IMG/VR virus record: IMGVR_UViG_3300028738_000008
DNA: 64,000 bases
Reading direction: 5' to 3' (one strand)
Source of the DNA: a virus
Taxonomy: Duplodnaviria; Caudoviricetes
Below the pieces are notes generated by a model. That model was not told where the DNA came from, did no database searches, and worked only from the letters and a program-made list of their open reading frames with translations. Below are positions 1 to 64,000 of the stretch, one piece after another (the first letter of the stretch is position 1; each line of letters begins with the position of its first letter). The position numbers and the translations under genes were made by a program.

Positions 1-1
1 A

Positions 2-214
2 TTGAAAACATTATTAATGGAAAGAGAACCTGAGAAGAAGATCGTCACAATAGACAAAATGTTGAACGTAATACACCAACGATCAGATATAGCAGCATGG
101 TTTATTGAAGGTGGTACAAAGGCTCTTTCAGATATTAGCGGCTACTATGGGGCTGAAAATGATAAAGACGACAGCGTTGTTTCTGGACAATATCGCATGC
201 ATGACTATCGTTAA
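2..214 (+). CDS. Hypothetical protein, probably a C-terminal fragment running off the window
   Basis: Open frame from the window edge to TAA; no recognisable motif. Confidence 0.55.
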   Translation: MKTLLMEREPEKKIVTIDKMLNVIHQRSDIAAWFIEGGTKALSDISGYYGAENDKDDSVVSGQYRMHDYR

Positions 215-243
215 ATAATAATTATCGTATTTATAAAAAAATA

Positions 244-465
244 TTGATCATGAGCGTATTATTAGAAATTATAGATGGATGGAAAAACTTCATCTTTGAA
301 AACAAGGAAGTCGAAATAGAGGCAAAACGTCGAATAACAATATGCGTTGATTGTGAATTTTTTACGAGTAGAAATACATGCGAAAAATGCGGATGTTATA
401 TGCCTTTTAAAACAAGAAGTCTTAAATCGAAATGTGCTCTGCCAGAGCCTTTAAAAAAATGGTAA
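244..465 (+). CDS. Small Cys-rich (zinc-binding-like, DUF6171-like) phage protein
   Basis: CVDC...CEKCGC...KC...W motif; TATTTATA at 228-235; start may be ATG 250. Confidence 0.65.
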   Translation: MIMSVLLEIIDGWKNFIFENKEVEIEAKRRITICVDCEFFTSRNTCEKCGCYMPFKTRSLKSKCALPEPLKKW

Positions 466-552
466 TGATAAATTCAAAGTCATGTAAAGGCTGAATCCAG
501 AATTTATAAACGAACAGGATACGCCAGTTTCTGGCGAAACAATATTGCTCAG

Positions 553-1101
553 TTACTTAAACTGAGCAATATTGTTTGCAACCATATCGTAAAGATATTG
601 TTTAATAAAAATACCCTTAATCTTTGGACTAGCTTTTTCAAATGTTGTAAATGGAACTTCCTCGCCGCCATCGGTGTAAAGAGAAACGGCAATGTCACTC
701 CATTCAACATGACTTATCAATGACGACGTTTCGTCTGGCATATCGTAGTCACTGCTTCTATTGCTTTGATTGTCCATAAGACATTTGACATTTACGCCAT
801 TCATATATATCTGAAATGAAACAGGCTCTTTGGTAGGGTCAAATGTATAATTAATATCGCTAATGTATTCAAGATCAAAATTACAACTATCGTTATCATT
901 TTTTTCTTTGATGTTCGAATCTATAACGTTTTCCTTAATCTTATTTCTATTTGATATAGAGTCGATTACGAATTGTTTTTGGAAATCTTCGCTTGCAAGC
1001 AATTGCGCTTTTTCGTCTTCGCTAACTTGCTTATCGTTATTAAGATAGTCGAAGTTTGATATTTCTTCGTTTATGGTTCTAATAATGTCTTTACTTATCA
1101 T
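553..1101 (-). CDS. Hypothetical protein (putative virion-associated)
   Basis: 182 aa ORF; N-terminal IIRTINEEI motif; late-type motif at 1117-1124. Confidence 0.7.
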   Translation of the reverse strand: MISKDIIRTINEEISNFDYLNNDKQVSEDEKAQLLASEDFQKQFVIDSISNRNKIKENVIDSNIKEKNDNDSCNFDLEYISDINYTFDPTKEPVSFQIYMNGVNVKCLMDNQSNRSSDYDMPDETSSLISHVEWSDIAVSLYTDGGEEVPFTTFEKASPKIKGIFIKQYLYDMVANNIAQFK

Positions 1102-1127
1102 GATTATAATATTTTATATAAATACGC

Positions 1128-1616
1128 TTAAATTTTATTAATGATCTTATTTTCGAAATCTTCAATAGCATTATCAACATTTTCCATTGTATTGCTAACG
1201 TCTTCAATAGCATTATCAACATCATGTCCTATTTCATCTGTTTTACGCTCAATCTTTTCAGATAATTCTTCGATGATTTTATCAACGTCGTCAATAACAT
1301 CGTCAACATCAACGCCAATTTCCTCTGTTTGGCGTTCAATCTTTTCAGATAATTCTTCGATCTTTTTTATAATACTATCAGTTCTAGCACCGCCTAATTT
1401 AGATGTATAGCCTAATACTGGTAAGGCGACTCCTTGAAAGAACACGGATACAATATATTGCATCCATCCGACCAGTCCGACTGGCTGCACGAAAAATAGT
1501 GGCACAATTACCAATAAAGATATAATCCAAAACATTGTCATAGAAGACAGTGAATCAGATAGTACCATTGCAAAGCTTTCCATCAAATTTTTATATTTTT
1601 CTATGAACTTAGACAT
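1128..1616 (-). CDS. Membrane protein with two TM helices and an acidic coiled-coil repeat tail
   Basis: Hydrophobic segments at about aa 25-70; repeated IEELSEKIER and DNAIED units, duplicated at DNA level (about 1249-1274 vs 1336-1361). Confidence 0.7.
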   Translation of the reverse strand: MSKFIEKYKNLMESFAMVLSDSLSSMTMFWIISLLVIVPLFFVQPVGLVGWMQYIVSVFFQGVALPVLGYTSKLGGARTDSIIKKIEELSEKIERQTEEIGVDVDDVIDDVDKIIEELSEKIERKTDEIGHDVDNAIEDVSNTMENVDNAIEDFENKIINKI

Positions 1617-1687
1617 AATGATTGGGTTTTATATAAATACTTAACACAATAATTAAGGTATAAGTATTTATATGAAAAGTAATTCAA

Positions 1688-2062
1688 ATGATGTATGATA
1701 TAATAATAATGGCGGCTATCAAGGATTTTGAGAAAATTGAATTCGTTTATAACAGTATTCTAAAAAACCTTCCGAAGGAGTATAATAAAATTTATTGCTT
1801 CACGCCTGTAGAATCATTCGGAAAAATAGAAGGCATTACATATATGCTTGATAGTGATGTTTTAAAGGTTGATATGTCTAGCGTCAACTTCAATCCTAGT
1901 TGGCCTTCGGTACTTGATAATTACGTATTTGCTTACATTGGTACTCGTAGAAATATCTCGTTAACAATACCGACAGCACTGATGACAGTAAACGGCGGAC
2001 AACGTGATGGCGATATTGCAAGCTTATCAGTTTCACATAATTTAAATGTTATTTTAGTATAA
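1688..2062 (+). CDS. Apparently chimeric ORF: glycosyltransferase-like N-terminus fused to the C-terminus of a BspA-type LRR protein
   Basis: C-terminal ISLTIPTALMTVNGGQRDGDIASL matches ITLTVPTALMTCNSGSPDGDIAYL of 13233..14855; N-terminal YDIIIMAAIKD resembles a GT-A start. Confidence 0.5.
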   Translation: MMYDIIIMAAIKDFEKIEFVYNSILKNLPKEYNKIYCFTPVESFGKIEGITYMLDSDVLKVDMSSVNFNPSWPSVLDNYVFAYIGTRRNISLTIPTALMTVNGGQRDGDIASLSVSHNLNVILV

Positions 2063-2073
2063 AATATTTATAA

Positions 2074-4989
2074 ATGGCAAAACTAACTACTAATCTCATA
2101 ACAGGCATTGAGATGCTTCTAACGGGTTTCGATGTTAGCGGAAATACGGTCACCGAAACAGACCCCACAGTTCCAACATATGTTAAAGCCATAACGACTG
2201 GCGATATATCTAGCTGGAACTCAAAACAACAAGCTGGTAATTATTTAGTTCAAGGTGATGTTATTGCTACCGATGCTTTGGGTCGTAATAAATTGAAAAT
2301 GTACATAACTGTTAATCCGTCAAACGTTGACATGAATGCATGTAACATTACTATACCAGCTCTAAAATACAATAAGAAGGTAGCATTTTCGCATTCAAGT
2401 GACGATAGTGACATCCTTGTTCATTCTTTATGGCAAGAATATTGCAACGGACATTGGATAGATGATATACTGTGGATTAATAGTCAACCATTTCATGAAT
2501 TGACTCCAAGAACTACTGGTAGTTATGCTCCACGAATTTTACGAAGTACTGACGGATGCGGAAATGACATTAGATTTAGAATGACTTTAGCTTATCTGTC
2601 ATATAATGGTGCTGGAACTAATTTATTAACATCAACGAATCTTGCTTCACCATACTCACAGAAAACAGACATTCAAAAAATGCTTGATTTTTTTGGCGAC
2701 ATATCTAATCATGGTCAAGGTATTCCCAATGGCGGTAAACTTGGCGTTGATGGCGACTGGTATGACTCATTAACTGGAACAGAAAATAACTTTAATACAA
2801 ATATGGGATTCAAGCCCGCCACAGTCTGTCAGGCTGACGGCGATATAAATTATTTGTATGCTGCGCAGATTATGGACGAGATTTATATGATGACAGATAA
2901 TCTGGTAAAATATGACCCATTTAATGCCGCTGATAACGCTGCGGACATAGATAAATTATGTATCAACAGACGATCCATAGTAAGCATGATATCATTTACA
3001 GGTAATACAACAGACGTTCAAACAAGCTTAATTGCTGCTCATAATGCATGCGTAGCAGACCCTTCAAAAAGATATTGGTTAATTAGCGGCGGACATAATT
3101 GGTCAGCATCGGCAAATATGCATAATGACGCCGTAGGCTTTCTTAATTATATTCATGATCATTATGGCGCAGGCGGCGACGATTCCATTTGGTTTGCAGG
3201 TATGTCAGAAATCTACGAATATTTGTTTTTAAGAAAACTTATAAAGAATAATATTGTGAAAACAATTTCAGGCAATACAATAATGTTTGAGTTTGAAATC
3301 CCAGATCCTTATAATGTGTCGTGGAAGGAATTATCATTCCTTATATCTGGAATCGCAAATATGAATGACGTTATCACATTCAGCGTTGATGGGCCAGCAT
3401 ATGGCGTATCCAAGGCTATTAATGACTCGTCATTATTGGTGAATATTGATTACAATAAAAACAGTAAAGCATTAGCTGAAAAGTATTTGGCTTTAGCTAT
3501 TGCATCCCCAACAAGTGAGAGAGTTGCTGATGCATATTATTTTATAAATAGACTCAACCCAAATATCAACTCGGTGTTAAGAAGTAAATTATCAACATAT
3601 GCAATAGCACCAACATTAAACTCAATCGTTATCAATAATAATGACACCTCAACCGCAAATAGATTGGTAACAATATCTTTAAGTTATACTGGCTACATGT
3701 CCGAATATATGGTATCTGAAACATCAACATTTTCAGGTGCTACTTGGAATGTGTTAACAACAACATCATTTCCATATACTTTCGCAACAAGTATCATTGA
3801 GACAAAAACGATATATGTGAAAATTAGAAATGCTTATGGCGTGTCAGCAACTATGGTCGATTCAATTAGTTATCTTGGCTTAGTGTTATCATTTAATTCA
3901 GTTATTATTAATTCTGGCGCAGGTACTACACAAACTGCTGAGGTGGTTGTGTCTACGACATATAGTAATAGTACGCCGACATACTATAGAATTGGCGAAA
4001 CACCCGATCTATCAACAAATCTTTGGATTACATGGACTGGATCGCAAATATCCTATAACTTAACAGCATTGGGAACACGAACCGTATACGTTCAATTACA
4101 GGATAATATCACAACAACAAATACCCTTAGTGACTCGATTCTATATTCGCCAATTGATCTTAAATCGGTTATAATTAATAGTGGCTCAACATCAACCCCC
4201 GATCAAATAGTACACATTGCATTTAATTACTTAGGATATCCTACTGATTATATGCTATCGGAAAATGCTGACTTTTCGGGTGCTACATGGACTCAGTGGA
4301 TAGGAGGCTCAGGATCAACCGTCACGTTTACTCTTAGTTTGAATAACGGTGTAAAAACGGTATATGGAAAAATGCGAGACATTAATAGTTATGAGAGTGT
4401 TGTTGTTAATGATACAATATCATTAGCGATTGCATCTGCAAAAAGAATGAAAGCAAGTTTAACAACGTATAGTGGAACATCGCCATTTGTCAGTTTAGTA
4501 TCAAATGGCGAAACTTGGAATCAAGGAAAACCATCAGTTACTTCAAAAGCATTGAAGGATACAAATGGTAATGCATACTGTAGTGTTATAGCATCATACA
4601 CTGGCATAATATCAGCATCTTTACCAATTCCTATGACTGGCACAGTTTATGACGCCGTGTTGTCAGGTGGGCTTGTATGGTACACAGGATCGCCAGTGGT
4701 TTACACTATACCGTTTATTATTACATTCACAGGTTTGGTTGTTGGTAAAATAATAAGAGTTAAAGTATTTGGCACTGATAACAGATCAACCGAGCAACAT
4801 GGTGCAGTGACTATATCTGGCATTGGTTCTGAAACGCAGGCAATAAATCCTAAATATAATGTATCGAATATAAACATATTTGAAAACGTTGTAGTGCCAA
4901 GCAACGGTAGTATTACACTTAGTTTAGTTGGCGTTACGCCTGATACTAAAACTTGCATTCAGATTGTTGAATTTGAAGAAGTGGGTTAA
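2074..4989 (+). CDS. Large protein with a polysaccharide-deacetylase-like domain and three beta-rich Ig-like repeats (putative virion/adhesion protein)
   Basis: PALKYNKKVAFSHSSDDS, DISNHG and ISGGH motifs; repeats LNSIVINNN/FNSVIINSG/LKSVIINSG...FSGATW. Confidence 0.6.
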   Translation: MAKLTTNLITGIEMLLTGFDVSGNTVTETDPTVPTYVKAITTGDISSWNSKQQAGNYLVQGDVIATDALGRNKLKMYITVNPSNVDMNACNITIPALKYNKKVAFSHSSDDSDILVHSLWQEYCNGHWIDDILWINSQPFHELTPRTTGSYAPRILRSTDGCGNDIRFRMTLAYLSYNGAGTNLLTSTNLASPYSQKTDIQKMLDFFGDISNHGQGIPNGGKLGVDGDWYDSLTGTENNFNTNMGFKPATVCQADGDINYLYAAQIMDEIYMMTDNLVKYDPFNAADNAADIDKLCINRRSIVSMISFTGNTTDVQTSLIAAHNACVADPSKRYWLISGGHNWSASANMHNDAVGFLNYIHDHYGAGGDDSIWFAGMSEIYEYLFLRKLIKNNIVKTISGNTIMFEFEIPDPYNVSWKELSFLISGIANMNDVITFSVDGPAYGVSKAINDSSLLVNIDYNKNSKALAEKYLALAIASPTSERVADAYYFINRLNPNINSVLRSKLSTYAIAPTLNSIVINNNDTSTANRLVTISLSYTGYMSEYMVSETSTFSGATWNVLTTTSFPYTFATSIIETKTIYVKIRNAYGVSATMVDSISYLGLVLSFNSVIINSGAGTTQTAEVVVSTTYSNSTPTYYRIGETPDLSTNLWITWTGSQISYNLTALGTRTVYVQLQDNITTTNTLSDSILYSPIDLKSVIINSGSTSTPDQIVHIAFNYLGYPTDYMLSENADFSGATWTQWIGGSGSTVTFTLSLNNGVKTVYGKMRDINSYESVVVNDTISLAIASAKRMKASLTTYSGTSPFVSLVSNGETWNQGKPSVTSKALKDTNGNAYCSVIASYTGIISASLPIPMTGTVYDAVLSGGLVWYTGSPVVYTIPFIITFTGLVVGKIIRVKVFGTDNRSTEQHGAVTISGIGSETQAINPKYNVSNINIFENVVVPSNGSITLSLVGVTPDTKTCIQIVEFEEVG

Positions 4990-4993
4990 AACA

Positions 4994-5028
4994 CTTGCAA
5001 GATACTGATATTAATAGTATCTTGCAAG
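4994..5028. terminator. Perfect inverted repeat, probable terminator
   Basis: CTTGCAAGATACT-N9-AGTATCTTGCAAG right after the 971 aa ORF. Confidence 0.55.
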
Positions 5029-5045
5029 CCTAAAAAATATATGAT

Positions 5046-5219
5046 ATGAATGAACAATTAAAAATTGGCGACGTGGTTGATTTAAAATCAGGAGGCCCAC
5101 GAATGACATTAGGTACTTTCCAGAGCAATGGAAAATGGCTTGCGCAGTGGTTTACTGGTGAAGAACTGAGACATGGCGAATTCCGTACTGAGCAAATCGA
5201 ATTGTCAAAAGACGAATAA
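5046..5219 (+). CDS. YodC/DUF2158-family small protein (57 aa; not in the ORF track)
   Basis: MNEQLKIGDVVDLKSGGPRMT...AQWFTGEELRHGEF; the GDVVxLKSGGPxMT signature. Confidence 0.8.
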   Translation: MNEQLKIGDVVDLKSGGPRMTLGTFQSNGKWLAQWFTGEELRHGEFRTEQIELSKDE

Positions 5220-5303
5220 TCAATGATTTCGTTTCACAATTCATGAAATAATTTACAGAATTTCATGAATTGTGAAACTTTTTCAAAATATTTTGTATTT
5301 ATA

Positions 5304-5334
5304 TTTGCAAGTTACAAATTAATGATTACCTTTG
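5304..5334 (+). promoter_or_regulatory. Bacteroidota housekeeping-sigma promoter of tRNA operon 1
   Basis: TTTG-N19-TACCTTTG. Confidence 0.85.
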
Positions 5335-5363
5335 TACCGAAATAAAATTTTAAGAAATATACA

Positions 5364-5435
5364 ATGAGAACAATTTTTAACATAGTACCGCAGCATCAAC
5401 CACAACCCTTGAAGTATCTTCAATCGAATGGCTGA
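5364..5435 (+). CDS. Leader peptide 1 MRTIFNIVPQHQPQPLKYLQSNG (Pro/Gln/His sensor)
   Basis: CCG CAG CAT CAA CCA CAA CCC run, located between promoter and terminator of the Pro/His/Gln tRNA cluster. Confidence 0.85.
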   Translation: MRTIFNIVPQHQPQPLKYLQSNG

Positions 5436-5463
5436 ACTATGTAAAAAATAAACATACATAATG

Positions 5464-5500
5464 ATCCCCTTTAATTGAAAGATTAAAGGGGATTTTTTTT
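5464..5500 (+). terminator. Attenuator terminator 1
   Basis: ATCCCCTTTAAT-tgaaag-ATTAAAGGGGAT plus T run, 2 nt before the first tRNA. Confidence 0.9.
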
Positions 5501-5502
5501 AT

Positions 5503-5587
5503 CTAGGCGTAGCCCTGTAGTTGGTAGCAGTCCTGATTTGGGATCAGGCGTGGTAACACCTCGTGAGTTCGACCCTCACCGCTTAGA
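5503..5587 (+). tRNA. tRNA-Pro(TGG) with long variable arm
   Basis: Acceptor CTAGGCG/CGCTTAG; anticodon arm CCTGA-TTTGGGA-TCAGG; 14-nt extra arm GTG-GTAA-CAC; T arm GTGAG-TTCGACC-CTCAC. Confidence 0.85.
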
Positions 5588-5597
5588 CAAAATTTAT

Positions 5598-5674
5598 CTG
5601 GGAGTTATGCAGAGGCAATACAACGGTATTTTGGAAATATCGGCTCGTGAGTTCGATTCTCACCTCTCAGACCA
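5598..5674 (+). tRNA. tRNA-Pro(TGG)
   Basis: Acceptor CTGGGAG/CTCTCAG; loop TTTGGAA; T arm; encoded CCA. Confidence 0.85.
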
Positions 5675-5702
5675 CTGATTATCAGTTCTTTGAATAATTT
5701 AT

Positions 5703-5775
5703 AGAGTAGTATATCAATTGGCAGATTACCGCATTCGGGATGCGGAGGCTCTGGATTCGAGTTCCAGTTACTCTA
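5703..5775 (+). tRNA. tRNA-Pro(CGG)
   Basis: CCGCA-TTCGGGA-TGCGG; acceptor AGAGTAG/TTACTCT. Confidence 0.85.
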
Positions 5776-5785
5776 CTGATTAGAT

Positions 5786-5859
5786 GGTGTCTATAGTGCA
5801 ATTGGTAGCATGACAGATTGTGGTTCTGTTGATGACAGGTTCGAACCCTGCTAGACACA
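5786..5859 (+). tRNA. tRNA-His(GTG)
   Basis: ACAGA-TTGTGGT-TCTGT; G-1 present; A at position 73. Confidence 0.85.
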
Positions 5860-5887
5860 CTAAATGCGAATTGCATTTTATTAAAAT

Positions 5888-5962
5888 GGTGATTGTAGCT
5901 TAAACGGATAAAGCGCATGCCTGTGAAGCATGTATATGCGAGATCGTACCTCGTCTTTCACC
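5888..5962 (+). tRNA. tRNA-His(GTG)
   Basis: CATGC-CTGTGAA-GCATG; G-1:C73. Confidence 0.8.
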
Positions 5963-5982
5963 CTAATTTTAAATTAAAGATC

Positions 5983-6747
5983 ATGTATTACGTTGTACAG
6001 AAGAATGTTTTTAGGGAAGAAAATTACGATAATTTGATTATCGCTTTGAATCGGTTGGAGTTGCCATATGAGATCGTTGATGTATTACCTTTTGTAGACA
6101 CCTTCGAATTCAAGACAACCAGAAAGGATGTTTTTCCTTTCGGAGCTGTTAAAATGTCAAGAATTGCCAAAGAATTGGACTGGAATCCAGGCTCTCAATT
6201 ATGTGACAATCATGACTATAACGTATATAGTAAGTATTATAAAGAAAACTTGCTGAACTACGATTCAAGGATTATCAGGTTTGGCGATGATTTCTTTCAA
6301 ACAGAAAGGTTCTTTGCACGTCCGACATTGGATACTAAAGTGTTTACTGGTCATGTGTTTGACATGGGCGAATGGATTAAGTTCAGAGACGAATCCATTG
6401 TCAATGGACATAGCACTTTACTGAACACAGATACTGAAATTCAGATTTCTTCTGTAAAAAATATACAGAAAGAAATAAGGTTTTGGATTGTGAAAGGCGA
6501 AATCGCCACAGCAAGTCAGTATTCTCTGGGTGGAAGATTCTGTGTGAATGAAAACGTCGATCAGTCGGCATATGACTTCGTAAACAGAATGATTAAGATA
6601 TTCGAATTGAATGATACCTTTATTATAGATGCATGCCTTGTTAAAGGCGAATACAAAATAGTTGAATGCGGTTGCACAAACAGTGCTGGCTTCTATCGAG
6701 CAGATATGCAAAAGCTGCTTATGAAATTGGAAGACGCTTTCAATTAA
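5983..6747 (+). CDS. ATP-grasp domain protein (DUF4343-like)
   Basis: FFARPTLDTKVFTG, EIRFWIVKGEI and IVECGCTNSAGFY motifs; start moved to ATG 5983 because 5917 lies inside tRNA-His. Confidence 0.75.
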   Translation: MYYVVQKNVFREENYDNLIIALNRLELPYEIVDVLPFVDTFEFKTTRKDVFPFGAVKMSRIAKELDWNPGSQLCDNHDYNVYSKYYKENLLNYDSRIIRFGDDFFQTERFFARPTLDTKVFTGHVFDMGEWIKFRDESIVNGHSTLLNTDTEIQISSVKNIQKEIRFWIVKGEIATASQYSLGGRFCVNENVDQSAYDFVNRMIKIFELNDTFIIDACLVKGEYKIVECGCTNSAGFYRADMQKLLMKLEDAFN

Positions 6748-6754
6748 TATAAAT

Positions 6755-6830
6755 TGCCTTATGGTGTAATTGGCAACACACCTGATTCTGATTCAGTTGA
6801 GTGAAGGTTCGAGTCCTTCTAAGGCATCCA
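6755..6830 (+). tRNA. tRNA-Gln(CTG)
   Basis: TGCCTTA/TAAGGCA acceptor; loop TTCTGAT; encoded CCA. Confidence 0.9.
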
Positions 6831-6837
6831 ACTATAT

Positions 6838-6909
6838 TGCCCTGTTATGTAATGGCTAGCATACGACACTTTGACTGTCGGAGTTACGGTTCGAATCCGT
6901 ACAGGGCAA
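6838..6909 (+). tRNA. tRNA-Gln(TTG)
   Basis: CGACA-CTTTGAC-TGTCG; TGCCCTG/CAGGGCA. Confidence 0.9.
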
Positions 6910-6995
6910 CAAAATTTAACGATATATTAGCGTTATTTAGAATCATTTTTTTTACATAATGTGCATATTTTTACTATTTATAGGTAAAATATACC

Positions 6996-8009
6996 ATGAA
7001 AATATTATTTATATTAAAAGAAAGATTTTATAATAATTCGTTAATCAAGTCATATGGACTAATGAATTCATCAACGCATGTTTCGAAGTATTTAGACTCT
7101 ATTGGACTTTGCACAAAAGTAGTGAGAGTTGTTGATGGAAATTCAATTGATAAAGAGGTTCATGAATACAAACCAGATGTCGTCATTATTGAGGCTTTAT
7201 GGGTAAGCGGCGAAAAACTAAAAGAACTTATTGAGATAAAGAGATATTCCCATATCAGATGGATTGTAAGAGTTCACAGCGATATTGGCTTCTTGGCTGC
7301 TGAGACTTTGGCATTGAAATATATTAATGATTACATTAGCCTCAATAAGCATAATTTGGTCATAGCACCAAACAATAAGGAATTTAATGAGTATCTTACG
7401 AATGCTATGAATTTTAAATTCAAATATCTTCCCAATATTATTAATGTTAAATCATCAGATCATTCTTTAGTAAAGCATCCGCACTCAATAGATATTGGAT
7501 GTTTTGGTGCATTAAGAATACTGAAAAATCATGTATTTCAAGCTATGTGTGCAATGAGCGCAGCGGATATATTAAATAAGACATTGCGCTTTCACATTAC
7601 TGTAGATGCGAACGCCGATAAAGCAAATCTAAATCCAGTATTAAAGAATTTGGAGGAATTATTTAAACGTAGTTCTCATGAATTGATCTGTCATCCTTGG
7701 ATGGAGAATGACGAGTTTCAGGGTCTGGTTAGAAAAATGGACATAGGCTTACAGCTTTCATATACCGAAAGCTTCAACATTGTCGCAGCAGATTTTGTTA
7801 ATAATGATATTCCAATTATCGTATCAGATGCCATTGATTGGATGCCAGATATATTTAAAACATCTACAATTGATTACGAAGAAGCGACTAATAAAATAGT
7901 TTCAATCTATAAATCCAGAACTTTGGGTCATAAAAAGAATGTTGCTTTTGATAGTTTGGTAAAATATAATCGTAAGGCTCAACAAGAATGGCTAGATTTC
8001 ATTATCTAA
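6996..8009 (+). CDS. GT-B fold (GT4-like) glycosyltransferase
   Basis: PDVVIIE, IGCFGALRILKN and DIGLQLSYTESFNIVAAD motifs. Confidence 0.7.
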   Translation: MKILFILKERFYNNSLIKSYGLMNSSTHVSKYLDSIGLCTKVVRVVDGNSIDKEVHEYKPDVVIIEALWVSGEKLKELIEIKRYSHIRWIVRVHSDIGFLAAETLALKYINDYISLNKHNLVIAPNNKEFNEYLTNAMNFKFKYLPNIINVKSSDHSLVKHPHSIDIGCFGALRILKNHVFQAMCAMSAADILNKTLRFHITVDANADKANLNPVLKNLEELFKRSSHELICHPWMENDEFQGLVRKMDIGLQLSYTESFNIVAADFVNNDIPIIVSDAIDWMPDIFKTSTIDYEEATNKIVSIYKSRTLGHKKNVAFDSLVKYNRKAQQEWLDFII

Positions 8010-8058
8010 AGTCAAGTGCTTATTATGAAATTAAAAGTATTTATTTTAAAATAATATC

Positions 8059-8829
8059 ATGACAGTAACGAATAGTAAACAGAGACTTTTTGAAATGATG
8101 TCCAGATTGGATGGCAATTTCAATTCAAGTCTAAACGAAAATGACGATAAGCTTGTTGATAGAGAGTTAATAGAAAACAAACGAACCGAAAAGAAGAAGG
8201 TTATCAATGAAAACAAGCTTTTCGAAATGAATAATAAGTTGAATGAGTTGGGTCAAAACGATCCTTGGGATGCTGAGGTTGATGCAGCATCACGTAGAGC
8301 TGAAATTAAAGCTTATTATGGTGGTAATCATACTCAGGGTGATGACGATGATGATTACGATGTAAAACCTCGTAGAGCTAGATTTTATTCTGATGATGAA
8401 GATGAAATGGACGAAAATAAGCTGACTGAATATCCTTCCGAGAAACCCACACATGGTCAAGACCCTAATTGGAGTATTGACCCAAAAAATCCTTCGGGAT
8501 GTCTACCTAATCTTCCTATGGATGAGGGCGATATGAATGAGGCTATTAACGTTGGTGACGTTTTACAATATTTAGATGACGGCACATTTTGGAAAATAAT
8601 TGATATAACCAACGGAATAGCAACAGCTTTTGACGGATTTAAAACAAAAGGAAAAATTGAGGCGAACAAATTAGTTGCCAATAATAATCTAAAAATATCT
8701 AAAGATGTTGACGGTAGGTTATTTAAAAGCTTAGTAGCGAAAGCAAAAGAGCATATTAAGAATAATGGCACAGATGAGGATGATTATATTAATAGCGGCT
8801 ACCCAATGGACGAAAATGAGCTGAACTAA
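8059..8829 (+). CDS. Acidic hypothetical protein (putative virion-internal)
   Basis: N-terminal SKQRLFEMMSRLDGNF shared with 11618..12691; late-type motif upstream. Confidence 0.75.
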   Translation: MTVTNSKQRLFEMMSRLDGNFNSSLNENDDKLVDRELIENKRTEKKKVINENKLFEMNNKLNELGQNDPWDAEVDAASRRAEIKAYYGGNHTQGDDDDDYDVKPRRARFYSDDEDEMDENKLTEYPSEKPTHGQDPNWSIDPKNPSGCLPNLPMDEGDMNEAINVGDVLQYLDDGTFWKIIDITNGIATAFDGFKTKGKIEANKLVANNNLKISKDVDGRLFKSLVAKAKEHIKNNGTDEDDYINSGYPMDENELN

Positions 8830-8877
8830 TAAAATAGTGAATTATTTTAAACTTTTTTGATTTTTTTACTATTTATA

Positions 8878-8908
8878 TTTGCAGGTATCAAAAATTGTAT
8901 TACCTTTG
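8878..8908 (+). promoter_or_regulatory. Bacteroidota housekeeping-sigma promoter of tRNA operon 2
   Basis: TTTG-N19-TACCTTTG. Confidence 0.85.
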
Positions 8909-8938
8909 TACCGAAATTAATATTTAAGAATAGAAACA

Positions 8939-9031
8939 ATGAGAAATTTACTTAACATAGAATTATTGGCAGTGGATCAGGTCAACCTCCTATTATGGGC
9001 GGATGAAGATAGATTATGCCATGCTGGTTAA
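8939..9031 (+). CDS. Leader peptide 2 MRNLLNIELLAVDQVNLLLWADEDRLCHAG (Leu/Trp/Ala/Asp/Glu/Val sensor)
   Basis: Consecutive L L L W A D E D codons; lies between promoter and terminator. Confidence 0.85.
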   Translation: MRNLLNIELLAVDQVNLLLWADEDRLCHAG

Positions 9032-9056
9032 GTAGAGTTTAAGAATATTTTAAACT

Positions 9057-9087
9057 AAACCCCCAGCATACGTGTTGGGGGTTTTTT
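9057..9087 (+). terminator. Attenuator terminator 2
   Basis: AAACCCCCAGCA-tacg-TGTTGGGGGTTT plus T run. Confidence 0.9.
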
Positions 9088-9131
9088 GTTTATGTACGTT
9101 ATTTGACATGTTGGGTTATAAAATTAAAATT

Positions 9132-9203
9132 GGTCTATTGGGGTATGGGTTATCCTTTGTGGTTGTCAGCCATGAGAAGCGAGTTCAAGTCTCGCATAGA
9201 CCG
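9132..9203 (+). tRNA. tRNA-Asp(GTC)
   Basis: Loop TTGTCAG; GGTCTAT/ATAGACC; G73. Confidence 0.85.
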
Positions 9204-9262
9204 CACTAAGCATTATGAGAGTACTTGCCACTAGGGTAAGCCAACCTAAATTGCTTTTTCAT

Positions 9263-9336
9263 ACCTTCGTAGGGGAGTGGTCGTCCCTGTCGCACTGTCT
9301 ATGCGAAGATCGCCAGTTCAAATCTGGTCGGGGGTG
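9263..9336 (+). tRNA. tRNA-Asp(GTC)
   Basis: TCGCA-CTGTCTA-TGCGA; G73. Confidence 0.85.
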
Positions 9337-9365
9337 CTGGTTTCATAATAAATGAAACATTTAAT

Positions 9366-9438
9366 GCTCGGTTCATCTAACTGGTTAGGATAGGTGACCT
9401 TCAATCATCCAATACGGATTCAAGTTCCGTACCGAGTA
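9366..9438 (+). tRNA. tRNA-Glu(TTC)
   Basis: GGTGA-CCTTCAA-TCATC; GCTCGGT/ACCGAGT. Confidence 0.85.
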
Positions 9439-9448
9439 CTTTTTTCAT

Positions 9449-9523
9449 GCTCCTATCGTCTAGTTGGTTCAAGGCGTCTGTTTTACAAGCAGAATATCGG
9501 TGGTTCGAATCCATCTGGGAGCA
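9449..9523 (+). tRNA. tRNA-Val(TAC)
   Basis: TCTGT-TTTACAA-GCAGA. Confidence 0.9.
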
Positions 9524-9532
9524 CAAATTTAT

Positions 9533-9605
9533 GGCTTAGTAGACCAACGGCAGAGTCATCAGACTTAAACCCTGTACAGTGTGGGTTCGAATCCCACCTA
9601 AGCTA
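9533..9605 (+). tRNA. tRNA-Leu(TAA), short variable region
   Basis: Loop CTTAAAC; GGCTTAG/CTAAGCT; A73; imperfect anticodon stem. Confidence 0.75.
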
Positions 9606-9612
9606 CAAATAT

Positions 9613-9686
9613 GGCTCAGTATCCCAATTGGCAGAGGAAGTTGACTCAAAAACAACTAGTTGTCGGTTCGAATCCGACTTGAGCTA
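9613..9686 (+). tRNA. tRNA-Leu(CAA), short variable region
   Basis: GTTGA-CTCAAAA-ACAAC. Confidence 0.8.
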
Positions 9687-9697
9687 CAATATAATAT

Positions 9698-9770
9698 GGA
9701 TCGGTAGACCAACGGCAGAGTCACTTGTTTTAGAAGCAAGCCAGTGAGGGTTCGAATCCCTCTCGATCTA
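9698..9770 (+). tRNA. tRNA-Leu(TAG), short variable region
   Basis: CTTGT-TTTAGAA-GCAAG. Confidence 0.85.
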
Positions 9771-9780
9771 CAATATTTAT

Positions 9781-9867
9781 GGGGAATTGATGGAATGGTA
9801 GACATCCTAGTTTTAGAAACTAGTGCGAAATAATAGTAGCGTGTGAGTTCGAGTCTCACATTCCTCA
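9781..9867 (+). tRNA. tRNA-Leu(TAG), long variable arm
   Basis: CTAGT-TTTAGAA-ACTAG; GGGGAAT/ATTCCTC. Confidence 0.9.
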
Positions 9868-9986
9868 CGCAATATTCAATGGGAACGCATGTGTTAACAT
9901 CGTGGCGTCCGTCACGTAGATGGGAAACAGAACAGGGAGCATGCCTAGAATCTCGTTTAGGGTTGGAGATTTACTTTAATAATTAT

Positions 9987-10060
9987 GGGGCAGTAGCTCA
10001 ATTGGCTAGAGCACTACACTTGCAATGTAGAGGTTGTGGAATCGTCCTCCATCTGCTCCA
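9987..10060 (+). tRNA. tRNA-Ala(TGC)
   Basis: CTACA-CTTGCAA-TGTAG; G3:U70 pair. Confidence 0.9.
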
Positions 10061-10088
10061 CTGATAATCAGGAGATTATCTATTTTAC

Positions 10089-10178
10089 ACGTCTATGTCC
10101 GAGTGGCTTAAGGAACTGGTCTCCAAAACCAGCGTGGGTGACACCATATCCAAGGTTCGAATCCTTGTTGGCGTGCCA
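10089..10178 (+). tRNA. tRNA with Trp anticodon (CCA) on a Ser-like long-variable-arm body
   Basis: CTGGT-CTCCAAA-ACCAG; D region TGTCCGAGTGGCTTAAGGAA; 18-nt extra arm; G73; encoded CCA. Confidence 0.75.
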
Positions 10179-10199
10179 GAGAATAAATGTTGCGAATCT

Positions 10200-10225
10200 T
10201 GTAACATTTATTCTTTTTTTTCGTA
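10200..10225 (+). promoter_or_regulatory. ECF-type promoter
   Basis: TGTAAC-N16-CGTA(TAAT), same motif as in the 55-64 kb region. Confidence 0.7.
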
Positions 10226-10245
10226 TAATTTGTAAAAATAACAAT

Positions 10246-10434
10246 ATGAGAGTTAAGATTGGCGATAAAATTGTGGATACAGAAGACGAGCCTATCATGC
10301 TTATTTTCGAAGACGATGCTGAAAGAAAAATGGTTGCGAATACAATTGGCGACATGATTTCAGGCTGTAAACGTTATTGCATGTATCCAAAAGATACCGA
10401 TATTGATACTATTAATTTTTTCATGATATGTTAA
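10246..10434 (+). CDS. Hypothetical protein
   Basis: ATG 10246 downstream of the ECF-type promoter; the longer track ORF overlaps tRNAs. Confidence 0.65.
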   Translation: MRVKIGDKIVDTEDEPIMLIFEDDAERKMVANTIGDMISGCKRYCMYPKDTDIDTINFFMIC

Positions 10435-11108
10435 TTATTTCAAAGAAAAAGGACTATTACGATGGCGTTGTTCAAACAACAGGCATTGATAAGACAATTG
10501 TTTATAATAGAAAGCAAAATGATATCAGAGATTCATTCGATGATTATAAAAAGCTTCCAGCGGACTTAATTAAGTTGGTTGAAAATCTCACAGCCTTTCA
10601 TTTGGATACTAAGAAGACTAATTTGGAATTAAAGGGGATTTACATAATCGCTTTTTGCGGACAAATGTATGTCGCATGGGAAATGATTGACAGAAAACCA
10701 TTCAATGATTATGATCCGAAATCAATTATAACGTATGATTTAAAAGGCATGCAAGAAATTGTTATCGATAAAACATGGCGTGATGCTGTTGGCATTGTAG
10801 ACGCTTATAGAAACCTTGTTAATTACGACCCTATGAAGCTTCACAGATTATATAATAGTCCTGTTTTCGCCATCGATACGGCATTTGTAAGGTATGGCGC
10901 ACGTGACTCCAACTTCATACTCAACCCAACGTTGAAAACGTATAAATTCTTCAAGCTTTTTGATTCATTTCAGGCTTTGCAAGAAATTCAAATGTTTATT
11001 TCTGGTGTGTTGGGAACTGGCGAGAATAAGATGATAGAAGTAGCTGATAAATATAAAATAGAAAGTCATGGATTCGACAAAACATCCTTCCGAAAAGAAA
11101 AAAAGTGA
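10428..11108 (+). CDS. Hypothetical phage protein
   Basis: 226 aa, coupled to the upstream ORF. Confidence 0.8.
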   Translation: MLIISKKKDYYDGVVQTTGIDKTIVYNRKQNDIRDSFDDYKKLPADLIKLVENLTAFHLDTKKTNLELKGIYIIAFCGQMYVAWEMIDRKPFNDYDPKSIITYDLKGMQEIVIDKTWRDAVGIVDAYRNLVNYDPMKLHRLYNSPVFAIDTAFVRYGARDSNFILNPTLKTYKFFKLFDSFQALQEIQMFISGVLGTGENKMIEVADKYKIESHGFDKTSFRKEKK

Positions 11109-11177
11109 GCCTGAAAACTGCTGCGGCAAAACTGCCAATGTCATTGAGCAGAGAAAGAAAAGTAAAGTAAAAAAGAA

Positions 11178-11582
11178 ATGAGATTATTAATATTACTTTT
11201 TTACTTACCAATATTATCCTTTTCGCAGACCACTGTGATCGGTCATGTTTCAGCAACTGTAATTGAGTCTGTGTTTGTCAAGAATGTGTATAATTCTGGG
11301 TATACGGCAATAGATAAGAGTATCGACTCAACAACCGTTACATCTGCAATCATAACTACAACGCAGTTCAATCCGAATATTTTTACGATTACAATTCCAA
11401 CAACAAGTAAAATTGTTAAGAATACTAATGGCAAGGATTCAATGAGTGTTTTCAATTTTAAAACCGTTGGGTTTAAAATTGACACAATTACAATAAATGG
11501 GATAGTAGCACCAATGCCAAAGCAATCTTCTGGCAATTATATATCGACTACGCCCATACCAATCATAGTAAATTATAATTGA
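11178..11582 (+). CDS. Secreted beta-sandwich protein, DUF4402-like
   Basis: Signal peptide, GHVSATVI, C-terminal IIVNYN. Confidence 0.65.
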   Translation: MRLLILLFYLPILSFSQTTVIGHVSATVIESVFVKNVYNSGYTAIDKSIDSTTVTSAIITTTQFNPNIFTITIPTTSKIVKNTNGKDSMSVFNFKTVGFKIDTITINGIVAPMPKQSSGNYISTTPIPIIVNYN

Positions 11583-11617
11583 AAAAGGGAAGCTTTATTA
11601 GCCTCCCTTTTTCTTGT

Positions 11618-12691
11618 TTAGTATTTGGTTGAGTATGTGGCATACATTTTGAAGTCATTTTTCGTTAAAGCAGAGTCTCCGCCATCACGACCAGACATCT
11701 TGTCAGCCAATTTTTTTGCCAATTTAGCATTGTATATCAAAACATTTACCATTTGCGGATTAAACTCATATTTATCAATGTTATTTAAATATTCGTCGTC
11801 AGCTGGGTTATACATTAAGGTAATACTGGCATTTTTTTCTTGTGAGAAGAATGTAAATGCAAATATGTCCCCATTATTAGCACCTCTTAACTCGACTTTA
11901 GCAAATCTAAATGGAACTGGAGCACTTTGACCAGATGATCTATCCATAATCATAAGCTGAACATCAATGTTATTAAGATACTTCTTAAATAAGCTATCGA
12001 GAACATCTTGTCTTATCTTTCTAGTTCGTGAATCGGTTCTATCCGCCTTAAATGCTTTAGCTCCCATTTCGGGCCCGATTTCATCAATAGCCAAATCCGC
12101 TTTAAATGACTTATTATCAGCATTTTTATCATAAACATCGCCATCATTGAACGATTTAATGCCGTCACGTGGACGAACGTCTTGATCTTCATCCATATCA
12201 TTTTCGTCATCAACAGTATATTTTCCAATATCCTCAACTCCAACTCCTTCAATTGAATCGTCAGTAGTTCCGTCATTAAGATCGGCTTCATCCATTTCGC
12301 CTTCATCTGACATTCCATCATCGCCAAAGAAATTTTCTCTACTCTCAACAAAGTCACCCCAAGAGGTCGCTAGAAATTGTTTGTTCTTTGTATCGTAAAC
12401 AATTGTTTTTGTATATGTATCACCCATATTAACATATATGCCAATTGCATCCCTGAAATAATTGTCAACGAATTCATTTTCATCTGTAATAGATTCCACA
12501 CCATATCCTTCAAGATATTTATTAGCCGCATCCATAGCATTTTCAGCGGCTGCGTGTGATAAATGTTGTGTATTAAGTTTCTCAGCATATTTTTCGATCA
12601 TATCGCCATTTTCATCGGCTTCATTTGCGTTGAAGTTTTGATCCATTCTACCCATGACTTCAAATAGTCTGTTTTTACTAGTTTTTTTCAT
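11618..12691 (-). CDS. Acidic hypothetical protein (putative virion-internal)
   Basis: 357 aa; N-terminal SKNRLFEVMGRMDQNF similar to 8059..8829. Confidence 0.8.
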   Translation of the reverse strand: MKKTSKNRLFEVMGRMDQNFNANEADENGDMIEKYAEKLNTQHLSHAAAENAMDAANKYLEGYGVESITDENEFVDNYFRDAIGIYVNMGDTYTKTIVYDTKNKQFLATSWGDFVESRENFFGDDGMSDEGEMDEADLNDGTTDDSIEGVGVEDIGKYTVDDENDMDEDQDVRPRDGIKSFNDGDVYDKNADNKSFKADLAIDEIGPEMGAKAFKADRTDSRTRKIRQDVLDSLFKKYLNNIDVQLMIMDRSSGQSAPVPFRFAKVELRGANNGDIFAFTFFSQEKNASITLMYNPADDEYLNNIDKYEFNPQMVNVLIYNAKLAKKLADKMSGRDGGDSALTKNDFKMYATYSTKY

Positions 12692-12697
12692 ATTGTT

Positions 12698-13129
12698 TTA
12701 ATTAAATCCTACTATGCAGGTATTATTTTTAAAATCGAATTGTAAGTCAGCAGCATATAATGTTCCGCCATTTTGTAATGTCGCTCCGCCGATAACATAC
12801 TTCCATTTATATTCGTTAATGTTTTTCTTTGTGCTTGAAATAAGCTCGTCACTATTCTTATCACGTAATTCGAGATCAAAAGTACCTGTCAAGCCATTTA
12901 TAACAATTTTCATAAGTCCAATACCCTCTTCGTCAGGATTAAAGCCAACACCCCAGCTAAGTACAATACTACTATCATTAATATCTGACTCATACTCGGA
13001 TGATATGTTATCATAATTAAAAAAATGTGACTGAGCAATTGGTTGTGTGAAGGCGAATTGTCCGTTTGTGAATGAGTAATTCTCATTGATTGACTTTATT
13101 TCGTCGTCGATTATTTTGTTAATATTCAT
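12698..13129 (-). CDS. Hypothetical protein (putative virion-associated)
   Basis: MNINKIIDDEIKSINE N-terminal motif; late-type motif upstream. Confidence 0.75.
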   Translation of the reverse strand: MNINKIIDDEIKSINENYSFTNGQFAFTQPIAQSHFFNYDNISSEYESDINDSSIVLSWGVGFNPDEEGIGLMKIVINGLTGTFDLELRDKNSDELISSTKKNINEYKWKYVIGGATLQNGGTLYAADLQFDFKNNTCIVGFN

Positions 13130-13232
13130 AATGTCAATATTTTTATAATAAATACTTACACAAACTCTTTTCGTTTGTATTTATGTTAAAACAATTTAAA
13201 GCATATTTTTTTATTAAAAATACCTGATTTAT

Positions 13233-14855
13233 ATGAAAACATTACACGAATCGCCATTTGTATATTTATATGAAAACTCTGGCCATAAGGAAAAAACTGT
13301 TCGTAGCATTAATATAAATGCAAGTAAGGCACAAGCAATATACGTTCCAGTGCCACCACCAACAGTTAACGCCTTATTAATGACTTTTAATGATATATCA
13401 GGTACTTTTGTTACAGACCCATCATCTGTTGAAGAATGGAACATATTTTTTGATTTACCAGTAAATGGTAATCCGTTTACATCTGTCTCAATATCTTCAA
13501 ATACCGTTAGTTTATTTGGCGGTAGTGACATAACTCTAAAAAATTACTTATTCGGCGATACTGATTTTGGAAACAATCTGTTGGAGTTCATTGATGATAG
13601 CGGAATCATTATTAATAGTGGTAATGGAGCATTTAGCGATACAGGCGAAATTGGTAATGGATGCCACAATATAACAAAAATATCAATGTCAGCATGCGTA
13701 TCATTAGGTGATGAAACATTTGCTGATTGCTATTCATTAACAGATTTATCATTACCATTCGATAGTTATGTTACCTTGGGTTCAAATATTTTTCGTTCTT
13801 GTGGTATGGCATCATTAAGCTTTTCATCATTAACAATGGCTGGAGATAGCTGCTTCAATAGCTTGTCACTTTTAACTGAATTTAGTGCACCAATATTAAT
13901 CGTTGCGGATATGAATTGTTTTTCTGGATGCGTTGCAATATCAGCAATATCATTGCCGTCATTAACAACGGCTGGAGACGGCTGTTTCAGTAATTGCGTA
14001 TCGTTATCAATTCCTGATCTACCAATTGCAACAACTGCTGGAGTTAACTGCTTTTACAATTGTTCGACATTATCATCATTATCATTACCAGATTTAGTTA
14101 CTGCTGGAGAAAGCTGTTTCAGTAATTGCGTATCGTTATCAACTGTCGATCTGCCATTATTAACAACTGCTGGAAATGGTTGCTTTTACGGTTGTCCATT
14201 ATCATCATTATCATTACCAGATTTAGTTACTGCTGGAGAAAGCTGCTTTATGGGAATAAGATCATTTACTACCATGAATTTACCATCCTTATCATCGATA
14301 GGTACTACTTGTTTTCAAGATTGCGCATCTTTGTTAGCAGTTAATTTACCAGCATTAATCACAATGGGCGAAGGCTGTTTTAATGGATGCACATCTTTAC
14401 TAACAGTAGACATGCCACAGTGTCAAACAGCTGGCGGCGGTTGCTTTAGTTATTGTACGTCGTTAACATCAGTAGACATGGCATCACTGATTTCAATGGG
14501 AAATTCATTTTTTTTAAACTGCATATCTTTAGTGACATTAAATCTTCCTTTATTATCGTCTGCCACGCAATCTTGTTTTGCGACCTGTACATCATTGGTA
14601 GACATCAGTTTACCATCATTAATATCAACTGGTAATTATTTCTTTAACGGCTGTACGTTATTAACAAACATCAGTTTACCGTCATGCGTTAGTTTAGGAC
14701 TTACTTTATATAATGATTCAGTTTTCAATAATATTACAGGCAAAAAAATAACTTTAACAGTGCCAACAGCTTTAATGACTTGTAATAGTGGATCGCCTGA
14801 TGGTGATATAGCTTATTTACAGGCTAATAACATAGTAACACTGATAACAGTTTAA
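13233..14855 (+). CDS. BspA-type (LRR_5) leucine-rich repeat protein
   Basis: Many 22-23 aa repeats of the form SLPSLTTAGDGCFSNCVSL. Confidence 0.85.
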   Translation: MKTLHESPFVYLYENSGHKEKTVRSININASKAQAIYVPVPPPTVNALLMTFNDISGTFVTDPSSVEEWNIFFDLPVNGNPFTSVSISSNTVSLFGGSDITLKNYLFGDTDFGNNLLEFIDDSGIIINSGNGAFSDTGEIGNGCHNITKISMSACVSLGDETFADCYSLTDLSLPFDSYVTLGSNIFRSCGMASLSFSSLTMAGDSCFNSLSLLTEFSAPILIVADMNCFSGCVAISAISLPSLTTAGDGCFSNCVSLSIPDLPIATTAGVNCFYNCSTLSSLSLPDLVTAGESCFSNCVSLSTVDLPLLTTAGNGCFYGCPLSSLSLPDLVTAGESCFMGIRSFTTMNLPSLSSIGTTCFQDCASLLAVNLPALITMGEGCFNGCTSLLTVDMPQCQTAGGGCFSYCTSLTSVDMASLISMGNSFFLNCISLVTLNLPLLSSATQSCFATCTSLVDISLPSLISTGNYFFNGCTLLTNISLPSCVSLGLTLYNDSVFNNITGKKITLTVPTALMTCNSGSPDGDIAYLQANNIVTLITV

Positions 14856-14902
14856 ATTAATTTGAAGAATTTAAACTTTTTTATAAAAAATCACTATTTA
14901 TA

Positions 14903-14934
14903 CTTGCAGATGTAATTTATTTGAATTACTTTTG
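14903..14934 (+). promoter_or_regulatory. Bacteroidota housekeeping-sigma promoter of tRNA operon 3
   Basis: CTTG-N20-TACTTTTG. Confidence 0.8.
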
Positions 14935-14963
14935 CACCAGTTAAAAACAATTAAAAAATAGAA

Positions 14964-15041
14964 ATGATGAATGCAACACTTAAATACGGAAAGACTACTA
15001 AATCTTATAAAAAATATAAGATGAAGAAGGACTGTGTGTAA
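14964..15041 (+). CDS. Leader peptide 3 MMNATLKYGKTTKSYKKYKMKKDCV (Lys/Tyr sensor)
   Basis: 8 Lys and 3 Tyr in 25 codons; lies between promoter and terminator. Confidence 0.85.
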   Translation: MMNATLKYGKTTKSYKKYKMKKDCV

Positions 15042-15063
15042 GTGAACTATATATAATATATTC

Positions 15064-15098
15064 AAAAACCCAGTCTTAATTTAAGTCTGGGTTTTTTT
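15064..15098 (+). terminator. Attenuator terminator 3
   Basis: AAAAACCCAGTCTTAA-t-TTAAGTCTGGGTTTTT plus T run. Confidence 0.85.
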
Positions 15099-15112
15099 AT
15101 GTTAAAAAATTC

Positions 15113-15184
15113 GCTCCTATAGCTTAATGGTAAAGCCTTCGACCTTTAATCGAATGACCCCTGAATCAGTATCAGGTGGGAGCA
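15113..15184 (+). tRNA. tRNA-Lys(TTT)
   Basis: TTCGA-CCTTTAA-TCGAA; variant T loop. Confidence 0.8.
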
Positions 15185-15200
15185 CAGAGTATAGTAAGTC

Positions 15201-15271
15201 GCTTCTATAGCTCAATGGTAGAGCTTGTAACTTTTAATTATAAGACCTCGGTTCGATTCCGAGTAGGAGCA
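15201..15271 (+). tRNA. tRNA-Lys(TTT)
   Basis: TGTAA-CTTTTAA-TTATA. Confidence 0.85.
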
Positions 15272-15281
15272 CAAAATTATT

Positions 15282-15354
15282 GCCTTCGTAGCTTAATCGG
15301 GAAAGCTGTACACTCTTAATGTAAGGAGCGTGAGTTCGATCCTCACCGAGGGCA
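15282..15354 (+). tRNA. tRNA-Lys(CTT)
   Basis: Loop CTCTTAA; GCCTTCG/CGAGGGC. Confidence 0.9.
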
Positions 15355-15361
15355 CAAATAT

Positions 15362-15443
15362 GGGATGGATGGTAAGCAGGCGAAATCAGCGGATTGTAAA
15401 CCCGTCGCTACCAGCTATTTAGGTTCGAATCCTAACCGTCCCA
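15362..15443 (+). tRNA. tRNA-Tyr(GTA)
   Basis: Loop TTGTAAA; long variable arm; A73. Confidence 0.85.
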
Positions 15444-15502
15444 CGTGAGAGACCGTTATAATTTCAAAGTCCACTTGGTATCGGAAGCGTAGAAATTAAT
15501 TT

Positions 15503-15586
15503 GGGGATGTATGCAAATGGTTGAAGCAAGCGGTCTGTAAAACCGTGACGTAAGAGACGATGCTGGTTCGAATCCAGCCAGCCCCA
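15503..15586 (+). tRNA. tRNA-Tyr(GTA)
   Basis: GCGGT-CTGTAAA-ACCGT; long variable arm. Confidence 0.9.
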
Positions 15587-15648
15587 CTTGGTAGACTGTT
15601 ATAATTTCATAGAACCCATTAAGTGTGGTATGCGTGGAAATTAAAAAT

Positions 15649-15729
15649 GGCGGCAGACGGGTAATGGAAATCCTAGGGGCATGCAATCCTGAGTCACAGA
15701 CTATGTTGGTTCGAATCCAACCGTCGCCA
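15649..15729 (+). tRNA. Atypical tRNA of undetermined identity (best-centred anticodon TGC, possibly GCA), long variable arm
   Basis: Good T arm and acceptor GGCGGCA/CGTCGCC; weak anticodon stem with loop CATGCAA; extra arm AGTC-ACA-GACT. Confidence 0.5.
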
Positions 15730-15753
15730 CAATGAATTAAAAATTAATTAGAT

Positions 15754-15993
15754 ATGGAAACATTAGTAGAAATCATCAAAGGAAATCGTGCCGTTATGTC
15801 GCACGTATGCAATGCTAAAGCTTATTTTATCATTGAAACAATGAATAACAAGTATCAACTTGAAATGGACAGCACTGATGGTGATTGGAAGACAACACAC
15901 ATGCAGACTGAATACGCTGCTATCACATTAATGCGATGGATACGCCGAGGTATTGACGAAAAGGACGGAACATTTATATCACTATATGAATAA
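15754..15993 (+). CDS. Hypothetical protein
   Basis: 79 aa ORF after the tRNA cluster. Confidence 0.7.
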   Translation: METLVEIIKGNRAVMSHVCNAKAYFIIETMNNKYQLEMDSTDGDWKTTHMQTEYAAITLMRWIRRGIDEKDGTFISLYE

Positions 15994-16049
15994 GTTACAA
16001 TCAGCTTGGAAATAAGAATGGCGATTGAAGAAATTTAGTCGCCATTTTT

Positions 16050-16075
16050 TGTAACCTTTTTGGTTTCTTAACGTA
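16050..16075 (+). promoter_or_regulatory. ECF-type promoter upstream of the suppressor tRNA
   Basis: TGTAAC-N16-CGTA, 15 nt before the tRNA 5' end. Confidence 0.7.
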
Positions 16076-16089
16076 TAAGTATTAAAATT

Positions 16090-16161
16090 GGCTCGTTAGT
16101 TCAGCGGTTAGGGCGTCTGACTCTAAATCAGAAGGCATGGTTTCGAATACCATACGAGCCG
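16090..16161 (+). tRNA. Amber suppressor tRNA (anticodon CTA)
   Basis: TCTGA-CTCTAAA-TCAGA perfect arm; GGCTCGT/ACGAGCC; G73. Confidence 0.9.
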
Positions 16162-16175
16162 CAAATAATTATAAT

Positions 16176-16472
16176 ATGAGAAAAATAACTGTTGAAAATG
16201 TGATGGCTGATGATCCTATGAAGGTACTCCAGCAATGGCGTAGCGTTAATGATAAGATCACCAGATTCATAAACGTGGCAAATCCAAGGGTTTATATGTT
16301 CATATTTGGCGAATCAGAAGGCATGCGACTATGGGAACATTTCGTAAACAATTGCGACAGACATGATTTCCAGAAATTTATGACATATTTAACATCAGAG
16401 CAATACAATGACCTGATGATCAATTTATATTATAATGACGGCATGTATTCATTGGTGCATTATAACGATTAA
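16176..16472 (+). CDS. Hypothetical protein
   Basis: ATG 16176 directly after the suppressor tRNA. Confidence 0.65.
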   Translation: MRKITVENVMADDPMKVLQQWRSVNDKITRFINVANPRVYMFIFGESEGMRLWEHFVNNCDRHDFQKFMTYLTSEQYNDLMINLYYNDGMYSLVHYND

Positions 16473-16482
16473 TAAAAAAAGA

Positions 16483-16514
16483 CTTGCATAATTGAATTAT
16501 TTAGTTTATTTTTG
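16483..16514 (+). promoter_or_regulatory. Bacteroidota housekeeping-sigma promoter of pth2
   Basis: CTTG-N20-TATTTTTG. Confidence 0.75.
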
Positions 16515-16549
16515 CAGTCTATTAGTATTTAATATTAAAAAGTAAGATT

Positions 16550-16879
16550 ATGACGTAGGTTAAATTAGTAACAGTAACAAGGAAAGACCTCAAAGCAGGT
16601 TATCAATTAGTACAGTCAGCACACGGCTTAGCTGAGTTTGCACATGTATATCCAACACATTTCAATGATTGGATGCGAGATTCAAAGTATCTCGTTTCAT
16701 TGTCAGTCGATAATGAAGAAAACCTCAAAGAATTATTTAGTGAATTAACCAGTAATGGCGCAATCATTGTGGCATTTAACGAACCTGATATAAATGATCA
16801 GCTGACATCGATATGCTTTTATGGTACGCCAGAGATTAGGAAATTGACTGAACATTTAGATTTAGCATTAAAAAATTAA
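16550..16879 (+). CDS. pth2: Peptidyl-tRNA hydrolase, Pth2 family, with in-frame TAG at codon 3
   Basis: ATG ACG TAG, then in frame VKLVTVTRKDLKAGYQLVQSAHGLAEF...FNEPDINDQLTSICF (Pth2 N-terminal V-R-x-D-L...Q-x-x-H motif and EPD motif); the track ORF 16673 is only the C-terminal part. Confidence 0.8.
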
Positions 16880-16883
16880 CGTT

Positions 16884-16913
16884 ATGAGAAAGATATAGAT
16901 ACGTCCTCCATAA
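16884..16913 (+). promoter_or_regulatory. Amber-containing minigene MRKI(TAG)IRPP(TAA) inside a hairpin
   Basis: ATG AGA AAG ATA TAG ATA CGT CCT CCA TAA; CGTTATG at 16880 pairs with CATAACG at 16909-16915. Confidence 0.5.
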
Positions 16914-17027
16914 CGTCATAGGAAACTATGAATTTGCAATTCGCAAATTGCAAATCACATGCATGAATCATTTAGAATGACGACTGTATTAATTATAAAT
17001 GAATAAATTTAAATAAAAAAACACATC

Positions 17028-17483
17028 ATGGAAGCAGTAGCAAATAGTTCAAAAATAGTATCAAAGGATACACAGGCATTAGTAAACGGTATTTCAGAAG
17101 TTATCGCCGTAATCAATAGCAAAATCAAAACAACTGACTGGAAGCAGTCATCGTCATTAAGTGTTTACAACAATCCAAAGTTGTTCTCATTGGTAGCTGA
17201 TTTAGGCACATGCGACAGAAAAAGATTGAAGAGAATTCTAAACAGATGCATGACTAACACAAGTCTTAGGAACATCAATTCAGTTATACATTTCTTATCA
17301 AAAACAGTATATAACGATCTAATTCCTACGGCTTATGTTCGTTTATCAGCCACAGAAACAGCTATACAGTTAGCTAGAAAAAAATACGTGGAATCTCGTA
17401 AGGCAACAGAAGCTTTACAGGCTAAATACAAGGTAGTTAAAGGGGATTACTACAAAATGAAAACAGCATTAGACTTAAAATAA
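17028..17483 (+). CDS. Hypothetical basic protein
   Basis: 151 aa; C-terminal coiled-coil. Confidence 0.75.
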   Translation: MEAVANSSKIVSKDTQALVNGISEVIAVINSKIKTTDWKQSSSLSVYNNPKLFSLVADLGTCDRKRLKRILNRCMTNTSLRNINSVIHFLSKTVYNDLIPTAYVRLSATETAIQLARKKYVESRKATEALQAKYKVVKGDYYKMKTALDLK

Positions 17484-17636
17484 TATCGAAATTATTTTAA
17501 AAAATCGTTGCCGAATCGAAAAAGAACTGGTATATTTGCAGAATGTATCGGTTCTTTTTTTATGTTTGAAATTATGATAATTTAACATCAAAAAAACGTA
17601 TTCGGTTCTATTTATAAAAGCAAAAATTAATTATAT

Positions 17637-20186
17637 ATGACACAAGAAAATGATTTAAGTCCTATTTCGCCAGACCTCATAAAGAAGGCGTCACTAGAAT
17701 ATTTCGGCGGAGATTCATTAGCAGCCGAAGTTTGGATGAACAAGTATTGTTTGAAAGACGACAATAGCTTTTACGAACTAACTCCAGACGATATGCATCG
17801 GAGAATCTCAGGAGAGATCGCAAGAATTGAAAACAACTATCCAAATCCAGTATCCGAGGAAGAAATCTTCCAATCCCTATCACATTTTAAAAGAATTGTT
17901 CCGCAAGGAGGCCCAATGAGTGGCATTGGCAATAACCTTCAAATCGTATCATTAAGTAATTGCTTTGTGATTGGCGATAAAGGTGTTTCAGATTCATATG
18001 GTGGTATCTTGAAAATTGATCAGGAGCAAATTCAATTAATGAAACGACGTGGTGGAGTTGGTCACGATCTATCACACATTAGACCATCAGGATCACCAGT
18101 AAAAAACAGCGCATTAACCTCAACAGGTATTGTGCCATTCATGAAACGTTATAGCAACTCAACAAAAGAGGTTGCACAAGATGGTAGACGTGGTGCTTTA
18201 ATGCTTTCAATAGCCGTAAAACATCCAGACTCGGAAGCTTTCATCGACGCAAAATTGGAGAAAGGCGAAATATCTGGCGCAAACATTTCTGTTAAACTTG
18301 ACGACGAGTTTATGAACAGCCGTTATCTTCCCAACGGAGAATTCGTTCAACAATATCCTATTAACAGTGAAAACCCATCAGTAACCAAAACTATTAACTC
18401 TAATAAGTTATGGGATAAGATTATACACAATGCTTGGAAATCAGCAGAACCTGGAATTTTGTTTTGGGATACAATCATAAAAGAATCTATTCCAGACTGT
18501 TATAAAGATTTTGGGTTTAAAACTGTATCAACAAATCCTTGCGGTGAAATTCCTTTATGTCCATATGATAGTTGTAGATTGCTTGCTTTAAATCTATTTG
18601 GCTATGTCATTAATCCTTTCATGCCAAACGCATCTTTCGATTGGGAGTTATTCAAGTCTGACGTTCGTTTGGGTATGAGATACATGGACGATATCATTGA
18701 TCTTGAAATCGAAAAGATCGACGCAATATTATTGAAGATCGAAAATGACCCAGAGGATGCATTTATCAAAATGTATGAAAAGAATCTTTGGGAGCAGATA
18801 AAAGCAATGACGATCAAAGGTAGACGTACAGGCTTAGGCATCACAGCCGAAGGCGATATGCTTGCTTCCTTGGGCTTACGTTATGGAACTGATCTTGCTA
18901 CTGACTTTGCCGAAGAAGTTCAAAAAACGCTTAAATTAGAGGCTTACAGAGCATCTGTTGAAATGGCTAAAGAACGTGGTGCATTTCCTATTTATGATGC
19001 TAAGCTTGAAGAAAATAATCCCTTCATTGCTAGAATTAAAGAAGAAGACCCACAGTTGTATGCTGATATGCAAAAATATGGTCGTAGAAATATTGCCTTA
19101 TTAACAATTGCGCCAACAGGAACTGTAAGTTTAATGACGCAGACAACATCTGGTATTGAGCCTTGTTTTATGCCTGTGTACATGCGTCGCAGAAAAATCA
19201 ATCCACAGGAAAAAAATGTTCGTGTAGACTTCACTGATTCGGAAGGCATTTGCTGGACAGAATACCCAATCTTTCATCATAAATTTGAATTGTGGCTACA
19301 ATTAAATGGTTATGATGTTGACGCCGTTAAGTTGATGAAACCATCAGAGGTTGAGGAAATTACAAAATTAAGTCCTTATTATCTTGCTACTGCCAATGAT
19401 GTTGATTGGGTGAAAAAGGTTGAAATGCAAGGCAGACTGCAAAAGCATGTCGATCATAGTATTTCCGTAACGGTTAATCTTAAAGCCGACGCAACGGAAG
19501 ACCTTGTTTCAAAGGTATATGAGACTGGATGGAAATCAGGATGTAAAGGTATTACTGTTTACAGAGACGGCTGTCGTGACGGCGTTCTTGTATCAGTAAC
19601 AGACATAAAGGAAAATGAGAAGATCAAAGCATTCCATGACACGCAAGCACCTAAACGTCCTAAACGTGTAAAAGCTGATATTATTAGATTCAATAATAAT
19701 AGCGAAAAATGGATTGGCGTTGTAGGCTTAATCGATGGCAGACCCTATGAAATCTTCACAGGTAAGTTAGAGAACGGCTTAGCAACTATACCACCTTATG
19801 TTAAAGAAGGTATAATCATAAAAAATAAAATGGCTGATGGTACATCACGATACGATATTGAATACACTGATAATGCTGGTGTTGCTCATGTTGTTGAAGG
19901 CTTATCATATAAATTCAATCCAGAATTTTGGAACTACGCCAAACTTGTTTCAGGTATTTTGCGTCATGGTATGCCACTTGTCTATGTTAAGGAATTGGTT
20001 GAGTCGCTGAATCTTAATGACGAAAATTTGAATACATGGAAAAATGGCGTTGTTCGATGTATCAAAAGATATATTAAGGACGGCGTGAAAGGCAAAGGTA
20101 CATGTCCTAATTGCGGTGGAGATCGCCTTGAATATATTGAAGGATGCCTTACTTGCAAGGATTGCGGAAATAGTAAATGTTCGTAA
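17637..20186 (+). CDS. nrdJ: Class II (adenosylcobalamin-dependent) ribonucleotide reductase
   Basis: TNPCGEIPLC, RRTGLG, TIAPTGT, DHSISVTVN and KGITVYRDG motifs; C-terminal CxxC...CxxC. Confidence 0.95.
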   Translation: MTQENDLSPISPDLIKKASLEYFGGDSLAAEVWMNKYCLKDDNSFYELTPDDMHRRISGEIARIENNYPNPVSEEEIFQSLSHFKRIVPQGGPMSGIGNNLQIVSLSNCFVIGDKGVSDSYGGILKIDQEQIQLMKRRGGVGHDLSHIRPSGSPVKNSALTSTGIVPFMKRYSNSTKEVAQDGRRGALMLSIAVKHPDSEAFIDAKLEKGEISGANISVKLDDEFMNSRYLPNGEFVQQYPINSENPSVTKTINSNKLWDKIIHNAWKSAEPGILFWDTIIKESIPDCYKDFGFKTVSTNPCGEIPLCPYDSCRLLALNLFGYVINPFMPNASFDWELFKSDVRLGMRYMDDIIDLEIEKIDAILLKIENDPEDAFIKMYEKNLWEQIKAMTIKGRRTGLGITAEGDMLASLGLRYGTDLATDFAEEVQKTLKLEAYRASVEMAKERGAFPIYDAKLEENNPFIARIKEEDPQLYADMQKYGRRNIALLTIAPTGTVSLMTQTTSGIEPCFMPVYMRRRKINPQEKNVRVDFTDSEGICWTEYPIFHHKFELWLQLNGYDVDAVKLMKPSEVEEITKLSPYYLATANDVDWVKKVEMQGRLQKHVDHSISVTVNLKADATEDLVSKVYETGWKSGCKGITVYRDGCRDGVLVSVTDIKENEKIKAFHDTQAPKRPKRVKADIIRFNNNSEKWIGVVGLIDGRPYEIFTGKLENGLATIPPYVKEGIIIKNKMADGTSRYDIEYTDNAGVAHVVEGLSYKFNPEFWNYAKLVSGILRHGMPLVYVKELVESLNLNDENLNTWKNGVVRCIKRYIKDGVKGKGTCPNCGGDRLEYIEGCLTCKDCGNSKCS

Positions 20187-20299
20187 AAATAATTGCAAAA
20201 ACGCTTGCAGATACGAAAATAAATAACTATATTTGCGAATAATAATTACAATGGGTCTGTCGATAATTATTGGCAGACCCATATTTAACTATAATCTAT

Positions 20300-20512
20300 A
20301 TGGGTAACATTAGTACATATGACTTAGAACAGTTAGAAGCCTTCGTAGGCGTGAAAAGGTGTAAAGTAATAGGAAAGCATCCTCATAGTGGAGAAAATGT
20401 TGATTGCGATAAACTTGTACAGATAGCAAAAGGCATATGTGGCTTAAGAGTTGTTAATGATAAACTTGAGGCATTTTATGTATTCAAACCAAAACAACTC
20501 AAATGTCTATAG
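20300..20512 (+). CDS. Hypothetical protein
   Basis: Behind a TAnnTTTG promoter (about 20206-20235); ends in TAG overlapping the next start. Confidence 0.6.
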   Translation: MGNISTYDLEQLEAFVGVKRCKVIGKHPHSGENVDCDKLVQIAKGICGLRVVNDKLEAFYVFKPKQLKCL

Positions 20513-20799
20513 TCATACGCAATCCATTTGATATTGTCCTCGATGGAGAGGGCGACGAACTATGGAGTGTTATGCACCAATATCATTTTCGTGATGGGGT
20601 GCTACAAGACCCTATGATTCGAATGTATTGCGGAAAGATTGACGATTATGGCGATCTTGAAATAGATAAAGTCTATGACGAACTGGATTGGTTAAAAGAT
20701 TTTGAAATATGTGGTAGAATACCACAGGTTATGCATGACGATGGTTTAGTCTATGACGACCTTACTTACAAATTGAAAATAAAGATTGAAAATAAATAA
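20503..20799 (+). CDS. Hypothetical protein
   Basis: 98 aa, coupled ORF. Confidence 0.65.
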   Translation: MSIVIRNPFDIVLDGEGDELWSVMHQYHFRDGVLQDPMIRMYCGKIDDYGDLEIDKVYDELDWLKDFEICGRIPQVMHDDGLVYDDLTYKLKIKIENK

Positions 20800-20824
20800 T
20801 AACAAAAATTAATAAATTGTATCT

Positions 20825-23098
20825 ATGAAAACTGTAAAAATTTCCGAGGATTTTTATTTAAACTCTCAAGCTGTAAAGAAAGAACAGATTATCGTTCAAC
20901 AAACTGCAACCAATCACATCTTCGTGGTTGACGTATCAGGTTCAATGAGCAGAGAACTGCCATTGATCAGAAAACAACTAAAGAATAAGCTTTCGACTGT
21001 CATGCGTGATGGCGATACTATTTCAATTGTCTGGTTTTCTGGTGGTAGCCAGAGTGGAATCCTAAAGGAAGAAGTTGAGGTAAAGTCCTTAAAAACATTA
21101 TCTGAATTGAATGATGCCGTCGATAGATGGCTGCAACCTGTAGGCTGTACCGCTTTCCAAAGACCTTTAATTCTTACCAAGGAATTGATCGGAAGGATTA
21201 GAAAAAATCGTCCAAACAGTTCATTCTCAATGATCTTCCTAACTGATGGTTACAATAATGATTGTAGCTGGACTAGCGTTGTATCTGCGTTGAAAGACTT
21301 AACCGATGATATTTCAGCATCTACTTTCGTTGAATATGGCTTCTATGCCGATTCACAAAGAATACAAGAAATGGCGTCCATATTAGGTGGCGAAAGAATC
21401 AGCACATCTGATTTCGATGAATTTGAGCCAATCTTTGATAAGAAGATTTCATCTGGCGGCGGTTCAACTAAAAAAATTAGCGTTACAGTTGATACCAAAG
21501 AGCTTTTATTTGGCTTGGTGTACAGTTGCGACGCTGATGGTTCAATCATTCTATACAACGTTGTCGATGGCAAAGTTGCTGTAAATGAATCTGTTAACGA
21601 GATATTTTTCTTCTCGAAATTAGGTAATAACAATTTAAACGAATACCCGAAGGAACTTGACACAGTATTATATACTGCAATATATGTTCTAGCGGATAAT
21701 CTTTTATATGACGAAGCCGAAAAAATCTTCACATTTCTTGGTGATGGATACTATTACAAGGAGCTGATGGATGCTTATGGAAAACAGAAGTTGAACAACT
21801 TCAAGATCTCAATGAAAGCATGTATTACCGACACAAGTTTCAGATTTCCACAAGGCAGGTCAACGATTAAACCTGTTGACGACAATGCTTATTGCTTGAT
21901 GAATCTTATTTCTGATCTCGGTCAAATTAAAGATTGCTTACTATTCACAGGACACAAAGATTTTGTTTATAACAGAATTGGTGCAAAACGTGTGGCGGTT
22001 GGCAGTACATTAACCGAAGGTGAAAAAGAAAAACTAGCACACGCTAAGAATGTTGCAGAAATGGTTGAGATCAGTAAAGACCTTGAAAAAAACAAAGTCG
22101 ATCTTACATTCACGACAACCGACCCAAATGCTGGGAGTCCTCTTACAAACCTTGTTTGGAACGAAGAAAGAGCCAATTTATCGATCTTAGTCAAATATGA
22201 AGGTGTTGTAACACTTCCAAAAAATGACTTCGGAATCGAAAGCGTAGCAAGCTTTAAATACAATACTTATACAGTTATCAAAGACGGTATTCTTAATGTA
22301 ACAAAATTGCCTGTTTCGTACTCGAAAGAACTTGAAGAATTGTTGATTGCCAATGAAGTATCATACTACAATGATTATTTTGAAGGCGACCATATTATCA
22401 ATGCAAATTCGACAGTCCATTACGAACCTCAATACATCGTTATCGACTTGGCGTCACTTCCAATCGTAAACAGAGGAATGGTTCGTTCGATTTCTGCTAC
22501 CGATTTATCGAAACTTGAATGGGAATTGGTGAAATTACAAGGTGCAAAAAAGGTTTTTGATTCGTATAAGAAAGCAATGTTTCCAAAAACAAGCAAGTCT
22601 TATGCAGATATGATCAGTCCTGAATGCGCTGAATGGTTGAAAACAATCGGTATTACTGATTACAATGGCTATGCGCCAAAAACATCAGCAGTCCTTAGCG
22701 GCGACAACTACATGTCCGTAAATCTTATCACAAAGATTAAAGGCTTGTCGGCATTGCCAAAGGTTGAAGATGTTGTCAGCAAAATGGCAAAAGGCGGCGA
22801 TCTAAAATTGGGTGAATTCGTTATGTCGTCAGCAGTTACTGACGTTCTAAATGAGTTAGCTCTTGATAAAGATAACTTACCAGCACTCGAAGAATTCTTC
22901 AACACGCAGTTCAATGAGATTAATACCCTCAAACGTAAGCTGTTGCAGTATATCGCACAGATTAAATTCTCACTTATCCTGTCAAGGAAATGGTTTACAG
23001 AGTTTAAGAATTTCGACGAAAACAAATTGTCCGTCAAATACGATGGACAAGCATTAGACTTTACTTTCGATCTTACCGAAAAGGAAGTGAAAATCTAA
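20825..23098 (+). CDS. von Willebrand factor A domain protein
   Basis: MIDAS motif IFVVDVSGSMS, GCT and IFLTDG. Confidence 0.8.
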   Translation: MKTVKISEDFYLNSQAVKKEQIIVQQTATNHIFVVDVSGSMSRELPLIRKQLKNKLSTVMRDGDTISIVWFSGGSQSGILKEEVEVKSLKTLSELNDAVDRWLQPVGCTAFQRPLILTKELIGRIRKNRPNSSFSMIFLTDGYNNDCSWTSVVSALKDLTDDISASTFVEYGFYADSQRIQEMASILGGERISTSDFDEFEPIFDKKISSGGGSTKKISVTVDTKELLFGLVYSCDADGSIILYNVVDGKVAVNESVNEIFFFSKLGNNNLNEYPKELDTVLYTAIYVLADNLLYDEAEKIFTFLGDGYYYKELMDAYGKQKLNNFKISMKACITDTSFRFPQGRSTIKPVDDNAYCLMNLISDLGQIKDCLLFTGHKDFVYNRIGAKRVAVGSTLTEGEKEKLAHAKNVAEMVEISKDLEKNKVDLTFTTTDPNAGSPLTNLVWNEERANLSILVKYEGVVTLPKNDFGIESVASFKYNTYTVIKDGILNVTKLPVSYSKELEELLIANEVSYYNDYFEGDHIINANSTVHYEPQYIVIDLASLPIVNRGMVRSISATDLSKLEWELVKLQGAKKVFDSYKKAMFPKTSKSYADMISPECAEWLKTIGITDYNGYAPKTSAVLSGDNYMSVNLITKIKGLSALPKVEDVVSKMAKGGDLKLGEFVMSSAVTDVLNELALDKDNLPALEEFFNTQFNEINTLKRKLLQYIAQIKFSLILSRKWFTEFKNFDENKLSVKYDGQALDFTFDLTEKEVKI

Positions 23099-23300
23099 AT
23101 AAATAAAATGCGGTGCTTCTATGAGGCATCGCATTATTTACTTTCACACAATTTTGATTACGGCTCAGATGAAATTGGAAAGCTAGTTATGATTGTCAAA
23201 CCGTCTAAATGTGTTCTCACAGGATGCGGCGATTTTTAATAAAGCATATATAAAAAAAATAAGTAAAATCTTGTGGTGTAAAGACGAACCGCATAAATAT

Positions 23301-23924
23301 ATGACAAATACACAAAAATTTGTAAAGCGAGAATTAGAGATTCTTGCAGCAACAGTTCCAGATGCAGTTATAACACCTTTCGCAAAAGAAATACTTGCTT
23401 TATGTGAAGCATTTGGGAACTCAGGGCAGAGTGGAGGTTCTGCGCCATATACAGCAAGCGTGCTTGCGCAAGCAATTAAGAAACTTTTACTCCAAGAGCC
23501 AATTTGCGACGTAACTGGACATGAGAATGAATGGATTAACGTTAGCGAAGTTTCTAATGACATTGACTTATATCAGAATTGTAGATGTAGTGCTTTATTT
23601 AAAAATAGCAAGGAGAGCAAAGCGAATTATTTGGATGCCATTGTTTGGAAGGGGACGGAAGCATATGACACATTTACAGGTAGAGTTTATATCGACGATA
23701 AAGACTTCGAACTGATTGGGAGTAGCCATTATGTGAAATTTCCGTTTAAACCAAAAACATTTTATATCGATGTGGTTCGAGTTCCAATTACAAAAGAATT
23801 GGCTGAAAGTAGAGGCATGCACTATATTGAAGACGGGTTAAAAGAATGTTACTATACTATTTTAAAAAATCCCAAACAATTGGAAAAGGTTTTTAAATAC
23901 TATGATAAAAGATGTATCGTCTAA
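23301..23924 (+). CDS. Hypothetical phage protein
   Basis: Likely start ATG 23301 (track start 23193). Confidence 0.75.
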   Translation: MTNTQKFVKRELEILAATVPDAVITPFAKEILALCEAFGNSGQSGGSAPYTASVLAQAIKKLLLQEPICDVTGHENEWINVSEVSNDIDLYQNCRCSALFKNSKESKANYLDAIVWKGTEAYDTFTGRVYIDDKDFELIGSSHYVKFPFKPKTFYIDVVRVPITKELAESRGMHYIEDGLKECYYTILKNPKQLEKVFKYYDKRCIV

Positions 23925-24178
23925 ATGCGCCCTCACAAGATAAGAAACATATGTATAAAAAAATAAGTAAAACCGACGAAATTAATGCTCGGCTACAACA
24001 AGAAGGAAAGGTATATTTATTGAATACTGATAAGGATTTACAAAAAATGATCGATATGAATCAGATTATGGATGAAGCTAGATACGAACATCAGGATTTT
24101 GTTCTTAACTTCTGTCCTACTTGTATTCAAATGACAAACCATTTGAGTGGAATATGTCAAAAATGTCGAATTAAATAA
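23912..24178 (+). CDS. Hypothetical protein with C-terminal CxxC...CxxC
   Basis: 88 aa ORF. Confidence 0.55.
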   Translation: MYRLNAPSQDKKHMYKKISKTDEINARLQQEGKVYLLNTDKDLQKMIDMNQIMDEARYEHQDFVLNFCPTCIQMTNHLSGICQKCRIK

Positions 24179-24240
24179 TATCTCATTATCAGTCAGTTAG
24201 AATTATTACGAAGAATTTTTTCATTTTATATGGAAAAATG

Positions 24241-24271
24241 TTTGGTAGTTAAAAAAATTGTATTACTTTTG
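24241..24271 (+). promoter_or_regulatory. Bacteroidota housekeeping-sigma promoter of tRNA operon 4
   Basis: TTTG-N19-TACTTTTG. Confidence 0.85.
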
Positions 24272-24375
24272 TGCCATGATCATCAAATGAGGCGACGAGA
24301 TTTTATTTTAATACTTCTCAAACTTTTATGAAAATCATACTATTTATATTTTTAAAACATACAAAAAAAACGAAA

Positions 24376-24522
24376 ATGAAAAGGAACATATCATCAGCAA
24401 CCATATCGGGAATTACATCGGGATCAATATCTCGCAATAGTAATGGTATGTCAAGATGTAATTTCATTTTTACAGGTATTAATACAGGCATACAAAAAAT
24501 AGATTGGGTTCTCTTAATGTGA
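24376..24522 (+). CDS. Leader peptide 4 MKRNISSATISGITSGSISRNSNGMSRCNFIFTGINTGIQKIDWVLLM (Ser/Gly/Thr/Ile/Asn/Arg/Met/Cys/Phe sensor)
   Basis: 36 of the 38 residues at positions 2-39 belong to the nine amino acids of the downstream tRNAs; may also start at 24328. Confidence 0.85.
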   Translation: MKRNISSATISGITSGSISRNSNGMSRCNFIFTGINTGIQKIDWVLLM

Positions 24523-24544
24523 GAATTTTAAAACCTTAAACAGG

Positions 24545-24578
24545 AAACCCGATCTACAGCAAATAGATCGGGTTTTTT
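24545..24578 (+). terminator. Attenuator terminator 4
   Basis: AAACCCGATCTA-cagcaaa-TAGATCGGGTTT plus T run. Confidence 0.9.
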
Positions 24579-24629
24579 CGTTGATAGCAGTAAGGCTATC
24601 GTTTCTTTGACATGTTGGAATTAAAATAA

Positions 24630-24714
24630 GCAAGGCTAGCTAAGTGGTCGAAAGTAGGTGATTGCAAACCATCTGGAAGAAATTCCCTCACTGGTTCAAA
24701 TCCAGTGCCTTGCT
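24630..24714 (+). tRNA. tRNA-Cys(GCA) with long variable arm
   Basis: GCAAGGC/GCCTTGC; loop TTGCAAA; U73; 16-nt extra arm GGAA-GAAA-TTCC. Confidence 0.85.
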
Positions 24715-24734
24715 CATATCATATTGATAATCAT

Positions 24735-24810
24735 AGGGTTGTATCACCTCTGCCTGATAAGCAGTTGAAAGTGTAATGGTCACATGTGGGTTCAAGTCCC
24801 ATCCTCCCTA
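24735..24810 (+). tRNA. Atypical D-armless tRNA-Ile(GAT)
   Basis: AGGGTTG/CCTCCCT acceptor, TATCAC linker, CTGC-CTGATAA-GCAG, GTG-TAATGGT-CAC hairpin, T arm GTGGG-TTCAAGT-CCCAT. Confidence 0.65.
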
Positions 24811-24840
24811 CAACAAAGAAAAAATAAAGTTGCTTAATTT

Positions 24841-24866
24841 TGTAACCTTTTCAAAGTTTCTTCGTA
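24841..24866 (+). promoter_or_regulatory. Internal ECF-type promoter
   Basis: TGTAAC-N16-CGTA. Confidence 0.7.
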
Positions 24867-24942
24867 TAATAGAAAAAGATTTATGAGTACAAAAATTAAA
24901 TGATGATTTTTCGAACCATTGTAGTATTTATATTAAAATAGT

Positions 24943-25614
24943 ATGATGAAAGATCAAATTATCGAATTACGAAAATTGGGAAATTCGTACAACGAAATAG
25001 TAAGTAAACTTGGTTGTACAAAGTCAAATGTCTCATATCATTGTGGCAAATTAGGAATTAATTTACATAATGATAATCCGAAAAAAATAAGTGAACAAAT
25101 CGTAGAGTCAATAAGAAACGATAAAATTTCGTTGTCGTCTAAAGAGATTGCTTTAAAATATAATGTTAGCGTAAGTACAGTGAATAAATTTACAAAGATG
25201 AAGTCAAGGTCTTTAGATATAAAACCTGAAAGTAGCGTATGTTTAAATTGTGGTAAAGAAACACCGTATAGAAAAGAGAAACGATTTTGTAGCAATCAAT
25301 GCGGTGCTCAATATATACACAAATTGGCTTATAAAGATTTTTTAGAAAATAACGAAAAATATTGTGTTGGAAATTACACAGCTAAAAATTTTAAGGACTT
25401 TATTGTAGCTGAGCAAAATGATAAATGCTTGATATGTGGAATGTCAGCAATTTGGGAAAACAAAATATTAGTTTTCGTTTTAGATCACATTGACGGTAAT
25501 GCTTCAAATAACAAAAGAGAAAATTTAAGATTAATTTGTCCTAATTGCGATTCGCAAACAAGCACATTTAAATCGAAAACGAAGGTTTCAATGAGAAGAA
25601 ATTATAATAAATAA
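24943..25614 (+). mobile_element. HNH homing endonuclease with N-terminal HTH, inserted in the tRNA operon
   Basis: LDHIDGNASNNKRENLRLICPNCDSQT; CLNC...FCSNQC zinc finger. Confidence 0.9.
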
Positions 25615-25619
25615 TATAT

Positions 25620-25702
25620 GGAAGGTAGCATGCAGTGGTGCATAAGTGGCTTTGAACACCATGCCGATGTAAAAGTCGAGAGTTCGATTCTTTTACCTTC
25701 CG
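25620..25702 (+). tRNA. tRNA-Ser(TGA)
   Basis: GGAAGGT/ACCTTCC; loop TTTGAAC; long arm; G73. Confidence 0.85.
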
Positions 25703-25709
25703 CTTAGAA

Positions 25710-26015
25710 GTAAGATTAGTCTGAGACAAAGTACACGTCATGGCAACCACGCCAGCTTCTACACGCATAGCTGATTGATTAACAGAGTCATTCAGTCTGG
25801 TACTTAGAAGTAGTGTTAGCAATTGTTCTGTTTATTTGCTAATGATATTTATTAATTGCCGTTTCCGAATTGCTTAAGATGCTGCCATTAAGATTCTGTT
25901 TGGGACAATTAGAAAGGATGTGTTGAACTACCCGATTATAAAAGGTCTCCTGAGATTTTATGAATCTTTGTAATAAGGTTCGTGGTCGTGAGTAAGAGGC
26001 TCACATCGGAAATAA
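25710..26015 (+). ncRNA. Candidate structured ncRNA (about 300 nt) between tRNA-Ser and tRNA-Phe
   Basis: No credible ORF; hairpins CAGCT/AGCTG, TTAGCAA/TTGCTAA, GTGAG/CTCAC; long-range TTTCCGA/TCGGAAA. Confidence 0.35.
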
Positions 26016-26028
26016 AATATTTAAAATT

Positions 26029-26102
26029 GGGGAGGTAGCTCAGTTGGTAGTAGCGGTGGATTGAAGATCCACAGGTCGTCGGTTCAAGTCCGACTCTCCC
26101 CA
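26029..26102 (+). tRNA. tRNA-Phe(GAA)
   Basis: GTGGA-TTGAAGA-TCCAC. Confidence 0.92.
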
Positions 26103-26183
26103 CGAAAAACAATGGTGCTTAGTATTGTTACTTCAATGGATGAAACAAAACACAATGCTGCAAAATTCCTTGTTTTTATTATC

Positions 26184-26257
26184 GCAGTGATGGTGTTTAA
26201 TGGTTAGCATATAACCTTGCCAAGGTTGAGGTGGAAGTTCGAATCTTCTTCATTGCT
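26184..26257 (+). tRNA. tRNA-Gly(GCC)
   Basis: TAACC-TTGCCAA-GGTTG; U73. Confidence 0.9.
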
Positions 26258-26329
26258 CTTTTTTTATATTTATTATTTCGGTGATGAAATCTAAATATTT
26301 TTTTGATGTTCGCTCTTTGACATATTTTT

Positions 26330-26468
26330 GAGCAGATGTATCGATAACATAATAATCAATAGAATTATTGGCGCATGCTGTTATTTTTAAATTATCATTG
26401 ATCTGGGTTTGACGTAATTTTCTCTCGCCAAAAACAGGTAAATTAAATTTAATCCCGATCACCTGCTC
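26330..26468 (+). ncRNA. Candidate rod-shaped ncRNA (6S-like architecture)
   Basis: GAGCAG..ATCG / CGAT..CTGCTC closing stem, AT-rich bubble, inner TTGGCG/CGCCAA stem. Confidence 0.35.
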
Positions 26469-26481
26469 CACAAATTAAATT

Positions 26482-26567
26482 GCAGTAATCGCATAGTTGG
26501 TCGATTGCGCCAGCCTTCCAAGCTGGAAAGAGAAATCACGGCGAGGGTTCGAATCCCTCTTACTGCT
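26482..26567 (+). tRNA. tRNA-Gly(TCC) with long variable region
   Basis: CCAGC-CTTCCAA-GCTGG; 16-nt variable region; U73. Confidence 0.85.
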
Positions 26568-26583
26568 CAATAAATTGTTAATA

Positions 26584-26856
26584 ATGAAACTGAAAAACAT
26601 ATTGAAAGCCTTATGGGGTCAGTTACCAGCACAAAGAGCATTTAGGAATTTTTTTATCACTGGAAATGCTTTAGGCATGTTTAACATAAGAAGTCATCAG
26701 TGTGAAAATGGTACTCCAAAGGTTATGTACAATACCAGAGCCACAGCACAAAAAGCTGCTGATAGCATGGGTAAAAAAATGAATAAGCATTTCTCGGTTT
26801 ATAAATGTATCTATTGTGATGGGTATCACTTAGGTAAGAATAGAGATAATAAATAG
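26584..26856 (+). CDS. Hypothetical protein with YKCxxCxGYH motif
   Basis: ATG 26584; C-terminal zinc-finger-like motif. Confidence 0.7.
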   Translation: MKLKNILKALWGQLPAQRAFRNFFITGNALGMFNIRSHQCENGTPKVMYNTRATAQKAADSMGKKMNKHFSVYKCIYCDGYHLGKNRDNK

Positions 26857-26927
26857 TGGTATAGCTCAGTTGGTAGAGCATGGGTATCATAAGCCCTGTG
26901 TCATAGGTTCGATTCCTATTGCCGCTA
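26855..26927 (+). tRNA. tRNA-Met/Ile2(CAT)
   Basis: GGGT-ATCATAA-GCCC; paired 1:72 (elongator type). Confidence 0.85.
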
Positions 26928-26945
26928 CAAACTAATAAATATATA

Positions 26946-27176
26946 ATGGTAGAAAGTAAGTTTAATTCACACGGAAAATTGAAAATGGATAATGATACAA
27001 AAATCAAGGCTGGCGATACTGTTGAATACAGCTATGCTGATAATAACCCAAACGATAGAACAAGAAAAATGATCGTAACGCTTAGAGGCACTTGGGATGG
27101 TGATAAGGTTTCATTCAACGATAAGAAAAATACCGTAGTTAAAACTACTCATTGGCTAACATTAATAGAAGAATAA
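26946..27176 (+). CDS. Hypothetical protein
   Basis: ATG 26946, between tRNAs. Confidence 0.6.
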   Translation: MVESKFNSHGKLKMDNDTKIKAGDTVEYSYADNNPNDRTRKMIVTLRGTWDGDKVSFNDKKNTVVKTTHWLTLIEE

Positions 27177-27177
27177 T

Positions 27178-27315
27178 ATGCAAGAAAAAGAAGATGCTAT
27201 TGAGGAAAGGGATGATAAGCTTTCATACGAGAATTATAATCATGTTGATGGCAAATTTCATAAAGTAAGACGTAAGAATACGCATCTTACGCCAAAGAAG
27301 AAAAAACGAAAGTAA
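27178..27315 (+). CDS. Small basic hypothetical protein (45 aa)
   Basis: MQEKED...HLTPKKKKRK, translated by eye. Confidence 0.55.
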   Translation: MQEKEDAIEERDDKLSYENYNHVDGKFHKVRRKNTHLTPKKKKRK

Positions 27316-27323
27316 AAATATAT

Positions 27324-27413
27324 TGCGAGTTAGAGAAGTCAGGCCTATCTCACCAGTCTCATAAGCTGGAGTACCGTTTAAAAGTATCGTTGGTTCGAAT
27401 CCAGCACTCGCTT
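27324..27413 (+). tRNA. tRNA-Met(CAT), initiator-like 1:72 mismatch, long variable arm
   Basis: CCAGT-CTCATAA-GCTGG; 19-nt variable region. Confidence 0.8.
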
Positions 27414-27427
27414 CATTAAAAACACAC

Positions 27428-27512
27428 TGCGGAATGGTGTAATTGGCAACACACGAGGCTCATAACCTTGAGACATTAAATGCTTGTATTGGTTCGAATC
27501 CAATTTCCGCTT
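27428..27512 (+). tRNA. tRNA-Met(CAT), initiator-like 1:72 mismatch, long variable arm
   Basis: CGAGG-CTCATAA-CCTTG; 17-nt variable region. Confidence 0.8.
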
Positions 27513-27526
27513 CTATAATTATAATT

Positions 27527-27600
27527 GGTCGTGTGGCGCAATTGGTTAGCGCAATTGTCTTATACACAAAAGGTTGTGGGTTCAAGTCCCACCATGACCA
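27527..27600 (+). tRNA. tRNA-Ile(TAT)
   Basis: TTGT-CTTATAC-ACAA; GGTCGTG/CATGACC. Confidence 0.8.
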
Positions 27601-27612
27601 CAACAAATACAT

Positions 27613-27693
27613 GCTTAGTTAGCCAAGTGGCAAGGCAGCAGACTGTTAATCTGCCGAAGAAATTCATCGTAGGTTCGATCCCTACACTAAGCG
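27613..27693 (+). tRNA. tRNA-Asn(GTT) with long variable region
   Basis: GCAGA-CTGTTAA-TCTGC; 14-nt variable GAA-GAAA-TTC; G73. Confidence 0.88.
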
Positions 27694-27762
27694 CAAATAC
27701 TTTATATTTTTTGTTGCATATCTAATTTATTATCATTAAATTTGCAGCCTAAAACATTTAAT

Positions 27763-27987
27763 ATGATAGTAAAATATGTACATCATGACACTGAGGTAAG
27801 TGTGCAAGAAGAAATGCTTGGAAAACATCGTGAGCATTGCTTATGTTATCAGGGTTGTAAGTTCTTCAAACCTGAAACCAGAAAAGGAAATTGTGGCATT
27901 GCAAATGCCATTTATAAGAATTGCGTTCTTTACGGTGTTGTAACACCAGTTTGGGAATGTCCTAAATACGAGAAGGAAACTGTGTAA
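27763..27987 (+). CDS. Cys-rich hypothetical protein
   Basis: HCLCYQGC...C...C...WECP. Confidence 0.7.
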   Translation: MIVKYVHHDTEVSVQEEMLGKHREHCLCYQGCKFFKPETRKGNCGIANAIYKNCVLYGVVTPVWECPKYEKETV

Positions 27988-28235
27988 TGGATGAATTAAT
28001 ACCAGCACCTGAACAGAATATGTTCAACATTGAAGTTTATTTGGACGACGGAAGGGTATTCGAATACAAAGTAGCGTCAGCCGAAAAAGTTCGAGAACAT
28101 GCTCATGCCATTATCATGACAGGCTACAGGCATAATGATGGATTTTTATTTGAACATTATCCACCGCACAGAATCTTGAAGGTCAAGAGCAATAACATAA
28201 GCACTCAGTATAAAGACGTAACAAAAGGAACGTAA
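27987..28235 (+). CDS. Hypothetical protein
   Basis: Coupled ORF. Confidence 0.75.
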   Translation: MDELIPAPEQNMFNIEVYLDDGRVFEYKVASAEKVREHAHAIIMTGYRHNDGFLFEHYPPHRILKVKSNNISTQYKDVTKGT

Positions 28236-28540
28236 TGGAATTACAAAAATTGATTTTAGCCGAGGACGTTTACGACGCCTTGGAAACAGGTAAGAATTGT
28301 ACGATCAGAAAAGGTCGCAGAGACATTCAATTAGACAAGCTTTTATTTGAATCGCTTGACGAAAAAAGAACAACAGTCGTAAATGTCGTAATGACAATTC
28401 ATTGTAAGCTACAGCATATTCCAGACGAGTTTGTATGGAACGACGGATTCACAGGACATGAAAACATGCTTACAGAAATGAAAAGGTTTTATCCTGACAT
28501 TCAAATGGATACCGAATGTACTGTAATTATATTTGAATAA
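28235..28540 (+). CDS. ASCH/PUA-like domain protein
   Basis: GKNCTIRKG...DGF...LxxFYP pattern. Confidence 0.65.
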   Translation: MELQKLILAEDVYDALETGKNCTIRKGRRDIQLDKLLFESLDEKRTTVVNVVMTIHCKLQHIPDEFVWNDGFTGHENMLTEMKRFYPDIQMDTECTVIIFE

Positions 28541-28662
28541 TGAATTTCGAGACATTATTGGCAATAATTATAGCAATTCCATTTTCAATGATTTGTCTAC
28601 GTTGCACATTGAAAAATTGTGAGAATCCTTCATATGAATCATGGAGAATTGAGAACGAATAA
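28540..28662 (+). CDS. Small membrane peptide (40 aa)
   Basis: TAATG coupling; hydrophobic N-terminus. Confidence 0.4.
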   Translation: MNFETLLAIIIAIPFSMICLRCTLKNCENPSYESWRIENE

Positions 28663-28728
28663 AAATATAAATGCTGGAACAACTCTGTACGTGAGCCAGC
28701 TACTATTGCAATAGTAACGTACACTCAC

Positions 28729-28800
28729 GCCGATATCATATAATTGGTATTATGCTGGCTCTGTAACCCAGACATCGGGAATCGTCCTCTCGTATCGGCT
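28729..28800 (+). tRNA. tRNA-Thr(TGT)
   Basis: GCCGATA/TATCGGC Thr-type acceptor; loop TCTGTAA (atypical C33). Confidence 0.7.
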
Positions 28801-28806
28801 CAATAT

Positions 28807-28880
28807 GCATCCTTAGCTATAATTGGTAGAGCACCTGTTTAGTAAGCAGGGGGTTGTCGGTTCGAGTCCGTCAGGATGCT
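28807..28880 (+). tRNA. tRNA-Thr(AGT)
   Basis: CCTGT-TTAGTAA-GCAGG; GCATCCT/AGGATGC. Confidence 0.85.
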
Positions 28881-28901
28881 CAAACATTTAAATTAAAAAC
28901 A

Positions 28902-29126
28902 ATGGTAAATACATTAAAGGGTAAATTGATTAAAACTGTTATAAAGAGTGCTTGCAGAGCAAAATTTACTAAAGAGAAGGTGCAAGAGTATCTAAAGGGA
29001 TATTTAGCATTTGAGACAACTGTAACAAATTATTCGCTTGATGTAGATTCAGCATATTTTGATATTGTCTATGTGGACAATCATCAAAATCATTTAATTA
29101 GTGTTAATATAAAAATCGTAAAATAA
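28902..29126 (+). CDS. Hypothetical protein
   Basis: ATG 28902 after tRNA-Thr. Confidence 0.6.
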   Translation: MVNTLKGKLIKTVIKSACRAKFTKEKVQEYLKGYLAFETTVTNYSLDVDSAYFDIVYVDNHQNHLISVNIKIVK

Positions 29127-29133
29127 AAGTAAT

Positions 29134-29526
29134 ATGACAATTCAAGATCAGATCAACTTGGACTTGCACCAAGCAATGTTAAACAAAGACAAGGAACTTT
29201 TAACATTTTTAAGGGTTGTAGCCAGTGATTTTTACCTAAAAGGAAAGGTCATTGACGATGAAATGGCGAAGAAAGTTTTACGCACATTAAAGGAAGAAGC
29301 AACCATAATGAACAACCAATACGAAATTGACGTTATTGCTAAGTATTTGCCAGCATTATTAAGCGAAGCAGAGATCAAAGCACTCGTTATTGAGGCTATT
29401 AAAGCCAATGGCTTCGCTGGAATGAAAGACATGGGTAAAGTTATGGCTGAATTAAAAAAGTTGCCTACAGCCTCTCAAATTGACAATACTTATGCCAGTA
29501 AATTAACAAAGGAATTGCTAGCATAG
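29134..29526 (+). CDS. GatB/YqeY domain protein
   Basis: DLHQAMLNKD...KYLPALLSEAEI...KDMGKVM signature. Confidence 0.85.
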   Translation: MTIQDQINLDLHQAMLNKDKELLTFLRVVASDFYLKGKVIDDEMAKKVLRTLKEEATIMNNQYEIDVIAKYLPALLSEAEIKALVIEAIKANGFAGMKDMGKVMAELKKLPTASQIDNTYASKLTKELLA

Positions 29527-29534
29527 TAAAATAT

Positions 29535-29610
29535 GGAGGCGTATCACAACAATCTTCTAAATTGTTTTAGTGTAATTGGACTGATGTGGGTTCGACTCCC
29601 ATCGCCTCTT
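29535..29610 (+). tRNA. Atypical D-armless tRNA-Arg(TCT)
   Basis: GGAGGCG/CGCCTCT, TATCAC linker, AACAAT-CTTCTAA-ATTGTT, TTAGT-GTAATTGG-ACTGA hairpin, T arm GTGGG-TTCGACT-CCCAT. Confidence 0.65.
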
Positions 29611-29627
29611 CAAGAATAATAACTATT

Positions 29628-29903
29628 ATGAATATAATTAAAGTAGAAAACGTAAAAGGCATTGAAAATCGTGCAAAGGGTATGACGGTATTGCACGATT
29701 ATAAAATGGATGGTAGACATGTTCAGTCTGTTATAGTTGTTTTAAGCTATGATGATCTTAAAAGTATTAGCAATATAATCGAAAAATTGAGGGGATATAA
29801 TGTTAGTTGTTTGGTCATGCCAGAAGCTTTACATTTTACTCCAGAAGAAAGAATATTGCTTGAACCTTTATTCAATAAAAGTTTTACTGTAAGTTATTAT
29901 TAA
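29628..29903 (+). CDS. Hypothetical protein
   Basis: ATG 29628. Confidence 0.6.
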   Translation: MNIIKVENVKGIENRAKGMTVLHDYKMDGRHVQSVIVVLSYDDLKSISNIIEKLRGYNVSCLVMPEALHFTPEERILLEPLFNKSFTVSYY

Positions 29904-29908
29904 ACAAT

Positions 29909-29982
29909 GGCTATGTAGCTCAACTGGATGGAGCACTTCGCTACGAACGAAGAGGTTGGGGGTTCGAATCCCTTCATGGTCA
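29909..29982 (+). tRNA. tRNA-Arg(ACG)
   Basis: CTTCG-CTACGAA-CGAAG. Confidence 0.92.
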
Positions 29983-29995
29983 CAAATGCATATAT

Positions 29996-30877
29996 ATGAA
30001 AAAGAACATAGTATTTTATAACGCCTATCATAAAGGTGACTTACATTACTCAAGACAATTTATGAAAGATATTCAAAAGAATCTCTCGACTAAATATGAG
30101 GGTTTCTTTTATTCTGATAAATATCCTGATGATAATATTTATTTTGACTTAGTTGATTTTAAACGACTTCCGTTTAAAAATATGCTTAATGAAAATTCTC
30201 AAGTTACTTATGACGAAAAAAATGTTTACATTAATACTTGGATAGGTCAAGGTGGGTACAAATATGTTGTTGAGTCTAAATGCTCTTTAAAGTCTTATCA
30301 TAATATGTATAAGGACATTTATGTAACATTAGGCATACCTTTAAAGAGAATTGATGCATATATTCCAACGATTGATTATACAAAGCTTGACCAACAGCAT
30401 ACCGTAAATATTTTGAATTTTAACAGTCAGCAAAAACTCACCAACGTAAAGAAGAAGATACTTATATGTAATGGCGATGTATTATCATTTCAGTCTGAGA
30501 ATTTTAAATTTGAATACATTGTAAACATACTTGCATTCATGAATCTCAATTGTACTTTTATATGTACCAGTAAATCTTTTCTACCCAAAACCGATAATGT
30601 TGTTTTCTGCGAGGATATCATAAAAAAAGACGGCTGTGATCTAAATGAAATTTCTTTTCTATCAACATTTTGCGATATAATCGTCGGCAGAGCTTCTGGG
30701 CCTTATGCATTCACGCATGTAAAGGAAAACATTGGGAATAAAGATATCGATTATATTTCATTATGTAAAAATATAGAAGAAGGTATTTGGTATCAGGGCA
30801 AAGCATCTAATAGCTGGTCTGACAAATATACCATAAATAATATTGTTGACATGATTAATTTGAAAATAAATGACTAA
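29996..30877 (+). CDS. Putative glycosyltransferase (GT-B-like)
   Basis: N-terminal HKGDLHYSR and DIIVGRASGP motifs; first gene of the sugar cluster. Confidence 0.55.
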   Translation: MKKNIVFYNAYHKGDLHYSRQFMKDIQKNLSTKYEGFFYSDKYPDDNIYFDLVDFKRLPFKNMLNENSQVTYDEKNVYINTWIGQGGYKYVVESKCSLKSYHNMYKDIYVTLGIPLKRIDAYIPTIDYTKLDQQHTVNILNFNSQQKLTNVKKKILICNGDVLSFQSENFKFEYIVNILAFMNLNCTFICTSKSFLPKTDNVVFCEDIIKKDGCDLNEISFLSTFCDIIVGRASGPYAFTHVKENIGNKDIDYISLCKNIEEGIWYQGKASNSWSDKYTINNIVDMINLKIND

Positions 30878-31541
30878 AAAAGTATTAATTTTTACAAGTG
30901 CTTGGGGCAGAAGACCTCTAATGACACGACAATGCATGCTGAGTGTTATGGCTCAGAGTTATAAAGATCTTGTCCATGCGGTTAACATTACTTTAGACGG
31001 CGACGCAACCACAAAAGATTATTCTCCGATGTATAACGATCTTGTTAAATTGGATAATAGATTTATCGTTAATACCAATCTGAATGGTCATACACATCAT
31101 AATAATATGCTTGCGATAAAGTCCGTTCCAAATTTCATGGAGTATGATTATTTTTTGAAGATGGATAATGACGATATATACAAAACTCATTACGTTGAGA
31201 ATATTGTAAATTTCTTTGAAGCAAATCCTGATGTAGATATTACATCGACAAAAATAACCGATCACTTAAATGGTTATGACCTTTATAAAGGCTCATGGGA
31301 TAATTTTGGCGCAAATCCAGATGGAACAGATTATCATATGCCTATGACATTTGCATTTACACGTAAAGCATTGGAGTCTATTATCGGACTAACAAATATT
31401 TATGGCTTTGATGATATGATGTGGCGTGACGCATGGGCTAAAGATGGCTTGAAGCATAAGGCTGTTCATAATGAAAACGAAGTTATTTTCAATGTACATG
31501 GCGGAAATGTCTCAACAGGCAGTTGGTTAAAAAAGAAATGA
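30870..31541 (+). CDS. GT2-family glycosyltransferase
   Basis: SVMAQSYKD, FLKMDNDDIY (DxD) and FDDMMW motifs. Confidence 0.75.
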   Translation: MTKKVLIFTSAWGRRPLMTRQCMLSVMAQSYKDLVHAVNITLDGDATTKDYSPMYNDLVKLDNRFIVNTNLNGHTHHNNMLAIKSVPNFMEYDYFLKMDNDDIYKTHYVENIVNFFEANPDVDITSTKITDHLNGYDLYKGSWDNFGANPDGTDYHMPMTFAFTRKALESIIGLTNIYGFDDMMWRDAWAKDGLKHKAVHNENEVIFNVHGGNVSTGSWLKKK

Positions 31542-31544
31542 ATC

Positions 31545-32159
31545 ATGATAAATGGAGATCGTAGTAAAATAAATTTATTCGTATGCGTTTATAGTACTGA
31601 GAATAAACGGAGACAGAATGAAATGGATAAATGTTTACGAATTAATAAAAGGAATCAATTTCTCAATGTTGTGCCAATTTATAATCAGGATAGACTAACA
31701 TATAATGATTTCTTTAAAATCATAAATGAAGCGTCTGGAAATGATGACATTAACATAATAACAAATTCGGATATATATTTTGACTCTACTATTGAATTAG
31801 CTCAACATATGTTATATAAGGAATTATATGCATTAACTCGCTGGGATTTAAATGGTAATGACTTAACATTTTATAATCTTAGTTATAGTCAGGATAGCTG
31901 GATATTTAGAGGTAAAATTGAAGATATTAATGCACCTTATGAATTAGGAAAAATGGGATGCGATAATAAAATAGCTTTTGAATTTTTTAATAAAGGTTAT
32001 AAAGTGCTAAACCCATCTAAAAGCATTATTACAACTCATTTACATGAATCAAATTTTAGAACATATGATTATTTTGATCAGTATGATGGGTGGACTCTGT
32101 GGATTGAGCCTCATTTTATTTTTGAAGAGCCTGTATTTAATAAATATATGAAATCCTAA
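31545..32159 (+). CDS. Glycosyltransferase-like protein
   Basis: IITNSDIYFD, ALTRWD, SQDSWIF and GCDNKIA motifs. Confidence 0.6.
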   Translation: MINGDRSKINLFVCVYSTENKRRQNEMDKCLRINKRNQFLNVVPIYNQDRLTYNDFFKIINEASGNDDINIITNSDIYFDSTIELAQHMLYKELYALTRWDLNGNDLTFYNLSYSQDSWIFRGKIEDINAPYELGKMGCDNKIAFEFFNKGYKVLNPSKSIITTHLHESNFRTYDYFDQYDGWTLWIEPHFIFEEPVFNKYMKS

Positions 32160-33146
32160 ATGAGAAAAGCACTAATAATCGGTATAACAGGACAGGACGG
32201 TTCATATCTCGCAGAATATTTATTGGAAATGGGATATGATGTTCACGGTATTGTAAGAAGAAATTCATTACCCAATTCGCAATCGTATCGTCTTGAGTCG
32301 ATAGAAAAAGAAATTCATACCTATTATGGTGACCTATTAGATCAAACATCCTTAGATAGTACTCTTGCTGAGGTTAAACCTGATGAAATTTATAATCTGG
32401 GTGCTCAATCTCATGTTAGAATTAGTTATGATATTCCACAATACACATCACAGGTAAATGCCATAGGCGTTTTAAATCTACTTGAGTCGTATAAGAAAAT
32501 ATGTCCAGAAGCTAAATTATACCAAGCCAGCACTTCCGAAATGTTTGGATTGAATATTGACGATGATAATTTCCAGAGAGAAACAACGGTTTTGAATCCT
32601 GTTTCCCCTTATGGTATATCGAAAGTATTTGCTTATGGCATGGTAAGGCATTATAGACGAGCATATGATTTACATGCATGTAATGGCATTTTGTTTAATC
32701 ATGAATCTCCAAGACGTGGTGACAACTTTGTTACAAGTAAAGTCGTTAAAAGTGCATGTATGATTAAATTAGGACGACAAGAAAAACTTGAATTAGGCAA
32801 TATGGACTCATACAGGGATTGGGGGCATGCTAAGGATTACGTGAAAACAATGCATTTAATTATCAATCATGAAACAGCTGATGATTTTGTTGTTAGCACT
32901 ATGGAAACTCGCTCAGTAAGAGATATGTGCGATATAGTTTTTAAATATTTGGATTTGAATTATATGGATTATGTTGTTCAAAATCCTAAATTTATGAGAG
33001 CAGAGGAATTACCATATTTAAGAGGTGATTCAACAAAAATGAGAAATACGTTCAATTGGAAGCCTACTTACACATTCGAAGAAATGATGTACGAAATGAC
33101 TGCTCATTGGATGGATGTATTACAGGGAATTAAATCAAAAAGATAA
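32160..33146 (+). CDS. gmd: GDP-mannose 4,6-dehydratase
   Basis: GITGQDGSYLAE, YNLGAQSHV, YQASTSEMFG, SPYGISK and NHESPRRG motifs. Confidence 0.95.
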   Translation: MRKALIIGITGQDGSYLAEYLLEMGYDVHGIVRRNSLPNSQSYRLESIEKEIHTYYGDLLDQTSLDSTLAEVKPDEIYNLGAQSHVRISYDIPQYTSQVNAIGVLNLLESYKKICPEAKLYQASTSEMFGLNIDDDNFQRETTVLNPVSPYGISKVFAYGMVRHYRRAYDLHACNGILFNHESPRRGDNFVTSKVVKSACMIKLGRQEKLELGNMDSYRDWGHAKDYVKTMHLIINHETADDFVVSTMETRSVRDMCDIVFKYLDLNYMDYVVQNPKFMRAEELPYLRGDSTKMRNTFNWKPTYTFEEMMYEMTAHWMDVLQGIKSKR

Positions 33147-33159
33147 GAGTTCGATATAA

Positions 33160-33291
33160 TGCAGCGAGAATAAATACATCGAGGTTAAAGGGTATGAAAC
33201 AGAGTTAGATCGAATTAAATGGAGTCAATTTACTGAACCATTGGAAGTTTGGAAGAGAAAAGAATTGTTAAAATTAGGACTAAAATTATAA
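33160..33291 (+). pseudogene. C-terminal remnant of a PD-(D/E)XK-type endonuclease
   Basis: Start-less frame ENKYIEVKGYETELDRIKWSQF, bounded upstream by TAA. Confidence 0.45.
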
Positions 33292-33336
33292 TAATTGACT
33301 TGTATTTGTTAATAATTATAAGTATTTTTGTAAAAT

Positions 33337-33427
33337 GGATAGATGCCAGAGTCTGGTTTATCGGGACAACCTGCTAAGTTGTTGTACGGCGAAAGTCGTG
33401 CCGAGGGTTCGAATCCCTCTCTATCCG
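33337..33427 (+). tRNA. tRNA-Ser(GCT)
   Basis: ACAAC-CTGCTAA-GTTGT; long arm; G73; own TAnnTTTG promoter at about 33323-33330. Confidence 0.92.
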
Positions 33428-33442
33428 CATAAATGATTGGAT

Positions 33443-34078
33443 ATGAGAAAAGTGTCGTTTGCGTTAACAGCTTGTGGGAGACCTGATCTCTTAGAAAGAA
33501 CTATGGATTCATTCATAACACATAACACATATCCAATCGAAAAATATTATATCACAGAAGACTCAACAATAATCGGATTGAATGATAAATTGATTGAGAA
33601 ATATTCAGCCTTGAATATAGAGTGGATAATAAATGAAACCCGAATGGGTCAGATAAGATCAATCGATAATATGTATGCAAAAATAGATACTGAATACATA
33701 TTTCATTGTGAAGATGATTGGCTATTCACTCAAGATGGCTTCATTGAGAAGAGTATTGATATACTCGATAATAATTCCAACATAATGATGGTGTGGCTTA
33801 GAGCACACAATGACACTAATGGACACCCTGTAACATACTTCAATGAAAAATTCGATATTGTTACACATAATTACTTAATAATGTGGCATGGTTTTTCATT
33901 TAATCCAGCATTGCGAAGATTAAGTGATTATAAACTTGTTGCGCCTTATGAGTCGATTGGACATGAATCTGATCTCTCAATAAAGTATAAAGAACTCGGA
34001 TTTTCAACAGCAATACTAAAAGATAAGCATGTCGAGCATATTGGCTGGAATCGACACATGAATGATATAAATCAGTAA
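33443..34078 (+). CDS. GT2-like glycosyltransferase
   Basis: TACGRPDLLERT, YIFHCEDDW and FSFNP motifs. Confidence 0.75.
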   Translation: MRKVSFALTACGRPDLLERTMDSFITHNTYPIEKYYITEDSTIIGLNDKLIEKYSALNIEWIINETRMGQIRSIDNMYAKIDTEYIFHCEDDWLFTQDGFIEKSIDILDNNSNIMMVWLRAHNDTNGHPVTYFNEKFDIVTHNYLIMWHGFSFNPALRRLSDYKLVAPYESIGHESDLSIKYKELGFSTAILKDKHVEHIGWNRHMNDINQ

Positions 34079-34080
34079 GC

Positions 34081-35007
34081 ATGGAAAAAGTTGACGTAAT
34101 TATAAACGTGTATGGCAAACCTTGGCAGACACTTTGCACATTAAAATCGCTTATGAAAGTAAGCGGCGAACATATCGATAAAATTTATATAATCGAGGAG
34201 AGACAACAACCATATGGCTCAAAAATTGAATTCATATATAAAGAATTTAATAATGTAATTAGATATATGCCAGACGTATATCGTTTCGTAACTGTTACAA
34301 ATCATGGTAACATGTCTAATCCGAACGAACGATATATTTTCAGATACCAATATGGTATAGAAAATTCAGACAAAAAATATGTTTTTATCACGCACAACGA
34401 TATACTATATGTCAATGATATTATTGGTAATATGCTTGAGAAAGATGATGGCCAAGCTGGCGTTGGGCTGATTGGACAATGTTGGAATTGCCCAGCGTTT
34501 ATGGGTAATCTATGTGATGGAGATAGGCACGATAAATATAACCCAACATATGATGAAGTCATAAATCTGACAAAAATACACACACCAGCACGATATCTAC
34601 AACACAATGAGTTGGTAGACCGAACTCACCCAATGCCATTACCTGAATGTAGACTTAATGAATTTGCATGCTTAGTCGATAGAAATATAACTATGGCACA
34701 ATGCTACCCGAATGGTAATACGCCTTTGTTTGGAGCATATGATTTACTTGACTTGGGCGATGCTTGGTTTAGAAGCCTTATCCTTAAAGGATTCAAATTT
34801 AAAAATCATGACATTAATGTTGATGCCGTTCATGGTTATTTTTCTCAAATTCCATCCGAAATACGAGTATATATGGAGAAAATAACTGATAGCAGCGTAA
34901 CTGAACGATCAAAAATGTTTGTAAGTGGCTACCCGACGCAACTTGATCATCAGAAATATAATGATTCAGAAGTATTTGCCGAAAATTATTTTAAAGAAAA
35001 CTTTTAA
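34081..35007 (+). CDS. GT-A-like glycosyltransferase
   Basis: YVFITHNDILY, RLNEFACL and DLGDAWF motifs. Confidence 0.6.
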   Translation: MEKVDVIINVYGKPWQTLCTLKSLMKVSGEHIDKIYIIEERQQPYGSKIEFIYKEFNNVIRYMPDVYRFVTVTNHGNMSNPNERYIFRYQYGIENSDKKYVFITHNDILYVNDIIGNMLEKDDGQAGVGLIGQCWNCPAFMGNLCDGDRHDKYNPTYDEVINLTKIHTPARYLQHNELVDRTHPMPLPECRLNEFACLVDRNITMAQCYPNGNTPLFGAYDLLDLGDAWFRSLILKGFKFKNHDINVDAVHGYFSQIPSEIRVYMEKITDSSVTERSKMFVSGYPTQLDHQKYNDSEVFAENYFKENF

Positions 35008-35018
35008 CACTTTTAACA

Positions 35019-35609
35019 ATGGATGTATATTGCTTACCAGACAATTATTCACATAGATTGAATAATGCATACTTTGATGATACTTCATTCAAAGACGAAT
35101 ATCAAGATGACGTTTATGATGCTGCTGAGGCTACTCTGAAAGAAAATGATTTTAAATCAATCGTGGATATTGGTACAGGTAGCGGATTTAAGCTGATCAA
35201 GCATTTCGATAAATACGACACATTTGGAATTGATCTTGAGCCAACAGTTACTTTTTTAAGAAGACAGTACCCTGAAAAGAAATGGGGCGGACTGCATGAA
35301 CTACCTGTGGATGGTCGATATGACGTTTTCATATGTTCAGATGTGATCGAACATATACCTGAGCCAAATGGATTTCTCGAAGAATTACTTAAATACGATT
35401 TTAAGAAAATAGTTTTCTCAACACCCGATAAATTGCATATGTATTCAGGCTTACAACTTGGAATGCCCTCAAACACAGCACATGTACGTGAATGGGATAT
35501 GATCGAGTTTAATAAATACCTGAGTAAATATTTTGTGATCGAAAAGCATTTTAAATCCAATGAGGGATCAAATACGCAGATTGCTATTTGCAGTAAGAAA
35601 ATAATTTAA
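35019..35609 (+). CDS. Class I SAM-dependent methyltransferase
   Basis: IVDIGTGSG, DVFICSDVIEHI and VFSTPD motifs. Confidence 0.85.
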   Translation: MDVYCLPDNYSHRLNNAYFDDTSFKDEYQDDVYDAAEATLKENDFKSIVDIGTGSGFKLIKHFDKYDTFGIDLEPTVTFLRRQYPEKKWGGLHELPVDGRYDVFICSDVIEHIPEPNGFLEELLKYDFKKIVFSTPDKLHMYSGLQLGMPSNTAHVREWDMIEFNKYLSKYFVIEKHFKSNEGSNTQIAICSKKII

Positions 35610-35715
35610 TAAATTTATAGAAAAATACTTGCATGATATTTAAAAAAGTTTTATTTTTGTATCGAATTTTAAACAGGGCATAGCCTAATCTATGCGTAAA
35701 CTTTAATTTTTTTAT

Positions 35716-36750
35716 ATGAAAAACTTTTTATTTTCTTTCGTGCTATTAACCTTAGCACTTGTTTCTTGTCAGAAACAGTCTGACATCGTAACGCCGACTA
35801 CAGGCAAAATGCATTATCCGACCATTAATTTGGTTCAGGGTTCTGAACTTGTAACAAAAAGTGCTGGCAACACTATTACTACACTCACTTATGAATTTTG
35901 GGTGAAAGCACCAAATGCTGGTGGAACAGGAACTACTGGATGGGTACTTGCAGAGGACGGATTATTTAAGGATGGAACTACTCCACAGAACAACAATGCT
36001 CCAACATGGGATGTTGCTTATCCTAACAATTGCACCACATGCTTTATTGACATTCCATTACATATGGAAACACGTATTGTTATCAAAGGTAAGGATGCGG
36101 ATGGAATTAAATATTACGGTATTGGCACTTCACCTGTTGGCGGATGGACAACAGCTGAAATTGGTAATATGACGATTAATATGTATGAGATTGATTCTCG
36201 CCTAACAATCGATGTTAGCGATTTGATTAAGAATACAAACTTTAATTTCACATTAACATTTGCTGGCACTATTAAACCCATTGACTATAATAATATTGTT
36301 CAATCGACAGATTCATGGTTACTTGGCGTAGCATCTGGCGTTAGAAATTATAGAGGCGTACCATTAGTATCGACGACAGGAGTTTCAGTCTTGAAAAAAA
36401 TTGAGATATTGGGTACAGGTATTAAAAATACAACACCTACCTATAAGATTAATGATGCTACAGCAACAATTGAGCAGGTTCAGAATGTATATGAATACTT
36501 CGGAAAAGGTAGTTCAGATTTTACAGCCACATATAGTGTTGTTAGACGTGATGGCGTTGTGTTTAAACCTACGACAGCCATTACAATGGCAAGTCCAAAT
36601 CCGTCAACAAGTTTTAGTGGTACTAATTGGCTGCAAGCAGGATATGACTTTCATATAGCTTTCACGGCAAACCCACAAGACTTAGGTAAAGGCTGCTTTG
36701 TAGGTACACTTACGAGCAATAGCACTATCAACGGAACTGTTGGTCTATAA
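35716..36750 (+). CDS. Lipoprotein (Bacteroidota lipobox), beta-rich
   Basis: MKNFLFSFVLLTLALVSC signal II; own promoter at about 35628-35660. Confidence 0.75.
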   Translation: MKNFLFSFVLLTLALVSCQKQSDIVTPTTGKMHYPTINLVQGSELVTKSAGNTITTLTYEFWVKAPNAGGTGTTGWVLAEDGLFKDGTTPQNNNAPTWDVAYPNNCTTCFIDIPLHMETRIVIKGKDADGIKYYGIGTSPVGGWTTAEIGNMTINMYEIDSRLTIDVSDLIKNTNFNFTLTFAGTIKPIDYNNIVQSTDSWLLGVASGVRNYRGVPLVSTTGVSVLKKIEILGTGIKNTTPTYKINDATATIEQVQNVYEYFGKGSSDFTATYSVVRRDGVVFKPTTAITMASPNPSTSFSGTNWLQAGYDFHIAFTANPQDLGKGCFVGTLTSNSTINGTVGL

Positions 36751-37284
36751 ATGAAGACAATACTATTAGCATTCATTATGTTAATAGGAATCACAAGTCA
36801 AGCTCAGAAGCCCATCAACGTACTGTCGATGGGCTTCGGCAAAGACTTCATAAGTGGCGAAGCATTGATCAATGCAAACTTTATGATACATAATGCTTAC
36901 GCCAGTTATTCGGTTTCTATTGAAAACTCTGTAAAGAGTTACGACGTGGGATGGACTTTCAATCAAAAATATTTGAAAGGTTTCTATTTAATTCCCACAA
37001 TTGGCATTACAGCCGTAAATAAAACAAATGTTTCAAGATTTTGCATTGAGACAGTTCCAAATTCAAATGTTGATATTACAGTTGTTGACGGAGTGATCAC
37101 AACCTCAATTATTAGTCAGCCAACAGGCACAACTGTGGGAGCAATTGACAAAGTAAATAGTAAGGTTGAAATGCACCCAAATATAGGATTGTTTATTGGA
37201 TATCAGTTTGATGACACGCTTACACTTTTCATAAAGGCAACAAATAATTCATTTGGTGCTGGGATGGGTTTCATTATAAATTAA
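36751..37284 (+). CDS. Putative outer-membrane beta-barrel protein
   Basis: Signal peptide; alternating beta pattern; C-terminal FGAGMGFIIN. Confidence 0.55.
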   Translation: MKTILLAFIMLIGITSQAQKPINVLSMGFGKDFISGEALINANFMIHNAYASYSVSIENSVKSYDVGWTFNQKYLKGFYLIPTIGITAVNKTNVSRFCIETVPNSNVDITVVDGVITTSIISQPTGTTVGAIDKVNSKVEMHPNIGLFIGYQFDDTLTLFIKATNNSFGAGMGFIIN

Positions 37285-37293
37285 AATTACAAA

Positions 37294-37734
37294 ATGCCAT
37301 TAAAAATTGTAGATTCCTATAAAAGGAAATTTAAAGTGTATTGCGTGAATGATAAAATCATGTGCGATGTTTTGCAAATGATTTTATCGAGTGATGAAAC
37401 ATCTGGCATCATTCAACATGATCAACTCTATGGAGTAATATTCGATGATTCAAAATTCATATTACATGAATACACTGGACTCAATTATATTGATGGCAGA
37501 GAGGCATACGACGGCGATATCTTTAGAGATAAGCATCATGGCGATCTGTTTAGAATCTATCGTATAGAGGGCGGATTTGCCATTAGCGTAAATTCCTTTC
37601 CTTCTACATTCGTTGGTAGCAGTCCATTTCCATTAACGCCATTAGCTGATGCTCAAACAACTTCATGGTTTCATGGTAGTGCCGAGTATGTATCTAACAT
37701 CCATGAATTTATTTTACCAGAATCATATTTTTAA
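37294..37734 (+). CDS. YopX-like protein
   Basis: EYTGLNYIDGREAYDGDI resembles YopX QxTGLxDxxGxEIYEGDI. Confidence 0.7.
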   Translation: MPLKIVDSYKRKFKVYCVNDKIMCDVLQMILSSDETSGIIQHDQLYGVIFDDSKFILHEYTGLNYIDGREAYDGDIFRDKHHGDLFRIYRIEGGFAISVNSFPSTFVGSSPFPLTPLADAQTTSWFHGSAEYVSNIHEFILPESYF

Positions 37735-37780
37735 CTTGCAGTCAATATTATTTTTACGTATTTTTGTAAAAAAGTAATTT

Positions 37781-38137
37781 ATGGATATTGATTTAAATGA
37801 TACTTATTGGGATAGAGTGGTTGGCATTGTCACCGAACTTCGTGTTGATGCACGATGGATACTAAGACAGAACGGTAGCGAGAAACCATATGGCTCATTG
37901 CGAATAGTTTCGCACCCAGACCTTAAAGCAGGTTATCTACGTGCAGTCTTCACCTATGTTGAAGATGTTAGGCAAAAATCCAAAGGCGAGAAGATACAAA
38001 CTATTGAAGACTATCAAATTGATAAGTCTGAGCTTGAAATATATTCCGTCGATGAAGCAATAAAAACAAAAAGCGTCACATATGAAGCTCCATATCAAGA
38101 GCTTAACAAAAAATTCGGCGTAAATATTTTCGAATAA
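37781..38137 (+). CDS. Hypothetical protein
   Basis: 118 aa behind a TAnnTTTG motif. Confidence 0.75.
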   Translation: MDIDLNDTYWDRVVGIVTELRVDARWILRQNGSEKPYGSLRIVSHPDLKAGYLRAVFTYVEDVRQKSKGEKIQTIEDYQIDKSELEIYSVDEAIKTKSVTYEAPYQELNKKFGVNIFE

Positions 38138-38155
38138 ATTTAATAAATAATAATT

Positions 38156-39055
38156 ATGATTTCAAGAAGTAATAAAAAGGAACTGGACATTTTCGATAGT
38201 TTTAATACTGATCAGAATCTTCCAAAGCATGTGAAACGTAGAGAGTCAGAAACAAATGATGTTGTGTCATTTGAGGGCAGTAGCGTTGATGGTAATTGGC
38301 AAATAGCGTCGCCCACCACTGTTGAGAGTGATATGACGTATTGGGTTGATTATCGGAAATATATGTTCGGTCAGAACAATACCATTATCAATTGGGTGAA
38401 ACTTAAAATAGCTCAATCAATGTTTAAAAACAAAATGGTTGCAAAGCCTGTTAAAACATTGAATATCAGGGAATTTTTCAGTGACATAAAGGATTCTGTT
38501 GAAACTATCGCAGCATCAAATGAAATTGCTGATCATTACGAAAAGGTTCTTTTGAAAGCAAAGGACATGAATCAAAGAGCTTTGATCACAAAACTTACTG
38601 ATTTGTTGGAAGTCGTTAGGGCTGAAACCGTTTTAATTGGGACTGATTTGAATAAGTTTGTAACCGAAAAGAATGTAATTGACTTTTACAATAAGATCGG
38701 CGAAGACAAACATCTTAAATTGAGTTGGATGAAGAACTTTGTAAGGGTAATACCTGACGACGTTTATGAACTTAAACAACATGCCGACACTTTCATGGTG
38801 TTCGATAACTATGTTGTTCTTCATTACGACCCTCTGAATAACGGCGATGAATTGACAACAGAAGAAAAGGAAAAAGCTAAAGACCCAATTCTATTCGGTG
38901 TTATCAAAAACAGCCATAAGCTTTATTATATTGCTGATTGGGTTGACGAATATTGCGACTTAACATTGGAAGAAATGTTTAAAGAATTAGGAAGCAAAGT
39001 AGGCGAGATAAACAATAAGTCTGTGCATACTTTCATTGACAAAATAAAAGCATAA
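38156..39055 (+). CDS. Hypothetical phage protein
   Basis: 299 aa; C-terminal KDPILFG...YIADWVDEYCDLT. Confidence 0.8.
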   Translation: MISRSNKKELDIFDSFNTDQNLPKHVKRRESETNDVVSFEGSSVDGNWQIASPTTVESDMTYWVDYRKYMFGQNNTIINWVKLKIAQSMFKNKMVAKPVKTLNIREFFSDIKDSVETIAASNEIADHYEKVLLKAKDMNQRALITKLTDLLEVVRAETVLIGTDLNKFVTEKNVIDFYNKIGEDKHLKLSWMKNFVRVIPDDVYELKQHADTFMVFDNYVVLHYDPLNNGDELTTEEKEKAKDPILFGVIKNSHKLYYIADWVDEYCDLTLEEMFKELGSKVGEINNKSVHTFIDKIKA

Positions 39056-39130
39056 AAAATATATTTACAATATTTGGCATAGATTAAAGTTTTCAGTTAC
39101 TGCCCACGTATTTATAATAAAGTTTATATC

Positions 39131-39946
39131 ATGAAATTAATTAATTACGATGGGAATGGCATAAAAACTGGAATTTATTGTATAAGGAATTTAAAAAACA
39201 ATAAATTATATGTTGGAAGTAGTAAGAGTTCAATAGGATCGAGAAAACGAAGACATTTATTAAATTTAAAAAACAATACACACTATAACGAACATTTACA
39301 AAATGCTTGGAATTTTTATGGTGAGGAAAATTTCTCATTTGAGGTTTTATTTTTATGTAAATCAGACGAATGCTCAAGATATGAAGCAGAATTTATCAAG
39401 TTGTATTCATCGAATATTCGAAAATATGGATATAATATTGCCAATGTTGAGAATTATAAATTCGCATACAATATGTCTGAAATACATAATAATGAAAAAA
39501 GTCAAAAAAAAATTAATAAATCATTAGTATGTAATGGATTACATACTAATGAAAGAGGCATTTCTAAACCATTTAATGTGTATAACTTAAGTGGTAATTT
39601 TATTAAAAAATATGATAGTGCCAAAGAGTATATTGAAATGCATGGCGGATCAAGAGGAAATTTATCCATAGTCTTATCAAAAAGAAAATTAGTATACATT
39701 GAGAAAAATATAATACTATTTGAAGATGATATATTAACTAATGACGATATCGCATATGTTAATAATAAGTTAAGACGTAAACATGTGTTTCTCTATAACG
39801 TCGATGGCGAATTTATTAACGAATTTGAATCTGTAAAGCTTTGTGCTGATCATTTAAAATGTAAAGAAGCTGAGATAAGAATGTGTTGTTTGGGCAAAAG
39901 AAGTAGAATAAGAAATTTTATAACTAAATATACAAAAAATGAGTGA
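39131..39946 (+). mobile_element. GIY-YIG homing endonuclease with NUMOD1-like C-terminal repeats
   Basis: TGIYCIRNLKNNKLYVGSS...HYNEHLQNAWNFYG; YNxxGxFI repeats. Confidence 0.9.
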
Positions 39947-40802
39947 AAGTAATGACGATTTAACAACTGGAATAGGCAAAGGGTTAAGGTATAACCAAGG
40001 CAAATTAAGATACGACCTTGTGCATGCAAAAGCCGAAAGGGATATGGTTGATGTTTTAACATATGGCGCAAGTAAATATAGCCCTGATAATTGGCGTCAA
40101 GGTATGTCGTGGAAATCTATTATAGCCTCTTTGAAAAGACATTTGGCTGCGATTGAACTTGGCGAGGATTATGACAATGGCGAAGGCGGAAGTGGAAAGC
40201 TACATGTTTCAAATCTGGCTTGTAATGCACACTTTTTAAATGGACTGTACTATGATTTTCCACAGGGCGATGACCGTTATAAAAGCTATCTAAAGATTCC
40301 TAAAATTGGCTGGGATATTGATGGCGTACTTGCAAACTTTATGAAAGCATGGCATTTATTGCACCCAGAGGTACTGGAATTCCCAACTACATGGTATACT
40401 GATCGCCATATTCGTGACAGGTTTGACGCTATGAAAATAGATGGCACATTAGATGCTTTTTATTTAAATATGGAAACTGAAATAAAAGCTGAGGAGTTAT
40501 TATATGATCCTCATTGCTACATAACTTCTCGTCCAGTTAAGAAAGAAGTTACTGAACAATGGCTTGATAAGAATCATTTTCCAAGTAAGCCTGTTTACAC
40601 ATTGGAAACCAGACAGTCCAAAGTTGATTTGGCAAAGGAAGCTGGCGTTGAGATTTTTATTGACGACTCATTTGACAACTTTGTTGACTTAAACAATCAT
40701 GGTGTGTTTACATATTTGTTAACAACTCCTTGGAACATACGACATGACGTTGGTCATATGAGAATTAATTCGATTAATGACATTCCTTGGTTAAGAAAAT
40801 AA
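39939..40802 (+). CDS. dATP/dGTP diphosphohydrolase-like (DUF5664) domain fused to a HAD 5'-nucleotidase-like domain
   Basis: GLRYNQGKLRYDL...GASKYSPDNWRQG...RHL...H; then WDIDGVL and FIDD. Confidence 0.8.
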   Translation: MSESNDDLTTGIGKGLRYNQGKLRYDLVHAKAERDMVDVLTYGASKYSPDNWRQGMSWKSIIASLKRHLAAIELGEDYDNGEGGSGKLHVSNLACNAHFLNGLYYDFPQGDDRYKSYLKIPKIGWDIDGVLANFMKAWHLLHPEVLEFPTTWYTDRHIRDRFDAMKIDGTLDAFYLNMETEIKAEELLYDPHCYITSRPVKKEVTEQWLDKNHFPSKPVYTLETRQSKVDLAKEAGVEIFIDDSFDNFVDLNNHGVFTYLLTTPWNIRHDVGHMRINSINDIPWLRK

Positions 40803-40805
40803 GTC

Positions 40806-40913
40806 ATGGCAGATAATACAGAGTCTAAGTCAATATCAGATATTGAGATAGAAGATGGACATGGCTTTTGGGGCTGCGAACAATACGGATACACAAAAGA
40901 CGAAGATTTATGA
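40806..40913 (+). CDS. Small acidic ORF (35 aa)
   Basis: TGA overlaps the next ATG. Confidence 0.35.
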   Translation: MADNTESKSISDIEIEDGHGFWGCEQYGYTKDEDL

Positions 40914-41245
40914 AGCTTGAAACACTGGTTAGGTCTTATGAAATAATGGGATACACTCCGAAAGGATTGGAACGTGATGAAGAATGTCAAAGCATAATCA
41001 AATAGCTATATGATAAATACAAAATTCATGTTTATGCAAATTATTGCTCAATGCGATTTAAAGAATATCCTAAAACGTATATGAGATTTAAAGGATGCTA
41101 CAGATATGAATGCGGCAAGGATTATAGTAATAATTTTTATTGTGATACGTCATTTGATAGTCCTTACGATGCTTATTTTGACGCACTTAGACATATGCTG
41201 CCAGCATTTAGATTTCAATATAAATATAACGACGATTACAAATGA
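40910..41245 (+). CDS. Hypothetical protein with in-frame TAG at codon 32 (readthrough or nonsense allele)
   Basis: MKLETL...CQSIIK(TAG)LYDKYKIHVYANYCS continues in frame into track ORF 41051..41245. Confidence 0.55.
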
Positions 41246-41898
41246 CAACAGTTTGCTTTATATCCGATACACATAATAAGCATAATAAACTAATAATTCC
41301 TGAATGTGATTTTTTAATACATTCAGGAGATATTAGTTCAATGGGTTATGAATATGAAATAGTAAATTTTTTAAAATGGTTTAGTAAACAGCCAGCTAAA
41401 TACAAAATTTTTACTGTTGGTAACCATGATTGGTTATTTGAACGTAACAGATCATTAGCCAAATCACTTATTCCAGAAAATGTTATATATTTGGAAGATG
41501 AAAGTATTGAAATAGATGGATTGAATTTTTATGGCTCGCCAGTACAGCTGGAATTTTGTAATTGGGCTTTTAATAGAAGTGAAGAGTCTCTTACAAGATA
41601 TTGGTCAAATATTCCAGACAATATTGACATATTGATAACGCATTCGCCTGCATATGGAATACTTGATGATGTTAGACATAATGGCAAACATTTAGGGTCG
41701 CCATCATTATATGACGAAGTTACTAACAGAATAAAACCATTGATTCACTGTTTCGGGCACATACATTCTGGGCATGGAACAAAATTTATTAATAATACAT
41801 GTTTTGTAAATGCCTCTGTTTTAGATGAAGACTATAAATTATCTTACAATCCAATACTCATTGGTATAAATGACCGCAAGGTAGAGGTCTTTAGCTGA
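41242..41898 (+). CDS. Calcineurin-like metallophosphoesterase
   Basis: ISDTH, HSGD, GNHD, ITHSP and FGHIH motifs. Confidence 0.92.
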   Translation: MTTVCFISDTHNKHNKLIIPECDFLIHSGDISSMGYEYEIVNFLKWFSKQPAKYKIFTVGNHDWLFERNRSLAKSLIPENVIYLEDESIEIDGLNFYGSPVQLEFCNWAFNRSEESLTRYWSNIPDNIDILITHSPAYGILDDVRHNGKHLGSPSLYDEVTNRIKPLIHCFGHIHSGHGTKFINNTCFVNASVLDEDYKLSYNPILIGINDRKVEVFS

Positions 41899-41928
41899 TG
41901 ATACCACTATTTATAATCAAAATTAAAT

Positions 41929-42261
41929 ATGAAAAAGATAAAAAATTTATTCAAAAAGCTTCAATACGACAAGCAATTACAAGAAAAGTTGGCTGGCGAG
42001 TTGACACTTAAAGGCGACGCTATTATATGGTCATACGACTTTGATAATGACGCCGAAGAGATTAACATTTGTCAAGAGGAACTCGATGATAGTGATACGA
42101 CTTTTGATGAAGTCGTTTGTGTTGAAGAATACCTAACGGAAACATATGACACAGACTTGGAAGAAATCGAAGATTTCATTACGAGCAACGACGACATTGG
42201 CGAATATGACTTCTCCAACTCGATTATTAAAGGGTCATGCATTTCATTTAAAATTAGCTAA
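41929..42261 (+). CDS. Acidic hypothetical protein
   Basis: 110 aa; late-type motif upstream. Confidence 0.7.
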   Translation: MKKIKNLFKKLQYDKQLQEKLAGELTLKGDAIIWSYDFDNDAEEINICQEELDDSDTTFDEVVCVEEYLTETYDTDLEEIEDFITSNDDIGEYDFSNSIIKGSCISFKIS

Positions 42262-42262
42262 T

Positions 42263-42472
42263 ATGCAAAACCGTACATTCAAAGTAGTAAGCTATGACCC
42301 TAAAACAAATCTTCAAGGAAGTAAACGTGTTTATACTTCGGAAAAAGACTTTCTGAGATATAAGGATGATGTTATAAGGAGATACAGATATCATTTAATC
42401 GTAAAAACTTTTGAGTTGATTGACGATGTGTGGGTTTCGTTAAATACTTATCCATGTGATAAAATTAGTTAA
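42263..42472 (+). CDS. Hypothetical protein
   Basis: ATG 42263. Confidence 0.6.
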   Translation: MQNRTFKVVSYDPKTNLQGSKRVYTSEKDFLRYKDDVIRRYRYHLIVKTFELIDDVWVSLNTYPCDKIS

Positions 42473-42479
42473 GGATTTT

Positions 42480-42505
42480 TGTAACATTTTGAAAGTTTAA
42501 ACGTA
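42480..42505 (+). promoter_or_regulatory. ECF-type promoter
   Basis: TGTAAC-N16-CGTA. Confidence 0.7.
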
Positions 42506-42549
42506 TAAATAGGTAGCAGCATTAAAGTTGTTACCTATTTTTATTTATC

Positions 42550-43587
42550 ATGGGCGGAAAAGCATTACAGAAATACGGAGTCTTTACTGAGAGAAAAGAC
42601 ACTGAGGAATTTATGAGAATTGGCAGGAAAATGCAAGATATAATCAAGACTGAAATCGGACTTGATACCGCCATTGTTAAATGTTTCCACGAGAAACAAG
42701 ATCATGGCGATTTGGACTTGCTGATCAAAATACCTGAAAGAACATTCGGAACTGGCGGTGGCATTAATCTGGCTAGCTTTGTTGAGAACATCTTGAAACC
42801 AAGAGCTATCAATAACAATGGCGGAGTTATTTCATTCGACTTTGAAGAATTTCAAATCGACTTTATCTCAATTGAAGAAAGCGATTGGGAAATAGCTAAT
42901 ACTTATTTCTCTTATGATCCATTGGGAAATATCATGGGTAAAACCTATCATAAATTCAATTTATCATACGGCTGGAATGGTTTGTTTTACAAATTCAGAA
43001 ACCTAGACGGTAGAATCGGCGGAAACATCGAAATGACCAAAGACCCTAGGAAGATTTTTGAATTTGGAGACTACGATTACGACAGGTATTTGAAAGGATT
43101 CAATTCAATTGACGAAATTTATGATTTCGTTATGAAGTCTAAATACTTTGATACCAGCATCTTTCAATTTGAAGACTTGAATCATATTGATCGTAAGAGA
43201 AACAAGAAAAGAAAATCTTACAATGAGTTTCTTGCTTTCATGAATGAGAACAACATCGGAACTAAATACACTTTTGATAAAAATAAGGAAAACTACATCG
43301 ACATGATTGAAGAAGCTTTTCCCGAATCTAATTTGAAACATGAATTAAGTATCATAAAAAAGCGTGATGCTTTCCGTAGAGAACTGGCTAATAAATTCAG
43401 CGGTACGATTGTCATGGAATGGTTGCCAGAGTTGAAGGGTAAGGAATTGGGCTTGGCTTTGAGAGATTATAAAGAATCTCATGGTGACGGCTATGAAAAG
43501 TATATCATGAACCATAATATTGATCAAATAAAAATCAATTTTATGGCGTTGTATAACGGAAATGACTTGCACATTCCAAAATTTTAA
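42550..43587 (+). CDS. Putative nucleotidyltransferase (pol-beta superfamily)
   Basis: HGDLDLL (GDxD) motif and FQIDFI. Confidence 0.6.
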   Translation: MGGKALQKYGVFTERKDTEEFMRIGRKMQDIIKTEIGLDTAIVKCFHEKQDHGDLDLLIKIPERTFGTGGGINLASFVENILKPRAINNNGGVISFDFEEFQIDFISIEESDWEIANTYFSYDPLGNIMGKTYHKFNLSYGWNGLFYKFRNLDGRIGGNIEMTKDPRKIFEFGDYDYDRYLKGFNSIDEIYDFVMKSKYFDTSIFQFEDLNHIDRKRNKKRKSYNEFLAFMNENNIGTKYTFDKNKENYIDMIEEAFPESNLKHELSIIKKRDAFRRELANKFSGTIVMEWLPELKGKELGLALRDYKESHGDGYEKYIMNHNIDQIKINFMALYNGNDLHIPKF

Positions 43588-43612
43588 TTACCTTTGTAAA
43601 AAAATTTGAAAT

Positions 43613-44044
43613 ATGAAACTATATAAGGCTTTAAAACTGAAAAAGAAATTGACTGGCGAAATTGCTAGTTTGAAATTATTAATTCTTTCTAAGAACTCAT
43701 ACGTGGAAGGTTCAAAGGTAAACTATGTTGTGACTGAACTGTATGATGAACTGTTGGTAAAAATAAATGCTTTGGTTGATTTGAAAATGTCGATCAATGC
43801 AGCAAATGCCGACATTCAAGAAAGTATTTATAATCTTGCTGAATTGAAAGGCATGATTTCTTTCTGGCAGCAAATGCCGACAGCCGAAGGTGTTATTAGT
43901 AATACTTACTCGGAAGCAGCCGCAAAGACTTATGTGGCTACCTTTAATGAAGTTTTTAAAGATAATCTCATTAAAAACTTACAGACTGACGTTGATACGA
44001 TTCAGGAAGAAATCGATACATATAATTATACCAAAGAAGTTTAA
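43613..44044 (+). CDS. DIP1984-like coiled-coil protein
   Basis: MKLYKALKLKKKL...LKMSINAAN...IDTYNYT pattern. Confidence 0.6.
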   Translation: MKLYKALKLKKKLTGEIASLKLLILSKNSYVEGSKVNYVVTELYDELLVKINALVDLKMSINAANADIQESIYNLAELKGMISFWQQMPTAEGVISNTYSEAAAKTYVATFNEVFKDNLIKNLQTDVDTIQEEIDTYNYTKEV

Positions 44045-44225
44045 AACATAAGGGAAGTCGAGGAATTAGTGTAAAAATCAACGATAGTTACATGTAAAAC
44101 TGAAAACGATAATGATATCAACATTAAAATTCAAGTCTTATGCGTATCAAAAATCACTCGTCAAAATTGAAAACTCATTTTATCTACTTTTATATTAACA
44201 AATCGATTTTCCTTTTACATTTTTT

Positions 44226-44606
44226 ATGAGAGAAACAATAGAAAAACTAACGGAAGAAGAAAAGTCTGCATTGCTTTTAAAGTACGCTGACCTTTCTTCT
44301 TATTATATTAAAGAACATTTATATGACCCACTTATCTCTGCGGTCATTTTAGATACGTGTTTTAAGCACTTAGAAGCGAATTACAAGGATTCATCGAAAG
44401 TAGCTAAAGCATGGGCTGTAACCATCGTTATGCGCAACTATGACGACCTGCTTGATGTTGGACATATCAGACATATGATCGAGAAGTTCTTAATGTATTA
44501 TGCCAGCAGCAAGTATGAGGAATATTGTGCTGATATAGCTCTTTGGAATAATGACTTTGCCAAAGACGCCGAATTTATTAGGAACTATTGCTCAACCGAA
44601 TTATGA
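44226..44606 (+). CDS. Hypothetical protein
   Basis: 126 aa. Confidence 0.7.
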   Translation: MRETIEKLTEEEKSALLLKYADLSSYYIKEHLYDPLISAVILDTCFKHLEANYKDSSKVAKAWAVTIVMRNYDDLLDVGHIRHMIEKFLMYYASSKYEEYCADIALWNNDFAKDAEFIRNYCSTEL

Positions 44607-44782
44607 GCACAAATTATAATGTTTATAAGGGTAAAAATGGCGTTGAGCATGTGCTTGTAAGATTCACATGGTTTGATGATAAGGGCGACCCAAACTATAT
44701 CGAATCGCATGATCTTGATTCTGCTGCCGAAATACTTGGTCTATTGCGTGGTGAGACATGCCTTGGCGATTTAGAGCCATAA
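44603..44782 (+). CDS. Hypothetical protein
   Basis: ATGA coupling. Confidence 0.55.
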   Translation: MSTNYNVYKGKNGVEHVLVRFTWFDDKGDPNYIESHDLDSAAEILGLLRGETCLGDLEP

Positions 44783-44830
44783 TTAATTATTCAACTATTT
44801 ATGCCTGTATGCTCTAATGCATAATTCAAT

Positions 44831-45046
44831 ATGGCAAATTATATTAAATATAAGAGATCAACAAAGAAATTCGATCTAGGATATAACCAAGAAGATATTC
44901 AAGCATTCTTAGACTCATTAATTGTGGAGGGTTGGAGAATTATCACATATGAGGAAAAGCCTAATAACGATAATGATGGATTTACAATGTATTTACTTTG
45001 CGGCAAAGAAAAAACTGAATGGGGAAAAGATAAACAAGTATTATAA
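44831..45046 (+). CDS. Hypothetical protein
   Basis: 71 aa. Confidence 0.65.
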   Translation: MANYIKYKRSTKKFDLGYNQEDIQAFLDSLIVEGWRIITYEEKPNNDNDGFTMYLLCGKEKTEWGKDKQVL

Positions 45047-45098
45047 ATTTGCTTGTTTATAAAACATTTATTATATACCTTTGTCAAAAATATAATTC

Positions 45099-45446
45099 AT
45101 GACAAATAAAAACAATAATCAAATCTCTGGTAAAACTGATAACAATATCGCAAACACATATTCAGGTATAACCACTGGCATTATAAATGCATTTCCTTGG
45201 AATGGCTCAGCTAGCACATATGTTACAGCACCAAAGTATTCAAGTGTTGAACTGATCGATACACTGATATTTGAAGACAGAATTGAATTGGTTTACAAGG
45301 GAGTACTTTCATTAAGTACATGGTCACAAGGTTATAATATCGAAATTTGGAAAAACGTATACGGATGCGTTGACGGTAAGTTTTCCATGATTGAACATGT
45401 AATCGGAGAATACATACCAGCACAAGATGAATCTTATAGCTTCTAA
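45099..45446 (+). CDS. Hypothetical protein
   Basis: 115 aa behind TACCTTTG. Confidence 0.7.
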   Translation: MTNKNNNQISGKTDNNIANTYSGITTGIINAFPWNGSASTYVTAPKYSSVELIDTLIFEDRIELVYKGVLSLSTWSQGYNIEIWKNVYGCVDGKFSMIEHVIGEYIPAQDESYSF

Positions 45447-45768
45447 GAAAATAAAACCATGACAAAAATTCATGGTTTTATTTTTAAATTATCTTGTAGA
45501 TTCAATATTAATTACTTACTTTTGTACAGCATAATAAACTAATAATTGTGCGACAATATAAACTAATAATTAATAGACGGCGATACAGTTCACACATATC
45601 CTAGTTGCTCGAAAATTATATATTCTAGTAAACCAACTGTTTACAAAGAAGGCGACTATGGTCACTCATTTGCTTTTGGTTATTACATTATAAATGAGAA
45701 ACTTGAGCATGTTTATATTAACACAAATCAAGATGAATATGTTAGGCTCTGGAAACAATACGTAAAAG

Positions 45769-46218
45769 TTGATGAAAAAGATATATCAAACAATAATTGA
45801 TAAAAATCATGGCAATTGCATGCAAGCTACTATTGCCAGTATATTTGATTTAACTTTAGATCAAGTTCCAAATTTTATTGAACTTGGATGCGAATGGTTT
45901 AATGTTATGGGACAAATGTATATTGATCGAGGCTATGACTTATGCTGTTTCAATCCTCAAAGAGATATTGAACAAACCAGAGAAGTACTTAATATAGATA
46001 AGGGAGTTAATGGATATTGGGTTGCCACAGTTGATAGCATTTATTTTGGCAAGGCTGTAAGTCATTCAGTTATCATAGATAAAGACTTAAATGTGGTGCA
46101 TGACCCCAATCCGAATAATATAGGTCACGTCTATGAATTTGGCGATATAAAATCTATAGACGTGTGCGGAAAAAATAATTGGTATATAGATATTGATGGA
46201 AAACTAATAATCAAATAA
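45769..46218 (+). CDS. Hypothetical protein, papain/C39-like Cys-His motif
   Basis: GNCMQATIAS...HSVI...VVHDPNP. Confidence 0.6.
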   Translation: MMKKIYQTIIDKNHGNCMQATIASIFDLTLDQVPNFIELGCEWFNVMGQMYIDRGYDLCCFNPQRDIEQTREVLNIDKGVNGYWVATVDSIYFGKAVSHSVIIDKDLNVVHDPNPNNIGHVYEFGDIKSIDVCGKNNWYIDIDGKLIIK

Positions 46219-46219
46219 A

Positions 46220-46468
46220 ATGGAAGAAAAAATGAAAATACTCTTATTGAGTGACGAAGAAGTAAAATGGCGAATATTCGAAGAAGCCACATTAAAAGCA
46301 TATGAACTCATTGGCGCAAATCCTGTGACAATTGAAGTTGATAACAATGATTATGGTTTTGATTTTGTTTATGGCTTCTGGGTTAATAACAAGTCCGAAG
46401 GCGGCAGAGTGCTGCTAAGCCGTGATAAAGAAAAATGTATTGAAATGTTAAAAATAATACTACCATAA
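46220..46468 (+). CDS. Hypothetical protein
   Basis: 82 aa, coupled. Confidence 0.65.
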   Translation: MEEKMKILLLSDEEVKWRIFEEATLKAYELIGANPVTIEVDNNDYGFDFVYGFWVNNKSEGGRVLLSRDKEKCIEMLKIILP

Positions 46469-46469
46469 A

Positions 46470-46853
46470 ATGGAAGAAGTTGAAGGATTAGTTAGCGACG
46501 AACAAGGTGAGCGTGTCGAGCCAGTTGTTGAAAACATTGGTAAAGAATTTTTTGAATGGGCAGATAAATACTGGTCACTTAATGTCTTTATAACTAAGGG
46601 CATCGAAGTCGTAGGCAAACGAGAGGACTCAGAAGTATGTTTATATGAGATAATGAAAACATACTTTATAAAAAAGATTAATGAACTTGCTGAACAAAAA
46701 TATGCAAAGCCTGAACCAAATAAAGAACTCTTAACGGAACTTTGCGACTATATTGGAACGCATATTTATAAAATTGGGAGGATTGCTCCAGAAGATATTC
46801 CTGTTCAATCAAATTCAGAACTAGTTGAAGAATTCTTAAAAACCAGAAAATGA
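46470..46853 (+). CDS. Hypothetical protein
   Basis: 127 aa, coupled. Confidence 0.65.
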   Translation: MEEVEGLVSDEQGERVEPVVENIGKEFFEWADKYWSLNVFITKGIEVVGKREDSEVCLYEIMKTYFIKKINELAEQKYAKPEPNKELLTELCDYIGTHIYKIGRIAPEDIPVQSNSELVEEFLKTRK

Positions 46854-47317
46854 TAAAGACATTGGCAGAATCATGTGTAATTAATGATATAATCTCGGAT
46901 ATGTTTTTACCATACGAACTATCATTAAAATTAAAGGAACTTAAATTCAATGAACCCTGCTTGGCATTCTATGCAACAGATCCTTTCACTAAGGCAGATG
47001 ATATGCAGCTAAAGATGGTAAAGCAATTACCAAATACTCCGATAGACGCATGTAGGAATTCAGAATTTGGAGGCAGCATAGCTGCACCAACATTTCAACA
47101 AGCATCCGACTGGATATTGTTAAAGTATGGATATTTTATATCGTCAACATATGACACATATAAAAAGCTGCATGGAGCAATGGCTGGCGATTATTATGAC
47201 CTATATTTTGCTGGATATCATGCGACACAAAATATTGCTATGATTGCAATCATTAAAAAAATGCTTCTTTTAATATCTGAAAATTTACTTGAAGGGGATG
47301 GTAAATGCGAAAAGTAG
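46850..47317 (+). CDS. Hypothetical phage protein
   Basis: FLPYELSLKLKELKFNEPC...AAPTFQQASDWILLKY. Confidence 0.75.
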   Translation: MIKTLAESCVINDIISDMFLPYELSLKLKELKFNEPCLAFYATDPFTKADDMQLKMVKQLPNTPIDACRNSEFGGSIAAPTFQQASDWILLKYGYFISSTYDTYKKLHGAMAGDYYDLYFAGYHATQNIAMIAIIKKMLLLISENLLEGDGKCEK

Positions 47318-48210
47318 GCGAGTTCGAAGAGAGATTGAAAGCATACAACGAAGATCATTGCTGGCAATACGACATACGTGTGAAGAACATGGAAGCCGAT
47401 CTAAGCAATGGACAGTTCGACGCCGACTACTGCGACAAATTAAGAGTCTCCGATTTTATATTCGAAAACATTATAGATAAAAAAGAACAGCAAAATCTTA
47501 AAAAGTTTATCGAACGTCATGAGTGGCTCGGAACATTATCTCAATATACGACACATTGGTTCGCTTGCTATCATATTCATAATGACGTAAAGATAATCGC
47601 TGGCGTAATATTATTCAATGTTCCAAACTCCTTTAGCAAAATACTCGGCGAGGAAACTCCACAACTGGAAAGACTTATAAGCCGAGGTGCTTGCATATCA
47701 TGGTCGCCAAAGAACTTGGCAAGTGCTTTCTTAATGTGGTGCATCACATGGATGGTAAAGAATACACAGTACAGACTATTCACAGCCTATTCAGACCCAA
47801 CTGCAAAAGAATTAGGCACAATTTATCAAGCATGTAACTTTTATTACATGGGACAGAGTGCTGGAGCAACCAATCGCTACATAAATCCTTATAACGGAAA
47901 GATTGTGTCCGATAGATATTTCAGACAAAAGACTTCTTACAAAAAGTTCGCAATCGAAATGGGAATCGAATGGCAAAAGAATTGGAATCACCCAACTGGA
48001 ATGTGCTGGGATAATATGTCGAAAGAAACCGAACAAAGATTGAGGGACTATTCAAAAATGAAACAAAGTCAGGCAGAAATTATTCAAATGCCTTCTAAAC
48101 ATAAATATGCATATGTGCTCGGCGTAACCAAACACGAAACACGCCAATTGAGAAAGCTTTATGAGTCAAAGAATAAAAATCATGAATATCCTAAAGACAG
48201 AGGAAAATAA
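47305..48210 (+). CDS. Mom-like (GNAT-fold) DNA modification enzyme
   Basis: FIERHEWLG, LISRGAC, AYSDP and GTIYQACNFYYMG motifs. Confidence 0.7.
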   Translation: MRKVGEFEERLKAYNEDHCWQYDIRVKNMEADLSNGQFDADYCDKLRVSDFIFENIIDKKEQQNLKKFIERHEWLGTLSQYTTHWFACYHIHNDVKIIAGVILFNVPNSFSKILGEETPQLERLISRGACISWSPKNLASAFLMWCITWMVKNTQYRLFTAYSDPTAKELGTIYQACNFYYMGQSAGATNRYINPYNGKIVSDRYFRQKTSYKKFAIEMGIEWQKNWNHPTGMCWDNMSKETEQRLRDYSKMKQSQAEIIQMPSKHKYAYVLGVTKHETRQLRKLYESKNKNHEYPKDRGK

Positions 48211-48254
48211 GAAATAGTTTCGAATAAAAACAGTATTTATAAAAAAATACATTT

Positions 48255-49718
48255 ATGACAGATATTATTAAGCTAATCAGCGAAGAACTTAACAGACTAA
48301 CACCTGTTGTACTCAATGAGAACCATATTTACGAAGCCGAAGACGATACAGAGGATCAAGAAGAACCCGAACAAGTTACACAAGCTGCAAATAACTTCGA
48401 ACAAATGGCAAACGCCGTTAAGCCAGAAGGCGACGTAGAAGCTATCGGAATGCCAAACGAAAGCCAAATAGGTGGCTTCACTGTCTATATTCCTGTAAGC
48501 AGAGAATACTCATTAAATAAGGTAATCGCCTCAATGATCAAAGCAGCGACTAAGCTCGGAGTCACTCCACCTGTTATAACCAAAGGCAATAAAACAACTA
48601 AGGTAGTTACAGTCGATGGCTACAAATATGCCGTAGACGTAATCCCTGTCAGCGTAAATGTTGATCAAGTGTTCAGAATGCCAGGTAATTACAAGCTGGA
48701 AGCAGTCGTGGACACAAGAAGCGGCGGAAGTGTTGCAGTGGGTACAGACCCAATTCCTCATGAATTATTAAACGGTTCACAAGATTGCGACTACTGTCAC
48801 CAAAAAAGAGATCGTATAAAAAGCTTTATCGTAAGAGGCGGAGCAGACAATGGATATAAAACATTGGGAAGTAATTGTGTAAACAAATTCTTAGGAATTA
48901 ATCCAGCCAAATATTTAAGAATGCTGGACGTATATTCATTGTTTAAAAACACAATGGAACAATTCGAAGAAGATGGCTTTGGAAACGAAGGTGGCGGCGG
49001 TGGATTTGGAATCAGTGCTAAACTAAGAATCTTTGATCTACCAAAAGCAATAACTATTGTTCATAATGTATTAAAAGCAGACGGTGGCAATATTAAACGT
49101 GATTGGGTGTATCCTGATAATGGCAGAAAATACCAAACAAATGAAGGAGAAGCAACTGCTGATAAAGCAGAGGAAATTATGGACGACCCAGACCAAAGAG
49201 ATAACATAAAGGTAGACGAGGATTACGTGAAAGGCTTTATTGACTTTTTGAAAAACTTTGAAATACCTAAAGACGCCAAATACGAATTTCAAGAATATCT
49301 TCACAAGATGAAGGAAATCCCTAATAAAGATTTCAGATACGTCGATACTGCCTTCTTAGCTTCTGCCGAAAACTATTTCGACCAAAACCAAGCAAGACTC
49401 GCTGCGCCAGAATCAAACTTCGTAGGCGAAGAAGGTGCTAAAGTCAAAATAAAAGACGCTACAGTAACTGGCGTTCGCTCTGGCGACGGTGCATACGGCA
49501 CATGGTACTTATGGACATTCGTTGACCCAGCAGGTAACGTCTTAAAGAAATTCGGTGAACTTAATACAAAATTCAGAACCTTCGAAGACCCTAGACATGA
49601 TGCATTATTAGGAGATATCAATAAAGGCGATAAATTCAGCTTTACAACGGATATTAAGAAACACGAAGTATTCAATAACCAAAAATCAACCCAGCTGGGC
49701 AGATTGTCTAAATTCTAA
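48255..49718 (+). CDS. Hypothetical protein (Zn motif, C-terminal OB-fold-like), putative virion-associated
   Basis: CDYCH...LGSNCV; N-terminal IIKLISEELNRL...NE; late-type motif. Confidence 0.75.
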   Translation: MTDIIKLISEELNRLTPVVLNENHIYEAEDDTEDQEEPEQVTQAANNFEQMANAVKPEGDVEAIGMPNESQIGGFTVYIPVSREYSLNKVIASMIKAATKLGVTPPVITKGNKTTKVVTVDGYKYAVDVIPVSVNVDQVFRMPGNYKLEAVVDTRSGGSVAVGTDPIPHELLNGSQDCDYCHQKRDRIKSFIVRGGADNGYKTLGSNCVNKFLGINPAKYLRMLDVYSLFKNTMEQFEEDGFGNEGGGGGFGISAKLRIFDLPKAITIVHNVLKADGGNIKRDWVYPDNGRKYQTNEGEATADKAEEIMDDPDQRDNIKVDEDYVKGFIDFLKNFEIPKDAKYEFQEYLHKMKEIPNKDFRYVDTAFLASAENYFDQNQARLAAPESNFVGEEGAKVKIKDATVTGVRSGDGAYGTWYLWTFVDPAGNVLKKFGELNTKFRTFEDPRHDALLGDINKGDKFSFTTDIKKHEVFNNQKSTQLGRLSKF

Positions 49719-49720
49719 TC

Positions 49721-50146
49721 ATGAATACTATATTATGTGCAGCCTTTTGCGGTACAGGCAAAACATACTTCTGTGAGAAAAATGCTAAAGCCATTGAAAT
49801 AGAATACTGGAAGTATAAAGACAAAGGATTGCAAAAAGAGTATATTGCTGATGTGAAAAAACACTTTGGCAAGGTCAAGCATATTTTTATTGCTACCGAT
49901 CCAGAAGGCTTGAAACTTTTAAATAATGAGGGATTTAATATAACTCTCATTTATCCGAATAATGAATTACGAAACGAATATCTTGATAGATATATTGAAA
50001 GAGATAGCCCACATGAATTTATAGGGGCATTTATGAAATACTGGAATCTATGGATTGACGAATTAAAAGAACAAAAATATTGTGAACATATTATATTAGA
50101 AAAGGGTCAATACTTGCAAGACGTTATCAAAAAACTAAAACCATGA
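49721..50146 (+). CDS. P-loop kinase-like protein
   Basis: AAFCGTGKT Walker A. Confidence 0.65.
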   Translation: MNTILCAAFCGTGKTYFCEKNAKAIEIEYWKYKDKGLQKEYIADVKKHFGKVKHIFIATDPEGLKLLNNEGFNITLIYPNNELRNEYLDRYIERDSPHEFIGAFMKYWNLWIDELKEQKYCEHIILEKGQYLQDVIKKLKP

Positions 50147-50748
50147 ACATAAATAATATCATAAAAGACGAGTTATCCAAACTCAATGAAGACGTCATCG
50201 AAAAGTCTAGCGACCCAAACACCATGTCATTCTATCATGGCGGCAACCTAGATCGCTATGACGATTCCTTATCTCAGAAAAAAGGCAGATACGAATACGG
50301 TGCAGGCTTGTACTTAACAACCCACTACGAAACCGCTAATAAGTACTCCAAAGGCTCTAGGAAGATTTATATCATAGAAGTCAATAAAGGAAACGATATA
50401 GCTAACGTCTGGCTGGACTTCAATAACGTAAAAGCTTTTATAAATCTCTACGCAATCAATAACATGCGCAAAGAACTTATTAATACCTTAACCAAATACG
50501 ATAAGGACGGCAAAGTTCCAGCTTATATCCTGAACAACATCTTAAATAATAACCAAGCTATAAGACCTTCAAATACAAAAGCCGTAAGACAATTCTATAT
50601 AGAAAATAACATCGACTACGACATAGTAAATAACCCTTTCGGCTGGGGCGAAGAAATGATGGTGCTTTATAATATGAAGAAAATAAAGTCAGCGAGGATA
50701 ATCAAACCTACCGACAAGATAAAAGACCTTTTAATAAAAAACAATTAA
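50143..50748 (+). CDS. ADP-ribosyltransferase-like protein
   Basis: FYHGG...YGAGLYLTTHYETANKY...E (H-Y-E type pattern). Confidence 0.55.
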   Translation: MNINNIIKDELSKLNEDVIEKSSDPNTMSFYHGGNLDRYDDSLSQKKGRYEYGAGLYLTTHYETANKYSKGSRKIYIIEVNKGNDIANVWLDFNNVKAFINLYAINNMRKELINTLTKYDKDGKVPAYILNNILNNNQAIRPSNTKAVRQFYIENNIDYDIVNNPFGWGEEMMVLYNMKKIKSARIIKPTDKIKDLLIKNN

Positions 50749-50752
50749 TTCA

Positions 50753-51769
50753 ATGAATATCAAAAAACTTATATTGGAAGAAATAATTATAAACGAGAAT
50801 AAACAACTCGCCGATAAGCTGTATTTCAATACAGGTAAATTGGATGAAACTGATAAACAGAAAATATTGTATATCACCAAAGGCGATAACACAACAAAAT
50901 TAATATCAGACATATATTTCGAATATAAAGATTCGTGGAAGTTCCGTGAAGTCGTAAATAATATGCCTTTAGTTCATAACGAACTAGTAAACTATAATCA
51001 AAACGTATTTCCTATTAAAGACTTTGATATTCTTAACTCCAAAAACATTCGCAATATCTATGACATTCTCGTAAACAGACAGTCAATTATAAATAACCTA
51101 AGAAAACTTCCATCTACAGCTGTCCGTAATATGAAAGCCGATATTAGACAACCTAGGAACTATAATGAAATGCACGACTATAATGATCGTATGAGCTATT
51201 TCATGGCAAACTATTCCCTAGTAGGTAACCGTGACCCAAAACTCTTAAAGAAAATTCATGACAAAATGTTCAAGTCTAACATAACCTTAGACATGCTGCT
51301 AGATTTCGTAGAAGAAAAAGAAAACCTTTTAGGTGGTAAAGAATTTACAAAGGATATGATCAATGACATGATCAGAAACGAAAGCGATGAAGACATGTCA
51401 ATAATATTCGAAACAGATAATGTCATGGTCGTAAAAATAGAGAGCTACGATGCAATAAAAAAAATAGGCTGCAACTCCTTCTGGTGCTTTACATATGGCG
51501 GACAGAGTTCCAGACACTGGAACGAATATTCTTATAACGGAATAGTATACGTAATTATCGATTTCAGCCTGCCAAGCGATGATCCTGAATTCATGTTTAC
51601 ATTAATAAAACCTTTACAAAAATATAAATCTTATAACGAAGGCGGCGAAAACGAAGATAGTAGTCCTGTCTTTAATATGGCAAACGAAAACTATAATAAT
51701 CCTTACGACGTTCTCATTCGTCTTGTAGGCAAAAATAATATAAAAAAACTATTTACCTTCGATTATTAA
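50753..51769 (+). CDS. Hypothetical protein (putative virion-associated)
   Basis: MNIKKLILEEIIINE; SFWCFT motif. Confidence 0.75.
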   Translation: MNIKKLILEEIIINENKQLADKLYFNTGKLDETDKQKILYITKGDNTTKLISDIYFEYKDSWKFREVVNNMPLVHNELVNYNQNVFPIKDFDILNSKNIRNIYDILVNRQSIINNLRKLPSTAVRNMKADIRQPRNYNEMHDYNDRMSYFMANYSLVGNRDPKLLKKIHDKMFKSNITLDMLLDFVEEKENLLGGKEFTKDMINDMIRNESDEDMSIIFETDNVMVVKIESYDAIKKIGCNSFWCFTYGGQSSRHWNEYSYNGIVYVIIDFSLPSDDPEFMFTLIKPLQKYKSYNEGGENEDSSPVFNMANENYNNPYDVLIRLVGKNNIKKLFTFDY

Positions 51770-51770
51770 T

Positions 51771-52055
51771 ATGAGATACCTTAAAGAATATCAAGAATAC
51801 ATTAAGAAAATCACCGATACATACATTTCTATGCTTACCTGTGACGAAGAAAACACGCCTTTACGCATGTTTAATGTCGTCGATTCCGTCCCAAATAATG
51901 ACGGCGAATATATGTCAAAACTAGTAATAGCAGAGAATATCAGAGAGAACAACGCATATGCACTTAAATGGCTCATAACAAATATGATGACCTTCGATCA
52001 ATGGAAACTATTAAACGCATTCAAAGTAGATATCGACGACTTCTATAAGCATTAA
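51771..52055 (+). CDS. Hypothetical protein
   Basis: 94 aa. Confidence 0.6.
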   Translation: MRYLKEYQEYIKKITDTYISMLTCDEENTPLRMFNVVDSVPNNDGEYMSKLVIAENIRENNAYALKWLITNMMTFDQWKLLNAFKVDIDDFYKH

Positions 52056-52187
52056 ATTTTTTTAAAAAATTTTAAACCCTGACTATTTAGCTAAATGCTT
52101 GATTTTCAGGGTTTTTTATAAAAGAGAAATTCTATAATGGTAATTTTTTTCCAGAATTTTTTATAGTCTGTGGAGTTACGGCTGCAG

Positions 52188-52250
52188 CACCCCCACCCCT
52201 GTGAGGGGGGGTCTGAGGGGGGGGTGTGGGGTGGGGATACCCCTCTGGGG
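52188..52250. other. GC-rich island with a G-quadruplex-competent tract
   Basis: CACCCCCACCCC followed by G7-TCTGA-G8-TGT-G4-T-G4, in an otherwise AT-rich non-coding gap between convergent units. Confidence 0.65.
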
Positions 52251-52507
52251 CACTTGTCAGCTGTCTGGCTGCACGATCTCGAATGCCGACGATAGGCAGT
52301 ACCACATCAAAACAGGGTCGCTTAAACAGGCTTAAAACGCATAGTGATTATGTTAAGCATTTGGTTATCATATAATTATGATATGTTTAGTACAACATAA
52401 TAATATGCTATGATAAATAGGTTAGCTGAATTATTATGTATAACAGAAAAATGTTAGCAAAAAAAAGATAGCCTATTTCTAAGCTATCTTTTTTTTAAAA
52501 GCTATCT

Positions 52508-53068
52508 TTATAGCTGAAATATTTTGCCTGATGATTTAACAGTATCCATATTTTCTACAATAAAGGTACGGAACTTGCCAGAAGAGAGCTTTAATGCTTT
52601 GGTAATCAGTTGCTTAGCTATTGTTTTGTCGGCACTGTTTACTTTTTTATATTCGCCTTTGATTAAGGTAGTTTTAGAAATAACCATGCCAAAAATGTGA
52701 ACGGCTAAAGTTTCTTTGTGTATTCTGATGCTTGCATTAACATTATGATAAGCATCGGTCTGGGCTTGGCTTGCTACTGTACGATCTTCGATATTTGCAG
52801 ACAAGTTTTTTTGAGCTGCAGCAGTCATTTCCAAAAGAGCCAATCTAACAGTTGGTAATAATATGTTAGATTCTTTTGCAATATTGATCAAAATTGCATC
52901 GCTACAATTTTGCAATTTGCGAAAGTCAGCTTTTTTTATGTTAGCTACCGAAATATTGGTATTAATAACATAATTTGAAATTTCACCGCTTGTTTTACTT
53001 TCGTAGTTTTGGAAACCGATAAACCTTGCACCTTTCAAACCGTCTAATTCTGAAAATAAATTTGCCAT
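52508..53068 (-). CDS. Hypothetical protein
   Basis: Likely start MANLFSELDG at 53068 (track 53185). Confidence 0.75.
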   Translation of the reverse strand: MANLFSELDGLKGARFIGFQNYESKTSGEISNYVINTNISVANIKKADFRKLQNCSDAILINIAKESNILLPTVRLALLEMTAAAQKNLSANIEDRTVASQAQTDAYHNVNASIRIHKETLAVHIFGMVISKTTLIKGEYKKVNSADKTIAKQLITKALKLSSGKFRTFIVENMDTVKSSGKIFQL

Positions 53069-53425
53069 CGTAGGAAATTTTAATGGAATAACATCATTGT
53101 TAAATCCGATACAAAGATATAGCCATATGGAGGCGAAAACTATGACTTTTATCATGTTTCTAAAAATAAGTGCAAAATAAATCATTTATTTTTGATTATA
53201 TTTGTAACTCACTGGAAATCTGTCACTTAGAAACAAGAGTATTTTTTGATCTTATTTTGTGTATATCTATACTATATATATAGACTATTTTTAAAAGTAG
53301 GTTAATTTTGTAGCTTAAATTTGAATGATCTTTACAAAGTTGAACACTTATATAGATATGAAATAATAACGGCTAAAAACGGCTTAAAATCGAAATTGCA
53401 TTTATTTTTGATTATTTTTGTAAAC

Positions 53426-53439
53426 ATGATAAAAGTCAT
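53426..53439. promoter_or_regulatory. Operator-like palindrome ATGAY-N4-GTCAT
   Basis: Near-perfect copy here, perfect copy at 54340-54353, half site at about 57738-57742; each lies upstream of a TAnnTTTG element. Confidence 0.5.
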
Positions 53440-53512
53440 AGTTTTGGTATATCAATAGCATTACTTTTGACGTATAAATTATTTAAAGGTTACAAATTTA
53501 AACTATTTTATT

Positions 53513-54274
53513 ATGATGTTCGTAAATTGTTCACAGGCACGCAAAGAAACAAAGTTATCATATATCGGCGGAACAAATATTTCCAGTAAGATTAAAAAGA
53601 ATTTAAAGGTTAATATGTTAACCTACATCGTTTACCTTGCGCCATCTGACCATAGTGGACATAATGTTTGCACAAGTTCAACAGTTGAATGTCGTTTGGG
53701 TTGCCTTGCAACGTCGGGACGCAATATGATGGATATTAATTCTGGTAAACATATTATTAACAATGCAAGAGTCAGGAAAACACAATTGTTTTTTGATCAT
53801 AATGAATATTATATGGAATGGCTTGTAGCTGAAATAAAAAGTAAACAGCTAAAAGCTATTAAAGATAATAATTTGTTCAGTGTACGTTTGAACGGAACGT
53901 CGGATATTAACTGGCAAGAAATTATGTTAAATGGCAAGAATATCTTCGAAATCTTTCCAGACGTTCAATTTTATGACTACACAAAGAATGCAAAGAAATT
54001 TATTAACATAGCAAAAAATTATGATCTTACTTTTTCGTACACTGGAAAAAACTGGTCAACTTGTCAAAGATTATTATCAATAGGGTACAATGTTGCAATG
54101 ATCTTTAAAGATAGCATTCCTAACGATTACAAAGGTTATACTGTACTTAATGGCGATTTAACGGATAATAGGATAGGCGATTTAAAAGGTTGCATAGTGG
54201 GCTTAAAATGGAAAAGAATAGCTAATAAGGAAATAAACGAACAAATCAAAAATAGTGTGTTCGTAATTCAGTAA
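53513..54274 (+). CDS. Phage gp88-like protein (radical-SAM-like Cys cluster)
   Basis: VCTSSTVECRLGCL, SVRLNGTSDI, QFYDYTK and YDLTFS motifs. Confidence 0.75.
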   Translation: MMFVNCSQARKETKLSYIGGTNISSKIKKNLKVNMLTYIVYLAPSDHSGHNVCTSSTVECRLGCLATSGRNMMDINSGKHIINNARVRKTQLFFDHNEYYMEWLVAEIKSKQLKAIKDNNLFSVRLNGTSDINWQEIMLNGKNIFEIFPDVQFYDYTKNAKKFINIAKNYDLTFSYTGKNWSTCQRLLSIGYNVAMIFKDSIPNDYKGYTVLNGDLTDNRIGDLKGCIVGLKWKRIANKEINEQIKNSVFVIQ

Positions 54275-54425
54275 CATAATTAGGGGACAATGTTAAACAG
54301 AATTGTCCCCTAAATTTATTTTCATTTATTTTTGCAAACATGACAAAAGTCATAGTTTTGGCAATCAAAAGGCCTTATCTTTGTAGTATAAATTTTAAAG
54401 GTTACAAATTTAAAACTTTCTTATC

Positions 54426-54965
54426 ATGGTACAAACAATCAAATTTGATCAAATTTATTCAGACTACTACAAACGTATTAGTCATTTTATTGGTTTGAAA
54501 ATTGGTTTTAATTCGGGTATTACTGCCGAATTAACAAACGACGTATTTGTAAAAGTTAATTTACATTTAACCGAATTTGATGCAGAAAAAAGCAGTTTTG
54601 GCACATGGATACACACCATCGCAAAAAACATTATGATTGATTATTCCAGAAGCACGGAATACAAAAATCGCTACAAAACTGCACATATTGACGATACTGT
54701 TAATGATGAACTTCATCAGGTATTTCAAATTGCACACAAAGAAAACAATTCGGATATGGAACAAAACGAGGTTTATGTTCGGATTCAGGCTTCAATGGCA
54801 AAACTAAAGGAAAACGAAAAAACTTTGGTTGAGTTAATTATTCTCAAAGAATACAAATTGAAAGAGGTCGCCGAAATAACAAATATGACTTTGGCAAATG
54901 TAAAAGTAACGATTATGAGAGCAAAGGAAAAAATGAAGTTACAACTCGCAGATATATATTGTTAA
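54426..54965 (+). CDS. ECF-type sigma-70 family sigma factor 1
   Basis: ELTNDVFVKV...FDAEKSSFGTWIHTIAKNIMIDYSR (region 2); KEVAEITNMTLANVKVTIMRAK (region 4). Confidence 0.9.
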   Translation: MVQTIKFDQIYSDYYKRISHFIGLKIGFNSGITAELTNDVFVKVNLHLTEFDAEKSSFGTWIHTIAKNIMIDYSRSTEYKNRYKTAHIDDTVNDELHQVFQIAHKENNSDMEQNEVYVRIQASMAKLKENEKTLVELIILKEYKLKEVAEITNMTLANVKVTIMRAKEKMKLQLADIYC

Positions 54966-55072
54966 TCAGAACAAATGTCGGGAGCAATGTTCCCGACATT
55001 TGTTTTCATCATGTTACAATGTTCACACTTTAAAGATTCAATCCAATGTTAAAGATTATATTCAATTTAGAA

Positions 55073-55195
55073 ATGTCTCAAACCAGAATTAACATAATAT
55101 TAGCACTGATATTCTGTGCATTTATGTTTTTAACTTCATGCAGTTCAGGCAAACAATTGCATAGGTACAATGTTCAAACCGTTCACAACTTTTAA
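55073..55195 (+). CDS. Small lipoprotein-like peptide (40 aa)
   Basis: MSQTRINIILALIFCAFMFLTSCSS lipobox. Confidence 0.45.
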   Translation: MSQTRINIILALIFCAFMFLTSCSSGKQLHRYNVQTVHNF

Positions 55196-55419
55196 TATGT
55201 TACTACTTACAATGTCCCCAGAATCGTCAATGTCTCCAGCTCAGTTAATTATTTCACTGACTATCTTTATAGTCGTATGTGTTTCCGCTGGTATTATTCA
55301 GGACAAAATTAAATCAAAAAAGAAACCGAAATAATTGTAACCTATTTGCACAATGTTCGTATAATCTTAAACAAACACTTATCAATGTACATTCTTTGTT
55401 GTGTTCAAATAATAAAAAT

Positions 55420-55815
55420 ATGAATAAGCAAAAAAAAATATTACAAGCATTGTATAACATTTCTAAATCTGCAAAAGTAGGTTCTGAATGTACTTGTCCT
55501 TCATGCAACATATTGTTTGTTAAAACAAATTATCAGCAAGCATTTTGTAAATCTAAAAATGGAACATTATGTAAAGATTGGTATTGGAATAATGTAACTC
55601 CGAATAAACGAAATAATACTACACGAATTTCCCCAGCCAATGCAACATATTATAAAACTACAATTATTCCGAATATGTTGGAAGATCGTGGCTTTAGAAG
55701 TTTAGAAGAAATGAATGAACATATGTTAAATGACGATGGAAGTTGGGGCAGTCATCAATGCGTAGTTGAAAAATGCGAATTTTGTGGATATATTAATTGT
55801 GAATGTGAGTTTTAA
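55420..55815 (+). CDS. Cys-rich hypothetical protein
   Basis: ATG 55420 after the promoter cassette; CTCPSC, FC...C, CEFCG..C. Confidence 0.7.
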   Translation: MNKQKKILQALYNISKSAKVGSECTCPSCNILFVKTNYQQAFCKSKNGTLCKDWYWNNVTPNKRNNTTRISPANATYYKTTIIPNMLEDRGFRSLEEMNEHMLNDDGSWGSHQCVVEKCEFCGYINCECEF

Positions 55816-55874
55816 ACTGTAACCTTTTTTGATTAGTATCGTATAATCTTAAACAAACACTAAAACTCTTTATT

Positions 55875-56135
55875 ATGGCACAGGTTCAAAACAAAATCGC
55901 ATCACGTCCATTGTACACAATCGCAGGTGAAATCAGAGCTGAATGGCAAAAGGTTTACTTTGGTGCAGTCCCTTATCTTGAGGCAATGGAATGTCTTACC
56001 AGTATTGACCAGAAGTATGGCTGCGATGACGCCAAAAGTATTGTATTGTATTTCCTTAGCAATGCTTCAAGTTTTCGGGGGGATGCCGCAAAACGCATTA
56101 AAATCGAATTGAAAGCAATGTGCGGATTGAAGTAA
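55875..56135 (+). CDS. Small phage protein
   Basis: RPLYTIAGEI..W..VYFGAVPYLEAM...YFLSNASSFRG. Confidence 0.8.
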   Translation: MAQVQNKIASRPLYTIAGEIRAEWQKVYFGAVPYLEAMECLTSIDQKYGCDDAKSIVLYFLSNASSFRGDAAKRIKIELKAMCGLK

Positions 56136-56235
56136 ACATAAGCAAAACGAACAATGTTCAAATTACATTGTTCGTTTTGTAACCTTTTTTAATTAGTATC
56201 GTATAATCTTAAACAAACACTAAAAAATATTTATC

Positions 56236-56466
56236 ATGAAAAGTTTCAAATCTGTTTTAGTAATCGTTTTCTTATTGTTCACATTGGTATTGTTTGGAAG
56301 TTGCTCAGCATCCAATGGAACTTATCATAAGTCGAAGGGTAATTATGTTCAATCTCGACATGTGCAAAAAAAATCGGCTCAGATTCGCAATGGTAATCAG
56401 TGGAAGTGCAATCATGGTAAGCACAAAACTTTGCAACAAAAACATAATAAATTCCTGCTTTTTTAA
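56236..56466 (+). CDS. Small basic lipoprotein-like protein
   Basis: Hydrophobic N-terminus ending in FGSC. Confidence 0.6.
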   Translation: MKSFKSVLVIVFLLFTLVLFGSCSASNGTYHKSKGNYVQSRHVQKKSAQIRNGNQWKCNHGKHKTLQQKHNKFLLF

Positions 56467-56569
56467 TACTTCTTTTCTCTTTCATTTTTAGTTTTAAAAG
56501 GTTACATTAATTTGTAACCTTTTTTTTTGTTTATCGTATAATCTTAAACAAACACTAAAAACATTCATC

Positions 56570-56791
56570 ATGAGACTTTTAAAACTTTGCGCAAAATGTT
56601 CTGATCTTTGCGGTATCTCTTTTCAGAATGGTACTGGTAAAATTCATGAGTCAGACGGATATGTACCCGAAAACATCAATATCGGCGGCGGAGATTATGT
56701 TGAATTGGATATTGATATGGAAACTGGTCAGATTCAAAACTGGAAACCTGTCACCGATGCAGCAATTATTTTATCAATCAAAACGGCTTAA
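56570..56791 (+). CDS. Hypothetical protein
   Basis: After the promoter cassette; KCSD...GYVP...GGGDYVELDID. Confidence 0.75.
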   Translation: MRLLKLCAKCSDLCGISFQNGTGKIHESDGYVPENINIGGGDYVELDIDMETGQIQNWKPVTDAAIILSIKTA

Positions 56792-56796
56792 ACATC

Positions 56797-56985
56797 ATGG
56801 ATGATTATTACAATGTTAAAAGGCTTGCATTAGTTTTATCTGTGCAAGCAGAAATCGAAGGAATGAAGGCTGAAAATATGTTGCGTAGTCAAAATAATGA
56901 GTCGCCAGCATACGGCTCTGATCAATTCAATGAATGTGCAAACAAATTGGAAAATTTGGCTTACGCTCACAACGAACAATTGTAA
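56797..56985 (+). CDS. Hypothetical protein
   Basis: Its stop TAA lies inside the next TGTAAC. Confidence 0.65.
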   Translation: MDDYYNVKRLALVLSVQAEIEGMKAENMLRSQNNESPAYGSDQFNECANKLENLAYAHNEQL

Positions 56986-57017
56986 CCTTTTTGCACAATG
57001 TTCGTATAATATTAAAA

Positions 57018-57143
57018 GGGAGTTAGCATATATTGTATAATGCGAGAGGCGATTGCCATAGGCACATATTTCCTAATGTGGAAATACTTTGACAGTCTAA
57101 AAGTTGTTACTCTATAAAAAAGGTTCGATTCCTTTTATTCCCA
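57018..57143 (+). ncRNA. tRNA-shaped RNA with a branched insertion (about 60 nt) in place of the anticodon loop
   Basis: GGGAGTT/TATTCCC acceptor; GCAT/ATGC D stem; AGAG/CTCT stem enclosing TGCC-ATA-GGCA and ATTTCC/GGAAAT hairpins; T arm AAAGG-TTCGATT-CCTTT; own ECF-type promoter. Confidence 0.65.
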
Positions 57144-57201
57144 CTATTTTTTGTAACCTATTTGCACAATGTTCGTATAATCTTAAACAAACACAATCAT
57201 C

Positions 57202-57543
57202 ATGAAAGAATTTAAGATCGAAGGCAAGCCATTAGAAGATTTGAAAACTGTAATGATTTTCAGAAAGTATAAGAACGGCGAAGTCATTGCTTTAATGCCA
57301 TACGAAATTGCCGATATGCAGGGTCACATAATGTCATACATGCATCAGGTTCAACATTGTGCAACTGATTACAATGGCGTTGTAAGTCAAACAAAGTTGG
57401 CTAAACCAGAAGAGTATGCCGAATTACTTAAGGAACTTGAATGGGTTGGTTACGAAGTGAAAGCCAATTTAAAAAGAAATCACAATGTTTATTTGAAAGA
57501 GTATTACAGAATCGAGAACCTTTACAAAGAATCTTATAAATAA
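57202..57543 (+). CDS. Hypothetical protein
   Basis: After the promoter cassette. Confidence 0.75.
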   Translation: MKEFKIEGKPLEDLKTVMIFRKYKNGEVIALMPYEIADMQGHIMSYMHQVQHCATDYNGVVSQTKLAKPEEYAELLKELEWVGYEVKANLKRNHNVYLKEYYRIENLYKESYK

Positions 57544-57549
57544 ATTAAT

Positions 57550-57708
57550 ATGGTACAGCTACAAAGATCGCAATACATTCCAACGCTACAGGAATATAAT
57601 AACTCAAGGCTGATTGCTACAGATGTTTTATCTGGTCAGGAATATAGAAGGAAACTTCGCAGGGATAAAAGACACCCAGAAAAAATATCTTTCAAAGGAT
57701 ATAAATAA
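57550..57708 (+). CDS. Small basic hypothetical protein (52 aa)
   Basis: MVQLQRSQYIP...GQEYRRKLRR, translated by eye. Confidence 0.5.
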   Translation: MVQLQRSQYIPTLQEYNNSRLIATDVLSGQEYRRKLRRDKRHPEKISFKGYK

Positions 57709-57728
57709 TTAACTATTTTTTTGTAACA

Positions 57729-57761
57729 TTTGCAAAAGTCATTTTTATTGTTTATCTTTGT
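57729..57761 (+). promoter_or_regulatory. Bacteroidota housekeeping-sigma promoter of ECF sigma 2
   Basis: TTTG-N21-TATCTTTG. Confidence 0.7.
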
Positions 57762-57787
57762 ACCCTAATCAATTTAAATAATCTTGT

Positions 57788-58303
57788 ATGGAAAGGTATT
57801 CAGATTTTAATAAAGTTTATGTTGAGCACAAAGCTATGGTGTTTAACTTCGTTCTAATCAGAACAAACAACCGTGAAGTCTCGGAAGAGATTACAAGCGA
57901 TGTATTTGTAAAAGTAGCTGAATGTATGGATGTTTTTAATCCTGAGATTGCCAAGTTCACAACTTGGATGCTTACCATAGCAACGAATAAGATTAAAGAT
58001 TACTACAGATCATTGCAGACAGTTGCCAAACTTGGCGAAGTCTATTTATCTGAATACGTTCAAGCCGTTGCCCCAGATAGTAATGATTCAATTGAAAATG
58101 ATGAACTAAGGGCACAAATTGATCGTGCTTTTGATGTTCTTAAGGATATTGAAAAACAGGTTGCTGATCTTTATATTAAACAGGATAAGCAATACAAAGA
58201 GATTGCTGCACTGTTGGATATTCCAATTGGCTCAGTCAAAGGCTATTTAAGCCGTGCCAGAATGAAAATGCAAATCTATCTTAAAGATGTTTATGCTAAC
58301 TAA
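57788..58303 (+). CDS. ECF-type sigma-70 family sigma factor 2
   Basis: EEITSDVFVKV...FNPEIAKFTTWMLTIATNKIKDYYR; YKEIAALLDIPIGSVKGYLSRAR. Confidence 0.92.
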   Translation: MERYSDFNKVYVEHKAMVFNFVLIRTNNREVSEEITSDVFVKVAECMDVFNPEIAKFTTWMLTIATNKIKDYYRSLQTVAKLGEVYLSEYVQAVAPDSNDSIENDELRAQIDRAFDVLKDIEKQVADLYIKQDKQYKEIAALLDIPIGSVKGYLSRARMKMQIYLKDVYAN

Positions 58304-58402
58304 GATATATCTTGTCCATAATAATGTTTGTGTAATTAAAAACCCTGAAAGTTGTAACCTTTCAGGGTTTTGTTCGTATAATCTTAAACAAACATAGAAA
58401 TC

Positions 58403-58603
58403 ATGAAAAAGGTTATTTTAACCATTGGCGGCACAAAGTATGAAGTTCACTTCACGATATTAAAGTATGGCTCAAAAGGTTGTTACATTACCATTGAATC
58501 TGTATTTTCAACAATACAAAACTGCATGTCTATTTTAGGCTACACTGAAACCGATATCGAAAACAAAGTTATTTCTGCCTTATCACAGGCTACAGATATT
58601 TAG
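58403..58603 (+). CDS. Hypothetical protein
   Basis: After the promoter cassette. Confidence 0.6.
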   Translation: MKKVILTIGGTKYEVHFTILKYGSKGCYITIESVFSTIQNCMSILGYTETDIENKVISALSQATDI

Positions 58604-58656
58604 TTGTAACCTTTTTGAATCTGTATCGTATAATCTTAAACAAACATACCTATATT

Positions 58657-58842
58657 ATGACAGCTTTTGAGAATGAGAATAAAGTTTATTACATTAGAAA
58701 CCTTGGCAGATACGAGGAAGACGAGGACAGCGACATTCGTTTGACAAAGGAACTCAAAAGGCAATCAAAGCCAAAGCGACAGGTTGTTGAACATAACGTC
58801 AGCCAGAAGTTTAATCAAAAATTGAAAAACTCACGACGATAA
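58657..58842 (+). CDS. Hypothetical protein
   Basis: ATG 58657 after the cassette. Confidence 0.6.
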   Translation: MTAFENENKVYYIRNLGRYEEDEDSDIRLTKELKRQSKPKRQVVEHNVSQKFNQKLKNSRR

Positions 58843-58923
58843 GTTTTTAGGTCAGGTTCAAGACGGCTGAACTTGGGTAACTGTCTCACAAGGTAGCCTA
58901 CAAGCTTATTTAAAACATATACA

Positions 58924-59085
58924 ATGAAACCAAAGAAGACTATAGGCGTTCTAATCGACTACGTTAAAGCGAACCGAAAAGGCTCAAGGGACGCAGAACT
59001 GGAGCACTCAACTGGATGGACAGCAACGCATAAGGTTCACAAGTCAGACAAAACATATTCCAGAAAAAAGGCAAAGAATCTGTAA
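58924..59085 (+). CDS. Small basic protein (53 aa)
   Basis: MKPKK...YVKANRKGSRDAELE..TGW..HKVHKS; stop inside the next TGTAAC. Confidence 0.65.
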   Translation: MKPKKTIGVLIDYVKANRKGSRDAELEHSTGWTATHKVHKSDKTYSRKKAKNL

Positions 59086-59208
59086 CCTTTTTTCTGGAAT
59101 CTCGTATAATATAGTGTAGCCTTATGGATTAAGCCTAAATAATTATTTTGATATTAGTTGTAACCTTTTTTGATATTCATCGTATAATCTTAAACAAACA
59201 CAACGATC

Positions 59209-59436
59209 ATGGCAATAGTAAAAAAGAATTTTAAAGTAATCGGCAAAATCGACAGAGGTAATGGCATCGAAGATTATCCAATTTTTCTCATGGTCTCTTA
59301 TGATCAAAAGAAAGGCGAAAACTCAACGTCAATTGATGAAGATGTTCTTTTTGATGTTGAAAATTTGGCAAAAGAACATTTTTTACTAAAAATGAACGTT
59401 CCGTATTACGGTGCAAAATCTATTACCGTTGTGTAA
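59209..59436 (+). CDS. Hypothetical protein
   Basis: After the cassette; stop inside the next TGTAAC. Confidence 0.65.
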   Translation: MAIVKKNFKVIGKIDRGNGIEDYPIFLMVSYDQKKGENSTSIDEDVLFDVENLAKEHFLLKMNVPYYGAKSITVV

Positions 59437-59481
59437 CCTTTTTTGATATTCATCGTATAATCTTAAACAAACATTAAGACA

Positions 59482-59925
59482 ATGAAACTTTATACAACGA
59501 CTGCAAAAGGTAATTCATTTTTGGCAAAGACTAATTCAAAAGTCATCGAAGCTATTGACAATGTGATTAATACGGGTATTCGTATTCGCTTTTGGTATGG
59601 CGATGATGAAACGGGCTGTTCGTGGGTTGAAGAAAATGATACAATTGGAACCATCGGTAGGTCAACAGGTGACTATAAAATACCATTATTAATTAAGAAT
59701 AAACGATCTTTAGGCGGCGGCGCAATACTTACTCATTGTATTGTGAAATTGGTCGATATATCCAATAATAAAGTTTTATATGTTCACCCAAAATTCAGCC
59801 TACCAGAAATAGACTGTTATTTCATGAAAGTTATTGTTGATCATAAAGTATATGCAAACTGTGATTCATGGAATCAGGCGATAAGATTAACAAAGTTTTT
59901 AACAGGTCAAAGAAATTGTAAATAG
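59482..59925 (+). CDS. Hypothetical phage protein
   Basis: RIRFWYGD.ETG.SW.EE.D..G.IGRSTG..KIPLLI...S.GG.AIL. Confidence 0.8.
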   Translation: MKLYTTTAKGNSFLAKTNSKVIEAIDNVINTGIRIRFWYGDDETGCSWVEENDTIGTIGRSTGDYKIPLLIKNKRSLGGGAILTHCIVKLVDISNNKVLYVHPKFSLPEIDCYFMKVIVDHKVYANCDSWNQAIRLTKFLTGQRNCK

Positions 59926-59999
59926 GTTGTTTATTCTTTTAGACATTTGTAACCTTTTTTAATAGTTTGCGTATAATCTTAAACAAACACTTCGACATC

Positions 60000-60299
60000 A
60001 TGTTAGAATTCACGAACGCAAGGTCATTCAATTTTAGCTTAAAGAAAGCAGTACAAAAGGAAACAGGCTTAAAAGTATCCGTTGAGATCATAAACAGTTA
60101 CAACTTTCCAAAGTGCTGGGTTCGCATACATGCGCCAAGACCAATAATGTTTTCAAACGAATTCAGGCAAAAAGTATTTACCGCTTGTGGCTACGACAGC
60201 AAAGGACTTTTGGATAGTGACGATATTTGCTATGGTAACATAATGCCTAGCAATATCAGTGCCCATGTTCCCGAATGGCTGAAAGTATTCAAAGACTAG
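60000..60299 (+). CDS. Hypothetical protein
   Basis: ATG 60000 after the cassette. Confidence 0.7.
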   Translation: MLEFTNARSFNFSLKKAVQKETGLKVSVEIINSYNFPKCWVRIHAPRPIMFSNEFRQKVFTACGYDSKGLLDSDDICYGNIMPSNISAHVPEWLKVFKD

Positions 60300-60405
60300 T
60301 AAATAGTCGAATGACTACAAAGATAGTTAATAATTAAGTTGGCTATCTTTGTAACCTTTTTGAATATTCATCGTATAATCTTAAACAAACATTAAAACAT
60401 TGATT

Positions 60406-60732
60406 ATGAAAAAGATTAAATCGTTTATCAACTCAGAAAATGTTCAGGCTTATGGTACGTCTTTAGTTGACAAAATTGAAGTGACTTTTGCAGAATTAAC
60501 CAAAGTCTTTGGCAAACGCACATTTGGCGCATCAGGTGACAATAAATGTGCCGCACAATGGCACTTGTTATTCGAAGACGGCACTGTTGCAACCATTTAC
60601 GATTATAAAGAATGTATTGCATACTGTGGAAGAAAACGAGGTAAAAAGGTCGGCGATATTACAGATTGGCATATCGGAGGCAACAGCGAAAGAGCCGCAA
60701 TTTTGGTGAAAAAAGAATTAGGATTGTTGTAA
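60406..60732 (+). CDS. Hypothetical phage protein
   Basis: FGKRT...DNKCAAQW...VATIYDYK...WHIGG. Confidence 0.8.
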   Translation: MKKIKSFINSENVQAYGTSLVDKIEVTFAELTKVFGKRTFGASGDNKCAAQWHLLFEDGTVATIYDYKECIAYCGRKRGKKVGDITDWHIGGNSERAAILVKKELGLL

Positions 60733-60783
60733 CCTATTTGCACAATGTTCGTATAATCTTAAACAAACACTAAAACATTTATC

Positions 60784-60999
60784 ATGGCTGCAACAAAATT
60801 ACAAGAAAGACATTTTGAAAACGAATTAGTTCATAATCCAAGTTTATATGTCGATCAGACATGCAACATGGTTAATCTAACCACTCTGGCAGAAAGTTTT
60901 ATCGACGAACACCAACCAGCGAACAAAGAACAGGTTTATGAATCAGCTATAGATTGGTTCAAAGGTTGGAGAGGTAATGTAAGATATCATAATAATTAA
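60784..60999 (+). CDS. Hypothetical protein
   Basis: After the cassette. Confidence 0.65.
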   Translation: MAATKLQERHFENELVHNPSLYVDQTCNMVNLTTLAESFIDEHQPANKEQVYESAIDWFKGWRGNVRYHNN

Positions 61000-61146
61000 A
61001 AATATAATTGTTCCTTCCCCCAAGTTTGTTTGTGTTTGCCCTGAGAAGTTGTAACCTTCTTGGGGCATTTGCATTTATACAATGTTCGATATAGTTGTAA
61101 CCTTTTCTGGCAATGTACGTATAACCTATAACAAACAATATACATT

Positions 61147-61344
61147 ATGAGCACGATCTACGAAATCATCGAAAGAAAAAAACAGGGTGTCGATTGTACA
61201 GAAGCTGAGAGCGCAACGATCAAAACGTGGCTCAAAGAACTGAAACTCCCATTTGAACAGCCTACAATGGGCGACGTTATGGAATTGTTTTCAGAAGAGT
61301 ACGGCGAATTTCTGGATGAGGTTCAGGTAAAAAACCCTTATTGA
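61147..61344 (+). CDS. Hypothetical protein
   Basis: After the cassette. Confidence 0.65.
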   Translation: MSTIYEIIERKKQGVDCTEAESATIKTWLKELKLPFEQPTMGDVMELFSEEYGEFLDEVQVKNPY

Positions 61345-61396
61345 TTGTAACCTTTTGGGGCAATGTACGTATAACCTTAAACAAACAATATCTATC

Positions 61397-61651
61397 ATGG
61401 CAGACTATATTAACAGAGCACATTTTGACTCAATGAACCCAAGGCAGACTCATAGAACCAGAGAGCAATTTAGAAAAATGAATTCTAATGAAGCACCCAA
61501 AGGATATTATCCAATGCTTAAAGAGTCATTGAGTTCAAGCGATAATGTTTGTAATCATTGTGACTGGCGCAGTGATTGTACAAAGGCTATTTGTTCATGC
61601 ATGGCGTATGATCGTAAAGATGGCGTCGGCGTAATATTTAAAGAAATATAA
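61397..61651 (+). CDS. Cys-rich hypothetical protein
   Basis: APKGYYPM...CNHCDWR..C...CSCM.YDRKDG..VIFK. Confidence 0.7.
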   Translation: MADYINRAHFDSMNPRQTHRTREQFRKMNSNEAPKGYYPMLKESLSSSDNVCNHCDWRSDCTKAICSCMAYDRKDGVGVIFKEI

Positions 61652-61697
61652 TTGTAACCTTTTCTGGCAATGTACGTATATTCTAAAAACAATTATC

Positions 61698-61895
61698 ATG
61701 ACCGAAGCAATTGCTATTAATAATTTGAACAATGTTCAAGCTAAGCGACACAAGATGGTTTACGCTATACTGGCGAACCGCTACAGGCTTAAAATATTGT
61801 CAGAGGCACAATATTATAACTTTGAACAAAGGTTGCTTAATTCGTCTTATTCGCACCTTTATAAAGTATATGGCAAAGAGTGTAACCTTTTATAA
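61698..61895 (+). CDS. Hypothetical protein
   Basis: After the cassette. Confidence 0.5.
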   Translation: MTEAIAINNLNNVQAKRHKMVYAILANRYRLKILSEAQYYNFEQRLLNSSYSHLYKVYGKECNLL

Positions 61896-61932
61896 TCTTA
61901 CTCGTATAATCTTAAACAAATAATTTAAAGCT

Positions 61933-62076
61933 ATGTCATTTATTGTATTAGAAAAATTCGGTGGAAATGTTAATGTCTGCACCAATGAGGATGGCGAAAC
62001 CCTTGAGTTTGAAACGGCTGAACTTGCACAAGTTGAGGCTGATGACTGTCAGGACGGACAAGTAGTTGAGGTATAA
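61933..62076 (+). CDS. Small acidic protein (47 aa)
   Basis: After the cassette; MSFIVLEKFGG...GQVVEV. Confidence 0.6.
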   Translation: MSFIVLEKFGGNVNVCTNEDGETLEFETAELAQVEADDCQDGQVVEV

Positions 62077-62095
62077 ATCTTTAAATGCATTAATT

Positions 62096-62440
62096 ATGAA
62101 GAAATTAACACGTGAACAGGTTATTGAAGAAATTATTCAAAACCTTTATGAACTTGAAGATGAAACACTTTTAGGCGATACCCTGAGAGACGGCTTCAAA
62201 GGCTATAATAATTATACTGATAAAGAGTTGATTAGTCAGTATAAGATTGTATTTGAGACAGAAATTGAAATTCCTCGACAGTCATTAACAAGGGCTGAAA
62301 TCTGCGAAAAATTGAATGCTGATTTTGATTCTAAGCATAATCATGAATCATTTCCAAGCACTTACGAACACTATACAGACCGTGAATTAGCAAACGAATT
62401 TTACAGAACATTTCACTATCGTATAAGTTTTACGAAATAA
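62096..62440 (+). CDS. Hypothetical protein with duplicated LTREQ...Y..YTD.EL unit
   Basis: Internal repeat; similar G..GYNEFSDAEL motif in 63513..63911. Confidence 0.7.
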   Translation: MKKLTREQVIEEIIQNLYELEDETLLGDTLRDGFKGYNNYTDKELISQYKIVFETEIEIPRQSLTRAEICEKLNADFDSKHNHESFPSTYEHYTDRELANEFYRTFHYRISFTK

Positions 62441-62510
62441 TAAAAAGAATCATGATAAGTTGTAACCTTATCATGATTCTTTCGTATAATCTTAAACAAA
62501 CACATTCACT

Positions 62511-62930
62511 ATGAAAATACTCGAAGGTAAAATTCCAACAGTTGCAGGGTTCTATTTTGCAAAGTCTGAAACATCTAATAAATGGCAACTGCTTATCAAG
62601 GTGTCTGGAGTAGCACCGTTCATGAATATGGATAACATTCATTGCCTGAATCAGGAATCCGACGACACGATTCTCCAAAACCTTTTAACTGTTGAGTGGA
62701 GTGAGGCAGTTGAAATGACAGCAACTACCCTTGATGTCCATTGTGGCTTTACCATTTCAATGGAAACAAAAGATTCGATTATTAATAAACTGATTGATGG
62801 TCAGAAACTTGCGGCAGTAATATTACTGAAAAAAAGTACAGACAATGAAATGGGATTGAAAGAAGCTAAAAATTATGTTGATGCCCTTGAGGTCACTCTG
62901 AAAGACTCAGGAGTACTTCAACGAAAATAA
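62511..62930 (+). CDS. Protein with a C-terminal ribosomal L7/L12-CTD-like domain
   Basis: GQKLAAVILLKKST...MGLKEAKNYVD. Confidence 0.65.
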   Translation: MKILEGKIPTVAGFYFAKSETSNKWQLLIKVSGVAPFMNMDNIHCLNQESDDTILQNLLTVEWSEAVEMTATTLDVHCGFTISMETKDSIINKLIDGQKLAAVILLKKSTDNEMGLKEAKNYVDALEVTLKDSGVLQRK

Positions 62931-63002
62931 TAGAAAGAACCCGAATAAGTTGTAACCTTATTCGGGTTCTTTCGTATAACCTTAAACAAACACAATCGTA
63001 TT

Positions 63003-63467
63003 ATGAAATCAATTGAGTATCTTTTACAATTACACCCAGATAAGACAGGCAGAGAAATTCTGGCAATCCAAGCCGAAGAAAAACTTGAAGACGAAAGGAA
63101 ATTCGAAAAAGCTAATGCAAAGAAATTGAAATTCGTTATTGATCATAATACCAATGGCGGTTACTATTGCGGAAGGTTTGGCGTCGATCAACGCTATTTC
63201 TATCGTGTTTTCAATATGAGAATGGAAGGCTCTGATATTTATATGGACGTTGAAACAATAGTAGTCTTTATGAATGATGCCGACTCTGAAAGCACACGGA
63301 ACAAAGGCGAAGTGAATGTAGAAAGGCGTATCAAAGAATTTCAAAAAGAGGATAAGTATTGCTTAAATAGCGAAATGCAAAACAGAGTAACAAAAAAGGA
63401 ATGGGACGAAGTTAACGACTATGTAAATAATCTGGCAAAGTTCTGGGAACACATCAAAAAAGTGTAA
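63003..63467 (+). CDS. Hypothetical protein
   Basis: After the cassette; stop inside the next TGTAAC. Confidence 0.75.
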   Translation: MKSIEYLLQLHPDKTGREILAIQAEEKLEDERKFEKANAKKLKFVIDHNTNGGYYCGRFGVDQRYFYRVFNMRMEGSDIYMDVETIVVFMNDADSESTRNKGEVNVERRIKEFQKEDKYCLNSEMQNRVTKKEWDEVNDYVNNLAKFWEHIKKV

Positions 63468-63512
63468 CCTTATTCGGGTTCTTTCGTATAACCTTAAACA
63501 AACATTCAAAAT

Positions 63513-63911
63513 ATGAAAACAGTTTCAAAGGAATTAGCGATCAGTATGATTTTACAGGCAATCGTTGTGAACATTCAAAGGAATGACGGTACGGGCAAAG
63601 GCATTGACGATATGTGCAAACGTTTGGAAAGTGGCTTTGTTGGTTACAACGAATTTTCAGACGCTGAACTGGAAAGCGAATACAATTATTTATCTGGCGA
63701 CACTGAGCCAATTAAGATCGAAAAGCCTACGTTTCAATTAGAACGTGACATTGAACAGATCACACGTTATTATTTCACGGTTCATGCCGACAACGTGGAA
63801 GAGGCTAACAAGCTGTTAGATGCTTGCATTGATAAAGGCGAAATCCCTTGTATTTTCCAACAAAATCAAGAAGGTAATATCACTTGCTATGACCGTCTGG
63901 CAGACTGCTAA
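63513..63911 (+). CDS. Hypothetical protein
   Basis: After the cassette. Confidence 0.7.
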   Translation: MKTVSKELAISMILQAIVVNIQRNDGTGKGIDDMCKRLESGFVGYNEFSDAELESEYNYLSGDTEPIKIEKPTFQLERDIEQITRYYFTVHADNVEEANKLLDACIDKGEIPCIFQQNQEGNITCYDRLADC

Positions 63912-64000
63912 AAGAAATTGAAAAATAAGGTTGCAGAGTTGTAACCTTATTTTTTGTTTTGCGTATAATATAGTGTAGCCTTATGACTATTAATTAATTG

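What the first reader, a model, noticed from the sequence alone, without database searches (positions are those of the whole stretch)
53400..64000. Phage ECF-sigma cascade: two ECF sigma genes inside an array of about 22 ECF-type promoters
Seen: TGTAAC-N16-CGTA with fixed spacing precedes most small genes in 55.3-64 kb and four distant loci (10200, 16050, 24841, 42480). Both ECF genes sit behind host-type TAnnTTTG elements instead. Established: this matches ECF consensus (AAC at -35, CGT at -10; compare B. subtilis SigW TGAAAC-N16-CGTA), not the Bacteroidota housekeeping consensus. Inference: host sigma transcribes the phage ECFs, which then drive this regulon, including the suppressor tRNA. 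A host ECF sigma is an alternative reader.
Basis: partly seen in the sequence, partly recalled or inferred. Interest (0 to 1): 0.72.

Follow-up and report, generated by a model that had tools for sequence, protein, structure and literature searches.

The report
Phage ECF-sigma promoter array
A giant uncultured phage of Bacteroidota puts the same stress-type (ECF) promoter in front of nearly every small gene in a long array and carries two ECF sigma genes of its own. This is the familiar "bring your own sigma" strategy, but the promoter copies one the host bacteria use, for example in front of their main sigma gene.

Summary
TGTAAC-N16-CGTA occurs 26 times, all on the + strand (0.1 expected): 22 at 55336-63965 and four at 10200, 16050, 24841 and 42480. 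Both sigma genes (54426-54965, 57788-58303) pass the ECF model and sit behind conserved host-type TTG...TAnnTTTG promoters.

The array runs past the window end. It is conserved in two relatives, and ten other IMG/VR phage contigs carry 2 to 58 exact sites each. All ten carry an ECF sigma gene. In three of them it sits directly at the head of the array.

The promoter is not phage-private. The same boxes lie before the primary sigma gene, queA and SPFH/NfeD genes of Bacteroidota. Published start-site maps of Flavobacterium psychrophilum show them working as an ECF-class promoter.

Best reading (0.62): host sigma-A makes the phage ECF sigmas, which drive the array with host core polymerase. A host ECF sigma may also fire these promoters. 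I could not tell which of the two phage sigmas reads the array.

This scan had already found the same system on other phage genomes. I found no paper that describes it.

The parts
52508..53068 (-). Early gene of unknown function (186 aa). It is transcribed divergently from a host-type promoter module at 53100-53185. The ORF lister's start at 53185 is too far upstream.
   Evidence: The L006 homologue starts MANL... The module AAACATGATAAAAGTCATAG plus TATCTTTG lies on the - strand at 53119-53112.
53418..53469 (+). Host-type (sigma-A) promoter of the GP88-like gene: TTG 53418-53420, TAGTTTTG 53439-53446 and a second -7 box TACTTTTG 53462-53469.
53513..54274 (+). GP88-family gene (PF17338, phrog_1617), an early gene followed by the terminator hairpin 54282-54311.
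54332..54383 (+). Host-type promoter of sig1: TTG 54332-54334, TAGTTTTG 54353-54360 and a second box TATCTTTG 54376-54383.
   Evidence: The box and leader are conserved in L001 and L006.
54426..54965 (+). sig1, a phage ECF-type sigma factor (179 aa). It is monocistronic and followed by the terminator 54970-55004.
57730..57760 (+). Host-type promoter of sig2: TTG, a 20-nt spacer, then TATCTTTG.
   Evidence: Conserved in L001 and L006.
57788..58303 (+). sig2, a phage ECF-type sigma factor (171 aa), 28% identical to sig1. No terminator lies between ECF-type promoter 57152 and this gene.
10200..10229 (+). ECF-type promoter before ORF 10246-10434.
16050..16079 (+). ECF-type promoter before the suppressor tRNA (anticodon CTA) at 16090-16162.
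24841..24870 (+). ECF-type promoter before the HNH-endonuclease-like gene 24943-25614. That gene also has a TATTTATA box at 24925.
42480..42509 (+). ECF-type promoter before gene 42550-43587 (phrog_24943, annotated 'DNA polymerase').
55336..55365 (+). ECF-type promoter, the first of the array, before 55420-55815.
55818..55847 (+). ECF-type promoter before 55875-56135.
56178..56207 (+). ECF-type promoter before 56236-56466. The terminator hairpin 56142-56180 abuts the -35 box.
56513..56542 (+). ECF-type promoter before 56570-56791. The -35 box forms the 3' arm of hairpin 56496-56523.
56981..57010 (+). ECF-type promoter before a non-coding, tRNA-shaped RNA candidate at 57012-57150.
57152..57181 (+). 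ECF-type promoter before 57202-57543 and 57550-57708. Read-through into sig2 is possible.
58353..58382 (+). ECF-type promoter before 58403-58603. The -35 box lies in the loop of a -19.8 kcal/mol hairpin.
58605..58634 (+). ECF-type promoter before 58657-58842.
59081..59110 (+). ECF-type promoter before a short unit with no ORF. It is the first of a tandem pair spaced 78 nt.
59159..59188 (+). ECF-type promoter before 59209-59436.
59432..59461 (+). ECF-type promoter before 59482-59925 (phrog_17487).
59948..59977 (+). ECF-type promoter before 60000-60299.
60350..60379 (+). ECF-type promoter before 60406-60732. Hairpin 60316-60353 abuts it.
60728..60757 (+). ECF-type promoter before 60784-60999.
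61096..61125 (+). ECF-type promoter before 61147-61344.
61346..61375 (+). ECF-type promoter before 61397-61651.
61653..61682 (+). ECF-type promoter (CGTATATT variant) before 61698-61895.
61881..61910 (+). ECF-type promoter before 61933-62076 and the following ORF.
62461..62490 (+). ECF-type promoter before 62511-62930. The -35 box lies in the loop of a -19 kcal/mol hairpin.
62951..62980 (+). ECF-type promoter before 63003-63467. The -35 box lies in the loop of a -22 kcal/mol hairpin.
63463..63492 (+). ECF-type promoter before 63513-63911.
63940..63969 (+). ECF-type promoter, the first of a second tandem pair. The array goes on beyond the window end.

Best explanation
The region is the start of a long 'accessory gene' array of a jumbo phage of Bacteroidota (contigs up to 265.6 kb). 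Each one- or two-gene unit carries its own ECF-type promoter (TGTAACCTTTT-N11-CGTATAAT) and a short A/C-rich leader without a Shine-Dalgarno sequence. Often a terminator hairpin is fused to the -35 box.

Proposed course of events:
1. On entry, host sigma-A polymerase uses the TTG...TAnnTTTG promoters of four early genes: sig1, sig2, the GP88-like gene and the divergent gene 52508-53068.
2. The two phage ECF sigmas have no anti-sigma partner. They bind host core polymerase and fire the ECF-type promoters. The predicted start is an A about 9 nt after CGTA, inside CTTAAAC.
3. This switches on the array, the suppressor tRNA, an HNH gene, a polymerase-like gene and at least one small RNA. Read-through from promoter 57152 may reinforce sig2.

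The promoter type is borrowed from a conserved host ECF regulon, so a host ECF sigma may fire it too.

Shown: the motif, its geometry, its conservation, the sigma family, the host-type promoters and the host counterpart. Inferred: which sigma reads the motif, the timing and the start site.
For: The motif is real and strand-locked. It occurs 26 times against 0.1 expected, with fixed geometry relative to start codons.

The boxes stay invariant while spacers diverge. This holds in relatives whose sig2 is 63% and 79% identical: 52 forward and 0 reverse sites on the 148.5-kb contig, and 17 forward and 0 reverse on the 9.5-kb contig. The array continues past the window with 46 sites in 20.4 kb.

All three elements match experimentally defined ECF promoters: AAC, a -35-proximal T-tract and CGTA (PMC5758882).

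Both sigmas are true ECF members and have conserved host-type promoters.

Ten further IMG/VR phage contigs were checked. Nine have 6 to 58 exact sites against controls of 0-1, and the tenth (G016) has only 2. All ten carry an ECF sigma gene. In G008, G007 and G014 that gene sits directly at the head of the array.

sig1, sig2 and those array-head sigmas form one phage clade with support 92/96, apart from host ECFs.
Against: There are no transcript data. No RNA run was listed, so start sites, timing and the reading sigma are all inferred.

The same promoter exists in host genomes and is active there as an ECF-class promoter. A host sigma could therefore do the job.

The phage sigmas have diverged to about 30% identity between phage lineages while the motif stayed identical.

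Recognition-helix comparison could not assign the motif to sig1 or sig2.

One complete phage (G016) has two ECF genes but only a chance-level count of this motif.
Confidence: 0.62

Rival explanations
1. A host ECF sigma is the real and sufficient reader. It would be the one that serves the conserved TGTAAC-N16/17-CGTATAA promoters before rpoD and the SPFH/NfeD genes. Infection stress would release it from its anti-sigma, and the phage array would ride on the host stress response. The two phage ECF sigmas would serve other promoters or another purpose.
For: The exact 17-base motif was found at 120 or more bacterial loci, mostly in Bacteroidota. 35 lie before the 287-aa primary sigma gene and 19 before queA.

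In a sample of 101 Bacteroidota genomes, 8 have the motif about 36 nt before rpoD and about 7 have it before SPFH, NfeD, flotillin or AdoMetDC genes.

The F. psychrophilum start-site table lists GTAAC-N16-CGTATAAC before a Band 7 gene as class SM6 'SigECF'. It also lists a start 31 nt before rpoD behind TGTAAC-N17-CGTATAAC.

The single-copy GFO_1088-family ECF gene of four Flavobacteriia has TGTAAC-N16-CGTC (GTAAC-N16-CGTC in one of the four) upstream of itself.
Against: Every array-bearing phage contig I checked carries its own ECF sigma, often exactly at the array head.

Hosts hold only 1-3 such promoters per genome, against 50 or more in a phage. Host ECF supply is normally held back by an anti-sigma (established knowledge).

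The only other phage-specific motif seen, TATTTATA, has no -35 partner, so it does not look like an ECF target.
Confidence: 0.15
2. Labour is divided between the two phage sigmas. Only one of sig1 and sig2 reads TGTAAC-N16-CGTATAA. The other reads a subclass, for example the promoters with CAATGT(T/A) directly before CGTA, or an unrelated class, giving a three-step cascade.
For: The two paralogues are only 28% identical, and both are kept in all three related phages. sig2 is far better conserved than sig1 (63% against 41% between the window and L001). sig2 can be reached by read-through from an ECF-type promoter, while sig1 cannot. 7 of the 26 promoters carry CAATGT(T/A) next to the -10 box.
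Against: Array-head sigmas of other phages carry either the sig1-like (VKV) or the sig2-like (VKG) recognition-helix pattern, yet use the same boxes. No second bipartite motif was found in the window.
Confidence: 0.15
3. The repeats are mainly recombination or termination cassettes, or RNA-level elements, and their likeness to a promoter is incidental.
For: 11 of 26 sites have a strong hairpin (-12.6 kcal/mol or stronger) that ends at or encloses the -35 box. Two cassette gains or losses between 99.9%-identical strains have their junctions inside promoter repeats.
Against: 15 of 26 sites have no such hairpin. The invariant parts are the two asymmetric boxes at fixed spacing, not the stems. The same boxes are mapped promoters in a Flavobacterium. 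One site drives a tRNA with no ORF.
Confidence: 0.04

Closest known systems
SM6 / 'SigECF' promoter class and the rpoD-proximal promoter of Flavobacterium psychrophilum (Guerin et al. 2021, PMC9723704)
   Same: The boxes and spacing match: (T)GTAAC-N16/17-CGTATAAC, with CGT at about -12/-13 and an A/C-rich leader. These are experimentally mapped start sites in the host phylum. The same motif lies before rpoD, queA and SPFH/NfeD genes across Bacteroidota.
   Different: Hosts carry one to three such promoters per genome, while the phages carry dozens. The host reader is presumably an anti-sigma-controlled cellular ECF. The phage sigmas are only 20-30% identical to host ECFs.
Bacillus subtilis SigW (ECF01) and its promoters tGAAACnTTTt-...-CGTA (Gaballa et al. 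2018, PMC5758882)
   Same: AAC at -35, a T-tract next to it, a 16-nt spacer and CGTA at -10. SigW is the best solved-structure match of sig1 (5WUQ, E 4e-10). From my own knowledge, the SigW regulon also includes flotillin and NfeD genes, as the host counterpart regulon does here.
   Different: The phage proteins score far below the SigW family cut-offs. They have no anti-sigma partner, and the host phylum is different.
Coliphage phiEco32 gp36 sigma with its middle and late promoters (PMC12276001)
   Same: A small phage-encoded sigma redirects host core polymerase from sigma-70 early promoters to a phage promoter set.
   Different: The gp36 promoters have a phage-private AATGTA element at -11.5, and gp36 needs the cofactor gp79. 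Here the promoter is a canonical bipartite ECF promoter shared with the host, and no cofactor is known.
Sigma cascades of Bacillus phage SPO1 (gp28, then gp33/34) and the T4 late sigma gp55 (established knowledge; the SPO1 switch is mentioned in PMC13401047, and own sigmas in group 2 jumbo phages in PMC7824862)
   Same: Host sigma makes phage sigma, which takes over core polymerase. Jumbo phages without their own polymerase carry sigma genes.
   Different: Those promoters are unlike any host promoter class, and the proteins are not ECF-family members.
PeSL cassettes (promoter-early stem-loops) of T4-type phages (Arbiol et al. 2010, PMC2839356)
   Same: Near-identical promoter and stem-loop terminator modules flank small accessory genes. 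Recombination between the modules adds or removes genes. Two such events separate 99.9%-identical strains of this phage.
   Different: PeSL promoters are sigma-70-type early promoters. Here they are ECF-type, and the hairpin often encloses the -35 box.

Membership tests
ECF (group 4) sigma-70-family sigma factors | Only domains sigma-2 and sigma-4; no region 1.1 or region 3; length about 160-220 aa | tested here: met
   Pfam finds Sigma70_r2 plus Sigma70_r4_2 only, in proteins of 179 and 171 aa. By contrast the host primary sigma shows r1.2, r2, r3 and r4.
ECF (group 4) sigma-70-family sigma factors | Score above the curated cut-off of the family model TIGR02937 | tested here: met
   82.3 and 88.7 bits against a cut-off of 42.9. 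No subfamily or equivalog cut-off is reached.
ECF (group 4) sigma-70-family sigma factors | Co-transcribed anti-sigma factor (common, not universal) | tested here: not met
   sig1 is monocistronic between its promoter and terminator 54970-55004. sig2 is followed at once by a hairpin-and-promoter unit. No membrane or zinc anti-sigma-like neighbour was found.
ECF (group 4) sigma-70-family sigma factors | Autoregulation from its own promoter type | tested here: inconclusive
   The nearest promoters are host sigma-A type. sig2 can be reached by read-through from ECF-type promoter 57152 because no terminator was found between them. sig1 cannot.
ECF (group 4) sigma-70-family sigma factors | Binds core polymerase and directs initiation at specific promoters | not testable with these tools
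   This needs in vitro transcription or reporter assays.
ECF-type promoters (SigW-like / Flavobacterium SM6 class) | AAC in the -35 box and CGT in the -10 box, 16-17 nt apart | tested here: met
   26 of 26 sites have TGTAAC, exactly 16 nt, then CGTA. Spacers of 15 or 17 give no site.
ECF-type promoters (SigW-like / Flavobacterium SM6 class) | T-tract next to the -35 box | tested here: met
   CTTTT follows AAC in 22-26 of 26 sites. The element is defined experimentally in PMC5758882.
ECF-type promoters (SigW-like / Flavobacterium SM6 class) | Transcription starts about 8-9 nt after CGTA | not testable with these tools
   No RNA run was listed. The position is inferred from the F. psychrophilum table.
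PeSL-like mobile regulatory cassettes | Promoter fused to a stem-loop terminator, repeated between small accessory genes | tested here: met
   11 of 26 sites have hairpins of -12.6 kcal/mol or stronger that end at or enclose the -35 box. 13 terminator-like sites were found against 5 expected.
PeSL-like mobile regulatory cassettes | Gene gain or loss with junctions inside the repeats | tested here: met
   L002/L005 against L003/L004 (99.9% identical) differ by a 763-bp and a 654-bp cassette. The junctions are 48- and 50-bp promoter repeats, just past the window end.
PeSL-like mobile regulatory cassettes | Sigma-70-type early promoter | tested here: not met
   The promoter is ECF-type.
phiEco32 gp36-type system | AATGTA promoter element centred at -11.5 and a gp79-like cofactor | tested here: not met
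   The consensus here is bipartite TGTAAC/CGTATAA. AATGT occurs before CGTA in only 7 of 26 sites. A cofactor was not searched for.

The most novel reading that the evidence does not exclude
The phage copies the promoter of a conserved host envelope-stress ECF regulon on purpose. The membrane insult of infection would free the host ECF sigma, which fires the first wave of the array within seconds. The phage's own ECF sigmas have no anti-sigma partner, so they would then lock the programme on. They would also hit the host's copies of the promoter (rpoD, SPFH/NfeD). The antisense TGTAACC elements in the leaders of the early genes would let ECF holoenzyme shut the sigma-A promoters off. Together these would form a complete early-to-middle switch built from one borrowed host signal.
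Probability: 0.2. Interest if true: 0.72.

Novelty: new variant of a known kind. Interest (0 to 1): 0.5.

Why it matters
Transcription programmes of Bacteroidota phages are almost unknown, and those of the many uncultured jumbo phages even less so. This work gives a readable regulon map: three promoter classes, with one class marking dozens of genes per genome. The map can be applied to hundreds of metagenomic phage genomes to sort genes by expression stage.

The match to a host ECF promoter class points to a conserved and so far unnamed host regulon (rpoD, queA, SPFH/NfeD). It also offers a simple test system: two small sigmas and a 30-nt promoter, useful both for phage-host transcription takeover and as orthogonal expression parts in Bacteroidota. 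The promoter repeats also act as recombination points that shuffle accessory genes between strains.

Tried and rejected
- RNA evidence: no RNA holder was listed for 54300-64000 or for 58340-60300.
- The window's whole genome is not held.
- blastn of 53400-60000 against cultured or deposited phages gave no match.
- A strict promoter-plus-leader pattern found nothing in IMG/VR.
- Peptide patterns for sig1 found nothing in IMG/VR.
- Rfam gave only sub-threshold chance hits in 53-64 kb.
- TAG or TGA recoding is not visible in the window: reading through stops does not fuse genes.
- Covariation test: G016 has two ECF genes but lacks the motif. Its repeated sequence turned out to be a CRISPR-like array, so it gave no alternative promoter to compare.
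- Genome-wide enrichment in hosts: none of 150 other sampled Bacteroidota genomes has the strict 17-base motif. The relaxed 13-base motif is no more frequent than its reversed control. Only the gene context (rpoD, SPFH/NfeD) is non-random.
- Identity of the host reader: the GFO_1088-family ECF is a candidate, but the F. psychrophilum supplements did not settle it.
- Assigning the motif to sig1 or sig2 from recognition-helix residues failed.
- Rejected reading: sigma-70-type TATAAT promoter. The host phylum uses TAnnTTTG, and the -35 and spacer geometry fits ECF promoters instead.

Full report
**Observation.** TGTAAC-N16-CGTA occurs 26 times in the window, always on the + strand. Shuffles give 0.1 on average. 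The positions are exactly those reported: 22 sites between 55336 and 63965, plus 10200, 16050, 24841 and 42480. Spacers of 15 or 17 nt give nothing, and CGTATAA is never found on the - strand. The information profile shows two invariant blocks, tTGTAACCTTTT and CGTATAA(T/C). A conserved leader, CTTAAACAAACA, follows, and the spacer between the blocks is variable. At 19 of 26 sites the end of the -10 block lies 15-28 nt before the ATG of the next small ORF. Site 16050 lies 14 nt before the amber-suppressor tRNA. Site 56981 precedes a 140-nt stretch without an ORF that folds like a tRNA.

**Sigma genes.** ORFs 54426-54965 (sig1) and 57788-58303 (sig2) have only sigma-70 regions 2 and 4. They pass the ECF superfamily model TIGR02937, reach no subfamily cut-off, and hit the phage sigma family phrog_1740. 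They are 28% identical to each other. The closest solved structures are B. subtilis SigW and E. coli sigma-E. Neither gene has an anti-sigma-like neighbour.

**Early promoters.**
- Four genes carry a shared module that is itself a canonical Bacteroidota sigma-A promoter. They are the divergent gene 52508-53068, the GP88-like gene, sig1 and, in a looser form, sig2.
- The module is TTG, 18-20 nt, then TAnnTTTG. For sig1 and GP88 a second -7 box lies 15 nt further on.
- The bipartite host pattern occurs 19 times on the + strand and 6 times on the - strand. It marks many genes in 5-46 kb, including the tRNA operons.
- Inside the array only three TAnnTTTG boxes lie on the + strand, and one of them is the sig2 promoter.
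- The host consensus is documented for Flavobacterium (PMC9723704).
- Strong terminators follow GP88 and sig1. No terminator separates ECF-type promoter 57152 from sig2.

**Relatives.**
- The window's phage occurs on many metagenome contigs, the longest 265.6 kb. On one of them the array goes on for at least 10 kb past the window end at the same density, with 46 sites in 20.4 kb.
- An IMG/VR contig of 148.5 kb (sig2 63% identical, sig1 41%) has 52 sites forward and none reverse. It has the same four distal sites and a dense array running to the contig end.
- A third relative (sig2 79% identical) has 17 sites in 9.5 kb.
- In all three the boxes are unchanged while the spacers differ. Both sigma orthologues keep their host-type promoters and leaders.

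**Wider spread.**
- The strict motif hits 101 or more IMG/VR loci.
- Nine of ten further contigs have 6 to 58 exact sites against 0-1 for the reversed control. One of them is a complete 321.6-kb genome.
- All ten encode at least one ECF sigma.
- In G008, G007 and G014 the sigma gene lies directly upstream of the array on the same strand. The units there have the same layout and also drive tRNAs and a conserved small RNA.
- On a tree, sig1, sig2 and these array-head sigmas form one phage clade (support 92/96), separate from host ECFs. A second phage ECF clade is also separate.

**Host side.**
63 of the 80 loci whose titles were shown are Bacteroidota.
- The gene behind the motif is the 287-aa primary sigma factor in 35 cases and QueA in 19. 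Several others are SPFH/Band 7, NfeD, flotillin or AdoMet decarboxylase.
- In an even sample of 101 Bacteroidota genomes the relaxed motif is no more frequent than its control. Even so, 8 genomes have it about 36 nt before rpoD, and about 7 have it before SPFH, NfeD, flotillin or AdoMetDC genes.
- The published start-site table of F. psychrophilum lists GTAAC-N16-CGTATAAC before a Band 7 gene as class SM6, 'SigECF'. Its coordinates put CGT at -12. It also lists a start 31 nt before rpoD behind TGTAAC-N17-CGTATAAC (main text).
- So this is a working host promoter class. By analogy the phage start site is an A in CTTAAAC.
- The single-copy GFO_1088-family ECF of four Flavobacteriia has TGTAAC-N16-CGTC (GTAAC-N16-CGTC in one of the four) before its own gene and is a candidate host reader.
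- The phage sigmas are only 20-30% identical to host ECFs.

**Who reads the array.**
- For the phage sigmas: they always occur together with the array and repeatedly sit at its head. Their expression from host-type promoters fits a cascade. Dozens of strong promoters need a large sigma supply, and host ECFs are normally held by anti-sigmas.
- For a host sigma: the motif is identical to a host promoter, and it stays invariant across phage lineages whose sigmas share only about 30% identity.
- I rate phage sigmas as the main reader at 0.62, with a host contribution possible, and host sigma alone at 0.15.
- Residues of the -35 recognition helix do not separate sig1 (VKV) from sig2 (VKG). Array-head sigmas of other phages show either pattern with the same boxes.

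**Comparison with known systems.**
- The logic is that of phiEco32 gp36 and of SPO1 and T4 (established knowledge), and of sigma-bearing jumbo phages.
- The differences are a canonical ECF sigma, a canonical bipartite ECF promoter with its T-tract, a promoter class shared with the host, and the scale.
- The hairpin-plus-promoter units resemble the PeSL cassettes of T4-type phages. 11 of 26 sites have strong hairpins at the -35 box.
- Two cassette gains or losses between 99.9%-identical strains have their junctions inside promoter repeats.
- I found no paper describing ECF-type promoter arrays in phages.
- Notes of this scan report the same system on other phage genomes and elsewhere in this genome. 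I had reached the SM6/rpoD link on my own before reading those notes.

**Limits.** Everything about timing, start sites and the reading sigma is inferred. No RNA runs were listed, the phage is uncultured, and the host species is unknown.

Noticed in passing
window 57012-57150: Promoter 56981 is followed by an RNA candidate of about 140 nt with no ORF. It has a tRNA-like acceptor stem and a GGTTCGATTCC T-arm (fold -31 kcal/mol, z -2.0). ARAGORN and Rfam miss it. It is 80% conserved in relative L006 at 5392-5519.
   Followed up: partly
window 59081-59188 and 63940-64000: These are tandem ECF-type promoters 78 nt apart. The first drives only a short conserved stretch (ATAGTGTAGCCTTATG...) with no ORF. 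The same pair occurs in L006 (8069/8147) and L003 (10428/10506). It may be a tiny RNA or a promoter doublet.
   Followed up: no
window 53489-53494 and 54401-54406 (- strand): The leaders of the early GP88 and sig1 genes contain GGTTACAAATTTAAA, the reverse complement of the -35 box with its T-tract. It is conserved before sig1 in L001 and L006. At GP88 the - strand has a full TGTAAC-N16-CGTC whose -10 box abuts the sigma-A -7 box (CGT on the - strand at 53472-53470; the box is 53462-53469). This may be a way for ECF holoenzyme to shut early promoters off.
   Followed up: partly
window 55350, 56995, 57166, 60742, 61079; hairpin 56142-56180: A second short element, ACAATGTTCG or GCAATGTA, lies directly before CGTA in 7 of 26 promoters. 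It also forms terminator stems, and in L001 it lies upstream of the -35 boxes. Its function is unknown. It may be a regulator site or may mark a promoter subclass.
   Followed up: partly
window 227, 1125(-), 1640(-), 1664, 2065, 6975, 8037, 13155(-), 17609, 24924, 39108, 41908, 48233: A third motif, (G)TATTTATA, lies on the gene's own strand, 10-20 nt before the ATG at most of these sites. It has no -35 partner, and the array holds no intergenic copy. It looks like a late-type single-box promoter. The HNH gene has both this motif and an ECF-type promoter.
   Followed up: partly
L003 10549-11263 and 12329-12932 (just past the window end; window = L003 + 53512): Strain variants that are 99.9% identical differ by two gene cassettes of 763 and 654 bp, with junctions inside promoter repeats. 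At window 61096 the spacer of the promoter also differs between the window and L003. This points to recombination between promoter copies.
   Followed up: partly
L003 17181-17993: A second GP88-family gene sits inside the array behind an ECF-type promoter (L003 17125). The first copy (window 53513-54274) has a host-type promoter. So there is one paralogue per expression class.
   Followed up: no
window 52508-53185: The longest-ORF call for the divergent early gene starts inside its own promoter. The homologue in L006 shows that the true start is the ATG at 53068 (186 aa).
   Followed up: yes
L270 (G016, IMGVR_UViG_3300015615_000196, first ~700 bases): A complete 362.6-kb phage with two ECF sigma genes but no TGTAAC array carries about 12 copies of a 36-nt repeat with a period of about 66 bp at its end. 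This looks like a phage-borne CRISPR array.
   Followed up: no
L272 (G008) about 6380 and L273 (G007, reverse strand) about 12940: In two distant jumbo phages the same ECF-type promoter drives a conserved small RNA that begins GGCTGG(A/G)TAA(T/C)ACTAGGGTGCAGTAATCCACTCCTGCC. It also drives tRNA genes.
   Followed up: no
L146-L150 (Flavobacteriia and a Marinilabiliales-like genome): The single-copy GFO_1088-family ECF sigma gene of these bacteria has TGTAAC-N16-CGTC (GTAAC-N16-CGTC in L149) upstream of it. The strict CGTATAA form lies before rpoD, queA, SPFH/NfeD/flotillin, LemA/MerR-like and AdoMetDC genes. This looks like a conserved host regulon that has not been named.
   Followed up: partly

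What the first reader, a model, noticed from the sequence alone, without database searches (positions are those of the whole stretch)
57018..57143. Stand-alone tRNA-shaped RNA whose anticodon loop is replaced by a multi-hairpin domain
Seen: a 126-nt element starting just after an ECF-type promoter. It has acceptor, D and T arms, and a stem enclosing about 60 nt with at least two hairpins instead of a 7-nt loop. It is too short for a group I or II intron and has no tmRNA tag frame. It sits among early-type genes, far from the tRNA operons. Inference: a tRNA mimic or decoy, for example against tRNA-sensing defences or synthetases, or a tRNA with an unusual intron.
Basis: partly seen in the sequence, partly recalled or inferred. 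Interest (0 to 1): 0.68.

Follow-up and report, generated by a model that had tools for sequence, protein, structure and literature searches.

The report
tRNA-shaped phage RNA with anticodon insert
A giant peat-soil phage makes, from its own promoter, a conserved tRNA-shaped RNA whose anticodon loop holds a roughly 55-base hairpin; it may act as a tRNA look-alike or be a split tRNA gene, and how such phage tRNA inserts work is still unsolved.

Summary
Window 57018-57143 (+) is a 126-nt RNA gene that starts 7 nt after one of about 27 ECF-type promoters of a ~220-kb peat jumbo phage. It has acceptor, D and T arms and a 4-bp anticodon stem enclosing 61 nt. The enclosed part is one long irregular hairpin plus a 12-nt single strand, not several hairpins.

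Default ARAGORN and Rfam both miss it. It is real because a second phage lineage (L006) keeps it:
- The tRNA parts are 88-90% identical, against about 52% at silent codon positions of the neighbouring gene.
- All eight changes fall where tRNAs tolerate change, including one compensatory D-stem pair.
- The hairpin centre drifts (51%) but keeps its pairing.
- The hairpin base and 3' linker are 17/17 identical.

Removing 54 nt in silico gives only a marginal tRNA: Asn-GUU here and Lys-CUU in the relative.

My odds: a non-decoding tRNA mimic 0.45; a protein-spliced mini-intron tRNA, like the 'enigmatic introns' of Lak megaphages, 0.33. No RNA data exist to decide. Three related lineages lack it at this slot.

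This scan had already noted hairpin inserts in other phages' tRNAs. I rate it a new variant of a known, unexplained kind, with interest 0.5.

The parts
56980..57010 (+). ECF-type promoter (TTGTAACC ... CGTATAAT) that drives the element
   Evidence: Exact repeat of the promoter motif found 4 times. The looser form GTAAC-N15-19-CGTA occurs about 27 times on the + strand, almost always in front of small genes.
57011..57017 (+). Short 5' leader ATTAAAA between the -10 element and G1; presumed RNase P leader
   Evidence: Read from the sequence. A similar leader (TATTAAAATT) precedes the promoter-driven suppressor tRNA at 16090. Processing is inferred.
57018..57024 (+). Acceptor 5' strand (G1-U6, then U7 in the place of U8)
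   Evidence: Pairs with 57137-57142 in the MFE, centroid and RNAalifold structures. Invariant in L006.
57026..57043 (+). D arm (4-bp stem, 10-nt loop)
   Evidence: Compensatory change G9-C26 to A9-U26 in L006. The L006 D loop carries the canonical GG.
57045..57048 (+). Anticodon-stem 5' strand AGAG
   Evidence: Perfect 4-bp pairing with CUCU at 57110-57113 in both lineages.
57050..57103 (+). 54-nt insert (ARAGORN's 'intron', element 33-86)
   Evidence: It contains a long irregular hairpin G34-C80 (57051-57097) with a 5-nt bulge and a conserved apical CCUAAU(G)UGG. Searches give the boundaries. Searches give the hairpin, with two compensatory pairs (51-68, 52-67). The ends CGAUUG and CAGUCUAAAAG are 17/17 identical; the centre is 51% identical.
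57098..57109 (+). Conserved 12-nt single strand UAAAAG-UUGUUA
   Evidence: Its 3' part, with C93, reads as an anticodon-like loop xU-NUU-AC. Only two changes versus L006, at the positions equivalent to tRNA positions 32 and 34. Unpaired in the shared structure.
57110..57113 (+). Anticodon-stem 3' strand CUCU, followed by a 4-5-nt variable loop AUAA(A)
57118..57136 (+). T arm (5-6 bp stem, T loop UUCGAUU)
   Evidence: The L006 loop is UUCAAGU, which keeps U54 U55 C56 R57 A58.
57137..57143 (+). Acceptor 3' strand AUUCCC and discriminator A
   Evidence: L006 continues with an encoded CCA; the window does not.
57147..57152 (+). T run directly after the gene; possible transcription stop
   Evidence: Read from the sequence. 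No canonical terminator hairpin was found. Function is inferred.
57151..57181 (+). Next copy of the promoter, serving the 113-aa gene at 57202-57543
54426..54965 (+). Phage ECF-like sigma factor gene 1 (context)
   Evidence: PHROG sigma factor match. Pfam Sigma70_r2 + r4_2.
57788..58303 (+). Phage ECF-like sigma factor gene 2 (context)

Best explanation
It is a non-decoding tRNA mimic, an accessory small RNA gene of the phage.

Shown:
- It sits behind its own ECF-type promoter in a block of single-gene cassettes.
- It keeps every feature needed for the tRNA L-shape.
- Its best-conserved part is not the tRNA body. It is the junction that replaces the anticodon loop (CGAUUG ... CAGUCUAAAAG, 17/17 identical), together with the tip of the hairpin.

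Inferred:
- The transcript is trimmed and stabilised like a tRNA: RNase P at the ATTAAAA leader, then 3' trimming and CCA.
- It stays unspliced.
- Its acceptor/T/D 'top half' engages a protein that normally handles tRNA.
- The conserved junction, the NUU anticodon-like strand and the ~20-bp rod present an altered anticodon end.

The most likely use is as a decoy or inhibitor of a host tRNA-directed enzyme. An anticodon nuclease aimed at Lys/Asn (NUU) tRNAs is the obvious candidate. That last step is a guess, with about 0.2 of the total probability.
For: (1) Selection on a tRNA shape. Exons are 87.5% and 90% identical, against 52% at third codon positions next door. All 8 exon changes fall at a compensatory D-stem pair, D-loop 16/17, T-loop 57/59 (purine kept) and loop positions 32/34.

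(2) The insert ends are 17/17 identical and ten apical-loop columns are identical, while the hairpin centre is only 51% identical. The insert therefore carries sequence-specific function, more strongly conserved than the tRNA arms.

(3) Left unspliced, the RNA is an in-register cloverleaf: a perfect AGAG/CUCU stem and a 5-nt variable loop.

(4) The only excision that gives a canonical U33/A37 loop needs a stem shifted by 2 nt, with a conserved G.A mismatch, a G.U pair and a 3-nt variable loop. That product passes ARAGORN at only 100-104% of threshold. The phage's 34 tRNAs pass at 102-120%.

(5) The 'anticodon' differs between the two lineages (GUU versus CUU). The discriminator A matches the phage's Lys tRNAs, not its Asn tRNA. 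The phage already has Asn-GTT, Lys-CTT and Lys-TTT genes.

(6) The exons are 36% G+C, against 42-56% for the other long tRNAs shown.

(7) It lies in a hypervariable slot and is absent there in three related lineages, as accessory genes often are.

(8) Among the window's ORFs of 150 aa or more that I scanned, none matched an RNA ligase or splicing endonuclease family; several had no match at all.
Against: - There are no expression, end-mapping or partner data of any kind.
- Only two sequence variants exist, so covariation is thin: 3 compensatory pairs, and 64 of 500 shuffles do as well.
- The conserved insert ends could equally be splice-site recognition elements.
- The pattern in the single strand (x-U-N-U-U-A-C, with changes only at 32 and 34) is exactly what a real anticodon loop would show.
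- Insert-bearing but otherwise good tRNA genes recur in huge phages (PMC6784885; earlier notes of this scan). This suggests that some excision route exists.
- This phage also gives its suppressor tRNA a private promoter with a similar leader, so the layout is not special to non-tRNAs.
- 157 kb of the phage genome was not examined for ligases.
Confidence: 0.45

Rival explanations
1. It is a split tRNA gene. In this reading, a real NUU-anticodon tRNA (Lys-type, Asn-GUU in this lineage) is interrupted between positions 32 and 33 by a 54-nt hairpin mini-intron. The intron cannot splice itself. It is cut out by proteins (a host or phage endonuclease plus an RNA ligase), possibly as a timing switch. 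It would be the same unexplained phenomenon as the Lak megaphage tRNA introns.
For: - ARAGORN calls an intron-bearing tRNA in both lineages.
- Precise removal gives a tRNA that passes default thresholds, with U33 and A37.
- The changes in the loop are confined to positions 32 and 34.
- The conserved insert ends could be recognition sites.
- The hairpin centre drifts at the neutral rate, as intron interiors do.
- Published precedent: inserts of 79-93 nt with no Rfam hit in Lak phage tRNAs (PMC6784885).
- Earlier notes of this scan describe hairpin inserts in other phage tRNAs (unchecked).
- The same promoter and leader design drives the suppressor tRNA.
Against: - No protein-based tRNA splicing is known in bacteria or their phages (established knowledge).
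- No bulge-helix-bulge motif appears in any low-energy fold.
- The helix that would put the two cut sites opposite each other is broken in L006 by two one-sided changes.
- The spliced product is the weakest tRNA of the genome, with a conserved G.A mismatch and a 3-nt variable loop.
- Amino-acid identity would differ between orthologs, and A73 does not fit Asn.
- It is redundant with canonical Asn and Lys tRNAs.
- The tRNA parts are less conserved than the insert ends.
- No insert-less allele was seen in four DNA runs.
Confidence: 0.33
2. It is a natural 'tRNA scaffold'. In this reading the tRNA body only provides processing signals and nuclease resistance. The active part is the hairpin, released or not, acting as a small regulatory RNA or as a protein-binding hairpin.
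For: - The hairpin structure is kept by compensatory changes, and its apical loop CCUAAU(G)UGG is conserved.
- It has the same topology as engineered tRNA scaffolds (PMC3753655).
Against: - The hairpin stem sequence drifts at the neutral rate.
- No complementary target of 12 nt or more lies in the window outside the tRNA-like arms.
- Complementarity to the shared mRNA leader does not co-vary.
- The tRNA body is under tighter constraint than a mere handle would need.
Confidence: 0.08
3. It is a decaying tRNA pseudogene, or a scar of an insertion into a tRNA gene, with no function.
For: - Low G+C, weak stems and a U7.U66 mismatch.
- Missed by default tRNA finders.
- Absent from three related lineages at this slot.
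Against: - 88-90% identity in the arms and 17/17 at the insert ends, against 52% at neutral positions.
- Compensatory pairs are kept.
- It has a dedicated intact promoter in both lineages.
- None of the eight exon changes touches a stem or a universally conserved tRNA nucleotide.
Confidence: 0.04

Closest known systems
'Enigmatic' introns in tRNA genes of Lak megaphages (Devoto et al. 2019, Nat Microbiol; PMC6784885, Table S6)
   Same: A huge-phage tRNA-type gene with an insert in the anticodon loop. The insert is far too short for a group I or II intron and has no Rfam hit. The mechanism is unknown. Presence varies between related genomes.
   Different: - Lak inserts are 79-93 nt and are placed at the canonical 37/38 site. 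The two Table S6 inserts I read each contain a tRNA T-arm-like motif.
- The Lak exons make good tRNAs that sit with other tRNAs.
- Here the insert is 54 nt, at 32/33, and is a plain hairpin with strongly conserved ends.
- The spliced product would be marginal, the 'anticodon' differs between lineages, and the gene stands alone behind its own promoter.
tmRNA (tRNA-like domain joined to a long helix in place of the anticodon arm)
   Same: The acceptor/T-arm 'top half' is kept. The anticodon arm is replaced by an extended helix. The molecule is processed like a tRNA.
   Different: There are no pseudoknots, no conserved tag reading frame and no G3.U70 alanine identity pair. It is 126 nt rather than more than 230. 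ARAGORN's tmRNA mode finds nothing.
Bacterial and phage Y-RNA-like YrlA RNAs (tRNA mimic plus Ro/Rsr-binding stem; from my own knowledge)
   Same: A non-coding RNA built as a tRNA-like elbow fused to a long irregular helix.
   Different: In YrlA the RNA ends lie in the rod and the acceptor is closed, a permuted topology. There is no Rfam match. No TROVE/Ro-type match came up among the window proteins scanned.
Phage tRNAs that counter anticodon nucleases (T5 tRNA-Lys versus PARIS, PMC11464382; phage tRNA-Tyr versus a retron effector, PMC11555353)
   Same: A phage-borne tRNA-type RNA whose altered anticodon region matters for host defence. The Lys (NUU) family is a recurrent target.
   Different: Those are complete decoding tRNAs that replace cleaved host tRNAs. 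Here the anticodon loop is replaced, so any role would be as a decoy. No defence link has been shown.
Engineered tRNA scaffolds for expressing RNA in bacteria (PMC3753655)
   Same: Identical topology: a foreign hairpin grafted into the anticodon stem of a tRNA body, which gives processing and stability.
   Different: That scaffold is man-made. Here the tRNA body and the junction, not the cargo, are the conserved parts.

Membership tests
Canonical tRNA (Rfam RF00005) | Cloverleaf with a 7-nt anticodon loop that scores above the family threshold | tested here: not met
   Rfam gives 20.1 bits against a gathering score of 29, and that alignment uses a different 5' strand. There is no hit at gathering threshold. 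ARAGORN at default settings finds nothing.
Canonical tRNA (Rfam RF00005) | L-shape determinants: U8, A14, G18/G19, A21, T-loop U54 U55 C56 R57 A58, and a 12-bp acceptor/T stack | tested here: met
   Read from the sequence and alignment. U7 and A13 stand in the U8 and A14 places. The D loop has a G (GG in L006). The T loops are UUCGAUU and UUCAAGU. The acceptor/T stack is 6+6 or 7+5 bp.
tRNA with a self-splicing group I intron | Intron of roughly 200 nt or more with the P1-P9 catalytic core | tested here: not met
   The insert is 54 nt. No group I match appears even at E<=10 or in L006.
Archaeal/eukaryal protein-spliced tRNA intron | Bulge-helix-bulge motif at the exon-intron junctions, and a splicing endonuclease in the host or virus | tested here: not met
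   No pair of 3-nt bulges around a 4-bp helix appears in the MFE, constrained or consensus folds. The promoters and sigma factors are bacterial. No endonuclease family was matched among the window ORFs scanned. The rest of the genome was not examined.
Lak-type 'enigmatic' phage tRNA insert | Huge-phage tRNA-type gene with a non-self-splicing insert in the anticodon loop and no Rfam family | tested here: met
   The source is a ~220-kb phage contig. The insert lies in the anticodon loop. There is no Rfam hit.
Lak-type 'enigmatic' phage tRNA insert | Removal of the insert restores a normal, well-scoring tRNA of stable identity | tested here: inconclusive
   The product passes ARAGORN default, but at the bottom of the genome's range. 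It has a G.A mismatch and a 3-nt variable loop. The anticodon is GUU in one lineage and CUU in the other.
Lak-type 'enigmatic' phage tRNA insert | The insert is actually excised in vivo | not testable with these tools
   No RNA run holds the sequence. Excision has not been demonstrated for the Lak cases either (PMC6784885).
tmRNA | Tag-peptide reading frame with a resume codon, pseudoknots, and G3.U70 | tested here: not met
   ARAGORN -m finds nothing. The frame through the insert is shifted and stopped early in L006 by a 1-nt deletion. The pair at that position is G3-C70.
YrlA / Y RNA | Ro/Rsr-binding stem formed by the RNA ends, usually with an rsr gene nearby | tested here: not met
   No Rfam match. 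The RNA ends lie in the acceptor stem. No TROVE match came up among the window proteins scanned.

The most novel reading that the evidence does not exclude
The RNA is never spliced and acts as an RNA decoy. In this reading it is a tRNA-shaped molecule made early in infection. Its conserved pseudo-anticodon junction traps or blocks a host tRNA-cleaving defence enzyme of the Lys/Asn (NUU) class. That would be an RNA-based anti-defence by tRNA mimicry, which has not been described.
Probability: 0.18. Interest if true: 0.8.

Novelty: new variant of a known kind. Interest (0 to 1): 0.5.

Why it matters
Short inserts in the tRNA genes of huge phages have been in print since 2019 without a mechanism. 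Bacteria have no known protein-based tRNA splicing, and these inserts are too small to splice themselves.

This element is a compact case with unusual properties:
- It is 126 nt and has its own promoter.
- The insert's ends are more conserved than the tRNA body.
- The 'anticodon' differs between two lineages.

A single Northern blot or tRNA-seq experiment on an expressed cassette would say which of two answers holds. Either such RNAs are spliced, which would mean a new splicing route in bacteria or phages. Or they work as full-length tRNA mimics, which would be a new class of phage small RNA, possibly anti-defence.

Its weaknesses as a model are an uncultured phage, an unknown host and only two sequence variants.

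Tried and rejected
Searches for known families or relatives:
- Known RNA families: nothing in Rfam at gathering threshold or at E<=10 except a 20-bit partial tRNA match. Nothing for the L006 copy.
- tmRNA: no ARAGORN call, and the 20-codon frame through the insert is not conserved in L006.
- Relatives by DNA: blastn of 2.2 kb against 50,697 phage records found no match.
- Pattern scans of viral contigs found nothing in three scans, and both scans of metagenome contigs found nothing. Those collections evidently lack even the window's own phage, so these blanks say little.
- Genome contigs: one scan found nothing, and one gave two chance matches inside coding DNA.
- Relatives by neighbouring proteins: this gave one second lineage with the element (L006-L010) and three without it at the slot (L011; an ENA contig judged only by its 80-nt gap, no DNA held; and the 328-kb phage L012/L014).
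- Covariance model R1 found no further copy in 132 kb of held sequence. The whole records of L012 and L004 are not held.

Expression and population data:
- Expression: no RNA holder is listed among public runs.
- Four peat DNA runs laid on the region showed no variant and no joined (insert-less) form.

Structural and functional ideas tested:
- The long GU-rich extension of the anticodon stem in the window's MFE fold is broken by two one-sided changes in L006.
- The register of the hairpin base (GAUUG/CAGUC versus AGRY/GUCU) could not be settled with two sequences.
- Antisense targets: only chance-level matches.
- Pairing of the single strand with the shared mRNA leader: the leader stays the same while the strand changes.
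- K-turn, hammerhead core, and Cas12a or Cas13b repeat mimicry: checked by eye against motifs recalled from memory; none is conserved in both lineages.
- RNase III-type staggered cuts at the ARAGORN boundaries: the offset is 3-5 bp, not 2, and the helix is not conserved.
- Origin by duplication of one of the phage's own tRNAs: the best identity is 50 of 72, with no close paralogue.
- Neighbouring small proteins: no informative family or solved structure.

Full report
**What is there.** Window 57018-57143 (+) reads as a 126-nt tRNA-shaped sequence.
- The minimum-free-energy fold, which is also the centroid, has a 6-bp acceptor helix, a 4-bp D stem with a 10-nt loop, and a 6-bp T stem with the loop UUCGAUU.
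- A stem in the anticodon-arm position encloses about 60 nt (-31.2 kcal/mol, z = -2.1).
- ARAGORN at default settings and Rfam at gathering threshold list 33-34 tRNAs in the window but not this one.
- With introns allowed and the threshold lowered to 95%, ARAGORN calls tRNA-Asn(GTT) with a 54-nt intron between positions 32 and 33. It is the only intron-type call in the window.
- That call alone is weak evidence: 40 dinucleotide shuffles of the window gave 7 intron-type calls.
- Rfam at E<=10 gives only a 20-bit tRNA alignment that borrows a different 5' strand.

**Context.** The window is the end of a ~220-kb phage contig recovered many times from peat metagenomes.
- It has 34% G+C, 33-36 tRNA genes in arrays between 5.5 and 33.4 kb, and an amber-suppressor tRNA.
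- The motif TTGTAACC-N15-CGTATAAT occurs about 27 times on the + strand. 22 of these lie between 55.3 and 64 kb, nearly always followed by the leader CTTAAACAAACA and a small gene.
- Two sigma factors with only regions 2 and 4 lie at 54426-54965 and 57788-58303.
- The element begins 7 nt after one such promoter, lacks the mRNA leader, and is followed by a T run and the next promoter.
- The suppressor tRNA at 16090 has the same kind of private promoter and a similar ATTAAAA-type leader. So a promoter-driven single tRNA gene is not unique to this locus.

**Is it real?** Homologues of the downstream 113-aa protein led to a second lineage (L006-L010; that protein is 71% identical and the sigma factor 79%). 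This lineage carries the element at the same place. Comparing the two copies:
- The 5' tRNA part is 87.5% identical and the 3' part 90%.
- Third codon positions of the neighbouring gene are 52% identical, which I use as the neutral yardstick.
- The eight changes in the tRNA parts are:
  - a compensatory D-stem pair (G-C to A-U);
  - two D-loop bases (giving the canonical GG in L006);
  - T-loop positions 57 (G to A) and 59;
  - two bases in the single strand, at the places equivalent to anticodon-loop positions 32 and 34.
- No stem is weakened and no universally conserved tRNA base is touched.
- L006 also encodes CCA after the discriminator.
- RNAalifold, run blind on the pair, returns the cloverleaf arms and the AGAG/CUCU stem.

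This is purifying selection on a tRNA-shaped molecule, so decay is very unlikely.

**The insert.** Between AGAG and CUCU lie 61 nt.
- Both copies fold this stretch into one long irregular hairpin with a 5-nt bulge on the 5' side and a 5-6-nt apical loop. They do not fold it into several hairpins.
- Two apical pairs change on both sides and stay paired.
- The centre of the hairpin is only 51% identical, which is neutral at the sequence level. Ten apical columns, CCUAAU and UGGA, are identical.
- The two ends of the insert, CGAUUG and CAGUCUAAAAG, are 17/17 identical. At 52% neutral identity that has a chance of about 1e-5 (my calculation).
- The register at the hairpin base is ambiguous: GAUUG/CAGUC is favoured in L006 and AGGC/GUCU in the window.
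- The GU-rich extension in the window's MFE fold is not kept in L006.
- The strand 3' of the hairpin (UAAAAG-UUGUUA in the window, -AUCUUA in L006) is unpaired in the shared structure.

**Spliced or not?** I tried 170 hypothetical excisions per copy.
- The only product with a canonical loop (U33, purine 37) in both copies comes from removing 33-86. It gives Asn-GUU in the window and Lys-CUU in L006.
- That product needs the anticodon stem shifted by 2 nt. It then has a conserved G.A mismatch, a G.U pair and a 3-nt variable loop.
- It survives only to 100-104% of ARAGORN's threshold, while the phage's 34 tRNAs survive to 102-120%.
- In the unshifted, perfect AGAG/CUCU register, with a normal 5-nt variable loop, no simple excision gives U33 in both copies.
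- The discriminator A matches the phage's two Lys tRNAs, not its Asn tRNA, which has G.
- The phage already has Asn-GTT, Lys-CTT and Lys-TTT genes.
- The insert is too short for a group I or II intron, has no Rfam match, and shows no bulge-helix-bulge motif.
- No RNA ligase or splicing endonuclease family was matched among the window ORFs of 150 aa or more that I scanned. 157 kb of the genome was not examined.

Against this stand several points:
- The x-U-N-U-U-A-C pattern, varying only at 32 and 34, looks like a true anticodon loop.
- Conserved insert ends are what splice-site recognition would need.
- Insert-bearing tRNA genes are a published, recurrent and unexplained feature of huge phages. 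Lak megaphages have inserts of 79-93 nt at 37/38 with no Rfam hit (PMC6784885).
- Earlier, unchecked notes of this scan describe hairpin inserts in other phages' tRNAs.

**Distribution.** The slot between the conserved 73-aa and 113-aa genes is hypervariable.
- The window has a 62-aa gene plus the element.
- L006 has unrelated 50-aa and 93-aa genes plus the element and an extra hairpin.
- L011 has only a terminator and promoter.
- An ENA contig has an 80-nt gap there.
- The 328-kb relative L012/L014, which shares the promoter system, has a 95-nt gap and no match to model R1 within 20 kb.

So the element is an accessory cassette, kept in two of five lineages.

**Verdict.**
- I put 0.45 on a full-length, non-decoding tRNA mimic whose business end is the conserved junction. 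A decoy for a tRNA-directed host enzyme is the leading but untested mechanism.
- I put 0.33 on a protein-spliced mini-intron tRNA, 0.08 on a scaffold for the hairpin, and 0.04 on a relic.
- No RNA data are available. DNA runs show no insert-less allele.
- It is a new variant of a known but unexplained kind. Its value is as a small, cleanly bounded test case.

Noticed in passing
window 5503-5588, 10089-10178, 24630-24715, 26482-26568, 27324-27414, 27428-27513, 27613-27694: The tRNAs for Pro, Trp, Cys, Gly(TCC), Met (two) and Asn are 82-91 nt long. ARAGORN draws an extra variable stem-loop in most of them and a long unpaired variable region in Gly(TCC). These isoacceptors are short-armed (class I) in cells.
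   Followed up: partly
window 25620-25704: A further odd tRNA-like gene, missed by ARAGORN and by Rfam at threshold. It has a long acceptor, a 9-nt 'anticodon' loop CUUUGAACA and a long variable arm. It matches tRNA-Sec weakly (25 bits against a gathering score of 47). It lies directly after an HNH/HTH ORF.
   Followed up: partly
window 29535-29610 and 15113-15184: These tRNA matches are found by Rfam only. The 29535 match scores 33 bits and, by eye, its D region looks aberrant. ARAGORN does not call either one.
   Followed up: no
window 16051-16162: The amber-suppressor tRNA (anticodon CTA) has its own ECF-type promoter and an ATTAAAA-type leader like the element. This hints at timed stop-codon suppression.
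   Followed up: no
window 59082-59150 and 63941-64000: Two ECF-type promoters are followed not by the usual leader but by ATAGTGTAGCCTTATG, with 2- and 4-codon mini-ORFs. These may be short non-coding transcripts or leader peptides.
   Followed up: no
window tRNA genes, 3' flanks (e.g. 15273-15276, 27695-27698): In five of the six canonical tRNA genes whose 3' flanks I printed, the discriminator is followed by CAAA (CAAC in the sixth) rather than CCA. This may be a shared 3'-processing signal.
   Followed up: no
window 5917-6747: An R2K-clade ATP-grasp gene lies inside the tRNA array, between tRNA-His and tRNA-Gln.
   Followed up: no
window 23193-23924, 47305-48210, 50143-50748: A Tad3-like Thoeris-inhibitor domain and a Mom-family domain pass Pfam's cut-offs. 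An ART-PolyVal-like match scores below Pfam's cut-off. Together they suggest a large anti-defence and DNA-modification repertoire.
   Followed up: no
L012 7315-7869 and 8380-8772; window promoter spacers: The motif CACAATGTTCG recurs in the 328-kb relative next to T runs just upstream of promoters. In the window it forms the spacer of four promoters. Its meaning is unknown.
   Followed up: no
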